This document shows positions 1 to 46,790 of a DNA stretch of 46,790 bases, piece by piece. The position numbers were made by a program, and so were the translations under genes. Each line of letters begins with the position of its first letter. The first letter of the stretch is position 1. The stretch is from Candidatus Guanabacterium sedimentis (GTDB taxonomy: Bacteria > Acidobacteriota > B3-B38 > Guanabaribacteriales > B3-B38): NCBI GenBank assembly GCA_902505605.1, contig CABWKN010000035.1:1-46790 (forward strand). Reading direction: 5' to 3'. Below the pieces are notes generated by a model, which worked only from the letters and a program-made list of their open reading frames with translations, was not told the origin of the DNA and did not search any database.

Positions 1-90
1 AAGCCCTTGAGTCAGGGGACGCTTTTGTACAAGAGAACATCTCTCTCCTGCTGGAGATTTAGATTTGAGTCTCACCAATTCACACAGCAC

Positions 91-2469
91 CTATTTGACT
101 GTCCTGAAACCAACCTCATCCAGGATAATCACCCCTTTTGTCGTGCGGTCAAATATGAAGCGTATCGTCTTGAGGTCACTCGGCTGGAACTGCGCATTAG
201 CTTCTACAAAAGCGGAGAGCGGGAGTTCGTAAGTTTGCAGCACGGGCTCTGTGGGATTCTTATATTGCTTCTTTTCCATATAATTCCACTTGGTAAATTG
301 CACGGTCAGCGCAGGTGGGATAAGCGAAAACTGGCTCAAAGGTAAATGTGCTGTGAAGCCGTCTTCAGTAACCAGTTCAATGGCCAAATCCAATGGTTCT
401 TTTTCTTCCTTTGCTTTCTTGTTCTTTTCGGGCTCTTCTTTTTCGTTTTCCTCCCCGGGTTTCTCTGGAGACTCGTTTGCATCGGCAAAGGTGCAAATGA
501 GCAAAGTATCGGGATTAAACTGCCATTCCTGTGCCAGGCCGTCAGGAAGCGTGATGGAATAGTTCGCCATCTTATTCTCTGATTGCTCACCTTTATCGTC
601 AGCATTCCAACCCAGATATACCGCATTGTTATTCTGCGCTCTATCTCCCCGAAAATTTAATCCCTGTTCACGCCAAACCGCCAGATTTTCTCCTTGCTGA
701 ACTCCCCCTGCCACAGTGGTTGTGGTAACATCGACATCTTCCTCGTAGTTGCTCACCACTCTTTGGCGGGAGTCCTCAAATTGGCTCACATATATGGTTT
801 TCGGAAGCCACTCAGCAATAACTCGATGGTCACGAAAAAGAGGAATATACTCTTGTTTCTCATGAAGTGTCGCCTCAAGAAAGGCGGACATGTAAACCTT
901 GCCTATCTGGCGCTGTTCTCCCCCTGTGAGAATGGGCTTTAAGTTCAGTAGCCAGCTCATTGGAGGGGAAAAATCTGTTCTTCCCCAGACAGTGTTGAAC
1001 TGACCATGATTAGCCTGGTAAATATAAAGGGCTGATTTAAACCAGTACTGCTCATCAGTAAACTTCACCCGCTGGTATTGGCGAATTCCCAAGAATATGG
1101 ATACATCACTATCGTGAGCTCCCTGCAGAACCAGATAATTAATATTCTTCAGCGACACTGGTTTGCTGGCAGGCTTAAATTGACCATCGCTTGGGGCAAT
1201 TGCTATCAGCGACTTGATGGAAAAATTGAAGTCAAACAAGATGGTGGCATCGTCGGGATAGTGCGAGAGCCTGTTGAAAGCTCCGGCGATGGCCACTGCT
1301 TCTCCCCCGCGTGAATGCCCAATAAGGGCAATATTGTCCATATTCACTTTTCTGTAAAATAGATTGCCTTCCGCTTCGTTCCAGGAACGCCATACCTTGA
1401 GATGCTGGAGTAATATCCATCCGCGGGCGGAGTTTTCTTTCTTAAGACCGCCAGCCCATGAACTGTTTAAAAAATTCTCATCCACAGATACGGTGATAAA
1501 TCCACGGCTGGCCAGTAGCTCTCCCAGGTAGGCATAACCGGGGTCAGAGAATTCTTCCATCTTGTGGTTTCCATGCACCACCAGCACCAACGGAAACGGA
1601 CCATCCCCCGAAGGATACCATACTCGACCGTTAAGGGGAAAGTTCTTGGGTTCAAACTTCCAGTACCATTTTCTCGCTTTCGCTTTAAAGCCTTTCCACC
1701 CCTCGAGGAAAGGCGAAGCATCTACTGCATTAGTTTTCAAGTCCACAGACTCACCATATTCAGGGCGCCGTATGTCCGTTCCGCTTCCGTAGAACAGGGT
1801 GCGGACTTCATAAATGCCTCGCTCGGATGGATTAGGCGCACGGAGACTGGGTAAGCTTGAAGGAGCAGCAAAATCCTCCTTGACCAGATGAGAGTCGGTA
1901 CCCGAGTAAGTAAGCCACCCGATTACGGCAATATTAAGGCACACTGCCAGAATCATCACCGCGATGGTAAATGCTTTCTTAACAGTTGACGCTTTCTTAA
2001 AGCCTTTGCCCACGGCGACTACAATTGTAGCCACGAGGAGAGCCTCCACCAGGACGATAACAGCTCCTATGAGAGGTGCTATCTCTTCGGGCGAGCCGAA
2101 CATTGTGAGAAACACAGAAAAAACCGCAATAGCGGCGACCAGAGCTCCGGTGAAGAGCCTTGGCAATGCTCTGACTAAAGCTACCAAGCCTATGACTATT
2201 GCTCCAATCAAAGTAATAGCTATGACTCCAATGAGAGCAAAGATGAGGATATCTACCATAGAACCCAGCCCGCTCCCTAGGAACGAGCCTATAAAGGCTG
2301 TCAGGGCTGCAGCAAGGGCAGTGGCTCCAATAACCGCCGCCTTCCATGTGCGAGGTCTGGGTTTGAGCTTCTGCATAAAAGCCCTGATCTTAGCGGACAG
2401 TCTCTTGAGAAGTTTTTCTTTTTTCCGCTTCTCCTTTGGTGTATTTTGGGGATTGGCATCGGTGGTCAT
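91..2469 (-). CDS. Membrane-anchored alpha/beta-hydrolase (about 5 N-terminal TM helices plus chlorophyllase/PAF-AH-like catalytic domain)
   Basis: Hydrophobic N-terminal ~190 aa; PLVLVVHGNH, nucleophile elbow GHSRGG, HDSDV (Asp), ANHGQFN (His); GGAGG SD upstream. Confidence 0.85.
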   Translation of the reverse strand: MTTDANPQNTPKEKRKKEKLLKRLSAKIRAFMQKLKPRPRTWKAAVIGATALAAALTAFIGSFLGSGLGSMVDILIFALIGVIAITLIGAIVIGLVALVRALPRLFTGALVAAIAVFSVFLTMFGSPEEIAPLIGAVIVLVEALLVATIVVAVGKGFKKASTVKKAFTIAVMILAVCLNIAVIGWLTYSGTDSHLVKEDFAAPSSLPSLRAPNPSERGIYEVRTLFYGSGTDIRRPEYGESVDLKTNAVDASPFLEGWKGFKAKARKWYWKFEPKNFPLNGRVWYPSGDGPFPLVLVVHGNHKMEEFSDPGYAYLGELLASRGFITVSVDENFLNSSWAGGLKKENSARGWILLQHLKVWRSWNEAEGNLFYRKVNMDNIALIGHSRGGEAVAIAGAFNRLSHYPDDATILFDFNFSIKSLIAIAPSDGQFKPASKPVSLKNINYLVLQGAHDSDVSIFLGIRQYQRVKFTDEQYWFKSALYIYQANHGQFNTVWGRTDFSPPMSWLLNLKPILTGGEQRQIGKVYMSAFLEATLHEKQEYIPLFRDHRVIAEWLPKTIYVSQFEDSRQRVVSNYEEDVDVTTTTVAGGVQQGENLAVWREQGLNFRGDRAQNNNAVYLGWNADDKGEQSENKMANYSITLPDGLAQEWQFNPDTLLICTFADANESPEKPGEENEKEEPEKNKKAKEEKEPLDLAIELVTEDGFTAHLPLSQFSLIPPALTVQFTKWNYMEKKQYKNPTEPVLQTYELPLSAFVEANAQFQPSDLKTIRFIFDRTTKGVIILDEVGFRTVK

Positions 2470-2764
2470 TTTATCCCTCCTTTATTAATAAAATAGTTTG
2501 AAATTTCATATTTTTTACTCATGTTAAGGCAGATTTGGTTTGATTATCCTGATAAAATGATATCCCAAGTTAGCTGCTCCCTTCTCTCAAATTCAATAGC
2601 GCTTATTTCTGTTTCTGCGCCTCTCTTTTATTGCAAGGCAGTGAGGTATAATTCTCTGTTTTTATCACCTGTATTCTATAACGCTCGGTGAATAAAAAAG
2701 TTCGCTGATAAGCGTATTCCACTAAGTGAACTGAGGCCTTTTATTTTCTGTTTAATGATTGAGC

Positions 2765-2789
2765 AAAAAAGACAGGTCACAAAGACCTG
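2765..2789 (-). terminator. Probable intrinsic terminator downstream of the M20 peptidase gene
   Basis: 6-bp stem CAGGTC/GACCTG with 5-nt loop, followed on the minus strand by TC and T6. Confidence 0.45.
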
Positions 2790-2895
2790 CATAATTGTAT
2801 GGAGCGGTGACATCATTTTCTAAACTTTGACTAATCTTACAGCCCATAGTATTACGAAGAATCACTCGCGGCAGCGATAATATGAGGAGTACGAA

Positions 2896-4140
2896 TCAAT
2901 TCAGAGACAGAATCATGAGGATGTCTTGCTTTATACCCACGAACAGACCGTCTATTTCAGCTTCTTCTCTCAGGCTGTGTTTATAGCGGCAATAGGTGCG
3001 ACCGAGATTTATGGATGGGATTCCTTGTTCAATGCCAGCATTGGCATCGGTGGAACCAAGGGGGTTAATTTCTAAATCTCTAACCTTGAGAAATTTAAGG
3101 ATTTCTTCTGCTGTTCTGACCAGAGTGGAGTGACGGGCGCCGGGCAGTTGGTAAGCTCTGGCATTTTTATTCAGATTTATCTCCACCTCAACTCCCACTT
3201 CTTCTGCGACCTGGCGACAAATCTCCTCTATCTGGCGAGCTGCCTTTTCCAGCTCTGCCTGATTTGCGGAACGCAAATCAACGGTAAAAAACGATTCTTG
3301 AGAAACCGCATTATTCACCTTGCCCCCGCCTATCATACCCACATTATAGATGGCGAATTTTTCAGGCGGCTCAGCGGGAACGGAGATTTGGTATATTCGT
3401 TCAATGGCTTTAGCCACCGCTACATTGGGATTGGGAACACCCCGGCTCTGCATGGTGTGAGCACCGGGACCCCGGAATATGACACGACCACCTCCAAACC
3501 CCAACGCCCCATAACTCAGACTTCCGAGGTCTCCATCCAGAGCGATGAGCATATCAAATTTTTCTTTGCTGTTATCCAGGAACAGCCTCATTCCCCTGAA
3601 TCCAATCTCCTCACCCACAGTCGCCACAAAATAATAATTATTCTTAGGTTTAAAACCAGCATTTTTCAGCGCTCTGATTGACCAGAGAAGGTTGATGCAA
3701 CTGGAAGTATCATCCCCAATGCCCGGCGCTTTAAGAAGATTCTCTTCTCTTATTACCTTTATCTCCCACACTTCTTGAAAGACAGTGTCCATATGAGGGG
3801 CGAAGATAATGTTTTTCCCCTGAGAGGTGCCTCTCCAGATGCCGACCGCATTACCAAACTCATCAATGTAAGCCTCGTCCAAACCTGCGGCTTTAAATTG
3901 TGCTTCAATATATTTGGCTCTTTTCTCTTCGTGACCCGAAGGAGCGGGAATTTCGGTGAGATAAATCCACTCCTCAATAATGGCTTCTCTGTTCTTTTCT
4001 ATAAAAGAAAAGATCTTTTGAGCCTGAGGAGATGAGGCTATTTCAGGTTTAAATAATGATTCCTCACCTTTTTGAGTGAAAGAAATAGTCGCCAGGAAAA
4101 TGAAGGGAAAACATAAAAATAATGTAATGATTTTTTTCAT
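2896..4140 (-). CDS. Secreted M20/M25/M40-family metallopeptidase
   Basis: Signal peptide MKKIITLFLCFPFIFLA; metal-ligand motifs HMDTV, GDD, GEE and C-terminal KHS; GPGAH dimerisation domain; start moved to ATG 4140 behind GAGGAGG. Confidence 0.9.
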   Translation of the reverse strand: MKKIITLFLCFPFIFLATISFTQKGEESLFKPEIASSPQAQKIFSFIEKNREAIIEEWIYLTEIPAPSGHEEKRAKYIEAQFKAAGLDEAYIDEFGNAVGIWRGTSQGKNIIFAPHMDTVFQEVWEIKVIREENLLKAPGIGDDTSSCINLLWSIRALKNAGFKPKNNYYFVATVGEEIGFRGMRLFLDNSKEKFDMLIALDGDLGSLSYGALGFGGGRVIFRGPGAHTMQSRGVPNPNVAVAKAIERIYQISVPAEPPEKFAIYNVGMIGGGKVNNAVSQESFFTVDLRSANQAELEKAARQIEEICRQVAEEVGVEVEINLNKNARAYQLPGARHSTLVRTAEEILKFLKVRDLEINPLGSTDANAGIEQGIPSINLGRTYCRYKHSLREEAEIDGLFVGIKQDILMILSLN

Positions 4141-4454
4141 AATGAACCTCCTCATTTTTTCTTACTCAAGGGATACATTTTTGTCTATTTTTGTCTAAAA
4201 GTCAACCATAATTTTAGTATCCATGACTTTATCATTTTTTGATAGGAATATAAAATCAGGCAAGAAATAAGAATCGGGAAAAAAAGGAGAGCAAATTATT
4301 TCAATCGTTTGAAAAGGCAACTAATTCATGGTCTACAAAGATTAAGCGTCATTTTTATTCAATGAATCCAGTTAATTAAGGTATACAGCGAAATCTTTGA
4401 ATTCAATAAAGTCTTCCGCAAAGTCAATATGAGCTCACATATCGATTTTTCCTT

Positions 4455-4482
4455 TTCACATTGCTTTATTCTATGCTAATAT
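4455..4482 (+). promoter_or_regulatory. Putative sigma70 promoter of the S9 peptidase gene
   Basis: TTCACA-N16-TAATAT with TG extension (TGCTAATAT); AAGGAGG SD downstream. Confidence 0.4.
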
Positions 4483-4522
4483 TGATGTATGTTTAACATT
4501 AAATAATTTTAAGGAGGTCATC

Positions 4523-6523
4523 ATGAGAAAAAGTCGGATTTTTGTCTTTTTATTGGGTATTGTAGTTCTGTTTTTGGGGGCTTATTTACAAGGGGACGAG
4601 CTTCAAAATCGCCTCACAGTGGACCTTTATCTTGACTGGGAATATGTGAGCAGCCCGCAGATTTCTCCCGATGGAACTCAAATAGTGTATGTGCGGAGAA
4701 TAACGGATAAGATAAACGATAAATTTGAAAGCCACATCTGGATTATAAATTTCGATGGCTCCAGGAATCGACAGCTTATCAAAGGCTCATCGCCGCTCTG
4801 GTCGCCGGATGGGAAAAGGTTAGCTTACATCTCCTCAGTTGACAACCGCTCTCAAATCTTCGTCCGCTGGATGGATACGGGAGAAGCCACTCAGATAACC
4901 CATTTAGACCAGAGCCCCAGCAACTTAGCATGGTCGCCAGACGGGGAAAAAATAGCCTTTACCATGCTGGTTCCCTCATCTCCCCAGTCCTGGATCAAAA
5001 TGCCTCCCAGGCCAAAGGGAGCCAAATGGGCTGACCCAGCTATGGTCGTTGACCGCCTTAGCTACCGTTACGATGGTCGCGGGAATAGACCGTTGGGATT
5101 CCGTCACATTTTTACAGTACCTGCTACGGGTGGAACTCCTCGACAGTTAACAAGCGGTGATTACGACCATGGAGCACCGCAGTGGAGCTTGGATGGGCAG
5201 ACTATTATCTTCAGTGCCACCCGAAAGCCCGAAGCTGAGTATCTGCCCGGAGGCTCGGAGGTTTATGCTCTCCTTCTGAAAGACGGACAGATTCGCGCTC
5301 TGACCGACCGCGATGGACCCGACTCTAACCCTCAAGTTTCTCCTGATGGACGATTCATTGCCTATACTGGCTACGACCAGAAGAATTATAGCTACCATGT
5401 CAGCAAGCTCTATGTCATGGATTTTGATGGTCAAAACAAGCGCCTTCTCTCGGAGAAGCTGGACCGCTCAATCAGAGGCGTTATTTGGGCACCGGACAGC
5501 AGCGGAGTCTATTTCGCGGTAGGCGACAAGGGAACCTCCAACATTCATTTCGCGCCCGTAAGCGGAGGTATCAGGCAAATTACCCAGGGAACTCATATGC
5601 TTAGCTCTCTTTCCCTCGCTTCAAACAATCGGGCTGTGGGCATGCTCTCCGCACCCTGGGAGCCTGGCGACCTGGTAACCTTTTCTCTTAACCAGCCTAC
5701 TCCTAAAAAGATTACCGCAGTGAATGATGACCTATTAGAAGGGATTAAACTGGGCGAGGTGGAGGAGATCTGGTACAAATCCTTTGATGACAAACCTATT
5801 CAGGGATGGATTATCAAACCCCCTGATTTCGACTCTGAGAAAAAGTATCCTCTGATTCTTTACATCCACGGCGGTCCTCACGCTATGTACAATGTCGCTT
5901 TTGATTTTGAATTCCAGAATCACGCAGCCCACGATTATGTTGTCCTCTATACCAATCCCAGGGGGAGCACCGGCTACGGTGAGGAATTTGGCAATGCCAT
6001 ATGGTACAGCTATCCCGGCGATGATTACCATGACCTGATGAAGGGAGTAGATGCCGTCCTTCAAAAGGGCTACATTGATGAAGAGAATCTCTTTGTCTGT
6101 GGGGGCAGCGGCGGCGGCGTGCTTACCTCATGGATTGTCGGTCACACAGACCGCTTCACAGCAGCGGTGGTGATGAAGCCGGTCACCAACTGGTACAGCT
6201 TTGTGGGCACCACCGACGGAGCCCACTGGTACCGCAGATTCAGGGAGATGCCCTGGGAAAATCCACAGGAGTATCTTGACCGTTCACCTATTGCTTATTC
6301 GGGGAATGTCACCACACCCACCATGGTGTTAACCGGGGAGTTAGACCTGCGCTGTCCTATGGAGCAGACTGAGCAGTATTACAGAGCCCTTAAGATTCAG
6401 AAGAAAGAGACCGTTATGATACGCATACCCGGAGAATACCACGGAATCGGTCGGAGGAATCCTACTCATAAGATTGCTCAGATACTCTACCTCAGGGAGT
6501 GGTTTGAAAAATATAAAAAATAA
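4523..6523 (+). CDS. Secreted S9 (prolyl oligopeptidase/acylaminoacyl peptidase) family peptidase
   Basis: Signal peptide; repeated WSPDG beta-propeller blades; IHGGPH, GGSGGG (Ser), DLRCP (Asp), GEYHG (His). Confidence 0.95.
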   Translation: MRKSRIFVFLLGIVVLFLGAYLQGDELQNRLTVDLYLDWEYVSSPQISPDGTQIVYVRRITDKINDKFESHIWIINFDGSRNRQLIKGSSPLWSPDGKRLAYISSVDNRSQIFVRWMDTGEATQITHLDQSPSNLAWSPDGEKIAFTMLVPSSPQSWIKMPPRPKGAKWADPAMVVDRLSYRYDGRGNRPLGFRHIFTVPATGGTPRQLTSGDYDHGAPQWSLDGQTIIFSATRKPEAEYLPGGSEVYALLLKDGQIRALTDRDGPDSNPQVSPDGRFIAYTGYDQKNYSYHVSKLYVMDFDGQNKRLLSEKLDRSIRGVIWAPDSSGVYFAVGDKGTSNIHFAPVSGGIRQITQGTHMLSSLSLASNNRAVGMLSAPWEPGDLVTFSLNQPTPKKITAVNDDLLEGIKLGEVEEIWYKSFDDKPIQGWIIKPPDFDSEKKYPLILYIHGGPHAMYNVAFDFEFQNHAAHDYVVLYTNPRGSTGYGEEFGNAIWYSYPGDDYHDLMKGVDAVLQKGYIDEENLFVCGGSGGGVLTSWIVGHTDRFTAAVVMKPVTNWYSFVGTTDGAHWYRRFREMPWENPQEYLDRSPIAYSGNVTTPTMVLTGELDLRCPMEQTEQYYRALKIQKKETVMIRIPGEYHGIGRRNPTHKIAQILYLREWFEKYKK

Positions 6524-6663
6524 CAAAAGAGAGAGTTTAAGGGCGCGCCTTACCTGTTAACAGCCTGACTATAAGGCGTTGAGGAGTGAGCTGCAACGAA
6601 AAAGGTTGGCTCTTTTATATCTCAAAAAAAGTTACCAGCTAAATTCCAAAAAAGGAGCTGCTT

Positions 6664-8130
6664 ATGAAAAAGGCAGTGGTTATATTTTGTTCCTTTTTGC
6701 TTGCCACATTGAGTATAACAACAGCCATTTGTAAATCCGTCGTTAAGTCAGACAATGATTCACTATCAGAAAAAGTAGACTTATTATTCGCTAAATGGGA
6801 TAAACCAGATTCGCCCGGTGCTGCATTGGCTATTATTAGAGATGGAAAGGTTGTTTTTCAGAGCGAATATGGTATGGCAAATCTGGAATATAATATTCCA
6901 ATCACATCTTCTACTGTTTTTCATATTGGTTCGGTTTCTAAGCAATTTGTGGGATTCTCAATCTTATTACTGGAGGATGAGGGGAAATTATCGTTAGATG
7001 ATGATATTCATAGATACTTACCCGAAGTACCCGACTTTGGAGAAACTATTAGAATCCGCCATTTAATTCACCATCTAAGCGGTTTGCGGGAACAAGAAAC
7101 CTTGTTTCAGTTATCTGGGATTTCAAATGCTGATGTAATCAAAACAGAGCATATTCTTAAATTGGTTCGCCGTCAAAAGAAACTCAATTTCCGGCCAGGT
7201 GATGAGATCGAATATTGTAACACTGGCTATGTTTTGTTGGCGCAAATTGTGGAAAGAGTTACAGAAAAATCATTTCGAGAATGGACAGCAGAGAATATTT
7301 TTAAACCACTGCATATGAACAATACTCAATTTTATGATGATCATACAAGAATTGTTAAGAACAGAGCTTATCCTTATTGGGTGCCTGAAGGCACGGAATT
7401 AAGAAAAGGAACTCTCAATTATTCATATGTGGGTTCTACAAGTTTATTCACTACTTCAGACGACATGGTAAAGTGGCTTATTAACTTTGTGAATCCCAAG
7501 GTTGGAAATCAAAAAATAATGAGAAAAATGCAGTTTGAATCCGGTTCTCTCAATAGCGGTGAAGATTGTACATACGGATTTGGCATAGGAGTTACAAAAT
7601 ATAAAGGATTAAAAGTCATTTTGCATAGTGGACATGATGCTGGTTATAGAGCATATGATGCCTACTTTCCTGAGCAAAAATTCGGGATAGTAATTCTAAG
7701 TAATTTTTACTCAATAAATCCTTCGCTTTTGGGACAAAAGATAGCAGATATTTACCTTACAAATCAATTTTCACCTCCCGTGCCTGTTCAAGATGAAGGT
7801 TTTAAGGCAAATACAAGTTCGCCAGAAACAAAAAGAGAGATATTACTTACAGAGAAGCAATTAATGGAATATGTCGGGAAATACTACAGTGAAGAATTGG
7901 ATACTCATTATCTGATTCTTTGTATTAATGGCAAATTATTTGTGAAACATTGGCGAAATGAAGATGTTATATTGACACCTGAGGATAAAGATCTGTTCTC
8001 CGGGAATCAATGGTGGTTCAAGAAGATAGTAGTTACTCGATTTAGCAATAATAAAGTTAATGGATTCAAATTAACTTCTAGTAGAGTGAGAAATCTGCTA
8101 TTTGAGAAAATCCAGAATAGATTAAAATAG
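6664..8130 (+). CDS. Secreted serine hydrolase, beta-lactamase class C / D-aminopeptidase-like family
   Basis: SxxK (SVSK), YxN (YCN), HSG motifs; LIHHLSGL; signal peptide; AAGGAG SD. Confidence 0.9.
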   Translation: MKKAVVIFCSFLLATLSITTAICKSVVKSDNDSLSEKVDLLFAKWDKPDSPGAALAIIRDGKVVFQSEYGMANLEYNIPITSSTVFHIGSVSKQFVGFSILLLEDEGKLSLDDDIHRYLPEVPDFGETIRIRHLIHHLSGLREQETLFQLSGISNADVIKTEHILKLVRRQKKLNFRPGDEIEYCNTGYVLLAQIVERVTEKSFREWTAENIFKPLHMNNTQFYDDHTRIVKNRAYPYWVPEGTELRKGTLNYSYVGSTSLFTTSDDMVKWLINFVNPKVGNQKIMRKMQFESGSLNSGEDCTYGFGIGVTKYKGLKVILHSGHDAGYRAYDAYFPEQKFGIVILSNFYSINPSLLGQKIADIYLTNQFSPPVPVQDEGFKANTSSPETKREILLTEKQLMEYVGKYYSEELDTHYLILCINGKLFVKHWRNEDVILTPEDKDLFSGNQWWFKKIVVTRFSNNKVNGFKLTSSRVRNLLFEKIQNRLK

Positions 8131-8148
8131 CTGCATAAAAGTTCATTA

Positions 8149-8170
8149 TTTTCTTGAGCCTGCAAGAAAA
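8149..8170. terminator. Inverted repeat between convergent genes, possible terminator
   Basis: TTTTCTTG-N6-CAAGAAAA. Confidence 0.3.
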
Positions 8171-8333
8171 GCGCCTGGTCAAAATTTTTTAATATTTTGC
8201 AAATTCCAAATTCGATGAACAGCTTTTTATAGGTGTAGCCTCTACATATTAGCGAACATCTATAATTGCTGCACCGTAGGGACAAAATCTACTTAATTGA
8301 AAGAGTTAAAACTCAAAACAACATCACTATGAC

Positions 8334-10436
8334 TCACTGGAATTTTAGCAGACCTATTTTCTGCAGGTCTTCGGCAAAGTGAAGGATGAACTCTATATGC
8401 GTCTCATTGAATTCGCAGGATACAATGTGTCTGATGTCCAGGAGGCTAAGCGTGCCGTCCATGAGATTCACGATTTCATAAGTCTTGGAATCGTAGGCAC
8501 CTCCAACCTTCTCTCTGTTCTTCGAATACCACAGGTAATCTTCTTCACCAAGTTTCTCCTGCAAGTAGTTCCAGGGAAGAGGACCCTGGAAAAGCCTCTG
8601 GGGCTTAAGGGATGAAGCCTTTTTATATAATTCTGTAGGCTGGAATTGCTCTTTGTTCACATTGTATTGACGGCTTAAGAGGTCATAAAACAGCTTTATT
8701 TTTTCCTTCTCGCTGGCAACCTGACGGTTTAAATCATTAGCTAACTCGTCAATAATCTTTTTGCTCGCTTCTCTTTCACAGAGCTCCATCACTTCCCTCA
8801 GGTTTGCCGACTCAATGCCAGCCTGAACCTGAGGATAGTTGCCGATATTAAAGTAAAGCTCAGCTAAGTACTTGCTCTTTTCTGCGTCGTTGGTGTATTG
8901 ATGAAGGAGGCGTATAGATTTTTGGCTTCTCTTTGCCATTCTCATTCTTGCCTGGCTGTAAACCTCCCGAGCAATATTTATAGCATCCTCATCGTCAGCA
9001 TTGGCTAATAGGAGGGCGGCTGCCAGTGATAGGCTGATTATCCTCTTCATCTCGGTAGGGTCGCACTTATCGGGAGTGTCCAGGCTGCTATGATGAAAGA
9101 CATCGCCGTGACCCAGCATGGGCGTGGGAATGGAAAAAGCGGAGTCGTTGAACATGATGTGGTCCGAGCCACCACTGTAAGGGTTGATGCGGAAATTCAA
9201 GCGGTATCTGCTTCCCCGGGGAGAATAGAATGCGCTTCCATCCAGCCAACCCAGCAGGTTGATGAAAACATCGTTGATATAGCCAGGGACCGAATAGGGA
9301 GCGCAAGTCAGGTTGAAATTCGCCTGGCACAGGGCATAATCCTCGCCAATCATATCCAGATTCATGCCGGCAATGCCTTTATCCCTGAGGTCTTGATGCT
9401 CAGTAAGATAGGCTACTGCTCCATGTATTTCGGGAAGCCAGAGAAAGCGAAGGGTTCTTCTGGGAGGCGGAATCTCTCCCCTGTTGACCAGAGCTAAGAT
9501 ATTTCTCACCATCTCTACCATACCGGCTGAACCCGAGGCGTTGTCGTTGGCTCCGGGCTTATAATGGTCGAGGTGACCCATGATGATAATCTCCTGGGAG
9601 GGATGTTCGCTTCCGATTATCTTAGCTTCGAGCACCGGCATCTCGCCGTCAAAAAGCTCAGCGTCCACCCTGGCTCGCATGGTTACCTTTCTCCCTGCTT
9701 TAAAAAGAGAAACAAGCTCCTTTTCCTGTCTGCGGGAGAGGGCGAAGCCAAAGCCCGCCTTTTCCCTTTCCTCTCCGGTGGGTGAGAGGCGGTTGACCTC
9801 TATTAAATCGGAATACTGAAGACGGTCTTCTCTATCCGAAGGTCCGACAATGACACCTGAAGCTCCTCTGTTTAAGACAGCCTGACGATGGACCGCAGAG
9901 CCTCCGCCGCCGGTGGCGAAAACGAGCTTTCCTTTGACATCCTTATCTTTGTAATCAGAATCTGATTTCCCTCCGCCTACATAGATAACCTCGCTTTCTA
10001 CTTCACCACCCTGAGAGTAAGGCATCAGGCTCACCGCCTGGTCGGAATAGCGTGCGATGAGCTTTGTATAGGGCTCCACAAGCCATAATTCGGCTTCCTT
10101 GACTCGCCAACCAACGAGGGAGTCCCACAGGAAATATTTTTTGAAGCCATCTGCTCTGTATCTTTTGATGGCGACCTCTTTAAGACCGATTTTTTTCAAC
10201 TCATTGGCCAGATATTCCACGCAGCGGTTGTAATCAGAGCCCTCTCCCCCGCCCCGTATACGGTGAAAGCGGGATATCTTGGAAATCATATCCCAGGCTC
10301 GCTCCCCTGAAACCTCGTTTTGAATAGCTTCTAACAGCTTTTTATTAAGGAGATAGGGGTTGTCCTGAGGATAGATAATCAGAGAGCCAGAAAAAAAGAA
10401 GATGATTGTGAACAACAAAAGAGCTTTCTTGACCAT
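8334..10436 (-). CDS. Secreted M28-family aminopeptidase with PA domain (DUF4910-like)
   Basis: Signal peptide; PA insert (DYKDKDVKGKLV); HLDH, GANDNASG, NLDMIG, GGSDH, HHSSLDT. Confidence 0.88.
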   Translation of the reverse strand: MVKKALLLFTIIFFFSGSLIIYPQDNPYLLNKKLLEAIQNEVSGERAWDMISKISRFHRIRGGGEGSDYNRCVEYLANELKKIGLKEVAIKRYRADGFKKYFLWDSLVGWRVKEAELWLVEPYTKLIARYSDQAVSLMPYSQGGEVESEVIYVGGGKSDSDYKDKDVKGKLVFATGGGGSAVHRQAVLNRGASGVIVGPSDREDRLQYSDLIEVNRLSPTGEEREKAGFGFALSRRQEKELVSLFKAGRKVTMRARVDAELFDGEMPVLEAKIIGSEHPSQEIIIMGHLDHYKPGANDNASGSAGMVEMVRNILALVNRGEIPPPRRTLRFLWLPEIHGAVAYLTEHQDLRDKGIAGMNLDMIGEDYALCQANFNLTCAPYSVPGYINDVFINLLGWLDGSAFYSPRGSRYRLNFRINPYSGGSDHIMFNDSAFSIPTPMLGHGDVFHHSSLDTPDKCDPTEMKRIISLSLAAALLLANADDEDAINIAREVYSQARMRMAKRSQKSIRLLHQYTNDAEKSKYLAELYFNIGNYPQVQAGIESANLREVMELCEREASKKIIDELANDLNRQVASEKEKIKLFYDLLSRQYNVNKEQFQPTELYKKASSLKPQRLFQGPLPWNYLQEKLGEEDYLWYSKNREKVGGAYDSKTYEIVNLMDGTLSLLDIRHIVSCEFNETHIEFILHFAEDLQKIGLLKFQ

Positions 10437-10487
10437 TTCTAAACCTCCTCTAAAAAAGTTTTGTTGCCATTATCTTATTAATGTATC

Positions 10488-11123
10488 TCATTCTCCAATA
10501 AATTTCCAATTCTTGACTAACATAACCAAAGCGTATATCCCTGTCCAGAAAAGAACACAGTCTTCATATAGGTTTAATGCTCCTACGCATTTACCAAAGG
10601 CAGGAAGTGCCCATATTAAAAGTAATATATAGATTTTTCTATCAACCTTCGGTATCGCTGCTGCAAGCAACGCAAGGGCGAATACTGTTGTGGGGCAAGG
10701 CATTACCCCAAATATACAGGATTCTGGATAGAAATGACCAATAACAAATCCAATTAACGGATATAAGAAAGCGCAAAGAACCAGAAAGATAGTTAAATAT
10801 TTTTGCCATCTCGTTTCGGGAAGGCTAAACTGGCTTTTATTTGCCAGTATATCCCAGGCAAAAAAAATTGCTGCAAGGATAAATAAAGGAGCTCCTAAAA
10901 ATACACCGGGGAGTTTCCTACCGAAAATTAAGAAAAAGATTACCCCATTCCAGGCAAAAGTAAATGATAAATAAGCCTTCATTATTTTATTTATCCTGGC
11001 ATATGGTCTTGCAAATAAAAGATAAGTCAATACAACGGCTACAGCTATGGTTATTATCTGCATCGGGAAGATGGCATTGTTATAGACTCCAATCTGGCTC
11101 CACCAGCTTTCTGCGCTCATCAT
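10488..11123 (-). CDS. Integral membrane protein, DUF6064-like
   Basis: About 7 hydrophobic segments; YNNAIFPMQ and FGVMPCPTTVF motifs; GAGGTGA SD. Confidence 0.7.
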   Translation of the reverse strand: MMSAESWWSQIGVYNNAIFPMQIITIAVAVVLTYLLFARPYARINKIMKAYLSFTFAWNGVIFFLIFGRKLPGVFLGAPLFILAAIFFAWDILANKSQFSLPETRWQKYLTIFLVLCAFLYPLIGFVIGHFYPESCIFGVMPCPTTVFALALLAAAIPKVDRKIYILLLIWALPAFGKCVGALNLYEDCVLFWTGIYALVMLVKNWKFIGE

Positions 11124-11202
11124 GTATCACCTCATCTAAAGTGATACTTCTTTCGCAAAGCACCTGTTAACTCTGGTTGTGTATGATGGGATACTCTCCA
11201 CT

Positions 11203-11790
11203 TCACTGACCATGTTGTTTCTCTATCAACTCACGAATAGCGGTAATTTCTTTCAAGATACGACCCATAGTGTCTGACTCGCCGATTTCCATGACCTCAC
11301 CCTTCACTCCTTCAGGCCTGCTAATTATATAACCCTTAATCCCTTCCATAATAGCATCCTTCAATCCGCTGAGGTCCCTGACTCCCATCATTTTAAGTTC
11401 CGCTTTACCGCCTTCGGGGCCAGCAGCACCGGCGGTTTGGACATGTATCGTCCCAATGTTGAACATCCTTTGAACCGGTCCCTGTATAACATCTACATTG
11501 GTAATTTTAGGATAGGGAATGGTAACCTGCTTTCTCCAGAACACACCCTTTTTCATTCTCACAGAATCCCGGTTGATCGCGTATTCCAGAGAGCGGTAGA
11601 AGGCTGAGATCCAGAGAAGTTCGCATGCCATAACTATTACCCATCCGGCGGTGCAAATTCCGAAAATAAGCTTGTCAATGGTAAAGAGCAGAACTACACA
11701 CAGCGCAAGAATAGGGATGAAAAGAACCATCCATATAATAAGCCAAATAGTTTTCTGCTCTTTTTCCGGTCTGGCAAGTATAGCGTTCAT
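11203..11790 (-). CDS. Membrane protein with bacterial PH (bPH_2/YdbS-like) domain
   Basis: Two TM helices, then KGVFWRK..IPYPKITNVDVIQGPVQRMFNIGTIHVQTAG. Confidence 0.85.
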   Translation of the reverse strand: MNAILARPEKEQKTIWLIIWMVLFIPILALCVVLLFTIDKLIFGICTAGWVIVMACELLWISAFYRSLEYAINRDSVRMKKGVFWRKQVTIPYPKITNVDVIQGPVQRMFNIGTIHVQTAGAAGPEGGKAELKMMGVRDLSGLKDAIMEGIKGYIISRPEGVKGEVMEIGESDTMGRILKEITAIRELIEKQHGQ

Positions 11791-11936
11791 TTTAACTCCT
11801 TTCGGACAGGGCTTTAACTGATAAATGGTACAATATCATTGATCATTTTGCAGTGCTGTGGCGACTTTTTGTCACGCTTACCTGCTTCTCTTAAGCCTTA
11901 AATATTCCGGTTATCAAAAGCATCTTAACTGGCTGG

Positions 11937-13157
11937 TCAGGTGATTTTTTTAGTTTCTGCAGGAAATTTCTTATATTCCCCTGAGGTTAAGATTGCATCA
12001 ATCGCGCTGAATAAGATATCTATTTCCTCGTCCCTGGTGTAGAAGTGAGGTCCGACCCTGATGACATCGGGCTCTTGATTCCCTCCTTTTCGGAAGTCAA
12101 CTTTAATTCCTTTTTTCTCTAATGCTTGCTTGACAGGAAAAGCGTGCAGAAAGCCGAGGGAGATAGCTCCTCCCCTTAATTCATTGTCCTCCAGCGTGAA
12201 GAGGCTGAATCCTCTTTCTTTGGCTTTGTTAATAATAAGCTCAGTCTGATGAAGGGATTTTTGTCGTATCTGAGAAATTCCTATCTTATTGATAATATCC
12301 AGCCCAGCCAGCGCGGTATACAGACAGGGAACAGGCGGAGTCCCTGACATGAACCTATAGGAGCTCTGTGCATATTCCATCCTCTGGCCAAAGAGAAAGG
12401 GATGCCTATGGGCAAACCATCCTGTTAATTGAGGTTCAAGGCTGGAAGCCAGTTCTGGCCGAACATATAAAAAAGCATTCCCGGGACCACCGCAGAGCCA
12501 CTTCAAACAGCCGCCAATGTAAAAATCGACATCAAGCCTTCTCACATCCACCGGAAGGGTGCCCGGTGCGTGATAGCCGTCAATGAGAGTCAATGCTCCC
12601 ACCTGGCGTGCTCGGGCAGCAATTTGGGAAATATCCTGAACATAAGCTGATTTGAAATAGACATGCGAAGTGGCAACAAAAAGGGTCTTCTCATCTGTCC
12701 TTTTTACAATATCATTCACATCAATGCCCGGCTGCCCGTGACTTTTGATTACCTCAAGCTCCCATCCCATACATTGTGCAATTTGATGAACAGCATAAAG
12801 TATAGAGGGAAAATCGTGGTCGGTCATGATAATCTTGTTTCTTTTGTTGGCATTGAGCGAAAACATGGTTGATAGTACCACCCAATGGCTGACCGTGGCG
12901 TTGGTCATCATAGTCACTTCATCATCACCAGCGCCGATAAGAGAAGCCACCTGATTACCGACCCTGCCAGAAAGTTCCCACCATTCTCTCTCCCAGGCAC
13001 CCACACCTTCTTCTGCCCACAACTGGTAATATCTTTTAAGTCCTTCCAGAGCCTGCCTGGGAACAGCGCCTAAAGAATTGCTAATGAGATAGACACTCCG
13101 GGCTAAGATTGGAAATTCATTCCGTATTAAATCTAAATCCCGGTTTAAGTCCCACAT
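11937..13157 (-). CDS. kynU: Kynureninase-like PLP-dependent class V aminotransferase
   Basis: YLISNSLG, DFPS, DGYH, PLP-lysine GGCLKWLCGGPG, GWFAH, GTPP. Confidence 0.7.
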   Translation of the reverse strand: MWDLNRDLDLIRNEFPILARSVYLISNSLGAVPRQALEGLKRYYQLWAEEGVGAWEREWWELSGRVGNQVASLIGAGDDEVTMMTNATVSHWVVLSTMFSLNANKRNKIIMTDHDFPSILYAVHQIAQCMGWELEVIKSHGQPGIDVNDIVKRTDEKTLFVATSHVYFKSAYVQDISQIAARARQVGALTLIDGYHAPGTLPVDVRRLDVDFYIGGCLKWLCGGPGNAFLYVRPELASSLEPQLTGWFAHRHPFLFGQRMEYAQSSYRFMSGTPPVPCLYTALAGLDIINKIGISQIRQKSLHQTELIINKAKERGFSLFTLEDNELRGGAISLGFLHAFPVKQALEKKGIKVDFRKGGNQEPDVIRVGPHFYTRDEEIDILFSAIDAILTSGEYKKFPAETKKIT

Positions 13158-13524
13158 TGCTTATGTCCAAAAGTAACCTTGAGCAGTTAATAATCAGAAA
13201 ATATAGGGGAATTTATCGTCAGTAAACAATAAGTTTATCCATTTGGTATTGATACCCATTCTCATCTCCGACAGTTTTACACTATATCACGGGAATAGTG
13301 GTATATCAAGTAAGCATTGTTGCATACAAGGGGTAGTGAATTAATTTCGCCACAATTAGAGAGAATTGATTATGCCGATATGCATTAATCACTTTTTAAG
13401 GAACACTCTAATTTTCAAAGAGGCTTTTCAAGATGTTTTCTCGCCCACAATTTAGATTGCGGACATCTATACCGCTATCAGTAATACTTTCTGGGAAAAA
13501 AATATCACCTGCTGCGTTTTTTGG

Positions 13525-13553
13525 TTCTCAAAGGTGATTTATCTTGCTATAAT
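13525..13553 (+). promoter_or_regulatory. Putative sigma70 promoter (extended -10)
   Basis: TTCTCA-N17-TATAAT with TGn extension (TGCTATAAT); AAGGAG SD before ATG 13575. Confidence 0.5.
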
Positions 13554-13574
13554 GTATTTTCAGCAAGGAGTTAA

Positions 13575-14924
13575 ATGGTAAAAAAGAGACGAACGAGGAT
13601 GATCATCTTATTGGCTTTCTTACTCCTCATCGCCATTGGAGTGGTATGGTTCCTGAGATGGACCAACCCCGACTTTGCCTCCAGCCTGAAAAGTGTCCAG
13701 CGCAACCAAGTTACCAAAAAGCTTATCATCTGTGTTGATGGGGTCCCCTGGAGAACTATAGACCAGTTGCGTCAAAAGAAGCATTTCAAAGCCTTCCACC
13801 GACCGAGCAAGGTGATAGTCTCCTTCCCCACTATGACCAATGTCACTTCCACCGTTATATGGAACGCCAGCAAGGTCGCCGGTTATGAGAGCGCCTACTT
13901 CGACAAGGATAAGAACCTTATGGTCGGCGGAGTCAGCAAGTATCTCCACAAAAGGGTTATCAAACCGGGAGACTTTCATCAACACTTCGACTATCTCGAG
14001 CCAGTCCCCTATGAATTCCTCATCTATGTGCTGCCCAGAAGAATCTGTAAATCCGATTTAAAGCGATTCTTAGAAGCTTACAGCAGCTCAGAAAAGGATA
14101 AATTCTGCACCTTTATAAAATCGACCGACGGCTTAATGCATATATTGGGCAAAGAGGGAGCGGAAGAAATTCTTCTCGCTCTGGATGACATCCTGCAGAA
14201 GATTTACTATTCCCGCAAGGGTGATATTGAAATAATGCTCTTCTCAGACCACGGCTTCAACTTTGGCAAAAGCCAAAGGGTGAAATTGAAGTCATTCCTT
14301 AAATCCAGCGGTTTCACTGTGAGAAATGACCTTCGGGATGAGAATAGTGTTATCCTTCTGAGCTTTGGGTTGGTTAGCTTTGCCGCCATTTACACAGGAG
14401 AGAATAACAAGAGAAAGATAGCCCAGCAGGTACCTGTTCTGGAAGGAGTAGATTTCTCCGCTTATCGTATGAACAATATTATTTATATCTTCGGCCAGGA
14501 AGGTGAGGCGAAAATACTCAAGAAAACGGTTAATAATACCGAGCTGTATAAATATGAGATAATTAGCGGGGACCCCTTGTCATACAAGGACATCTTAGAG
14601 AAGCTGACACACCTCGGAAAGGCTGATGGCGAGGGATATATTCCCGACTCCGATTGGTTTGAAGCAACCAAAGACCACCCCTATGTCGATGCCCTTAAAC
14701 GCTTGTACCAGGCTTTCAGCGGTCAGGTGGAATCCGATGCTGACATCCTCATCTCCCTGAAGGATGGCTACTTTCACGGAAATGCCCTATTCTCCCGCAT
14801 AGCTACCATCTTGGGAACCCACGGCAGCCTGCTGGATACGAATAGTGTGGGGTTCTTTATGAGCACCGCCCAAGATGTTCCCTCCCATATCAGGGATAAT
14901 CAGCTTACTGATTATCTTAGGTAA
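13575..14924 (+). CDS. Membrane-anchored alkaline-phosphatase-superfamily enzyme (nucleotide pyrophosphatase/phosphodiesterase type)
   Basis: N-terminal TM anchor; VDGV, FPTMT (Thr nucleophile), DGLMH, SDHG, THG. Confidence 0.8.
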   Translation: MVKKRRTRMIILLAFLLLIAIGVVWFLRWTNPDFASSLKSVQRNQVTKKLIICVDGVPWRTIDQLRQKKHFKAFHRPSKVIVSFPTMTNVTSTVIWNASKVAGYESAYFDKDKNLMVGGVSKYLHKRVIKPGDFHQHFDYLEPVPYEFLIYVLPRRICKSDLKRFLEAYSSSEKDKFCTFIKSTDGLMHILGKEGAEEILLALDDILQKIYYSRKGDIEIMLFSDHGFNFGKSQRVKLKSFLKSSGFTVRNDLRDENSVILLSFGLVSFAAIYTGENNKRKIAQQVPVLEGVDFSAYRMNNIIYIFGQEGEAKILKKTVNNTELYKYEIISGDPLSYKDILEKLTHLGKADGEGYIPDSDWFEATKDHPYVDALKRLYQAFSGQVESDADILISLKDGYFHGNALFSRIATILGTHGSLLDTNSVGFFMSTAQDVPSHIRDNQLTDYLR

Positions 14925-14930
14925 TACATA

Positions 14931-15164
14931 TTGACCAAAAGAGCACCTACTCTGGGTTACAAAGCAGAGGCCAGAGAGAGGGTCAATCTGCTTATCCTCG
15001 GAGGGGATATGGTAGCTATCGATTCCTATTGCGGAAGAATAATGGAGCAATACTATGATACCTTTAAATTTAGGATAGTAGAGCCCTGCCTCTCTTATGC
15101 CGAAAGCCTCGGGCTGGGAACAGCGGACCTTAGTAAAGTGGAAATAATTGAACTGGAAACATGA
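14931..15164 (+). pseudogene. C-terminal remnant of a DUF362-family (Fe-S-associated) gene
   Basis: LLILGGDMVAIDSY...YAESLGLGTADLSKVEI resembles the DUF362 C-terminus; no N-terminal part and no SD. Confidence 0.55.
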
Positions 15165-15223
15165 TGAGCGGGCTATCTGAAGAATTGAGAAAACAAAATT
15201 GCAAAATTAAAGGAGCTCATATT

Positions 15224-15784
15224 ATGAGAAAGATTCAATTTGAAGTAATAACCCTTTTAGCAATGTTTCTTATTGTCCCGGCTGCTGTGCTTTGCGGAAT
15301 GCAGGAAAAGAAAGCAGAAAATCTTCCCATTGAGGTGAAGATAAAAACCACTACCCCGATGAGCATCGCCTATCTGGAACATAAGGGACCTTACTCGGAA
15401 CTGCAACCAGTCTTTAACGAAGTGATGAGCTACGCCTTTCAGAAAAAGCTGGAATTAGCGGGACCCCCGGCAGGAATTTACTACGACGACCCTGCTCAGG
15501 TGCCAGCCTCTGAATTACGCTGTGAGATCGGAGTCCAGATAAAGGGTGAGCCGCAGGTGGACCCCCCGTTCAGGGTAAAAGAGATACCCTCCCAGGAGGT
15601 AGGCTATGCATTGCTCAAGGGACCCTATGAGAAAATTGCCCTTCGCTATCCAGAAATCATCAGCTCCCTGATGGAACAAGGCTACAAGATAGTCGGTCCT
15701 ATTATAGAAATATACCGTGTCAGTGGACCAAACATACAGCCTGAGGAATATCTGACCGAGGTCTGGTTCCCCATAGGAAAATAG
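15224..15784 (+). CDS. Exported GyrI-like small-molecule-binding protein
   Basis: HKGPY, GIYYDDP, LKGPY, EIY, TEVWFPI motifs; N-terminal signal peptide; start moved to ATG 15224 behind AAGGAG. Confidence 0.85.
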   Translation: MRKIQFEVITLLAMFLIVPAAVLCGMQEKKAENLPIEVKIKTTTPMSIAYLEHKGPYSELQPVFNEVMSYAFQKKLELAGPPAGIYYDDPAQVPASELRCEIGVQIKGEPQVDPPFRVKEIPSQEVGYALLKGPYEKIALRYPEIISSLMEQGYKIVGPIIEIYRVSGPNIQPEEYLTEVWFPIGK

Positions 15785-15802
15785 AGCCTCCAATAGCGAG
15801 AA

Positions 15803-16012
15803 CTACTTTCTCCCGTACACGGAGATAAAGCGGCTCAGAGAGCGATCGTAGGTTCGCTCTACATCGTCGGGAAAAAGGCAGGCGGGAAGCTCTCTCATTT
15901 GCCAGTGATACTGAATACACTGACAGCAGAATCCCTTGCGGCTGCAAGGCTCATAAGTGCAATTGCACCTCTTGAGGTTGGCCTGAAAATTATCGCACTC
16001 TCGTTGTCCCAT
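15803..16012 (-). CDS. Small Cys-rich protein, DUF6485-like
   Basis: CNCTYEPCSRKGFCCQCIQYH...ELPACLF...TYDRS; AGGGAG SD. Confidence 0.75.
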   Translation of the reverse strand: MGQRECDNFQANLKRCNCTYEPCSRKGFCCQCIQYHWQMRELPACLFPDDVERTYDRSLSRFISVYGRK

Positions 16013-16133
16013 AATCGGCTCCCTGCTTACTAATGCGGTTTACCTTATAATAGAAAAAGAAAGGAGGCAATTCACCACCTTATAACCGTCTTCACCATTC
16101 ATTTTCCAACCTTCATATTATAAGGGTTAAATT

Positions 16134-16433
16134 GTGACAATGTCTACCAAGAAAACAGATTACCGCCCGGCAAGCACCTGTGAACGCTGCGGGAAATATC
16201 TCCATCCCGGAGGCCTGAAATATCGGGTGGATATAACCATCACCTCGGCGTTCAATGGCGTAATAGACGAGCACTACGAGGAAGGAGAAATGGAGAAACT
16301 GGCAGAAGAAATAAAGCGGATGGATCCCGAAGAACTGGAAAAAGAGGTCTACCAGGAGCTAACCATTACCCTGTGTAACCATTGTCGGAAGAAATTAATT
16401 AACTATCTCAGCGAAGGCGAAGAAATACATTAG
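16134..16433 (+). CDS. Hypothetical zinc-binding protein
   Basis: CERC and CNHC pairs flanking an acidic helical segment. Confidence 0.65.
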   Translation: MTMSTKKTDYRPASTCERCGKYLHPGGLKYRVDITITSAFNGVIDEHYEEGEMEKLAEEIKRMDPEELEKEVYQELTITLCNHCRKKLINYLSEGEEIH

Positions 16434-16867
16434 CCCAGTTTCTTCCTCACCCAGGTTTTATCCTGCTCCAGTATGTGGACTACATTCCATCCTTTCTCCT
16501 CAAGTGCCTGGGCTATAAAGCGGCGATGACACCTCCAGGGCAACCGCTCGGCACACAGCAGAGCGGCGGTAAATCTACTCGCCCATCGCATCACTTCCTC
16601 AACTCCCGTTTGAAAACCAGTGGTCTGCGTATAGCTGTGATACCCTCCCCGGCGATAACCCCCCAGCTGCTCACCCATATAAAGATACTCAATCCCTGAA
16701 GCTTTAAGGAAGTGGGATAGATTGTCTCTATTGAAATGCTCCAGCTTGCTCACGGGAAAGCGGCGGACATCTATCACCAGTTGGATTTTATACGCCTTTA
16801 TCAGCTCGAGAAACTCCTCCTCAGAGCGAAGGCTGCTTCCCAAAGTATAAATAATCTTATTAACCAA
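16430..16867 (-). CDS. DUF488 family protein
   Basis: IYTLG, IDVRRFPVS, LGGYR, LLCAERLPWRCHR; GAGGAG SD before TTG. Confidence 0.9.
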   Translation of the reverse strand: MVNKIIYTLGSSLRSEEEFLELIKAYKIQLVIDVRRFPVSKLEHFNRDNLSHFLKASGIEYLYMGEQLGGYRRGGYHSYTQTTGFQTGVEEVMRWASRFTAALLCAERLPWRCHRRFIAQALEEKGWNVVHILEQDKTWVRKKLG

Positions 16868-17033
16868 TATATAGGCTCCTCGACAATTTTTTAATCAGCG
16901 GGCATTATAAAATGAGAGAACCAAAGACACCATCCTTTCTTAGATAATGGCGGGCAAGGATTCCTGCATGCTGAAATAATAAATATTCTCGCCGGCGAAG
17001 TGTCGGGATTTCCGGTAACGGAAGGGGCGATAT

Positions 17034-18254
17034 TTACTCTAATTCAAAGAAGCTGAGCTGTTCCTCCTCATCAGATTTCAGCGGTATTATTTTATAGTCC
17101 TCTTCTGTTCGTTGATAACTCTTGATTTTCTCCACCAGCTCTGGGCTCCAGTTTCCCTCTTCAACCGCCTTGGCTAAAGCAGAAGTGCTGAGGTCGGAGA
17201 CCTCCATCCACTTACCCTCCTGCTTCAGCAAATCCTCCAGAGCTTTTCTCTCCTGTGCCATGTCTTTGCCAGGGAATTTTGCCCTCTGGTAAATTTTCAC
17301 CCGGAGTTTATTATTCTTTCCTCTGATTATCTCAATCCCCTCCCGCCTGGCGTAGGCGATGATAGCCTCTTTCAGCTTTTCCAGCTCAGCTTTAATCCTC
17401 CTCTTCTCAGCCACCAGTTCGGTGTAGAGGTTAACAAGCTGGTAGCCCTCTTCAGCGGAATACTTATCGGCGGGGAGGGCAATGAGATGGGCGAGGTGCT
17501 TCATCAAGGGGCAGAGGTCGGGGTAATGACACCAGTAGCACAATGGGCTCTCCACAGGGGGGAAGTCATCTAAAGCTTCAATCCTGCGGATCTGCTCCAA
17601 TGTTTGATCTTTGAGCTTGGCAAGCTGAGCGGGTGAGCGGGTGGAACGAAGCTCCCGGTCGAATGCCAGGTAATGCCACACCAGGGCGAAATGGCGGGCA
17701 TCCGGTAGCATCTCTGTCAGGGCGAGCTGGTAAAGACCGAGTTGCTGGTCGGAATCAACCTCCTGCTGGTGAGGAAGCTTGGAGGAGGTTTTGTAATCAT
17801 GAATCTCGTAGATACCTTCTGAGGTCTGCGCCAGGCGGTCGATGTAGCCAATGAATTGATAGTCACCGGTCTCATCCAGGCAAAATCTTAATTCCTTCTC
17901 CAATCCAATAGTTAAAGAATCCTCAAACGGGGAATGGCGCTCATAATAGTTCTTGATGCACCTTCTACCCATCTCCTTGTAATGTTCTACCGTGTATTCC
18001 TTTTTGACAATGCGTACCAGAGGATGCCATTTTCGGCTCCATTGCTCTTCGTAAAACTCAATTAAGTCGGACAAGGAGTTCCGCTTGGTAAACATAAGGT
18101 CTTTGTAAAGCTTGCGCAAAGTATCATGAACCTGGCTCCCCATAAAAGCCTCAATGTTCTCCGTCTCCCTTTTAATTCTATCAATATAGTGGAGTTTGTA
18201 TTGCAGAGGGCAGTTATCAAAGGTGGACAATTTTGAATAGGAGTAAACAGGCAT
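17034..18254 (-). CDS. PD-(D/E)XK nuclease, RecB/AddB/Cas4-like, with C-terminal extension
   Basis: YSYSKLSTFDNCP, GYIDRL, HDYKT, QLGLY, CYWCHYPDLC; start moved to ATG 18254 behind GGGAGG. Confidence 0.88.
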   Translation of the reverse strand: MPVYSYSKLSTFDNCPLQYKLHYIDRIKRETENIEAFMGSQVHDTLRKLYKDLMFTKRNSLSDLIEFYEEQWSRKWHPLVRIVKKEYTVEHYKEMGRRCIKNYYERHSPFEDSLTIGLEKELRFCLDETGDYQFIGYIDRLAQTSEGIYEIHDYKTSSKLPHQQEVDSDQQLGLYQLALTEMLPDARHFALVWHYLAFDRELRSTRSPAQLAKLKDQTLEQIRRIEALDDFPPVESPLCYWCHYPDLCPLMKHLAHLIALPADKYSAEEGYQLVNLYTELVAEKRRIKAELEKLKEAIIAYARREGIEIIRGKNNKLRVKIYQRAKFPGKDMAQERKALEDLLKQEGKWMEVSDLSTSALAKAVEEGNWSPELVEKIKSYQRTEEDYKIIPLKSDEEEQLSFFELE

Positions 18255-18397
18255 AAGGAGAACCTCCCTTTTCGTCATTATATTAGCATACAACCATAGC
18301 CATTGCAAAAATTTTTACCCCCGACAATTTCTTCCTTCTAAAAAGCATCCCTTAATGGTATACTCATAAACGATTTTGTTGAGAGGAGGTAAGGGGT

Positions 18398-19795
18398 ATG
18401 GAGGCACAAGAGATAAAGAAGGCATCTTTAACGTTTCATGGTGGGCTGGGAGGAGCAGTGTTTCCGTTCCTTATTGTAGTAGGGGGAGCTATCTACCTGG
18501 GGGTTGCCCGGGTTCCCGACATCTATGGCTACTGGCCGACCGTTGCTTTCGCTCTAGTGGCGGGGATGCTCTTGGCTAAGAACCGATATCGCTATACCGA
18601 AGTCCTCATCGAGGGGATGTCTCAGCCGATAGTCATGATAATGGTGGGCGCCTGGCTCTTCGCCTCTGTGATTGGCAATCTTATGTATGAGACCGGGCTG
18701 GTGGAGGCTCTCATCTGGATATGCTTAAAGATAGGGCTTACAGGAGGGCTTTTCACAGGAGCCACCTTCATTATAGCATGCCTGGTAGGCACCTCCACCG
18801 GAACCAGTGTGGGCACCATCATAACCTGCACCCCCATATTATACCCGGCAGGCTACCTGCTGGGAGCTCATCCAGTGGCTCTTATGGGGGCCATCCTCGG
18901 TGGAGGAGCTTTTGGGGACAACCTCTCACCCATCTCCGATACCACCATCGCCTCCGCTTTCACCCAGCGGACCGATATAGGAGGAGTGGTCAAAAGCAGG
19001 CTGAAATACGCCTTTCCTGCCGGAGGTATCGCTCTCATCTTCTATATACTATTCGGAAAAGGCAGCACTGCCATCCAGGAGGTAGATGCCATTGCTCAAA
19101 CTGCCAGCCCCCGGGGATTGCCCATGCTTCTGGTGCCTGTGTTAATTGTCATCCTTTGCCTTAAGGGACGCCATCTGCTGGAAGCCCTTTTCTGGGGAAT
19201 GCTTATCGGCTGCCTGACCGGATTACTCTTCAAACTGATAACCTTCAAAGACCTCTTCCGCCTGGAGAGAGCGTCGGGAAATGCCCAGGGGATAATTCTC
19301 GAAGGGATGAAAGGAGGGGTGGGTATATCTATTTTTACCATTCTCCTCATCGGACTGGTATATTCCCTGCAGGCGGCAGGGGTAATAGGCAGACTCATCT
19401 CCTGGGCGGAGAGGGTAATCGTGTCTGCCCGACAGGCTGAGTTTATAATGATGCTAAGCACATTCTTCACCAACCTCATTATGATCCAGAATACAGTCAC
19501 CATAGTCTCTGTGGGAGAGTTTGCCCGCCAGACAGGCGAACGGTTCCAGATTCACCCCAATCGCCGGGCTAACATATTGGATGTCGCCGCCAATGTCTTC
19601 CAGCATATTGTCCCCTATATGGTGACCGTGCTCATCGCCTCGGCATACAGCCAATATGGAGAGAAATATGGAGCGGCGAAGCTGACCCCTATCGCCATCG
19701 GGCTCCATAACTACCATAGCTGGATGCTCCTGGCGGTGCTGACCTTTGCCGTATTAAGTGGCTACGGACAAAGGTTTTTAAAGGACGACCGTTAA
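18398..19795 (+). CDS. Na+/H+ antiporter NhaC-family transporter (possibly amino-acid transporting)
   Basis: Polytopic membrane protein; GTSVGT and FGDNLSPISDTTI signatures. Confidence 0.88.
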   Translation: MEAQEIKKASLTFHGGLGGAVFPFLIVVGGAIYLGVARVPDIYGYWPTVAFALVAGMLLAKNRYRYTEVLIEGMSQPIVMIMVGAWLFASVIGNLMYETGLVEALIWICLKIGLTGGLFTGATFIIACLVGTSTGTSVGTIITCTPILYPAGYLLGAHPVALMGAILGGGAFGDNLSPISDTTIASAFTQRTDIGGVVKSRLKYAFPAGGIALIFYILFGKGSTAIQEVDAIAQTASPRGLPMLLVPVLIVILCLKGRHLLEALFWGMLIGCLTGLLFKLITFKDLFRLERASGNAQGIILEGMKGGVGISIFTILLIGLVYSLQAAGVIGRLISWAERVIVSARQAEFIMMLSTFFTNLIMIQNTVTIVSVGEFARQTGERFQIHPNRRANILDVAANVFQHIVPYMVTVLIASAYSQYGEKYGAAKLTPIAIGLHNYHSWMLLAVLTFAVLSGYGQRFLKDDR

Positions 19796-19836
19796 AGGAA
19801 AGATAAACTCTGTCTTCCAGGTTAGAGAATTTCTTA

Positions 19837-19866
19837 TTGACATCAGAGGAATTACTATATTAATAT
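19837..19866 (+). promoter_or_regulatory. Putative sigma70 promoter of the Tat-peptide/tldD/tldE operon
   Basis: Consensus TTGACA (19837-19842), 18-nt spacer, TAATAT (19861-19866). Confidence 0.55.
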
Positions 19867-19907
19867 GAAAAAAATATTGGGCACCTCAGAAAAGGAGGTG
19901 GGTAACA

Positions 19908-20195
19908 TTGGAAATCAGCCGACGAAGATTTCTCCAGGTAGGCGGGCTCTCAGCTTTAGCTATGGGGATGGCTTCATACCTCACAGAGACAAGACCTTCC
20001 ACTAACCGCGTAGCCTCAGAGGAAAAGGGAGAGGATAGCTCTAATCAGCTCCTGTGGAACCATGGAAGCCCTTATATCGGCTGTTCAACCACTTATTTCA
20101 ACAAACTGAATCCGACTGCTGAAGAGCAGTGGCTGGAGCTGGTTCACTTCCATATGTACCCCAAATGCAGGGATAGGTTTTTATTCCATCTATGA
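19908..20195 (+). CDS. 95-aa protein with twin-arginine (Tat) signal, function unknown
   Basis: SRRRFLQ followed by a Gly/Ala h-region; strong SD AAAGGAGGTG 7 nt before TTG; promoter upstream; fills the gap before tldD. Confidence 0.8.
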   Translation: MEISRRRFLQVGGLSALAMGMASYLTETRPSTNRVASEEKGEDSSNQLLWNHGSPYIGCSTTYFNKLNPTAEEQWLELVHFHMYPKCRDRFLFHL

Positions 20196-20244
20196 TAAAA
20201 GACTCATTTAATTAAAAGGACTAATACCGCCAAGGAGGAGGATA

Positions 20245-21690
20245 TTGAAGGAATTTACCGATTTAGCACTGGACACTGCCAGCCGTAAAGGGGCCTCCTA
20301 TGCTGATATTCGCATCTGCTTTTACAAGGATCAGTATATCAGCACCAGGGACCAGATTGTTACCGGAGTAAGGGATTATGAAAATTCCGGGTTCGGTGTG
20401 CGTGCCTTTTACAATGGTGCCTGGGGTTTTGCCAGCAGCTCTGTTATCTCCAGGGAAGAGGTTCAGGCAGTAGCCGCCCTGGCAGTGGACATCGCCCGAG
20501 CCAGCGCCATGACCATTAAGGTTCCTTTAGAGCTTGCTCCAGAGCCAAAATATGTAGACCACTGGCAAACCCCCTTCATCAAAGACCCCTTCAAGATACC
20601 CAACGAGAAGAAGATAAATCTGCTGCTGAATATTAACAAAATAATGAGTAATGTAAAAGGAATCAAGAGGACCACCTCCTATACATCCTTCACCAGCGAA
20701 CAAAAATACTTCGCCAGCACCATAGGCTCCTTTATCGAGCAGCTCATAATGAGGTCTTCGGCTGGTTACACCGCCGTAGCGGTGGGCAAGGAGGGATTTG
20801 AAAGCCGCAGCTTCCAGGATTTCCCGCTCAATAAGGGCTACGAGCACATTGAAGAACTCCCCTTAATAGAAAATGCCCAGCAGGTGGCGGAAGAGGCAGT
20901 GCAGCACCTCACCGCCAAGGAGTGCCTGGAAGGGGTAAAAGACCTTATCCTATCCCCTTCCCACATCTGCCTGACCATCCACGAGTCGGTGGGGCATGCC
21001 ACCGAGCTCGACCGGGTGCTGGGGTGGGAAGCCGATTATGCCGGCACCAGCTTTGCCACTACCGATAAACTGGGAAAACTGAAATATGGCTCCCCGTTGG
21101 TCAATTTCACCGGCGACCGAACCCTTCCTCACGGTCGCTCCACCTGCGGTTACGATGATGATGGGGTCAAGACCAAAAAATGGGACCTTATCAAGGAGGG
21201 GATTTTAGTCGGCTACTCCACCACCCGTGATACCGCTCCTTATATTGGAGCCAAAGAGAGCAACGGCTGTAGCTATGCCGACAACTGGGGTAGCATTCCC
21301 ATCTTGAGAATGCCCAATGTCTGCCTTGCGCCTGGTGGACAGGGAGCTCCCACTCCCGAAGAGCTCATTGCCGATACCAAAGACGGAATTTACATTGACG
21401 GGATGGGGAGTTTCAGCATCGACCACCAGCGCCGCAACTTCCAGTTCGGTGGGGACGCCTTCTGGGAGATTAAAGACGGAAAGAAGACTCAGATGCTCAA
21501 AAATGTTACCTATCAATCGACCACTCCCGAGTTCTGGGGCTCGGTGGATGCTGTCTGCAGTGAGGAAGATTGGAAACCATGGAGTATTGCCGACTGCGGA
21601 AAAGGTCAGCCCGGTCAGCGGGCACAGATGACCCACGGAAGCGCCACCATTCGAGCAAGAAGAATAAAAGTAGGAGGGGCGAGATTATGA
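20245..21690 (+). CDS. tldD: TldD metalloprotease (catalytic subunit)
   Basis: GASYADIR, NGAWGFAS, HESVGH (HExxxH), YDDDG, RMPN, CGKGQP; AAGGAGGAGG SD. Confidence 0.92.
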   Translation: MKEFTDLALDTASRKGASYADIRICFYKDQYISTRDQIVTGVRDYENSGFGVRAFYNGAWGFASSSVISREEVQAVAALAVDIARASAMTIKVPLELAPEPKYVDHWQTPFIKDPFKIPNEKKINLLLNINKIMSNVKGIKRTTSYTSFTSEQKYFASTIGSFIEQLIMRSSAGYTAVAVGKEGFESRSFQDFPLNKGYEHIEELPLIENAQQVAEEAVQHLTAKECLEGVKDLILSPSHICLTIHESVGHATELDRVLGWEADYAGTSFATTDKLGKLKYGSPLVNFTGDRTLPHGRSTCGYDDDGVKTKKWDLIKEGILVGYSTTRDTAPYIGAKESNGCSYADNWGSIPILRMPNVCLAPGGQGAPTPEELIADTKDGIYIDGMGSFSIDHQRRNFQFGGDAFWEIKDGKKTQMLKNVTYQSTTPEFWGSVDAVCSEEDWKPWSIADCGKGQPGQRAQMTHGSATIRARRIKVGGARL

Positions 21691-23003
21691 TTCTTACAGA
21701 AACCGAAGCGAAGGCAATTCTGGAGAAGGTTATCAGCTATTCCACCGCCGACGAGACGGTAGCTTATCTCACCGGGGGAAGCGGAGCCTTATCTCGCTTT
21801 GCCAATAATGCCATGACCCATAATATAGACAAGCGAGGCTTCTCGTTAAGTGTGACTGTGGCCTTCGGACAGAAGGAGGGTTCCTCAACAATTAATAAGT
21901 TTGATGATGAGTCCCTCAAACAGGTAGTCAAAAGGGCGGAGTCCATAGCCAGGCTCCTTCCAGATAATCCCGAACATATGCCCCCCCTACCCCCTCAGAA
22001 GTACCGAAAAATAGAATCCTACTTCCCGGAGACAGCGGAGTTTGGTCCTATGGACCGGGCAAAGGAGATTCTTAAAGTCATCCAGACCTGCGACCAAAAA
22101 GAGCTCATAACCGCCGGAACCTTCTCCAATGGTGATGGATTTAATAGTATCGCTAACTCCGAAGGATTGTTTGGCTATCATAAATCTACCAACTGTGGCT
22201 TCAGCGTCAGCGTGAGAACCCAGGACCGCACCGGTTCGGGCAGAGCGGAGCAGTCAAATGAAAGGAGAATAGGGGAGCTAAACCCCTCCCAATTAGCCGC
22301 CGAGGCGATAAGAACAGCCGAGATGTCCCGCAACCCCCACCCGCAGGAACCGGGGGATTATACGGTAATCCTAAAACCTACAGCTATGATGGAGTTCTTT
22401 ATTTATCTCCTTTTCGGACTCAGTGCCCGTGAAGCAGACGAGGGGAGGAGCTTCCTGTCCGACCGCAAAACCGGCGGCAATAAGCTGGGGCAAAAGGTGT
22501 TCGGGGAAAACATCACCATCCGCAGCGCAGCTGCTCACCCAAAGCTCTTGGGTACCCCTTTTGGAGGGGATGGGCTTCCCGCCAAAGATATCACCTGGGT
22601 AGAGAAAGGGGTGGTTAAAAATCTCATCTACAGCAGGTATTGGGCAGCCCAGAAAGGGAAAGAGCCTACCTTTGCCATGAATTTTCTGATAGAAGGTGGT
22701 GACCATATCATAGACGAGCTGATAAAGGATACCGAAAAAGGGATATTGGTAAGCAGCTTCTGGTATATCCGCATGGTGGACCCCAACAACCTGTTGTGCA
22801 CCGGGCTTACCAGGGATGGGACCTTCTGGGTAGAAAACGGTAAGATTCAATACCCTATTAACAACTTCCGATTCAACGAATCACCGGTGGTGCTCCTCAA
22901 CAACATAGAGAAGATGACCAAACCTCAGAAGGTTGGCTTCGGCATCATGCCAGGGGTAAAAGCCCACAACTTTACTTTCTCCAGCGTATCGGAGGCAGTA
23001 TAA
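21687..23003 (+). CDS. tldE: TldE/PmbA family protein (non-catalytic partner)
   Basis: RFANN, GLTRDGTFWVENGKI, NFRFNESP; no HExxxH; ATGA overlap with the tldD stop and AGGAGG SD. Confidence 0.88.
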   Translation: MILTETEAKAILEKVISYSTADETVAYLTGGSGALSRFANNAMTHNIDKRGFSLSVTVAFGQKEGSSTINKFDDESLKQVVKRAESIARLLPDNPEHMPPLPPQKYRKIESYFPETAEFGPMDRAKEILKVIQTCDQKELITAGTFSNGDGFNSIANSEGLFGYHKSTNCGFSVSVRTQDRTGSGRAEQSNERRIGELNPSQLAAEAIRTAEMSRNPHPQEPGDYTVILKPTAMMEFFIYLLFGLSAREADEGRSFLSDRKTGGNKLGQKVFGENITIRSAAAHPKLLGTPFGGDGLPAKDITWVEKGVVKNLIYSRYWAAQKGKEPTFAMNFLIEGGDHIIDELIKDTEKGILVSSFWYIRMVDPNNLLCTGLTRDGTFWVENGKIQYPINNFRFNESPVVLLNNIEKMTKPQKVGFGIMPGVKAHNFTFSSVSEAV

Positions 23004-23069
23004 TACAGAAAGGGGAGGATTAATTCTGCAACAAACTTTTCTGAAACCAGATAATTATAATATTAAGGA

Positions 23070-23450
23070 GTGAGGGATATGCTACAGAAAAGGATAATTT
23101 TAATGGGGGTGCTGGCGATATTTATAGCCGGTACTCTGTCTCTGCTATTCGGTCAGGGGGTTAAGGTCGGGAGTTTCACTCTTCCCAGAGATGTGGAATA
23201 CAGCGGAAAGACAATACCCCAAGGGGTATACCAGCTTTCTTTAGAGACCAAGGGTGAGGATACTTACATCTGCATCTGGAAAGATGAAGAGCAAATTTCC
23301 AAAGAGATGGCCATCATCCAGGAGGCTAAGAAGAACTATCCTGAACCTGTTATCACTGTTGATGTGATAACTCAGGATAAGGACCAGTTTGTCAGAATCA
23401 GCGTATTTATGGAACGGAAAGTATACAAAGCGTTCTATAAGTGCGTATAA
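23070..23450 (+). CDS. Hypothetical exported beta-rich protein
   Basis: Signal peptide; FTLPRDVEYSGKTIPQGVYQLSL; the start may be ATG 23079. Confidence 0.7.
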   Translation: MRDMLQKRIILMGVLAIFIAGTLSLLFGQGVKVGSFTLPRDVEYSGKTIPQGVYQLSLETKGEDTYICIWKDEEQISKEMAIIQEAKKNYPEPVITVDVITQDKDQFVRISVFMERKVYKAFYKCV

Positions 23451-23561
23451 GTCTGGAGAGGCTGTCCGCCATATCTTGCCCGCTAAAAAGAGGGTAAATT
23501 GGGGTGAGGTGAGTTTCTGCCGACAGAGGGATGTCCTTCCCTGTCATCATAATATAAGCAG

Positions 23562-23909
23562 ATGGAAGCCAATATAAGATACCAGGAAAATGTGGTCATT
23601 GTGGATCTGAAAGGAAAGCTGGTCTGGGGGAGGGAAAGATTGGTTTTAAAGGAGACTATCACCCAGTTGCTGGAAGCGGATAAAAAAAATATTCTGCTCA
23701 ACCTCTCCGAAGTAAAATATATGGACAGCAGTGGTATCGGGGAGCTGGTATCAAGCTATCGAGCGGTGAAACAGGCTGGTGGGCGGCTAAAAATTGTTCA
23801 TTTGAGCAACAGAATCTATACCACACTGACAATTATGAGGTTATTGCCGATTTTTGAGGTCTTCTCGGATGAGAAAGAAGCGGTAATGAGCTTCGCCACT
23901 GAAGCGTAA
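23562..23909 (+). CDS. STAS-domain anti-sigma-factor antagonist
   Basis: LLNLSEVKYMDSSGIGELV with the phospho-acceptor Ser. Confidence 0.92.
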   Translation: MEANIRYQENVVIVDLKGKLVWGRERLVLKETITQLLEADKKNILLNLSEVKYMDSSGIGELVSSYRAVKQAGGRLKIVHLSNRIYTTLTIMRLLPIFEVFSDEKEAVMSFATEA

Positions 23910-23935
23910 AAAGCAAACTCCCCTTTGACCCGCGG

Positions 23936-25498
23936 CTACATAGCCTCCAGAACCCTCTTGAACCCGCAGCGCTGACATACACCCTCCTCCCAGGTGCACC
24001 AATCTTGATATATCTGAAGAAGCCCCTGCTGTCTCTGGGCGCTGTTAACAACCCTTTTTAGTCGATTCTCATAAGCAAAAAGCCTGTGTTCCATAAACTT
24101 CAGCAGGCTGTTCGAAGGCAACTTAGGATACCAATGGTAGAAGCGAGCCAGGAGGTTTTCCAGCTGTTTATGCTCTTTTTTTCGCGCATATAAAATCAGG
24201 GCTGGAATGATAACATTCACTATAATGGTAGCTGCTCTCCCAGGACCGATTAACCGGATGCTCTTTTTCAACGTTTTCCCTGCAAAAGTGTAGTGCCAGC
24301 TCCAGTAATTCTCTTCCTCTACCGAGCTAAAAAGCTCTTTCAACTCTTTGTTTATCTTTTTAAAGTGGGATTCTTGTGCGGAAATCCCCGGGGTGCAACA
24401 TATCATCAGTAGCTTGTGAAGGGGGGTCAGGGGGAAGATTCGAATGAGGAAGTTACACATGCCAGCTAGCCGTCGAGCAGGGAAGTTAGCTGGTCGCATC
24501 CCTTTTTTCCATATATCCTGTGGTAGCACTTTATCCTGATATCGCCCTTTCAATCTCTCCCAGCTCTGCTCCAGCTCTCGTATATACTTGTCTTGGAAAA
24601 CCGCCTGCTTGAACGGAAGCTCCTGCTGGCTGGGTAATATGCCAGCCTTCCCGAAGAGGAGCGCTTGCAGAGTTATTCCCCAAATGGATGGTTTGGTTGA
24701 AGACAACACCTCCCTTATCTCTTTCAAGCGAAGCTGACGGGCAAGCAGCAAAAACTGCTCCTTGTTCCGCTTATAGCCCAGCGCCTCCATTATCCTTTCG
24801 TATATAACCTGATTGTAATCCTCCTGGGAGAGCTCTTTGGCGAAGCGGTTGGCTTTGCTGACTATCCGAGCATCCCCGGCTAAGTCTAAAAGCGCACCTA
24901 TTTTGCTTAATTCCTTGGCTTTAATGACCGAATAGCAGGGACCCTGGCTTGAAGGAGAAGCAAAGGGGTAAGCGGACGGGTTTATAGTATTAGACAGGGT
25001 TGTGAGTTTAGTATCTAAGGCATGATAAAGGGGAAGCTGGGGTATCTCCCTCCCCGCGGAATTGACTAGCTTCTTGTTTAACCCCAGATCGTCCCACATT
25101 ATTACATGAAGGATAACATTATCATAATTTTTATCCTGATGATGATTGTGGGCAAACCAGTCGGAGGCTAACACATGGATTTCAATATCTCCTCTCAATA
25201 CCTCTGCCGATGATATTTTTATCGCAGCCTGGATAAAATCAGGACCGGACTCCGAATTCCACTTCCCCGGAGAGAGAACCTCCACCTTTTCACCTGAGAT
25301 TGTTCTAAGCTTATCTATGCGGAGACGCTGGTCGAACCATATACTCTGCACCAACCTCTCTGCAATCCGCTTTTCCAGCCCATATTCAGAAAAAGCAACC
25401 CGCCCTTCTCTTGTTATCCAATAGGGGGAGAGCTTTCTGAGGTAATCTATAAGGAAGCCTTCGCTATCTTCCCATTTTTTTTCTTGCCCATTCATCAT
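23936..25498 (-). CDS. DUF2851 family protein
   Basis: PGKWNSESGPDF, GDIEIH, SDWFAHNHHQDKNYDNVILHV, LGYKRN, RPANFPARRLA, QQGLLQ, C-terminal Cys cluster; start uncertain. Confidence 0.85.
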   Translation of the reverse strand: MMNGQEKKWEDSEGFLIDYLRKLSPYWITREGRVAFSEYGLEKRIAERLVQSIWFDQRLRIDKLRTISGEKVEVLSPGKWNSESGPDFIQAAIKISSAEVLRGDIEIHVLASDWFAHNHHQDKNYDNVILHVIMWDDLGLNKKLVNSAGREIPQLPLYHALDTKLTTLSNTINPSAYPFASPSSQGPCYSVIKAKELSKIGALLDLAGDARIVSKANRFAKELSQEDYNQVIYERIMEALGYKRNKEQFLLLARQLRLKEIREVLSSTKPSIWGITLQALLFGKAGILPSQQELPFKQAVFQDKYIRELEQSWERLKGRYQDKVLPQDIWKKGMRPANFPARRLAGMCNFLIRIFPLTPLHKLLMICCTPGISAQESHFKKINKELKELFSSVEEENYWSWHYTFAGKTLKKSIRLIGPGRAATIIVNVIIPALILYARKKEHKQLENLLARFYHWYPKLPSNSLLKFMEHRLFAYENRLKRVVNSAQRQQGLLQIYQDWCTWEEGVCQRCGFKRVLEAM

Positions 25499-26138
25499 AA
25501 TGCTTCAAGTAGGCTTTTGCTACCTCCACGGGATTAAGTTGGAGGCATCTGGCATATTCTATGAGAAAACTCCTCAGATATGTCCGATATGGGAGAGCTT
25601 GGTAATTGTCTTTTTCTATGTTATTTAAAGTTTCCACGCTAATTTTGGTAACCCTGGAAATATCATTCAATTCTAACTGCTTGAATATTCTCATCCGCCT
25701 GAGAAAATCCCCTTTGTATATTTGCTCCTCCTGAGGAAAATACCTTCCGTCCTCGGTGACCTCCTCTTCTTGAAAAGCGACTTTCTGATCCCGTTCAGGA
25801 GCTGCCGTTGGTTTTTTCTGCAAGAGCTCCTCCGGCTTTAAGCGTCCCTGTTGGATCAATTCCTCATTGTATGCCTTCCTGCTCCTCTTATCCACCAAGA
25901 TCTTGTACGCTTCATCCAATGCGCGGGAGGTTTTTTTCAGCTCCCCCTCGGAAAAGAGTGAGTAAATTGCCAGAGAGCCTGGCTGGTAGATGCTCTTCAG
26001 TCGCTTATAGGCCTCCTTTATCTCCTTTTCGGTAGCGGAAGGGGAAACTCCCAAGAGCTCATAATGGCTGAGTCTGGGTAGGTCTTCAGGGAAAAGCATG
26101 TATTGCCGCATCTTATCCTCTGATTCGTCGGTAATCAC
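25464..26138 (-). CDS. J-domain-like (no HPD) plus RodZ-type HTH_25 protein
   Basis: HYELLGVSPSATEKEIKEAY...EAYKILVDKRSRKAYN; C-terminal GDFLRRMR...LPYRTYLRSFLIEYARCLQL. Confidence 0.82.
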   Translation of the reverse strand: MITDESEDKMRQYMLFPEDLPRLSHYELLGVSPSATEKEIKEAYKRLKSIYQPGSLAIYSLFSEGELKKTSRALDEAYKILVDKRSRKAYNEELIQQGRLKPEELLQKKPTAAPERDQKVAFQEEEVTEDGRYFPQEEQIYKGDFLRRMRIFKQLELNDISRVTKISVETLNNIEKDNYQALPYRTYLRSFLIEYARCLQLNPVEVAKAYLKHYDEWARKKMGR

Positions 26139-27070
26139 CTTTCATAACCGATAAGCAACCGATTGGTGATATTCCTGATAGCCCTAGTGACACTGGAATC
26201 GGGGTAATTGAGAAGGAGGGGCTTCCTTAACCTAGTCGATTCCTCCACTTGCAAGTCATTATCAATATAGCCCAGGTACCGGAGAGTAATGCCAATGGCA
26301 TTCTCGCAGACCTTCTCTATGAAATATCCAAGTCTTCGGTGGTCAGCAGTGGTGGTCCAGTTCAATATTAACTTAACTGCAAAGCGGGGGAATTCCTCTT
26401 CAATTTTCTTTTTAACTTCTCCATCCAACATACCTTCCGCTTCACTGATTATTTCAGCCACCCTTTTTGCCCCCCATTCCCCTTCCTGGTCAAAGGATAC
26501 CTCCCATCTCTTTCTTGTCATGAGGTCAGGGATAAGAGAGCTCAATCGCCGCCAAAGGGCGGTTTTGATGAATTGATAGAAATTCTCAATGGAAGCTGGC
26601 TCTGGTCGGGCAATCACTACTTTATGATGGGCTATGAGAAAAAAATCGAGGACATTAAAGGAGACTCCAGTCCCCAGGTCCAGGATGATAAAGTCTGCTG
26701 AAAGCCTCTTGATGGCCTTGAGGAACATTATCTTCTTCTTATAAACTATATTGGCTACCCCCAGAGGGGCTTTACCTCCGGGGATAAGCGAGAGATAGGG
26801 TACGTCTGTCTGAATGGTAACCGGGGCCAAATTGGACACCTTGCCCGAGATGAAATCGGAGAGAGTGAGCCCTTTGAGTGGGAGGTTTAGATAGGTATGA
26901 AGATTAGCGTTACCGAGGTCTGCGTCGACTAATATTACTTTCTTGGAAAGCCCGGCAATGTGGATTCCCATATTTGCAGCCAGAAAGCTCTTCCCCACCC
27001 CGCCCTTGCCGCTGCCAAAAGCTATAATTCTTCCTCCAGCCTGACTGCTGTCTAATATATCCCGGAGCAT
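26135..27070 (-). CDS. MinD/FlhG(ParA)-family P-loop ATPase
   Basis: Deviant Walker A GKGGVGKS; DADLGNANL; ILDLGTG; PEPASIEN. Confidence 0.9.
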   Translation of the reverse strand: MLRDILDSSQAGGRIIAFGSGKGGVGKSFLAANMGIHIAGLSKKVILVDADLGNANLHTYLNLPLKGLTLSDFISGKVSNLAPVTIQTDVPYLSLIPGGKAPLGVANIVYKKKIMFLKAIKRLSADFIILDLGTGVSFNVLDFFLIAHHKVVIARPEPASIENFYQFIKTALWRRLSSLIPDLMTRKRWEVSFDQEGEWGAKRVAEIISEAEGMLDGEVKKKIEEEFPRFAVKLILNWTTTADHRRLGYFIEKVCENAIGITLRYLGYIDNDLQVEESTRLRKPLLLNYPDSSVTRAIRNITNRLLIGYER

Positions 27071-27104
27071 ATCTCTCCACTCCTCATCCAGGGTAACTTA
27101 TTAG

Positions 27105-27959
27105 CTAAGGAATCTCTTTGGCAGAGGTGTTGAGCACCTCGTTCAAGCTCCCTGTGCGGTATCCTTGCAAGTCTAAGGTTATATATTTGTATCCCAGACT
27201 TTTAATCTTTTTGATAGCTTTCTCGAGCACATGAGAATCAAGGAAGAGAGAAATTTCGGAAGAGAGCACCTCAATGCGTGCCAAATCCCCATGGTGACGC
27301 ATACGAACCTGCTGGAAGCCAAGCTCCCTTAAAAAATCCTCTCCTTGTTCTACAGTTTTCAACTTCTCTTTGGTGAGGGTAGTGTGATAGGGGAATCGGC
27401 TCGCCAAGCAGGCTGACGAAGGGAGATCCCATGTCGACAGACCGACCTTTCGGGAGAGATAACGGACATCGTTCTTGGTAATTCCGACATCTATCAACGG
27501 GCTTAACACCTTAAGCTCCCGCAAAGCCTTCAATCCAGGACGGAAATCCGAAGTATCATCCAAATTGCTCCCCTCAATCACCACATTATAACCCTTCTCA
27601 GCTGCAATTTCTTTCAATCGGGTAAAAAGCCCAACCTTGCAATAATAGCAGCGGGAGGGGGAATTGGAGCGGAATCGGGGAGATGCCAGCTCATTAGTAG
27701 CGATAACTATATGAGCAATCCCGTAGCGGTGGGCGAAATCTTTCGCCCTGCTCAAATGGTGCTGAGGATAAAGGGGGCTCTGGGCGGTCACTGCCAGAAC
27801 TTTATCCTTCAGGACTGACTGAGCTACATAGAGAAGATAGCTGCTATCCGCTCCCCCGCTGAAAGCCGCTACCACAGAACCGTAATCCCGCAACAGCCTC
27901 TTGAGCTGCTGCTCTTTTTCTTCGGGGGAAAGCCTTTCTTCTCTATATTTATTATTCAT
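27105..27959 (-). CDS. larE: ATP-dependent sulfur transferase LarE
   Basis: PP-loop FSGGADS; RCYYCK; DFRPG; ACLASRFPY; VRMRHHG; GYRTGSLN. Confidence 0.9.
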   Translation of the reverse strand: MNNKYREERLSPEEKEQQLKRLLRDYGSVVAAFSGGADSSYLLYVAQSVLKDKVLAVTAQSPLYPQHHLSRAKDFAHRYGIAHIVIATNELASPRFRSNSPSRCYYCKVGLFTRLKEIAAEKGYNVVIEGSNLDDTSDFRPGLKALRELKVLSPLIDVGITKNDVRYLSRKVGLSTWDLPSSACLASRFPYHTTLTKEKLKTVEQGEDFLRELGFQQVRMRHHGDLARIEVLSSEISLFLDSHVLEKAIKKIKSLGYKYITLDLQGYRTGSLNEVLNTSAKEIP

Positions 27960-27991
27960 ATTCTAAGAGTGATAATTATGGCTTTTTAACT

Positions 27992-28021
27992 ATGCTAACA
28001 AAGGCGTGAGGATTAAGTCAA
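27992..28021 (-). promoter_or_regulatory. Possible promoter of the larE operon
   Basis: Minus strand TTGACT-N18-TAGCAT with TG extension. Confidence 0.35.
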
Positions 28022-28093
28022 GCCATTTTCCACCAAGCTAAGAACAAAAAGTATTCCAGTTTAGCTCTTGATTAGTTTGACAAATCACCCTGT

Positions 28094-29239
28094 TTGAGCT
28101 ATCTTTTTAAAAAAGGCAGAAAAAAAAGAGATGAGGTGATTGACCTGAAAAATTGGCGAAGGGACTCCACAGTTTTCTTGTTTACCATCTTTTGCCTTTT
28201 TCTCTCAATCTTGATAAGAGAAGACTATGCCAGGCAGGAGGAGAGAGGCGTGACATTCAGCAGGCTCTGGGAATTCCAGGTTGAGGAAACCACCAATCTC
28301 ACAGCCTCCATAGCCATCCTCACTCAACCTATCTGTGATGCGGAGAGGGTTTATTTCGCCTCCGAAAACGGCACTTTTTATGCCCTGGATATTGCCAGTG
28401 GAGAAAAGGTATGGGAATTCACCGCCGGGAGCCCGGTTAGACAGAGTGGTACCCTGGGAGACGACAGCCTATTCGTGGCCACTTCGGGTATGGAAGCACT
28501 ATCTCTGGACCTCCTTACTGGAAATCTCCGCTGGAGAAGGAAACTGGACGGCGAAATCTTTACCCCTTTAATCTTCGATAGGGGAGCTCTATATCTCGGC
28601 TTTTCCCGATATATCGCTTGCCTGAGAGCCTCTGACGGTGAAGAGATATGGAGATTTGAGACTGGTGGGGAAGTCCATGTCCCTCCACTTATTGAAGGCG
28701 AATATCTTTATGGCGGTTCGGACGACGGCTTCCTCTACGCTCTCACCCCCCGAGTGGGTAGGCTTCGGTGGAAGTTCTTCACCTCCGGGAAGATCGGAGG
28801 GGCTCCCCTGCTGTTTGATGGAACTCTCTTTGTGGGAAGCTACGACAACTACATCTATGCCTTACACCCCGATTCAGGAAAGCTGAAATGGAAGAAAATC
28901 ACTGGAGGGGATGTGAATTGCCGCCCGATAGGATGGGAGAAGCGGGTGTTTGTTGCCTCGTTAGACAATTTTCTGTATTGCCTGCAGGTGAAAAATGGCT
29001 ATCTCTCTTACAGGTTTAGCCTCCCCTACCGCCTTTACCACTCGCCGATAATTTCCAAAGACCTCCTGTTTCTGGTTCCCCTCTCTGACACCCTGATGGT
29101 TATAGACCCCAGAAATGGGGAGCAGGTCAGGGGCTTTACTGCTTCTTCCCTAATAACTTCCCCTCCCGGCATGTCCCCGGATGAAGGTAAACTGTTCCTC
29201 GGCACCAACAAGGGACTCCTCATCGCACTCAAGAAATGA
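28094..29239 (+). CDS. PQQ-like repeat beta-propeller protein (BamB-like)
   Basis: Repeated YALD..G...W.F blades; N-terminal hydrophobic anchor; start uncertain. Confidence 0.85.
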   Translation: MSYLFKKGRKKRDEVIDLKNWRRDSTVFLFTIFCLFLSILIREDYARQEERGVTFSRLWEFQVEETTNLTASIAILTQPICDAERVYFASENGTFYALDIASGEKVWEFTAGSPVRQSGTLGDDSLFVATSGMEALSLDLLTGNLRWRRKLDGEIFTPLIFDRGALYLGFSRYIACLRASDGEEIWRFETGGEVHVPPLIEGEYLYGGSDDGFLYALTPRVGRLRWKFFTSGKIGGAPLLFDGTLFVGSYDNYIYALHPDSGKLKWKKITGGDVNCRPIGWEKRVFVASLDNFLYCLQVKNGYLSYRFSLPYRLYHSPIISKDLLFLVPLSDTLMVIDPRNGEQVRGFTASSLITSPPGMSPDEGKLFLGTNKGLLIALKK

Positions 29240-29350
29240 AAAAATACCTTCTTTTCCAATTCAATTGAGGGTTTAGATAGAGGAGAAAATAGTCCTGAAA
29301 GATAGCTAAAGCCATACGATAAAACTTAAAGAAAAGAAGATATAAAGGGA

Positions 29351-30274
29351 TTAAACCAGACCCTTTTCTTTAAGGTAGGCTTCGGCTGCTATGGCAGCCG
29401 TGGTGCCGTCGCTCATGGCATTGGTGATCTGCTTGGCTAACTGAAATCGAATATCTCCGGCAGCATAGACCCCCTCTACCGAGGTCGACATCCTATAGTC
29501 GGTCTTAATATAGCCTCTTTCGTCCAGTTGCAGATTCTTGTTGAAAAGATTGCTGTTGGGCACAAATCCAATGTAAACAAATACCCCACTGACCTCAAGG
29601 GGTCTATTTTTGCCTGTCTTCACATTCCTCAGCAAAAGTTTCTCCACTATCTCCTTTCCCTCTATATTTTCTACCACGCTATCCCAGATGACTTCTACCT
29701 TAGGATTCTTGAAAAGCTCCTCTTGCAGCTCCTTTTTAGCTCTTAAGTTCTTCCGGCGGTGAATAAGGTAAATCTTCTGGGCAAATTTACTCAAATATAT
29801 AGCCTCTTGCACCGCGGCATCCCCTCCGCCGACCACGGCGACGGTCTGTTCGGCGAAAAAGGGTCCATCGCAAAGGGCGCAATAAGAAACTCCCTTGCCC
29901 AGAAACTCTTTTTCTCCTGAAACGTCAAGCCACCTTGGCTCGCCTCCCGCTGCCAGAATTACCGCCCCTGCATGGTAGGTATCTTTTGCCGTTTTTACCA
30001 CCTTTGCATTCCTCTCACTGAGAATCTGCTTCACCTCTTCCAGCTTTATATTCGCTCCAAACTTTCGCGCATGTTGTTCCATTCGTTGGGCTAATTCAAG
30101 CCCGGAGATACTGTCAAACCCCGGACAGTTCTCAATCCTCTCGGTATTTAATATCTGACCTCCGGGCATCTTTTTCTCCAGCACCAGGGTATTGAGCTTT
30201 GCCCGGGCACAATACAGCGCAGCCGTAAGACCTGCTGGACCCCCTCCCACAATTATGATGTCGTATCTCTCCAT
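29351..30274 (-). CDS. trxB: Thioredoxin-disulfide reductase
   Basis: GGGPAGLTAA, GVSYCALCDG, GGGDAA, HRR, AAGD. Confidence 0.95.
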   Translation of the reverse strand: MERYDIIIVGGGPAGLTAALYCARAKLNTLVLEKKMPGGQILNTERIENCPGFDSISGLELAQRMEQHARKFGANIKLEEVKQILSERNAKVVKTAKDTYHAGAVILAAGGEPRWLDVSGEKEFLGKGVSYCALCDGPFFAEQTVAVVGGGDAAVQEAIYLSKFAQKIYLIHRRKNLRAKKELQEELFKNPKVEVIWDSVVENIEGKEIVEKLLLRNVKTGKNRPLEVSGVFVYIGFVPNSNLFNKNLQLDERGYIKTDYRMSTSVEGVYAAGDIRFQLAKQITNAMSDGTTAAIAAEAYLKEKGLV

Positions 30275-30306
30275 CCTCTTCTCTCAAAAAGATTGAAAAA
30301 ACCTAT

Positions 30307-30513
30307 TTAGCTGCCTGACTTCGCCTTAACGAGGATCTCGTATCCCTCTATTTGGACCTCTTCTACTTTGCAATTCTCGCGGGATTCCCGTTGCAGCAAA
30401 TTAGTCTCCTTGGTACACTTCAAGAAAGCCTCTGCGGGATTCGTGGCCACCACCAATCCCCAGCAGGGGTACTTCCCCAAATGGGAGACCACATAAAGTC
30501 TTAAGTCCGACAT
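30307..30513 (-). CDS. Hypothetical 68-aa protein with three Cys
   Basis: ATG 30513 preceded by AGGGGAG; fits between dcd and trxB without overlap. Confidence 0.6.
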   Translation of the reverse strand: MSDLRLYVVSHLGKYPCWGLVVATNPAEAFLKCTKETNLLQRESRENCKVEEVQIEGYEILVKAKSGS

Positions 30514-30569
30514 CTTTTCTCCCCTTATCTTTCCCGGAGCTGTTTTTAAATTTAATAAATGGTTAGATT

Positions 30570-31136
30570 CTATTCTGATTCCTTCACCTTCGATAAAATG
30601 ATACCCTCTTGAGCCTGATATATCCCCTTTTTGTCCCGGTATGAGCGCTCGCACTCCTCATCAGCTTCAAAAAATATCACCTGAGCTATCCCCTCGTTGG
30701 CATACAACTTGGCTGGAGAGTGAGAATGATTGGATATCTCCATGGTGATAAAGCCCTCCCATTCGGGCTCCAGGGGGGTAATGTTCAAGAGGATTCCGCA
30801 GCGGGCATAAGTAGACTTGCCCACACAGAGGGTGAACACATTCCGAGGTATCCTGAAGTATTCAACCGACCTTCCCAGGACAAATGAGTGCGGTGGGATA
30901 ATACACAATGTCCCTTCGAAGTCCTTGAAAAAACCGGGTTCTACCGCTTTAGGGTCAACCATTTGCTCCTTGTGGGGGGAGAAAAGCTTGAACTCATCTG
31001 CCAGTCGTATGTCGTATCCATAGGAGGAAAGACCGTAAGATATGACAGCTTGGCTCACCTGGGATGGTGCGAAAGGCTTGATCATATTCTGTTCCAGAGC
31101 CATTTTCTTAATCCAGCGGTCCGACTTTATCCCCAT
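30570..31136 (-). CDS. dcd: dCTP deaminase
   Basis: [41 protein letters not shown]. Confidence 0.95.
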
Positions 31137-31158
31137 GCTCTTCCTTTCTGGCAAAAGG

Positions 31159-33549
31159 TCAGGAGGACACTCCCCTGCTATCTCTCACAGCAATGCGCCA
31201 CACCTCGTCTATGGTGTCCACAAATTGGAATTCAAGCTCCTTTTTGATTGCTTCGGGTATCTCCTTCAGGTCTTTTTCGTTCCTGGAGGGGAGGATAATG
31301 GTTCTAATGCCCGCCCGCTTAGCCGCCAGCACCTTCTCTTTGATCCCTCCCACTGGCAGAACCTTTCCTCGGAGGGTTATTTCCCCGCTCATGGCAACAT
31401 CTGGTCGCACGGGCTTATCCATCAACAGTGAAAAAAGGGAGGTGGCAATGGTAACCCCAGCGGAGGGACCGTCTTTGGGTATAGAGCCCGCAGGGATGTG
31501 GATGTGGAGGTCGTACTTATCAAAGAAGTCCTCAGCAATTCCCAGGCTATCAGCCCTGGAGCGTATGTAGCTGAGGGCAGCCTCGGCGGATTCCTTCATA
31601 ACATCACCCAACTGCCCGGTGAGCTTGAGGGATTTTTTCCCTCGCATCCTGGTAGATTCCACAAATACAATATCCCCTCCGCTTGGAGTCCAGGCGACTC
31701 CAACAGCTACCCCGGGGACATTGGTTCGCTCGGCTGTTTCCGAGAAGAACCTTATCGGTCCCAGAAAATCGGAAACATTATCGGCGGTAATCCGTACCTT
31801 ATCTACCTTGCCTATGGCTGCATTCTTGGCTATTTTGCGACAGATAGAAGCTATCTCCCGCTCCAGATTGCGGAGTCCTGCTTCGCGGGTGTAATCCCTT
31901 ATTATGGCAATAACAGCTTCATCGCCGAACTCTATATGGTTGCTCTTCAGCCCATGGGCTTCCAGTTGTCTGGGTATGAGGAACTGCCTGGCTATCATCA
32001 GCTTCTCCTCCTGTGTATAACCCGGCAGCTCTGAGACTTCCATTCTGTCCCTGAGGGCGGGGGGAATGGGGTCTAGCAAATTAGCGGTAGTGATAAACAG
32101 CACCTTGGATAGGTTAAAGGGTACCTCCAGATAGTGGTCGGAGAAGGAGAAGTTCTGCTCCGGGTCGAGCACTTCCAAAAGGGCAGCCGCAGGGTCTCCG
32201 CGAAAGTCAGCTCCCAGTTTGTCAATCTCATCGAGCATGAAGACTGGATTGGAGGACTCCGCCTTTCTTATCCACTGAATAATCCTCCCCGGTAGGGCGC
32301 CGATGTATGTTCTGCGATGACCCCGAACTTCCGCTTCGTCTCTTATCCCTCCCAGAGAGAGGCGGATAAACTTCCTTCCCATAGCCCGGGCGATAGAACG
32401 TCCCAGGGAGGTCTTTCCGGTACCAGGGGGTCCCACAAAGCAGAGGATGGGTCCTTTCACATCTGGCTTCAGCTTTCTGACCGCCAGATACTCCAGAATT
32501 CTCTCCTTAACCTTTTCCAGATTGTAATGGTCCTCGTCCAGGACCTTCTGGGCCTGCTCGATATTGAGATTGTCCTCGGTAAAGACCGACCAGGGAAGAG
32601 AGACCAGCCAATCGAGATAGGTTCGCGACACAGTATACTCAGCAGAAGCGGGTGTCATCTTTTCCAACCGGCTAAGCTCCTTGATAACTTCGCTCTCCAC
32701 CTCTGGGGGCATTTTCGCTTTCCTTATCTTCTTCTTGAACTCCTGAATCTCCATTGCTCGCTCATCTCCTACTCCAAGTTCCTTCTGGATAGCTTTTAGC
32801 TGCTGGCGGAGGAAAAACTCTCGCTGGGCTTGACTCACCTCGCTCTCGATCTGGGACTGGATGCGAGAGCCCATCTTGAGAATCTCCAGCTCTTTGCTGA
32901 GCAGGAGGGTCACCTTCTCCAGCCTTTCCTTCACCTCAGGGGTTTCCAGAACCACCTGCTTATCGGGGAGTTTGGATTCCAGATTGGATATCACAAAATC
33001 AGCCAGCCTACCCGGCTCTTTGATGTTAAGCACAGCAATCTTCGTTTCATCGGGGAGGCTGGGATTAAGTGAGATATAATTGGAGAACTGATTAACCACA
33101 TTCTTCATCAGGGCTTCTAACTCGTCAGAGACGATTAAAATATCGTAAAAGGGCTCTACCTCAGCTGTCATATAGGGCTCGATCTGAAGAAACTTCTTGA
33201 TTTTTATCCGCCTTAGCCCTTGAATAATTATCCTTTCCGTGTTGTCGGGAAATTTCAGCATCTTTAACACCACAGCAGCAGCACCCACCTGATAGAGGTC
33301 TTTGGGTTTCGGCTCTTCGATTTTGGGGTCTTTTTGAGCGACCACTCCCAGAAGCTTGTCCTTCACGAGGATATCGTCCAAGAGCTTGATCGAGCTTCGT
33401 CTGGAAATTATCAAGGGAAGAACAAGAAAAGGGTACACCACAACTTCCCTTAAAGGGAGTATGGGCAACACAGAGGGAATCTCTATCTGTTCGCCCTCCT
33501 TATCTCCATTTTTCATCTTTTCCAAGATGTCTTTCATTTCATCGCTCAT
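31159..33549 (-). CDS. lon: ATP-dependent protease Lon
   Basis: LPILPLR N-domain; GPPGTGKT; LDEIDK; PKDGPSAG (Ser); GGIKEK (Lys). Confidence 0.97.
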
Positions 33550-33612
33550 AACACAGCTCCTCTGGGAAGCTCTGCATTAACATCCTGGTATAAGAGGTGT
33601 TCTGGTGGCGCC

Positions 33613-34056
33613 TCAATCTGTAATTATCTCTATCTTTTCATTCCTTCCCTTGCGCAGTTTAGTAAGGGTTATTTGCAAAAAGCCCCGCCGATACATGGCC
33701 GAAATCCTGTCCTTGTCAACCTGAACGGGGATGACAACCGACCGCTCAAAATTGCCAAAATCTATCTCCATCTGGTGCAATCGAACCTTGGGGGTGGAGG
33801 TCATATCCCGGCGAGTTCCCACTATGCGGAGGGAATCGCCGTCAAAAGTTACCTCAATCTCTTCCTTAGTAACGCCAGCGAGGTCTACCATAACTATGAT
33901 CTCATTGGCAGTCTCATAAACGTCGACGGCGGGCTTCCATTTATTGCTCAAGGGAAGACGAAATAACCCAGGAGTAAGCCTTCTGGATGTGGATTCAAAG
34001 AAGTCTTCAAACTTCTTGTGAAGCTCCCAAAAATCTTCTTCAAATTTACCTTTCAT
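33613..34056 (-). CDS. Hsp20/alpha-crystallin small heat-shock protein
   Basis: WKPAVDVYET, DLAGV, EIDFGNFER, AMYRRGFLQITL. Confidence 0.93.
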   Translation of the reverse strand: MKGKFEEDFWELHKKFEDFFESTSRRLTPGLFRLPLSNKWKPAVDVYETANEIIVMVDLAGVTKEEIEVTFDGDSLRIVGTRRDMTSTPKVRLHQMEIDFGNFERSVVIPVQVDKDRISAMYRRGFLQITLTKLRKGRNEKIEIITD

Positions 34057-34299
34057 AAGCCTTTTTACTTATCGGCAATCATCATGCTGAGAATTTAATT
34101 GTCGCTGAGGCTCTTGTATTTCAGCCTTAAAATCTACTCAAAAAGCTCAAAAGTATCGGGAGGTCTTCCTAAAAAATCTTCCCTCTTAAACTTAAAATTA
34201 ATTGGGAAGAAAAATGGGTCACTTAGGCCCATTTTAAGAAAACCCCCCGGTTTATGGGCTTTTATTATCTACTTTTTGGTTTATACTTGGAATCCCTTC

Positions 34300-34704
34300 C
34301 TATGCCTGCTGGCTGAAATCTGCCAAAGTTGTATTTACCAGAACATCGGTCAGATTCTGCTGGGCTTTGCTCCAGACCTGCTTTATGCCACAACTGCTTT
34401 CGCATTCGCATTTATAATCATCGCTGAGACATCTATTAATAGCTAATGGACCGTTAATTGCTTCGAGAACATCTAAGAAATTGATCTCTCTGGCTGGCTT
34501 GGCGAGCAAGAACCCTCCCTGGGAACCCCGATGAGACCTCACCAGTCCTTCTTTCATCAGATGTAACAGAATTTTGGCTAAAAATTGCTTCGGAATTTTC
34601 GTTTTCTTGGAAATTTCCCGCAGAACCACAGGGCGATTTACTGGCTGAGAAGAGAGGTAGAGCAATGCTCGAAAGCCATATTCTACCTTTCTGGTTATTT
34701 TCAT
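34300..34704 (-). CDS. Rrf2-family transcriptional regulator with Cys ligands
   Basis: EYGFRALLYL, FLAKIL, SHRGSQGGFLLA, CLSDDYKCECESSC. Confidence 0.93.
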   Translation of the reverse strand: MKITRKVEYGFRALLYLSSQPVNRPVVLREISKKTKIPKQFLAKILLHLMKEGLVRSHRGSQGGFLLAKPAREINFLDVLEAINGPLAINRCLSDDYKCECESSCGIKQVWSKAQQNLTDVLVNTTLADFSQQA

Positions 34705-34739
34705 AGATGCTTCTCTATAGATAATCAGCTTTTTATCAT

Positions 34740-36044
34740 TTATTTAGTAGACTTAGTGTTATCCTTTTTTATTTCCCTCTGACTGTCCATTTTTATAGAG
34801 CAGAACTTTCCGCACATGCTGCACACCTTATCTATGTATGTTTCACTCTGTCTCCTCATCTCACGGGCACGCTGCGGATCGATAGCCAGTTTATACATCC
34901 CTTCCCAGTCTAAGGCTTTTCTTTTTCCAGACATATCCTCGTCGAGCTCTTTTGCACCTTTTACCCCTTTGACCACATCGCCACAATGAGCGGCAATCCT
35001 GGCGGCAGTGACCCCCTCCCTCACATCTTCTACCGTTGGCAATCGCAGATGCTCTGCAGGGGTGACATAACAGAGGAAATCGGCTCCCGCCGCTGCAGCT
35101 ATTGCTCCTCCGATAGCGGCGGTGATGTGGTCGTAGCCGGGGGCAATATCAATAGGCAAGGGACCCAACACATAGAATGGAGCCCCTCGGCATAGGGCTT
35201 TCTCCAGCTGTACATTAAGAACTATCTGATCCAGAGGGATGTGTCCGGGACCTTCAATCATCACCTGGACATCCTGGTCAAAGGCGTAGCGGGCTAATTC
35301 TCCCAGGGTCACCAGTTCCTGAACCTGGCAGCGGTCGGTGGCATCGGCTATCGCTCCCGGGCGAAGACCATCTCCCAGGCTCAAGGTCACATCATAGTTT
35401 CTGGCTATTTCCACCAGCCGCCCAAAATCCTGGTAGAGAGGATTTTCACGGTCGTGACGCTTCATCCAGTGGATAAGAAAAGCGCCACCCCGGCTGACTA
35501 CACCTCCTATTCTTCCTTGTTTCTCCAGCCTCTCCACCGAGTCGCGGGTGACCCCGCAGTGGACGGTGATGAAGTCAACCCCCTGCTGAGCGTGCTTTTC
35601 TATTACGGAAAAGATGTCATTGGGGGTAATCTCACCATAGGGTTCCCCCCGGCAAGCAAACTCCACCATTACCTGATAAATAGGGACAGTCCCCACCATT
35701 AAGGGTGAGTGTTTCAATATCTCCTGTCGAATGGCATCGAGGTCTCCACCAGTGCTCAGGTCCATAACAGAATCTGCTTTGGCTTCTATCGCTGCTTTTA
35801 ACTTTTCCAGTTCTTCTTCCATGAGGTTGTGGACTTCCGATGTTCCAAAATTGGCATTCACCTTGGTTTTCAAACCTTTGCCTATTCCTCGTGGGTTGAA
35901 CTTGCGGTTAATGTTTTTGGGTATTACTATGCTCCCTTTGGCAACTCCTTCAGCTATTACTTCGGGCTCCAGATGCTCGTCCTCAGCAACCTGCCTCATT
36001 TCTTCGGTGATTATCGCTCTTTTAGCCTGAGCTAATTGAGTCAT
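34740..36044 (-). CDS. thiC: Phosphomethylpyrimidine synthase ThiC (short anaerobic type; a Bza paralogue cannot be excluded)
   Basis: [58 protein letters not shown]. Confidence 0.85.
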
Positions 36045-36088
36045 TATTCTCTCCTAAGCTAAATTTTCTCATAAATCAAATATAAAGC

Positions 36089-36109
36089 TCTTGAGGCATA
36101 AATTCAAGA
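36089..36109. promoter_or_regulatory. Operator-like inverted repeat upstream of thiC-rrf2
   Basis: TCTTGA-N9-TCAAGA, 45-65 bp upstream of the thiC start. Confidence 0.4.
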
Positions 36110-36185
36110 TAGTTTCCTCTTTTATTATAATGCAATCTTCCACCCTCTTCCAGTCAAAATATTTAACTCCTATAAGGGATTTACT

Positions 36186-36407
36186 TTATCGGCGGCAGGT
36201 AGCGCACGAGGTGAGAGAACAGGAATTGCAGCTATTACTGGGAGAAGAGGAGGTAAAGCCTTTATCGCTTTTAAAAGCAAACGTGGAGAGGAGCTTCTCT
36301 ACTTTTCGGCTCCTGCATTTAGGACAGGAAATGGTAATCTCTCTTTTCAATACCAACTTCTCAAATTTATTTCCACAGGAAAGACAACTATATTCAAATA
36401 TAGGCAT
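36186..36407 (-). CDS. FmdB-family zinc-ribbon protein with Cys-rich tail
   Basis: MPIFEYSCLSCG..FE, CPKCRS, KLLSTF; tail CNSCSLTSCATC. Confidence 0.9.
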   Translation of the reverse strand: MPIFEYSCLSCGNKFEKLVLKREITISCPKCRSRKVEKLLSTFAFKSDKGFTSSSPSNSCNSCSLTSCATCRR

Positions 36408-36461
36408 AATAAGTTAAGCTCTCTCGTTTAAGGAGTAAAAAATCTTCTTTTTTTCTCTCCC

Positions 36462-37400
36462 TTAAATCTCTTCGCCCGCATCTTTCAGGAGCTGGTTCCA
36501 TATCCGATCAACTTCGACCTGGATGCTTTCCAGCAGCTCCTCATTTTCGGGTCGGAGCAGATGCTTAAACCTCCCCTGATCTTTAAACCATTCTACCACG
36601 GGTATTTTCTTCCTGGGCTTATAGGTGATGCGCACCACGCCGCTTTCCACCTCATAAAGAGGCCAGAAGCAGCTGTCCACTGCTCGCTGGACAAACTCCA
36701 GCCCCCTTGCGGGGTCGGCATGCCAACCGGTGGGACAGTTGCACAGCACATTAATAAACGCAGGACCCTCTATCTCGAATGCCCGGTAAGCCTTCTTCAT
36801 CAGGTCCAACCACTTGGAAGGAGCAGCCTGAGCTGTATAAGGGATATGGTGAGCTGCCATGATGCGGGTGAGGTCTTTGCGTAACTGTTGTTTCCCCTGA
36901 AGCACTTTCCCCACCTCGGATGTGGTTGTTCGGGCACCCGTAGGGGTTGCGCTGGAGCGCTGCCCACCGGTATTCATATACCCTTCGTTATCGAGGCAGA
37001 CATAGACGATATTGTGTCCCCGCTCAGCCGCACCGGAAAGGGCCTGGAAGCCTATGTCGTAAGTTCCTCCATCACCCCCGAAGGCCAGGAACTTTATCTT
37101 CCTTTCCTTGGGTATCTCTCCTCTTCTTACCTTTGCCCGATACATACTCTCCAAACCAGCTATGGTGGAGGCTGCATTGGGGAACGCGGAGTGAATCCAG
37201 GGGACCTTCCAGGAGGATTGGGGAAAGGTTCCCGTGCATATCTCCAAACAACCAGTGGCATTGGCTATTACCACTGGCTCCTCAAAGGACGCCATTATCT
37301 GCCTGACAGTGAGGGCTATACCACAGCCTGGGCACATCTTATGCCCTTGAGCTAAACGCTCTTCTCTGGTGGCAATATCTTTCAATTTGAAGCTGACCAT
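36462..37400 (-). CDS. porB: Pyruvate/2-oxoacid:ferredoxin oxidoreductase beta subunit
   Basis: GHKMCPGCG, ATGCLE, TPP motif GGDGG...DNEGYMNTG, CPTGW. Confidence 0.93.
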   Translation of the reverse strand: MVSFKLKDIATREERLAQGHKMCPGCGIALTVRQIMASFEEPVVIANATGCLEICTGTFPQSSWKVPWIHSAFPNAASTIAGLESMYRAKVRRGEIPKERKIKFLAFGGDGGTYDIGFQALSGAAERGHNIVYVCLDNEGYMNTGGQRSSATPTGARTTTSEVGKVLQGKQQLRKDLTRIMAAHHIPYTAQAAPSKWLDLMKKAYRAFEIEGPAFINVLCNCPTGWHADPARGLEFVQRAVDSCFWPLYEVESGVVRITYKPRKKIPVVEWFKDQGRFKHLLRPENEELLESIQVEVDRIWNQLLKDAGEEI

Positions 37401-37415
37401 CTTATTTCTCCTTCC

Positions 37416-38630
37416 TTACTCTCTCAAGTTGAGGAAATCTACCAATTTTCCTCGTTCGCCGGTTCTGGCAATTTCACGGAGCCGAAGGTAAACATCCTTG
37501 ATATGTTTTAAGGGCAAGTCTTTTCCGCCGAGACCATAGATGTAATTTATGACCTGGGGAGGAGACTTTTCTTCGTAAAGAGCAGTTCTCACTTCAAGAA
37601 AGAGGGGTCCACCCTGGGCTCCCCCGGTTCCACATCGGTCCAAAACAGCTACGCTTTTCGTCCGGGAGAGGCTCTTGGCTACCTCGTCAGCGGGGAAGGG
37701 GCGAAAAGCTCGAATCTTCAATAGACCAGCCGCTATACCTTCTTCTCTCAGCTGATCAATCGCACCTTTGACGCTGCCTGCAGTAGCGCTCATCACCACA
37801 ATGGCATATTCAGTATCTTCCATCCGATATTCCTCTACCAGGCCATAATACCTTCCCGTGAGATCTCCATATTCCTTTCCTATTTGCGTGATCACCTCGG
37901 GGGCATTAATTATCCCCACTAACTGGCTTCTTTTGTGTTCCATATAATAATCGGGTCTATCGGCCGCTCCATAGAGGACCGGATTATCAATGTCAAGCAT
38001 CGGATACGAGGGGATATGTTCGCCGATAAACTTTTTGACCAGCTTATCCGGCTCAACTATCAAGGTCTCCACCATATGGGAGGTCTGAAAGCCATCTATA
38101 GCTACCAGCACCGGGGTGCGAACATTGGGATTCTCCGCAATCCTGAATGCCTGAATGGTGTTATCATAAGCCTCCTGGCAGTTCTCGGAATAGAGATGGA
38201 TCCACCCCATATCTCGCATGGCCATGGTGTCGCTGTGGTCTCCATGGATATTTAATGGTGAGTTCAGGGCTCGATTGGCAATTGCCATCACCAGAGGAAG
38301 CCGAAGCCCTGAAGCTACTCCCAGTACTTCGAACATATAAGCCAGCCCTTGCGAGCCGGTAACCGTCATCACTCTTCCACCTCCGGCAGCTGCTCCGACG
38401 CAGGCGCTCATGGCACTGTGCTCGCTCTCGGTGGCCACAAACTCGGTATCCACCAGCCCATCGGCAACAAAGCGAGCGAAGGCTTCCACGACCTGGGTGG
38501 AAGGAGTAATGGGATAAGCAGCTACCACATGGGGATTGATCTGGCGCATAGCCTCGGCGATGGCATCGTCTCCCATCAGGAAGACCCTCCTTTTCTTGGA
38601 TTTCGTTTCTTCCATAGTTCCTTTTTCCAT
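37416..38630 (-). CDS. porA: Pyruvate/2-oxoacid:ferredoxin oxidoreductase alpha subunit
   Basis: AAYPITPST, ESEHSA, SQGL, NRAL, DHSD, FRPFP, YGLGG. Confidence 0.93.
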   Translation of the reverse strand: MEKGTMEETKSKKRRVFLMGDDAIAEAMRQINPHVVAAYPITPSTQVVEAFARFVADGLVDTEFVATESEHSAMSACVGAAAGGGRVMTVTGSQGLAYMFEVLGVASGLRLPLVMAIANRALNSPLNIHGDHSDTMAMRDMGWIHLYSENCQEAYDNTIQAFRIAENPNVRTPVLVAIDGFQTSHMVETLIVEPDKLVKKFIGEHIPSYPMLDIDNPVLYGAADRPDYYMEHKRSQLVGIINAPEVITQIGKEYGDLTGRYYGLVEEYRMEDTEYAIVVMSATAGSVKGAIDQLREEGIAAGLLKIRAFRPFPADEVAKSLSRTKSVAVLDRCGTGGAQGGPLFLEVRTALYEEKSPPQVINYIYGLGGKDLPLKHIKDVYLRLREIARTGERGKLVDFLNLRE

Positions 38631-38696
38631 CGGTTATTCTCCAGCTTTTCGAAATTTAAGGTTAACAGCCCGGATTTTTCAATCCGAGCATTTCTG

Positions 38697-38996
38697 TTAG
38701 GCTACCTCCTCAGAGATAATTTCCAGCGATTTAGGCTTGGTGGGGCACACTTCTACGCAAATGCCGCAGACCTTGCAGTGATAATTATCTATCCCTATCA
38801 CTTTGCTATCCTCAACCTTGATGGAAGCGTCGGGACAGTTAATCCAACACAGAAGACAATGAGTGCAGGTATCCTCATTCCATACCAAACGGTTGGGGTT
38901 CCAATCCCCGGTCTGGGTTTCTGACGAATTTCCCATATCCAGTATGAGCCCACCTATCGGTAGCTCCTGCCATTTCTTAAGCTTCTCTTTTTTCAT
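38697..38996 (-). CDS. porD: 2-oxoacid:ferredoxin oxidoreductase delta subunit (2x[4Fe-4S])
   Basis: TGDW; CTHCLLCWINCP; CKVCGICVEVCP. Confidence 0.93.
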   Translation of the reverse strand: MKKEKLKKWQELPIGGLILDMGNSSETQTGDWNPNRLVWNEDTCTHCLLCWINCPDASIKVEDSKVIGIDNYHCKVCGICVEVCPTKPKSLEIISEEVA

Positions 38997-39565
38997 GCTT
39001 GTTTCACCTCCTCGTAGCCCCGTTTGGCAGCTTTCAGGTTTCCTTCGATTATCTTAGAAGTGAATTTCTTACCCATTAGGGCTCGGAATTTTTCGTTAAA
39101 GTTATCAATATCAGCCAGATTGGTGACCTTCACCAGGGCACCTAACATAGGGGTATTAGGGATGTCTACTCCAATCTCGTCAAGGGCTATTTTGCTTCCG
39201 TCGAGGACATAAAACCTTCTTTCTCCTATATTAAGCTTCTGGCGCAATTCGTCCTGCTGGCGATTGGAATTGATGATAACAATGGCATTCGGGGGCGCCC
39301 CTTCGCACACATCCACCGTTCGGAGGAGTGTCTGGTCTAATACTAAGATCAGCTGAGGCTCCTCAATTCGGCTATGGATACGAATGGGACTATCGCTGAT
39401 GCGGTCGAAAGCTTCCACCGGGGCTCCTCTCTTCTCGGCACCGTATTCGGGATACGCCTGGGTGTATTTTCCCAATTCGCCAAGAATCTGGGCCAAGTTG
39501 TTTGCCGCCATTACTGCCCCCTGTCCAGCACGGCCATGCCATCGAATTTCTAATACCTTACTCAT
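38993..39565 (-). CDS. porC: 2-oxoacid:ferredoxin oxidoreductase gamma subunit
   Basis: EIRWHGRAGQG, YGAEKRGAP, NTPMLGA; start moved to ATG 39565 behind GGAGGAG. Confidence 0.93.
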   Translation of the reverse strand: MSKVLEIRWHGRAGQGAVMAANNLAQILGELGKYTQAYPEYGAEKRGAPVEAFDRISDSPIRIHSRIEEPQLILVLDQTLLRTVDVCEGAPPNAIVIINSNRQQDELRQKLNIGERRFYVLDGSKIALDEIGVDIPNTPMLGALVKVTNLADIDNFNEKFRALMGKKFTSKIIEGNLKAAKRGYEEVKQA

Positions 39566-39721
39566 ATCTTCTCCTCCTGCCTTAATACCTGAAAATAACA
39601 CTCAAAATAATAAAAGGGCATTAAAACCCTTTTCAGAACTCTTAACCACGCTTTTAATCAATACTTCAATTGTTTAAATAATAGCAGCCTCTTGCTCACA
39701 CTATGCTCTAAAAAGCTTAAT

Positions 39722-39730
39722 ATTATAGCA
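39722..39730 (-). promoter_or_regulatory. Extended -10 element upstream of the por operon
   Basis: TGCTATAAT on the minus strand in the iscU-porC spacer. Confidence 0.4.
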
Positions 39731-39819
39731 CAGATTTTTGCAACTGCCTAATAAATTAAAGCTGTCATAAAAATCTATATCATTCCCCTGAGTAAATTTA
39801 TCTGCCGCTGGGGGGGTGT

Positions 39820-40230
39820 TCAGTTATTTTGAGCATTCTTCTCTTGACCAGCGGTCTTCTTTCGGAAGTCTTCGATGGCTGCCCTCAAGGCATCCTCTGC
39901 GAGAACAGAGCAGTGCATCTTTATCTTGGGGAGACCATCGAGAGCTTCGGCAACTGTTTTGTTGGTAATCTTCAATGCCTCTTCTATGGTTTTTCCTTTC
40001 ACCATCTCGGTGACCATAGAGCTGGTAGCAATAGCAGCGCCACAGCCGAAGGTCTTGAATTTTGCATCCACAATACGACCGTTATCCACCTTTATGGTGA
40101 GTTTCATCACATCACCACAGGCGGGGTTCCCCACGGTGCCCTCACCACTGGGGTCCACAATCTCTCCCACATTGCGTGGGTTTTGGTAATGCTCCATCAC
40201 TTTGGCGCTGTACTCTTCCAGATTATACAT
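39820..40230 (-). CDS. iscU: Fe-S cluster scaffold IscU/NifU-N
   Basis: YSAKVMEHYQNPRNVG, ACGDVM, FGCGAAIA, KMHCSVLAE; start moved to ATG 40230. Confidence 0.95.
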   Translation of the reverse strand: MYNLEEYSAKVMEHYQNPRNVGEIVDPSGEGTVGNPACGDVMKLTIKVDNGRIVDAKFKTFGCGAAIATSSMVTEMVKGKTIEEALKITNKTVAEALDGLPKIKMHCSVLAEDALRAAIEDFRKKTAGQEKNAQNN

Positions 40231-40231
40231 A

Positions 40232-41392
40232 CTACACCTCTTTATACAGGGGGGACATCTCCCGAAGTCGAGCCACATTTTTGCTCAGCTCTTCTATCAA
40301 ATAATCAACCTCCTCTTCAGTATTGGACCTGCCCAAACAGATTCTGAGCGAACAGTGGCTTAGTGCCTCGGGAACCTGCATAGCCAGCAGAACATAAGAA
40401 GACTCCAATGAGCTGGAAGTGCAGGCAGAGCCAGAGGAGATGGCAAAATTCTTCACGGATAGAATTAACGATTCCCCCTCAACAAACTCAAAGCTCAGAT
40501 TCAAATTGCCCGGCAGCCTCTTCTCCGGGTGCCCGTTAAGGTAGACACGCTTTATTCGGTTCATAATCCCTTGGTAGAGACGGTTTCTCAGCTTGGTGAG
40601 CCTTTCGGCTTCCTCATCCATCACTCTGCCGGCTTTCTGGCAGGCTTTACCCAAACCTACTATGCCGGGGACATTCTCAGTGCCCGCCCTTAGGCCTCTC
40701 TCATGTCCGCCGCCATGCAGAAGAGGCTCTATCTTAACTCCCTTTTTCAGATAAAGCGCACCTATTCCCTTGGGACCGTACATCTTATGACCCGAGATGG
40801 CGAGGAGGTCGGTTTTCAACTTATCTACCTTTGTCTCTATTTTACCTGCTCCTTGAACGGCATCCGAATGGAACAACACCCCTTTCTCTCTGGCTATCTC
40901 CCCTATTTTCTCCACTGGCTCGATGGTGCCTACCTCGCTGTTCACGAACATGATAGAGATTAGTATGGTCCTGTCAGTAATAGTTCCCCTTACTTTTTCC
41001 GGGTCAACCATGCCATAGCGGTCCACGGGGAGGTAGGTTACCTTGAAGCCCTCTTTCTCTAAAAATTTGCAGGTTTCCAGCACCGCTTTATGCTCAATCT
41101 GGCTGGTGATGATATGGTTCCCTCGGTCTCGGTAAGCGTGAGCAACTCCTTTAATAGCAAGATTATCCGCTTCTGTAGCTCCACTGGTAAATACAATCTC
41201 TTCAGGATGAGCTCCGATGAGCTCTGCTACCTGACTCCGTGCCTCATCTACTGCTCGACGCGCTTCCCATCCATAGGCATGGGTGGAGCTGGAAGGGTTG
41301 CCAAACTTATTAGTCAGATAAGGCATCATAGCCTCCAGTATCTCAGCGTCCAGGGGTGTGGTTGCGTTGTGGTCCATATAAATAATCTTCAT
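40232..41392 (-). CDS. iscS: Cysteine desulfurase IscS/NifS
   Basis: YMDHNATTP, FTSGATEADN, SGHKMYGPKG, SSGSACTS. Confidence 0.95.
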   Translation of the reverse strand: MKIIYMDHNATTPLDAEILEAMMPYLTNKFGNPSSSTHAYGWEARRAVDEARSQVAELIGAHPEEIVFTSGATEADNLAIKGVAHAYRDRGNHIITSQIEHKAVLETCKFLEKEGFKVTYLPVDRYGMVDPEKVRGTITDRTILISIMFVNSEVGTIEPVEKIGEIAREKGVLFHSDAVQGAGKIETKVDKLKTDLLAISGHKMYGPKGIGALYLKKGVKIEPLLHGGGHERGLRAGTENVPGIVGLGKACQKAGRVMDEEAERLTKLRNRLYQGIMNRIKRVYLNGHPEKRLPGNLNLSFEFVEGESLILSVKNFAISSGSACTSSSLESSYVLLAMQVPEALSHCSLRICLGRSNTEEEVDYLIEELSKNVARLREMSPLYKEV

Positions 41393-41414
41393 TCTCCTCG
41401 TTCCTCCTAATTAT

Positions 41415-41427
41415 GACCAAAATAGTC
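41415..41427. promoter_or_regulatory. IscR type-1-like operator upstream of iscS
   Basis: GACCA-AAA-TAGTC near-palindrome 23-35 bp upstream of the iscS ATG. Confidence 0.5.
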
Positions 41428-41487
41428 TTCTTTTAAATATATTTCCTTCTCTGCATTTTGTCAATGAAAAAAATAAGGGGGGTTATT

Positions 41488-42381
41488 TCAATTTTTCTCA
41501 AAGGGTGCCCATACTACAAGGCTTTTAGGCAGTATAGAGACCTTCAGTTGGGGGGGCTCAATGAGGGGGTCGCCATCCATGTGAATGGGACCGGGCTTTT
41601 CTCTGAGAATCTCGGTTTGAGTTATCTGATGATAGTCCATCTGAGGTATAGAGTCTATCTTACCGGTGAACAGCTTGGGAAGATGGAGCAGTGCCTGGAA
41701 TAGGCTTAAATTGCTCAGTATACATAGGTCAAGTAAACCATCGTCGATCTTTGCCCTGGGGGCTATTTGAGCTCCACTACCATATTGTTTGCAGTTGGCT
41801 ATGGTTATCAACAAAGGGGAAATCTTGATATCATCTCTATCAATTCGCACCTGAATTGGCTCTGGCTGATAAAGAAAGAACTCTCTCATCCCGATGTAGA
41901 AATAGGGAAAGGCCCCTCGACGACGCCTCTTACCTCGCTGGTTGTATAGCAGGCCAACGCGGGCGTCGAATCCGAGACCGGCGGTGCTGAAAAAATACTT
42001 ACCATTTATAACTCCGGTATCCACTTCCCTCCTGTTTCCTTCAAGGAGAGCTCGACACGCACCTTTGAGGTTCAGGGGAATGCGCAGGTCCCTTGCCAGA
42101 CCGTTGCCGGAGCCGGATGGGATAATGCCCAGGGCTGCTCCGGTGTGGACCAATCCGCTGGCCACCTCTTTTACCGTACCATCTCCCCCTATGGCCACCA
42201 CGAGCTCATAGCCCTGCTTAACCGCTTCTTGAGCTATATAGTAGCCGTGCCCACTCTGCTCGGTGAGGGCAATATCAAAATCCCATAAAGAACCACGAAG
42301 CTCTCGCCGCAATAGGTTAACAACCTTTCCGGGAGACCTCCTCATTCCGGCAACCGGATTTAGAACAAACTTAATCCTCAT
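41488..42381 (-). CDS. Diacylglycerol-kinase-family (YegS/DagK) lipid kinase
   Basis: LNPVAG, GGDGT, IPSGSGNGLA, GLGFDA, DDGLLD, HMDGD. Confidence 0.93.
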   Translation of the reverse strand: MRIKFVLNPVAGMRRSPGKVVNLLRRELRGSLWDFDIALTEQSGHGYYIAQEAVKQGYELVVAIGGDGTVKEVASGLVHTGAALGIIPSGSGNGLARDLRIPLNLKGACRALLEGNRREVDTGVINGKYFFSTAGLGFDARVGLLYNQRGKRRRRGAFPYFYIGMREFFLYQPEPIQVRIDRDDIKISPLLITIANCKQYGSGAQIAPRAKIDDGLLDLCILSNLSLFQALLHLPKLFTGKIDSIPQMDYHQITQTEILREKPGPIHMDGDPLIEPPQLKVSILPKSLVVWAPFEKN

Positions 42382-42600
42382 AACCTTCTTCCAAAGCGAT
42401 CTAACAAACTTCCTAAATAAGTTATCACAAAACCCCTCATTTTTACAACCCTTTAAGGTATTAAGATATTTTATCTATTATAGGGTTTGGTGCGACTCTC
42501 GATGGTACAATAAGTTTATATTTAGCAATAGAATATAGTTGTAATATATATTCTTTTTTGGGAAGAATCAGGATAAGATAAAGAGGAAAGCGTTTAATTA

Positions 42601-43938
42601 TTACCTGAAAACATACTCTAACAACCAGTTGATCCCTATAAACAGAATGGCGAGCGGGATAACAAGCCTCATCCACCAATAGAGAAAGAGCGGGAAGGGT
42701 CTTCCTGTCCCTTTTGATAGTTCTTTCAAAGCCTCTGATCTCTTGATACACCAGACTGTGGTGATTACAGCCAAAAGTGCCCCCAGGGTTTGCATACCTG
42801 AACCGAAGGTTAAATCCCAGGGAAAAAAGATTTTAAAATTGATTAAAGGAGGAATAGCTAACAAAAATACAATAGTGCAGATAAGCAATACCGCTCTTTT
42901 TCTATCCAGTTTGGTGTTATCCACTATCCCTCCGACCAGCACCTCGAAGGCTGCCACATCAGAAAGATAAGCGGCACCGAAGAGTCCGAGGAAAAAGATG
43001 AGACCAAACAACCAACCTGCTGGCATCATGGCGAAGGTTTTGGGTAAAGTGGAGAAGATCAGGCTGGGACCGGAGGCAGGCTCCAAACCTAAGGCAAACA
43101 CCGCCGGGAAAATGGCGAATCCAGCAAGAAGCCCAGCCACAGTATCACCGATTCCAGTATATACAGCGTTTTTAGGGATATTATTTCCTTTATCAAGATA
43201 AGAGCCATAAATTACCATAAAAGTACCCCCAAGGGACATAGAGAATACTGCCTGTCCCAGGGCTGCTGCCATTACAGAACCTGTCAATTCCGTGAACCGG
43301 AAGCCGCTTATATACCACTTTATTCCCTCGCTGGCTCCCTCTAAAGTTATTGCCCGTATAATAAGGATAATCAAAATGACCAATAGTGTGGGCATAATAA
43401 ATTTGCTGACCTTTTCTATTCCTTTTCGCAAGCCCTTCACGAGGATAATCCCGCAAGTAAAAATGACTATTGATGTCATCAGCAGCTGCAAGAAAAATGA
43501 GTGAAGATTGAAACCTGCATCGGGTGGAAGGATAGCCGCGGTGTTCAACTGTCTGCCAAAGGCTTTTATTATCTCACCCAGAGCATAATATGCCACCCAT
43601 CCGAGGGTAACAGAGTAATATCCCGTAGCACAGATAACAATGAAGAAGAAAAATGCTCCCACATACTTCCCTCCGGGAAATCCGCCTTTCTGGAAGGCGC
43701 CCAGTGTGCCTCTCCGAGTGTAACGCCCCAGGGTCCACTCAGCCATAATCGCTGGAATACCGACAACAAAAACCGCCAACAAATAGAAGAAAACAAATGC
43801 CGCGCCTCCGAACTTCCCCACCATATAGGGAAACCGCCAGACATTGCCTAAGCCAACAGCCACTCCGATCATAGTCATTAAAAGACCGAAATTCGAGGCA
43901 AATGTCTCTCGCTTTGGACCTGAATCTGAAGCTTTCAT
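42601..43938 (-). CDS. Sodium-dependent amino-acid transporter, NSS/SNF family
   Basis: AVGLGNVWRFPY, GIEK, ALGQAVFSMSLG, YGSY, GPSLIF. Confidence 0.93.
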   Translation of the reverse strand: MKASDSGPKRETFASNFGLLMTMIGVAVGLGNVWRFPYMVGKFGGAAFVFFYLLAVFVVGIPAIMAEWTLGRYTRRGTLGAFQKGGFPGGKYVGAFFFFIVICATGYYSVTLGWVAYYALGEIIKAFGRQLNTAAILPPDAGFNLHSFFLQLLMTSIVIFTCGIILVKGLRKGIEKVSKFIMPTLLVILIILIIRAITLEGASEGIKWYISGFRFTELTGSVMAAALGQAVFSMSLGGTFMVIYGSYLDKGNNIPKNAVYTGIGDTVAGLLAGFAIFPAVFALGLEPASGPSLIFSTLPKTFAMMPAGWLFGLIFFLGLFGAAYLSDVAAFEVLVGGIVDNTKLDRKRAVLLICTIVFLLAIPPLINFKIFFPWDLTFGSGMQTLGALLAVITTVWCIKRSEALKELSKGTGRPFPLFLYWWMRLVIPLAILFIGINWLLEYVFR

Positions 43939-43999
43939 ATGAAGTGACCTAAAATTTCTCGCTCATACAGTTTTTTGTTAAACAGTATTCAGGGAAAAG

Positions 44000-45796
44000 C
44001 TACCATTGCCATTTGTGGATTTTGTAATACTCGTCCACCATTCTTTTAATATCTACTGTAGATCCTTTCGTTGGACCTTCATTTAATGGTTCTTTCAGGA
44101 ACCTTTCCGGCAAAGTGTCGTCTTCTCGCCTTACGCCAAAGCTTCTATTTAGCTTAAATTCAATATCAAAAAAATCTCCCATTATTTTTTCCACATATTC
44201 AGGAGAATATTCTATCCCGGTAGCAGATTTTAAGAGGTCGGAAGCTCTTTCAAAATTTAAGATATCCATACAGAGACCGATATTCTTGCACATAGTCATG
44301 GAATCAGTAAGAAGAGCGATTTTTTCAGAATAGCTTACCAGGGCAGCTTTCCCCTCCTCTGCCAGCCGGTCTGCAGCTTTTTCTGTGCCGAAACGCTTTT
44401 TGGCTTCCTTTTTTCTGTTTGTTAATTCGAAGTACGGCTCGGCACGAAGATGGTCAGCACCCCTGGAGGCAATAGCATAAGTAAGACCATATCCTTTTAT
44501 TCCTCTGGGGTCACCACAAATCATGTCCAATCCTTTTACTTGCATCACTAACTTTCTTGACTCTTCGCTAAAACTTTCTGCTAACTTTTTCGCTCCATTT
44601 GCCAGCTTATCTCCAATCCCACGCCGAAAAGCGATCATATTCACAATATCCCGTATCTTATCTACCTCACCCCAGGTGATACTGAGACCATCCAAATCAT
44701 CTGGATGGATCAGCCCCTTCTCCTGGCATTCCATTATCCATCCAATCACCTCAGAGGTTGATATAGAATCCAGCCCCATCTGATTCAGGTACTCAGTCAT
44801 TTCAAGGGCAAAGGGGAGACGAGAGTTTCCTATCCGTGAAGTGAAACTACAGAGAGTTTCAAATTCGGGTCCCTCGCATTCGAAATCTCCGACCACATAA
44901 TAACGAGAACAATGGAGATTGCAGTTAAAGCATGCTTTATTTTTGACCTTATACCTGCTTTCCAGGCTTTGGCCGGAGATTTCATCAACATATGTACAAA
45001 CCCCTTGCTGAAAATGTTTGGTAGGGAGAATGCCAATGCTGTTTAAATCTTTCATCAACATGGTAGTGCCCATCTGGTAGCGCTTCTTGTATTCTTTGTG
45101 ACTTAAAATATCCTTCTCGATTTTCTCTACTTCCGATAAAAAAGCCAGAGGGTCTGCCACCTCCAGAGAATGTGAACCCCTCACCGCCAGGGCTTTTAAA
45201 TTCTTCGACCCCATGACTGCTCCCATCCCGGTGCGTCCGTTTACCCTATTCCCACTAGAAACTATAGCTGAAAAGAGCACATGGTTCTCTCCTGCCGGTC
45301 CAATAGCAGCTACTTGGATTGAATAATCTTTTCTCTCACTTCTGATGTATTCTGTTACCTCTGTAATAGTTTTTCCTGCGTACTCTGGACAGTTCACAAG
45401 TTCTGCACCTGATTCCGTTACCATCAGATAGACCAGGCTATCAGCCCTACCCGCGATAATGATCTGATCGAATCCTGTGAGCTTCATCTCTGCGGCAAAT
45501 TGCCCACCCGCCGCAGAGTCTCCTAAAATACCTGTGAGGGGTGATTTGGCGCTCACAGTATAATAAGCAGATGCGGGGAGGAGTGAACCTGTAAGAGGGC
45601 CGATGCCGAATATAAGGATATTATCAGGTCCCAGGGGGTCGCAGTCGGGGTTTAATTCTTCAAAAAGCCTCTTGGTATTGGCAGCTCGCCCGCCAATAAC
45701 ATCTCTGACCCAGAGAGGGTCTAACATCTCTATTTGAGATTTCCGCTCTGCAAGATTTATTCTCAGCACTCTTCCTCCGTAGCCAAATTTAAGCAT
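44000..45796 (-). CDS. aor: Aldehyde:ferredoxin oxidoreductase family protein (W/Mo-pterin)
   Basis: KSPLTG, GPAGEN, GRTGMGAVMGSKNLKA, CFNCNLHC, GPEFET, RGADH, DDTLPERF. Confidence 0.92.
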   Translation of the reverse strand: MLKFGYGGRVLRINLAERKSQIEMLDPLWVRDVIGGRAANTKRLFEELNPDCDPLGPDNILIFGIGPLTGSLLPASAYYTVSAKSPLTGILGDSAAGGQFAAEMKLTGFDQIIIAGRADSLVYLMVTESGAELVNCPEYAGKTITEVTEYIRSERKDYSIQVAAIGPAGENHVLFSAIVSSGNRVNGRTGMGAVMGSKNLKALAVRGSHSLEVADPLAFLSEVEKIEKDILSHKEYKKRYQMGTTMLMKDLNSIGILPTKHFQQGVCTYVDEISGQSLESRYKVKNKACFNCNLHCSRYYVVGDFECEGPEFETLCSFTSRIGNSRLPFALEMTEYLNQMGLDSISTSEVIGWIMECQEKGLIHPDDLDGLSITWGEVDKIRDIVNMIAFRRGIGDKLANGAKKLAESFSEESRKLVMQVKGLDMICGDPRGIKGYGLTYAIASRGADHLRAEPYFELTNRKKEAKKRFGTEKAADRLAEEGKAALVSYSEKIALLTDSMTMCKNIGLCMDILNFERASDLLKSATGIEYSPEYVEKIMGDFFDIEFKLNRSFGVRREDDTLPERFLKEPLNEGPTKGSTVDIKRMVDEYYKIHKWQW

Positions 45797-46316
45797 ATCC
45801 TTTCCTCCACTTCTTTCTTACCTCAGAGCCCTGCCTTTTGATATAAAAATGACGCTTCTGGCTGGGATTCATCTTGTCTGTTTGCTGCTTAAAAAATGCC
45901 AAAGATGGATAATCCTCTGCTTCAGTCTCATAGGTAATGGCTCCTTCTGTGCAAGCCTCAACGCACTTAGGTCTTCCCCCACAAAGATCACAAACATAGA
46001 CTAAATCATCGAATATTTCTATAGCCCCAATAGGACAAGCCTCCTCACAGGCAGCACAGAGTGTGCACAAAGTGGGGGAAATGATTACTTGGCTGAGGGA
46101 ACCTATGATTAGCGCATCATCTGGGCAGCACATACAATAGCGCTCATTGCATTGATTGCATACCACAGGACCATCAATACCAATTTCGTATAAGTTCATA
46201 ACTTTTATCCTGGCTAAGCGATTGTTGATTTTTCCCGTCCGAAAGAAAGCGCAAACAGCCTCACATCTTTTGCATCCGGTACATTTGCTTATATCAACTC
46301 GGATCACCTTCACCAC
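45789..46316 (-). CDS. Multi-[4Fe-4S] electron-transfer subunit of the AOR module
   Basis: CTGCKRCEAVC, CNQC...CMCCP, CTLCAACEEACP, CDLCGGRPKCVEAC; overlaps the aor start. Confidence 0.92.
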   Translation of the reverse strand: MVKVIRVDISKCTGCKRCEAVCAFFRTGKINNRLARIKVMNLYEIGIDGPVVCNQCNERYCMCCPDDALIIGSLSQVIISPTLCTLCAACEEACPIGAIEIFDDLVYVCDLCGGRPKCVEACTEGAITYETEAEDYPSLAFFKQQTDKMNPSQKRHFYIKRQGSEVRKKWRKGYA

Positions 46317-46355
46317 CTCCTGCTTGTCAAAAGTTAAGAACCAACTATATAATCT

Positions 46356-46628
46356 CTATTCTATAACCTCAAGGCGATATTGTACCAGTCCTTTTGGATC
46401 GGGGCAGGAAAAGGTTTTAACTTTTTTTACCCAATGATTATCTTCCAACCTGCTTCTCACAGTTAGAATGGGAAAGATAGGCATCATACTTTGTAAAGCC
46501 CATATACAAATATGTTTCCCTTCAGGAATATAAAGCTTGGAATCCTCAATATAGAAATAATCACCCACTTGCATAGGAAGGTTGCAGTAGCCATTAATCC
46601 TTTCTACGCTAACCCTTATTTTTGCCAC
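46356..46628 (-). CDS. TIGR04076-family small protein
   Basis: GYC...VGDYF, ICIWAL, CPDP; GGAGG SD before GTG. Confidence 0.8.
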   Translation of the reverse strand: MAKIRVSVERINGYCNLPMQVGDYFYIEDSKLYIPEGKHICIWALQSMMPIFPILTVRSRLEDNHWVKKVKTFSCPDPKGLVQYRLEVIE

Positions 46629-46790
46629 TTTTATGCCTCCATTTATTGCTTTTTATATCACTAGTCTGTTCTTCAAATCCTAAAATATCCAAATGAATAA
46701 GATACTTTTTTCACTCATTTTACTTCCTATTTATTTTCGCGAAAGGCAGGCTCTGACATTTCAGCCACGGAAATCGTCAAGGCTGGGAGA

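What the first reader, a model, noticed from the sequence alone, without database searches (positions are those of the whole stretch)
19837..23003. Candidate new system: dedicated twin-arginine peptide encoded at the head of a tldD-tldE operon
Seen: promoter (TTGACA-N18-TAATAT), strong SD, a 95-aa ORF with a textbook Tat motif (SRRRFLQ), a polar linker and a compact C-terminal segment (WNHGSPYIGC59…HFHMYPKC87RD). tldD follows 49 bp later and is coupled to tldE by an ATGA overlap. Neither protease subunit has a signal peptide, and the peptide is in a different frame from tldD, which has its own SD. Known: TldDE is a heterodimeric metalloprotease that trims unfolded N-termini (microcin B17 precursor, CcdA), and Tat exports folded complexes, including signal-less partners by hitch-hiking. 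Inference, three testable models: (1) an escort subunit that exports or tethers folded TldDE; (2) a dedicated substrate or precursor matured by TldDE; (3) a His/Cys metal-ligating inhibitor. No YcaO or tailoring radical-SAM gene is adjacent, which argues against a classical RiPP cluster.
Basis: partly seen in the sequence, partly recalled or inferred. Interest (0 to 1): 0.78.

Follow-up and report, generated by a model that had tools for sequence, protein, structure and literature searches.

The report
Tat-signal escort gene for TldD/E protease
A small, unannotated gene that carries a twin-arginine export signal sits directly in front of a signal-less TldD/TldE protease pair, and most likely supplies the export signal that related bacteria carry fused to TldD itself.

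Summary
A 95-codon ORF (19908-20195, TTG start, SRRRF Tat motif) lies 49 bp upstream of tldD, and tldD overlaps tldE by ATGA. It is a real gene. The signal and the C-terminal 49 residues are under purifying selection (dN/dS 0.04-0.23) and the linker is free. Full-length relatives were found in 13 genomes of at least five Acidobacteriota families. All 13 lie immediately upstream of a signal-less tldD, often with stop/start overlap.

Among 70 TldD loci of this subfamily, 42 carry a Tat signal fused to TldD and none of these has the small gene. Ten have the small gene and no fused signal, and 18 have neither. Split and fused forms are interleaved on the TldD tree. TldE never carries a signal.

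My best reading (about 0.6) is a trans-acting Tat "hitch-hiker" escort for folded TldD/E, by analogy with MelC1 and the FAD-GDH gamma subunit. Binding and export are untested. The Cys and His residues are not conserved across the family, which weakens the metal-inhibitor and RiPP readings. All members are annotated "hypothetical protein" and match no Pfam family beyond the signal. This is a new protein family doing an already known kind of job.

The parts
19837..19866 (+). Sigma-70-like promoter, TTGACA-N18-TAATAT
   Evidence: Best match in 18000-24200 at 10 of 12. Both hexamers are kept in L014 despite a diverged spacer and flanks; L010 has TACTAT. Consensus match and conservation only; no transcript data.
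19892..19899 (+). Shine-Dalgarno AAGGAGGT of the small gene
   Evidence: Read from the sequence. Invariant in the three same-genus genomes.
19908..20195 (+). Small Tat-signal protein gene (95 aa, TTG start): residues 1-30 signal (SRRRF plus h-region), 31-46 variable linker, 47-95 conserved C-terminal domain
   Evidence: ORF. TIGR01409 scores 17.5 bits against a cut-off of 16.7; PF10518 scores 16.6 against 22.7. Homologues. dN/dS is 0.04-0.23 for the signal, 0.55-3.8 for the linker (one near-identical pair undefined) and 0.07-0.23 for the C-terminal domain. AF2 monomer: helix 5-26, disorder 29-43, C-terminal domain at block-mean pLDDT 77-89 with helices 71-82 and 85-92.
20232..20242 (+). Shine-Dalgarno AAGGAGGAGGA of tldD
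   Evidence: Read from the sequence.
20245..21690 (+). tldD (481 aa, TTG start), the catalytic subunit, with no signal peptide
   Evidence: PF01523, PF19290 and PF19289. HExxxH (H246 E247 H251) is invariant in 48 homologues. The closest solved structure is E. coli TldD 5NJ5, E 4.6e-20. It is far below the NCBIfam equivalog cut-offs.
21687..23003 (+). tldE/pmbA-like partner (438 aa), ATGA overlap with tldD, no signal peptide
   Evidence: TldE is signal-less in all 21 loci where it was seen next to a split or fused tldD.
23070..23450 (+). 126-aa ORF with an N-terminal hydrophobic segment, 66 bp after tldE; possibly co-transcribed, and its membership of the unit is uncertain
   Evidence: Conserved downstream of tldE in close relatives L010, L012 (partial) and L015. 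Not found in L011 (G003). No Pfam family.

Best explanation
The 95-aa protein is a trans-acting Tat-signal escort (hitch-hiker helper subunit) for the TldD/TldE metalloprotease. TldD and TldE fold and pair in the cytoplasm. The conserved C-terminal domain of about 49 residues docks on TldD. The N-terminal twin-arginine signal, joined to it by a free linker of about 16 residues, takes the folded complex through TatABC to the outer face of the cytoplasmic membrane. There the signal is either cleaved or stays as an anchor; which is open. What is shown: the gene is real and under selection; it is strictly linked to signal-less tldD; it is mutually exclusive with a fused Tat signal on TldD; TldE lacks a signal everywhere; and tatC is present. 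What is inferred: binding, co-export and the fate of the signal.
For: (1) Linkage. Every full-length homologue found lies directly upstream of tldD. This holds in 13 of 13 genomes (G000-G003, G014, G116, G215, G223, G340, G373, G494, G602, G650), in 3 of 3 genome-contig loci and in 4 of 4 metagenome loci. The gap to tldD runs from -7 to +16 bp outside this genus. The upstream neighbour differs: an NhaC-type transporter here, an aminotransferase in G003. The three hits that were not in the profile (G494, G602, G650) are 3 of 3 adjacent.
(2) Complementarity. Of 70 TldD loci of this subfamily in a 401-genome sample of the phylum, 42 have an RR-x-F signal fused to TldD and 0 of these has the small gene. 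Ten have the small gene and no fused signal. Eighteen have neither (the profile search found no further full-length copies). Six of 17 fused N-termini tested pass the TIGR01409 cut-off.
(3) Split and fused TldDs are interleaved on the ML tree. The split label needs 4 changes, at least 2 of them forced by well-supported branches, and 0 of 200 bootstrap trees give one origin. The two arrangements therefore replaced each other repeatedly.
(4) TldE has no signal in 11 of 11 fused loci where it follows tldD, nor in 10 of 10 split loci. Hitch-hiking of a signal-less partner is thus already implied within this protease family.
(5) The selection pattern fits a signal, a spacer and a docking module.
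(6) TldD columns conserved only in split lineages number 4 of 536: Q108, E121, K138 and E429, plus basic residue 122 at class level. Three of the four, and residue 122, fall within residues 108-138. Label shuffles reach 4 in 2 of 1000 trials. No such column occurs in TldE.
(7) tatC is present in G000, G002, G003 and G373; it was not found in the 79%-complete G001.
(8) Precedents, from passages read: MelC1 with signal-less tyrosinase MelC2 in a bicistronic operon (PMC2758597), and the FAD-GDH gamma subunit (PMC6719666).
Against: There is no experimental or transcript evidence, and no direct evidence that the small protein binds TldD/E. The Tat assignment rests on motif and HMM scores that are marginal. 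The window protein passes TIGR01409 but not PF10518. Of the 11 other family members scanned, 5 scored below the cut-off and 6 were not detected. The start codon is TTG here and CTG in the two sister species, so translation may be weak. Eighteen of 28 signal-less TldDs have no escort, so absence of a signal does not predict the gene. The loci are phylogenetically related, so the counts overstate independence, and 10 of the 13 split genomes contributed to or closely resemble the search profile. The split-specific-column test defines its groups by the feature under test. One fused row (G151) and one split genome (G494) come from unpublished genomes; without them the counts are 41 fused and 12 split.
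Confidence: 0.6

Rival explanations
1. Caddie-type escort-inhibitor. The small protein exports TldD/E and also occludes the protease's substrate channel until the complex is outside, as MelC1 occupies the tyrosinase active site. This adds a function to the best explanation and does not replace it.
For: The mature part is a conserved, compact domain and not merely a tag. Keeping a non-specific peptidase silent in the cytoplasm would make sense. The precedent is MelC1 (PMC2758597, passages read; the detail of active-site occupancy is recalled, not read here).
Against: Fused-signal TldDs lack the domain, so inhibition is not needed for export of this protease family. No metal-ligand residues are conserved.
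Confidence: 0.12
2. Dedicated substrate or precursor. The small protein is a pro-peptide that TldD/E trims, and the product is exported or acts outside the cell.
For: The gene order, precursor first, resembles RiPP operons.
Against: The Tat signal is at the N-terminus, where TldD/E-type trimming would remove it. The C-terminal domain is conserved while Cys/Ser/Thr-rich core features are absent. No tailoring, YcaO, radical-SAM or transporter genes lie beside it. This reading does not explain why the gene is absent in 42 of 42 loci where TldD has its own signal.
Confidence: 0.07
3. An independent exported small protein that is only co-transcribed with tldDE, for example a periplasmic or membrane-anchored factor that does not bind the protease, while TldD/E stays cytoplasmic.
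For: Eighteen of 28 signal-less TldDs have no such gene, so a cytoplasmic TldD/E is normal in this phylum. These genomes also hold a second, escort-less TldD paralogue.
Against: Linkage is strict across at least five families while the surrounding genes change. Stop/start overlap with tldD is frequent. The gene is mutually exclusive with fused signals and interleaved with them on the tree. Split-specific conserved residues exist in TldD.
Confidence: 0.12
4. Decaying remnant. The ORF is a leftover N-terminal piece of a [NiFe]-hydrogenase small subunit gene, or of a once-fused Tat-tldD, with no function now.
For: There is weak similarity to the hydrogenase small-subunit N-terminus. The first Cys of the CxxC motif is missing. 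The start codon is CTG in sister species. No hydrogenase small subunit was found in this 81%-complete genome.
Against: dN/dS is 0.07-0.23 in the C-terminal domain. The frame is intact and the length stays within 86-117 aa across the 12 aligned members, which reach down to 18-24% identity with the window protein. Each copy has its own SD and is translationally coupled to tldD.
Confidence: 0.03

Closest known systems
MelC1 'caddie'/helper protein of Streptomyces tyrosinase (melC1-melC2 operon)
   Same: It is a bicistronic arrangement. The upstream small helper carries the Tat signal, the downstream enzyme lacks any signal and is secreted by hitch-hiking on the helper (PMC2758597, passages read). 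Paralogous operons without a Tat motif on the helper stay intracellular, which parallels the escort-less TldD paralogues here.
   Different: There is no sequence relationship: PDB 1wx2_B scores E 0.19, on the signal region only. MelC1 also loads copper. The mature part here is smaller, about 50-65 aa. The cargo is a heterodimeric protease, not an oxidase.
Gamma ('hitch-hiker') subunit of FAD-dependent glucose/sorbitol/fructose dehydrogenase complexes (Burkholderia cepacia GDH gamma)
   Same: It is a small subunit whose main known role is to carry the Tat signal for a signal-less catalytic subunit. It is 168 aa with a 47-aa signal (PMC6719666, passages read).
   Different: The mature gamma subunit is 121 aa with five helices, and no homology was detected. 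The cargo is a flavoenzyme. No cis/trans alternation of the signal was seen in the passages I read.
[NiFe]-hydrogenase small subunit (HybO/HysB type) carrying the large subunit through Tat
   Same: This is the classic hitch-hiker pair. The window protein aligns weakly with the first 80 or so residues (signal plus 'W-x-x-G-x-x-C-x-G-C-S' region): NF045520 E 6.1e-5, hhalign probability 85% against the G008 small subunit, 2wpn_A E 0.088, and PF01058 clusters among the Atlas neighbours.
   Different: It scores 22.5 bits against a cut-off of 470. The first cluster Cys is Tyr or His, and the GCS motif is lost in the other branches of the family. With the signal removed, the similarity scores 18.4 against 10.5 +/- 2.0 in shuffles, and 1 of 100 shuffles reaches it. 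It is not a member; at most it shares a distant origin.
E. coli TldD/TldE (PmbA) heterodimeric metalloprotease
   Same: The same three-domain fold family is present in both subunits, HExxxH is in TldD only, and the genes are adjacent and coupled.
   Different: The E. coli enzyme is cytoplasmic with no signal or escort (recalled). This subfamily is distant: 79 bits against a cut-off of 513 for the TldD equivalog. In Acidobacteriota it mostly carries a Tat signal in cis or in trans. My searches found no relevant paper on Tat-targeted TldD.

Membership tests
Twin-arginine (Tat) signal peptide | S/T-R-R-x-F-L-K-type motif followed by a moderately hydrophobic h-region at the N-terminus | tested here: met
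   SRRRFLQ at residues 4-10. The h-region has a mean Kyte-Doolittle value of 1.58 over 12 residues. RR-x-F is invariant in 12 of 12 family members.
Twin-arginine (Tat) signal peptide | Score above the curated HMM cut-off | tested here: inconclusive
   TIGR01409 scores 17.5 bits against a cut-off of 16.7, which passes. PF10518 scores 16.6 against 22.7, which fails. Among 11 other family members, 5 score 13.6-15.9 (below the cut-off) and 6 are not detected.
Twin-arginine (Tat) signal peptide | Tat translocase present in the organism | tested here: met
   TatC (PF00902) at G000:C24, 238.6 bits. It is also in G002, G003 and G373, and was not found in the 79%-complete G001.
Twin-arginine (Tat) signal peptide | Tat-dependent export of the protein | not testable with these tools
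   Needs fractionation with RR-to-KK or tat mutants.
Tat hitch-hiker helper subunit (functional class: MelC1, GDH gamma, HybO, PaoA) | The signal is on the helper and the co-encoded partner(s) lack any signal | tested here: met
   TldD and TldE start directly with their first helix and have no hydrophobic N-terminus.
Tat hitch-hiker helper subunit (functional class: MelC1, GDH gamma, HybO, PaoA) | The helper forms a complex with the cargo before export, and cargo export depends on it | not testable with these tools
   Only indirect evidence: mutual exclusion with a cis signal (0 of 42 fused loci have the gene) and split-specific TldD residues.
Tat hitch-hiker helper subunit (functional class: MelC1, GDH gamma, HybO, PaoA) | Sequence or fold homology to a known helper family | tested here: not met
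   No Pfam or NCBIfam family beyond the signal. PDB profile search: MelC1 E 0.19. Foldseek against PDB: nothing at E <= 0.001.
TldD/PmbA metallopeptidase family (Pfam PF01523/PF19290/PF19289) | All three domains above the gathering score in both subunits | tested here: met
   TldD scores 49.6, 35.4 and 118 bits. TldE scores 30.1, 39.0 and 141.6 bits.
TldD/PmbA metallopeptidase family (Pfam PF01523/PF19290/PF19289) | HExxxH zinc motif in the catalytic subunit | tested here: met
   H246, E247 and H251 are invariant in the 48-sequence TldD alignment.
E. coli-type TldD / PmbA equivalogs (NF008006, NF008268) | Score above the equivalog cut-off | tested here: not met
   TldD scores 79.3 against 513 and TldE 55.4 against 438. 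Archaeal TldD scores 148.5 against 635. This is a separate subfamily.
[NiFe]-hydrogenase small subunit (NF045520 / TIGR00391 / PF01058) | Family score above the cut-off, and CxxC ligands of the proximal cluster | tested here: not met
   22.5 bits against 470 and 13.6 against 179.5. The motif reads Y-I-G-C here, so the first Cys is absent, and it is not conserved in the family.
RiPP precursor with TldD/E as leader peptidase | Adjacent tailoring enzyme(s) or a dedicated exporter, and a Cys/Ser/Thr-rich or hypervariable core | tested here: not met
   Neighbouring genes are a transporter, a PD-(D/E)XK nuclease, a STAS protein and DUF2851. The C-terminal region is the conserved part.

The most novel reading that the evidence does not exclude
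The family is a minimal trans-acting Tat adaptor (mature part about 50-65 aa). It was exapted from the signal and first strand-loop of a [NiFe]-hydrogenase small subunit, the archetypal hitch-hiker. It has repeatedly been swapped for a cis signal on TldD, so a whole clade of TldD/E proteases works outside the cytoplasm. The adaptor may also cap the protease until export.
Probability: 0.15. Interest if true: 0.75.

Novelty: new variant of a known kind. Interest (0 to 1): 0.55.

Why it matters
TldD/E is treated as a cytoplasmic housekeeping and microcin-maturing protease. Here a large Acidobacteriota subfamily appears to be targeted to the Tat pathway. The signal is either fused to TldD or carried by a separate small protein, and the two solutions have replaced each other several times. 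If confirmed, three things follow. First, it would add a new, very small helper family to the few known dedicated hitch-hiker proteins. Second, it would give a natural cis/trans pair for studying how Tat handles multi-subunit cargo. Third, it would point to an extracytoplasmic role for TldD/E, plausibly peptide breakdown in a peptide-fermenting sediment bacterium. The window also holds M20, S9, S12-like and M28 peptidases, an SNF transporter, AOR and 2-oxoacid:ferredoxin oxidoreductase genes. A 50-residue docking module with a Tat signal could also serve as an export tag for folded proteins.

Tried and rejected
1. Complex prediction (TldD alignment A6, TldE alignment A5, small protein residues 40-95 of A4). 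After many queue-full answers the job ran. The verdict was 'no answer'. It is not used for or against binding.
2. The look-up of sequencing runs: no RNA holder listed. Only DNA contigs with small shares (0.25 or less) appeared. Read laying was not used, so expression is untested.
4. Fused forms of the small protein. The 'longer' search with profile A3 found nothing among 8000 candidates, which is weak evidence. Fused TldD N-termini show no G-x-P-Y or HFRMP...RDR motif, so simple fission of a fused gene is not supported.
5. Whole-library profile search: only 3 true representative clusters at 50% identity, plus one spurious eukaryotic repeat protein (P0006). The more distant members were found only by reading upstream of signal-less tldD.
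6. Rfam on 19600-20400: no hit. I found no evidence for an RNA element in the conserved leader.
7. Foldseek of the AF2 monomer (mean pLDDT 70, pTM 0.42) against PDB: nothing.
8. A metal-binding role for C59, C87 and the His residues: rejected because they are not conserved.
9. The 46-aa ORF at 19865 in another frame was treated as spurious. It overlaps the SD and start of the small gene, and nothing supports it.
10. A resemblance between the escort C-terminus (RDRxxxGL) and the 'SRFKGL' that precedes TldD in one fused clade is too weak to use.
11. Other phyla. TldDs of Planctomycetota, Poribacteria, WOR-3 and Schekmanbacteria are 53-57% identical and signal-less.
Full report
**The observation**

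The window is contig C35 of an 81%-complete, 2.2-Mb metagenome-assembled genome. Public records of near relatives are labelled Candidatus Aminicenantes, candidate division B38 or Acidobacteriota. The reported ORF is there: 19908-20195 on the + strand, TTG start, 95 aa, beginning MEISRRRFLQVGGLSALA.

- TTGACA-N18-TAATAT at 19837-19866 is the best promoter-like site between 18000 and 24200, at 10 of 12. That region holds 10 sites, against 6.0 +/- 2.4 in shuffles.
- Both hexamers persist in L014, a relative whose small protein is 66-67% identical, although spacer and flanks have diverged. L010 has TACTAT as its -10 hexamer.
- tldD starts with TTG at 20245, 49 bp after the ORF's stop, in another frame and with its own Shine-Dalgarno sequence.
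- tldD and tldE overlap as ATGA at 21687-21690.
- Both proteases carry the three PmbA_TldD Pfam domains, and TldD keeps HExxxH. Neither has an N-terminal hydrophobic segment.
- The small ORF passes the NCBIfam Tat-signal model (17.5 bits, cut-off 16.7) but not Pfam's (16.6 bits, cut-off 22.7).

**Is it a gene?**

Yes. Close homologues at 92, 84 and 66-74% identity keep the frame and the stop. Nei-Gojobori dN/dS values among four of them are:

| Region | dN/dS |
|---|---|
| Residues 1-30 (signal) | 0.04-0.23 |
| Residues 31-46 (linker) | 0.55-3.8 (one near-identical pair undefined) |
| Residues 47-95 (C-terminal domain) | 0.07-0.23 |
| tldD | 0.08 |

The pattern describes a constrained signal, a free spacer and a constrained C-terminal module. 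An AF2 monomer model agrees: helix 5-26, disorder 29-43, and a C-terminal domain with 10-residue block means of pLDDT 77-89 that contains two helices (mean pLDDT 70, pTM 0.42).

One oddity is the start codon. It is TTG here and in G003, but CTG in both same-genus genomes, and no other in-frame start would keep the RR motif. In L014 a GTG three codons upstream is an alternative.

**How wide is the family?**

Sequence searches alone see little. A profile search of 1.84 billion representatives returned three true clusters and one spurious repeat protein. The 'longer' search for fused forms found nothing.

Reading the DNA upstream of signal-less TldD homologues in other Acidobacteriota families changed the picture. 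It revealed ORFs of 87-117 aa with an RR-x-F signal and shared G-x-P-(Y/F/H) and (H)-(F/Y)-R-M-P...R-(D/E)-R-x-(V/L)-L-G-(L/I) motifs. Each ends from 7 bp inside tldD to 16 bp before it. These genomes are G373, G340, G014, G223, G215 and G116.

In the 12-sequence alignment A4, only R5, R6, F8, G53, P55 and R88 are invariant. C59, C87 and H82 are not. All members with a public name are 'hypothetical protein' from Thermoanaerobaculia, Polarisedimenticolia or Acidobacteriota.

With profile A4, full-length hits occur in 10 of 401 sampled genomes of the phylum and in 4 of the 5 genomes of the window's own class. In the class of G340 they occur in 5 of 301 genomes, all in one family. The three hits there that had not been used for the profile (G494, G602, G650) are again directly upstream of tldD, 3 of 3. 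G494 is an unpublished genome.

Overall, all 13 genomes with the gene have it at tldD, as do 3 of 3 genome-contig loci and 4 of 4 metagenome loci. The gene upstream of the unit varies, so the conserved unit is small gene-tldD-tldE.

I classified 70 loci of this TldD subfamily. These were the 30 best from a 401-genome search, in which 71 genomes had a match at E <= 1e-60, plus 40 further matches from the same table fetched by coordinates.

| Class | Loci | Has the small gene |
|---|---|---|
| RR-x-F signal fused in frame to TldD | 42 (18 + 24) | 0 |
| Small gene upstream, no fused signal | 10 | 10 |
| Neither | 18 (2 + 16) | 0 |

- The classification rests.
- Three regex flags (L096, L099, L101) lie in non-coding upstream frames or lack an h-region, and I counted those loci as 'neither'.
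- One fused row (L061, G151) is from an unpublished genome.
- Six of 17 fused N-termini tested pass the TIGR01409 cut-off, and six more score just below it.
- The fused extensions are only 35-50 aa and lack the escort's C-terminal motifs.

On a maximum-likelihood tree of the 30 full-length TldDs, split and fused forms are interleaved. The split label needs 4 changes, of which well-supported branches force at least 2. None of 200 bootstrap trees makes it a single origin.

TldE has no signal in 11 of 11 fused loci where it follows tldD, nor in the 10 split loci. Seven fused loci had no tldE within the stretch held. Two regex flags (L036, L037) fall in the frame upstream of the TldE start, which overlaps tldD. 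Within this protease family a signal-less partner must therefore already travel with a signal-bearing one.

**A possible docking surface**

I compared eight non-redundant split TldDs with the 18 fused ones. L033 and L034 (near copies of L032) and the two 'neither' rows were dropped.

- Four of 536 columns are conserved in at least 85% of split and at most 20% of fused sequences: Q108 (8 of 8 against 0 of 18), E121, K138 and E429.
- At the level of residue class, position 122 is basic in all split TldDs and mostly acidic in fused ones.
- Label shuffles reach four columns in 2 of 1000 trials. True clades give 31-114 such columns, as expected from shared ancestry.
- Three of the four columns, and position 122, fall within residues 108-138.
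- TldE has no such column.

This fits a constraint on TldD that exists only when the small protein is present. The groups are defined by the feature and the sequences are related, so the evidence is modest.

**Mechanism**

The best-supported reading is a trans-acting Tat-signal escort. TldD/E folds and pairs in the cytoplasm, the C-terminal module of the small protein docks on TldD, and the N-terminal signal takes the complex through Tat. tatC is present in G000, G002, G003 and G373. Whether the signal is cleaved is open, because no conserved AxA site is evident.

The shown steps are gene reality, linkage, complementarity with a cis signal and the absence of signals on TldD/E. Binding, co-export and the function outside the membrane are inferred. 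I put this reading at about 0.6. The rivals are:

- Escort that also inhibits (caddie-like): 0.12.
- Unrelated exported small protein: 0.12.
- Substrate or precursor: 0.07.
- Remnant: 0.03.

**Comparison with known systems**

The kind is known.

- MelC1 carries the Tat signal for signal-less tyrosinase MelC2 in a bicistronic operon (PMC2758597, passages read).
- The gamma subunit of FAD-glucose dehydrogenase is a dedicated hitch-hiker protein of 168 aa with a 47-aa signal (PMC6719666, passages read).
- PaoABC is a ternary hitch-hiker complex (PMC4273604, abstract seen in the search listing).
- A 2026 review of Tat names hitch-hiking only in a reference (PMC13673990, term search only).

The present family has no detectable homology to these helpers. 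Full-text searches for TldD with 'twin-arginine', 'Tat signal' or 'periplasm' gave nothing relevant. That library lacks most subscription journals, so this does not prove the idea is absent from print.

The TldD/E pair belongs to the Pfam family but is far below the equivalog cut-offs for E. coli or archaeal TldD/PmbA. The closest solved structure is E. coli TldD, E 4.6e-20.

**A loose end**

The window protein and its closest relatives weakly resemble the first 80 or so residues of [NiFe(Se)]-hydrogenase small subunits.

- NF045520 gives E 6.1e-5 here, and 0.011-0.081 for three relatives.
- hhalign gives probability 85% against a true small subunit from G008.
- PDB chain 2wpn_A gives E 0.088.
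- PF01058 fragment clusters appear among the language-model neighbours.
- Without the signal, the score is 18.4 against 10.5 +/- 2.0 for shuffles, and 1 of 100 shuffles reaches it.
- The GCS motif is missing from the other branches of the family.

This may be a trace of origin or a coincidence, and I leave it as a lead. No hydrogenase small subunit was found in this incomplete genome.

**Verdict**

The feature is real and conserved. It is an unannotated small-protein family whose genomic behaviour is what a trans-acting Tat signal for TldD/E would show. It is a new family and a new cargo for a known kind of mechanism, and it is not a categorically new system. Interest is moderate, at 0.55.

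Noticed in passing
window 19908-19910; L003/L004 1501-1503; L014 6001-6003: The start codon of the small gene is TTG here and in G003, but CTG in both same-genus genomes and in L014. In G001 and G002 no other in-frame start keeps the RR motif; the next one, a GTG at codon 11, would delete it. This is either a rare CTG initiation or weak translation.
   Followed up: partly
G000:C22:6397-7569 (L067); G002:C79:9689-11158 (L063); G003:C43:19477-20940 (L062): The same genomes hold a second TldD paralogue (57-58% identical) with no signal and no escort gene upstream. It is presumably the cytoplasmic copy.
   Followed up: partly
window 19908-20165 against L006 1501-2484: Weak, repeatedly seen similarity between the escort and the N-terminus of [NiFe(Se)]-hydrogenase small subunits, covering the signal plus the W-x-x-G-x-x-x-x-G-C-S region. 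No hydrogenase small subunit was found in this 81%-complete genome.
   Followed up: partly
window 2896-10436, 31159-33549, 36462-39601, 42601-46316: The window is rich in peptide and amino-acid catabolism genes: M20, S9 (prolyl oligopeptidase-like), beta-lactamase/S12-like and M28 peptidases, Lon, an SNF-family transporter, aldehyde:ferredoxin oxidoreductase with a ferredoxin, and 2-oxoacid:ferredoxin oxidoreductase subunits. This fits a peptide-fermenting lifestyle in which an exported TldD/E would make sense.
   Followed up: no
window 23070-23450: A 126-aa ORF with an N-terminal hydrophobic segment lies 66 bp after tldE. It is conserved in the genus and in L015 (67%) but was not found next to the G003 operon. 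It has no family.
   Followed up: no
window 19796-19907: The 110 bp upstream of the small gene is nearly invariant within the genus and more conserved than the linker codons. The -35 region with its AT-rich flank is also kept in L014. There is no Rfam match.
   Followed up: partly
L051/L068 (G097:C11), L050/L069 (G167:C43), L047/L078 (G247:C4): In one Acidobacteriota family, two TldD-like paralogues, each with its own fused Tat signal, lie about 1.6-2.1 kb apart (end to start), and no TldE-like gene was seen directly downstream. This may be a TldD/TldD-type pair replacing TldD/TldE.
   Followed up: no
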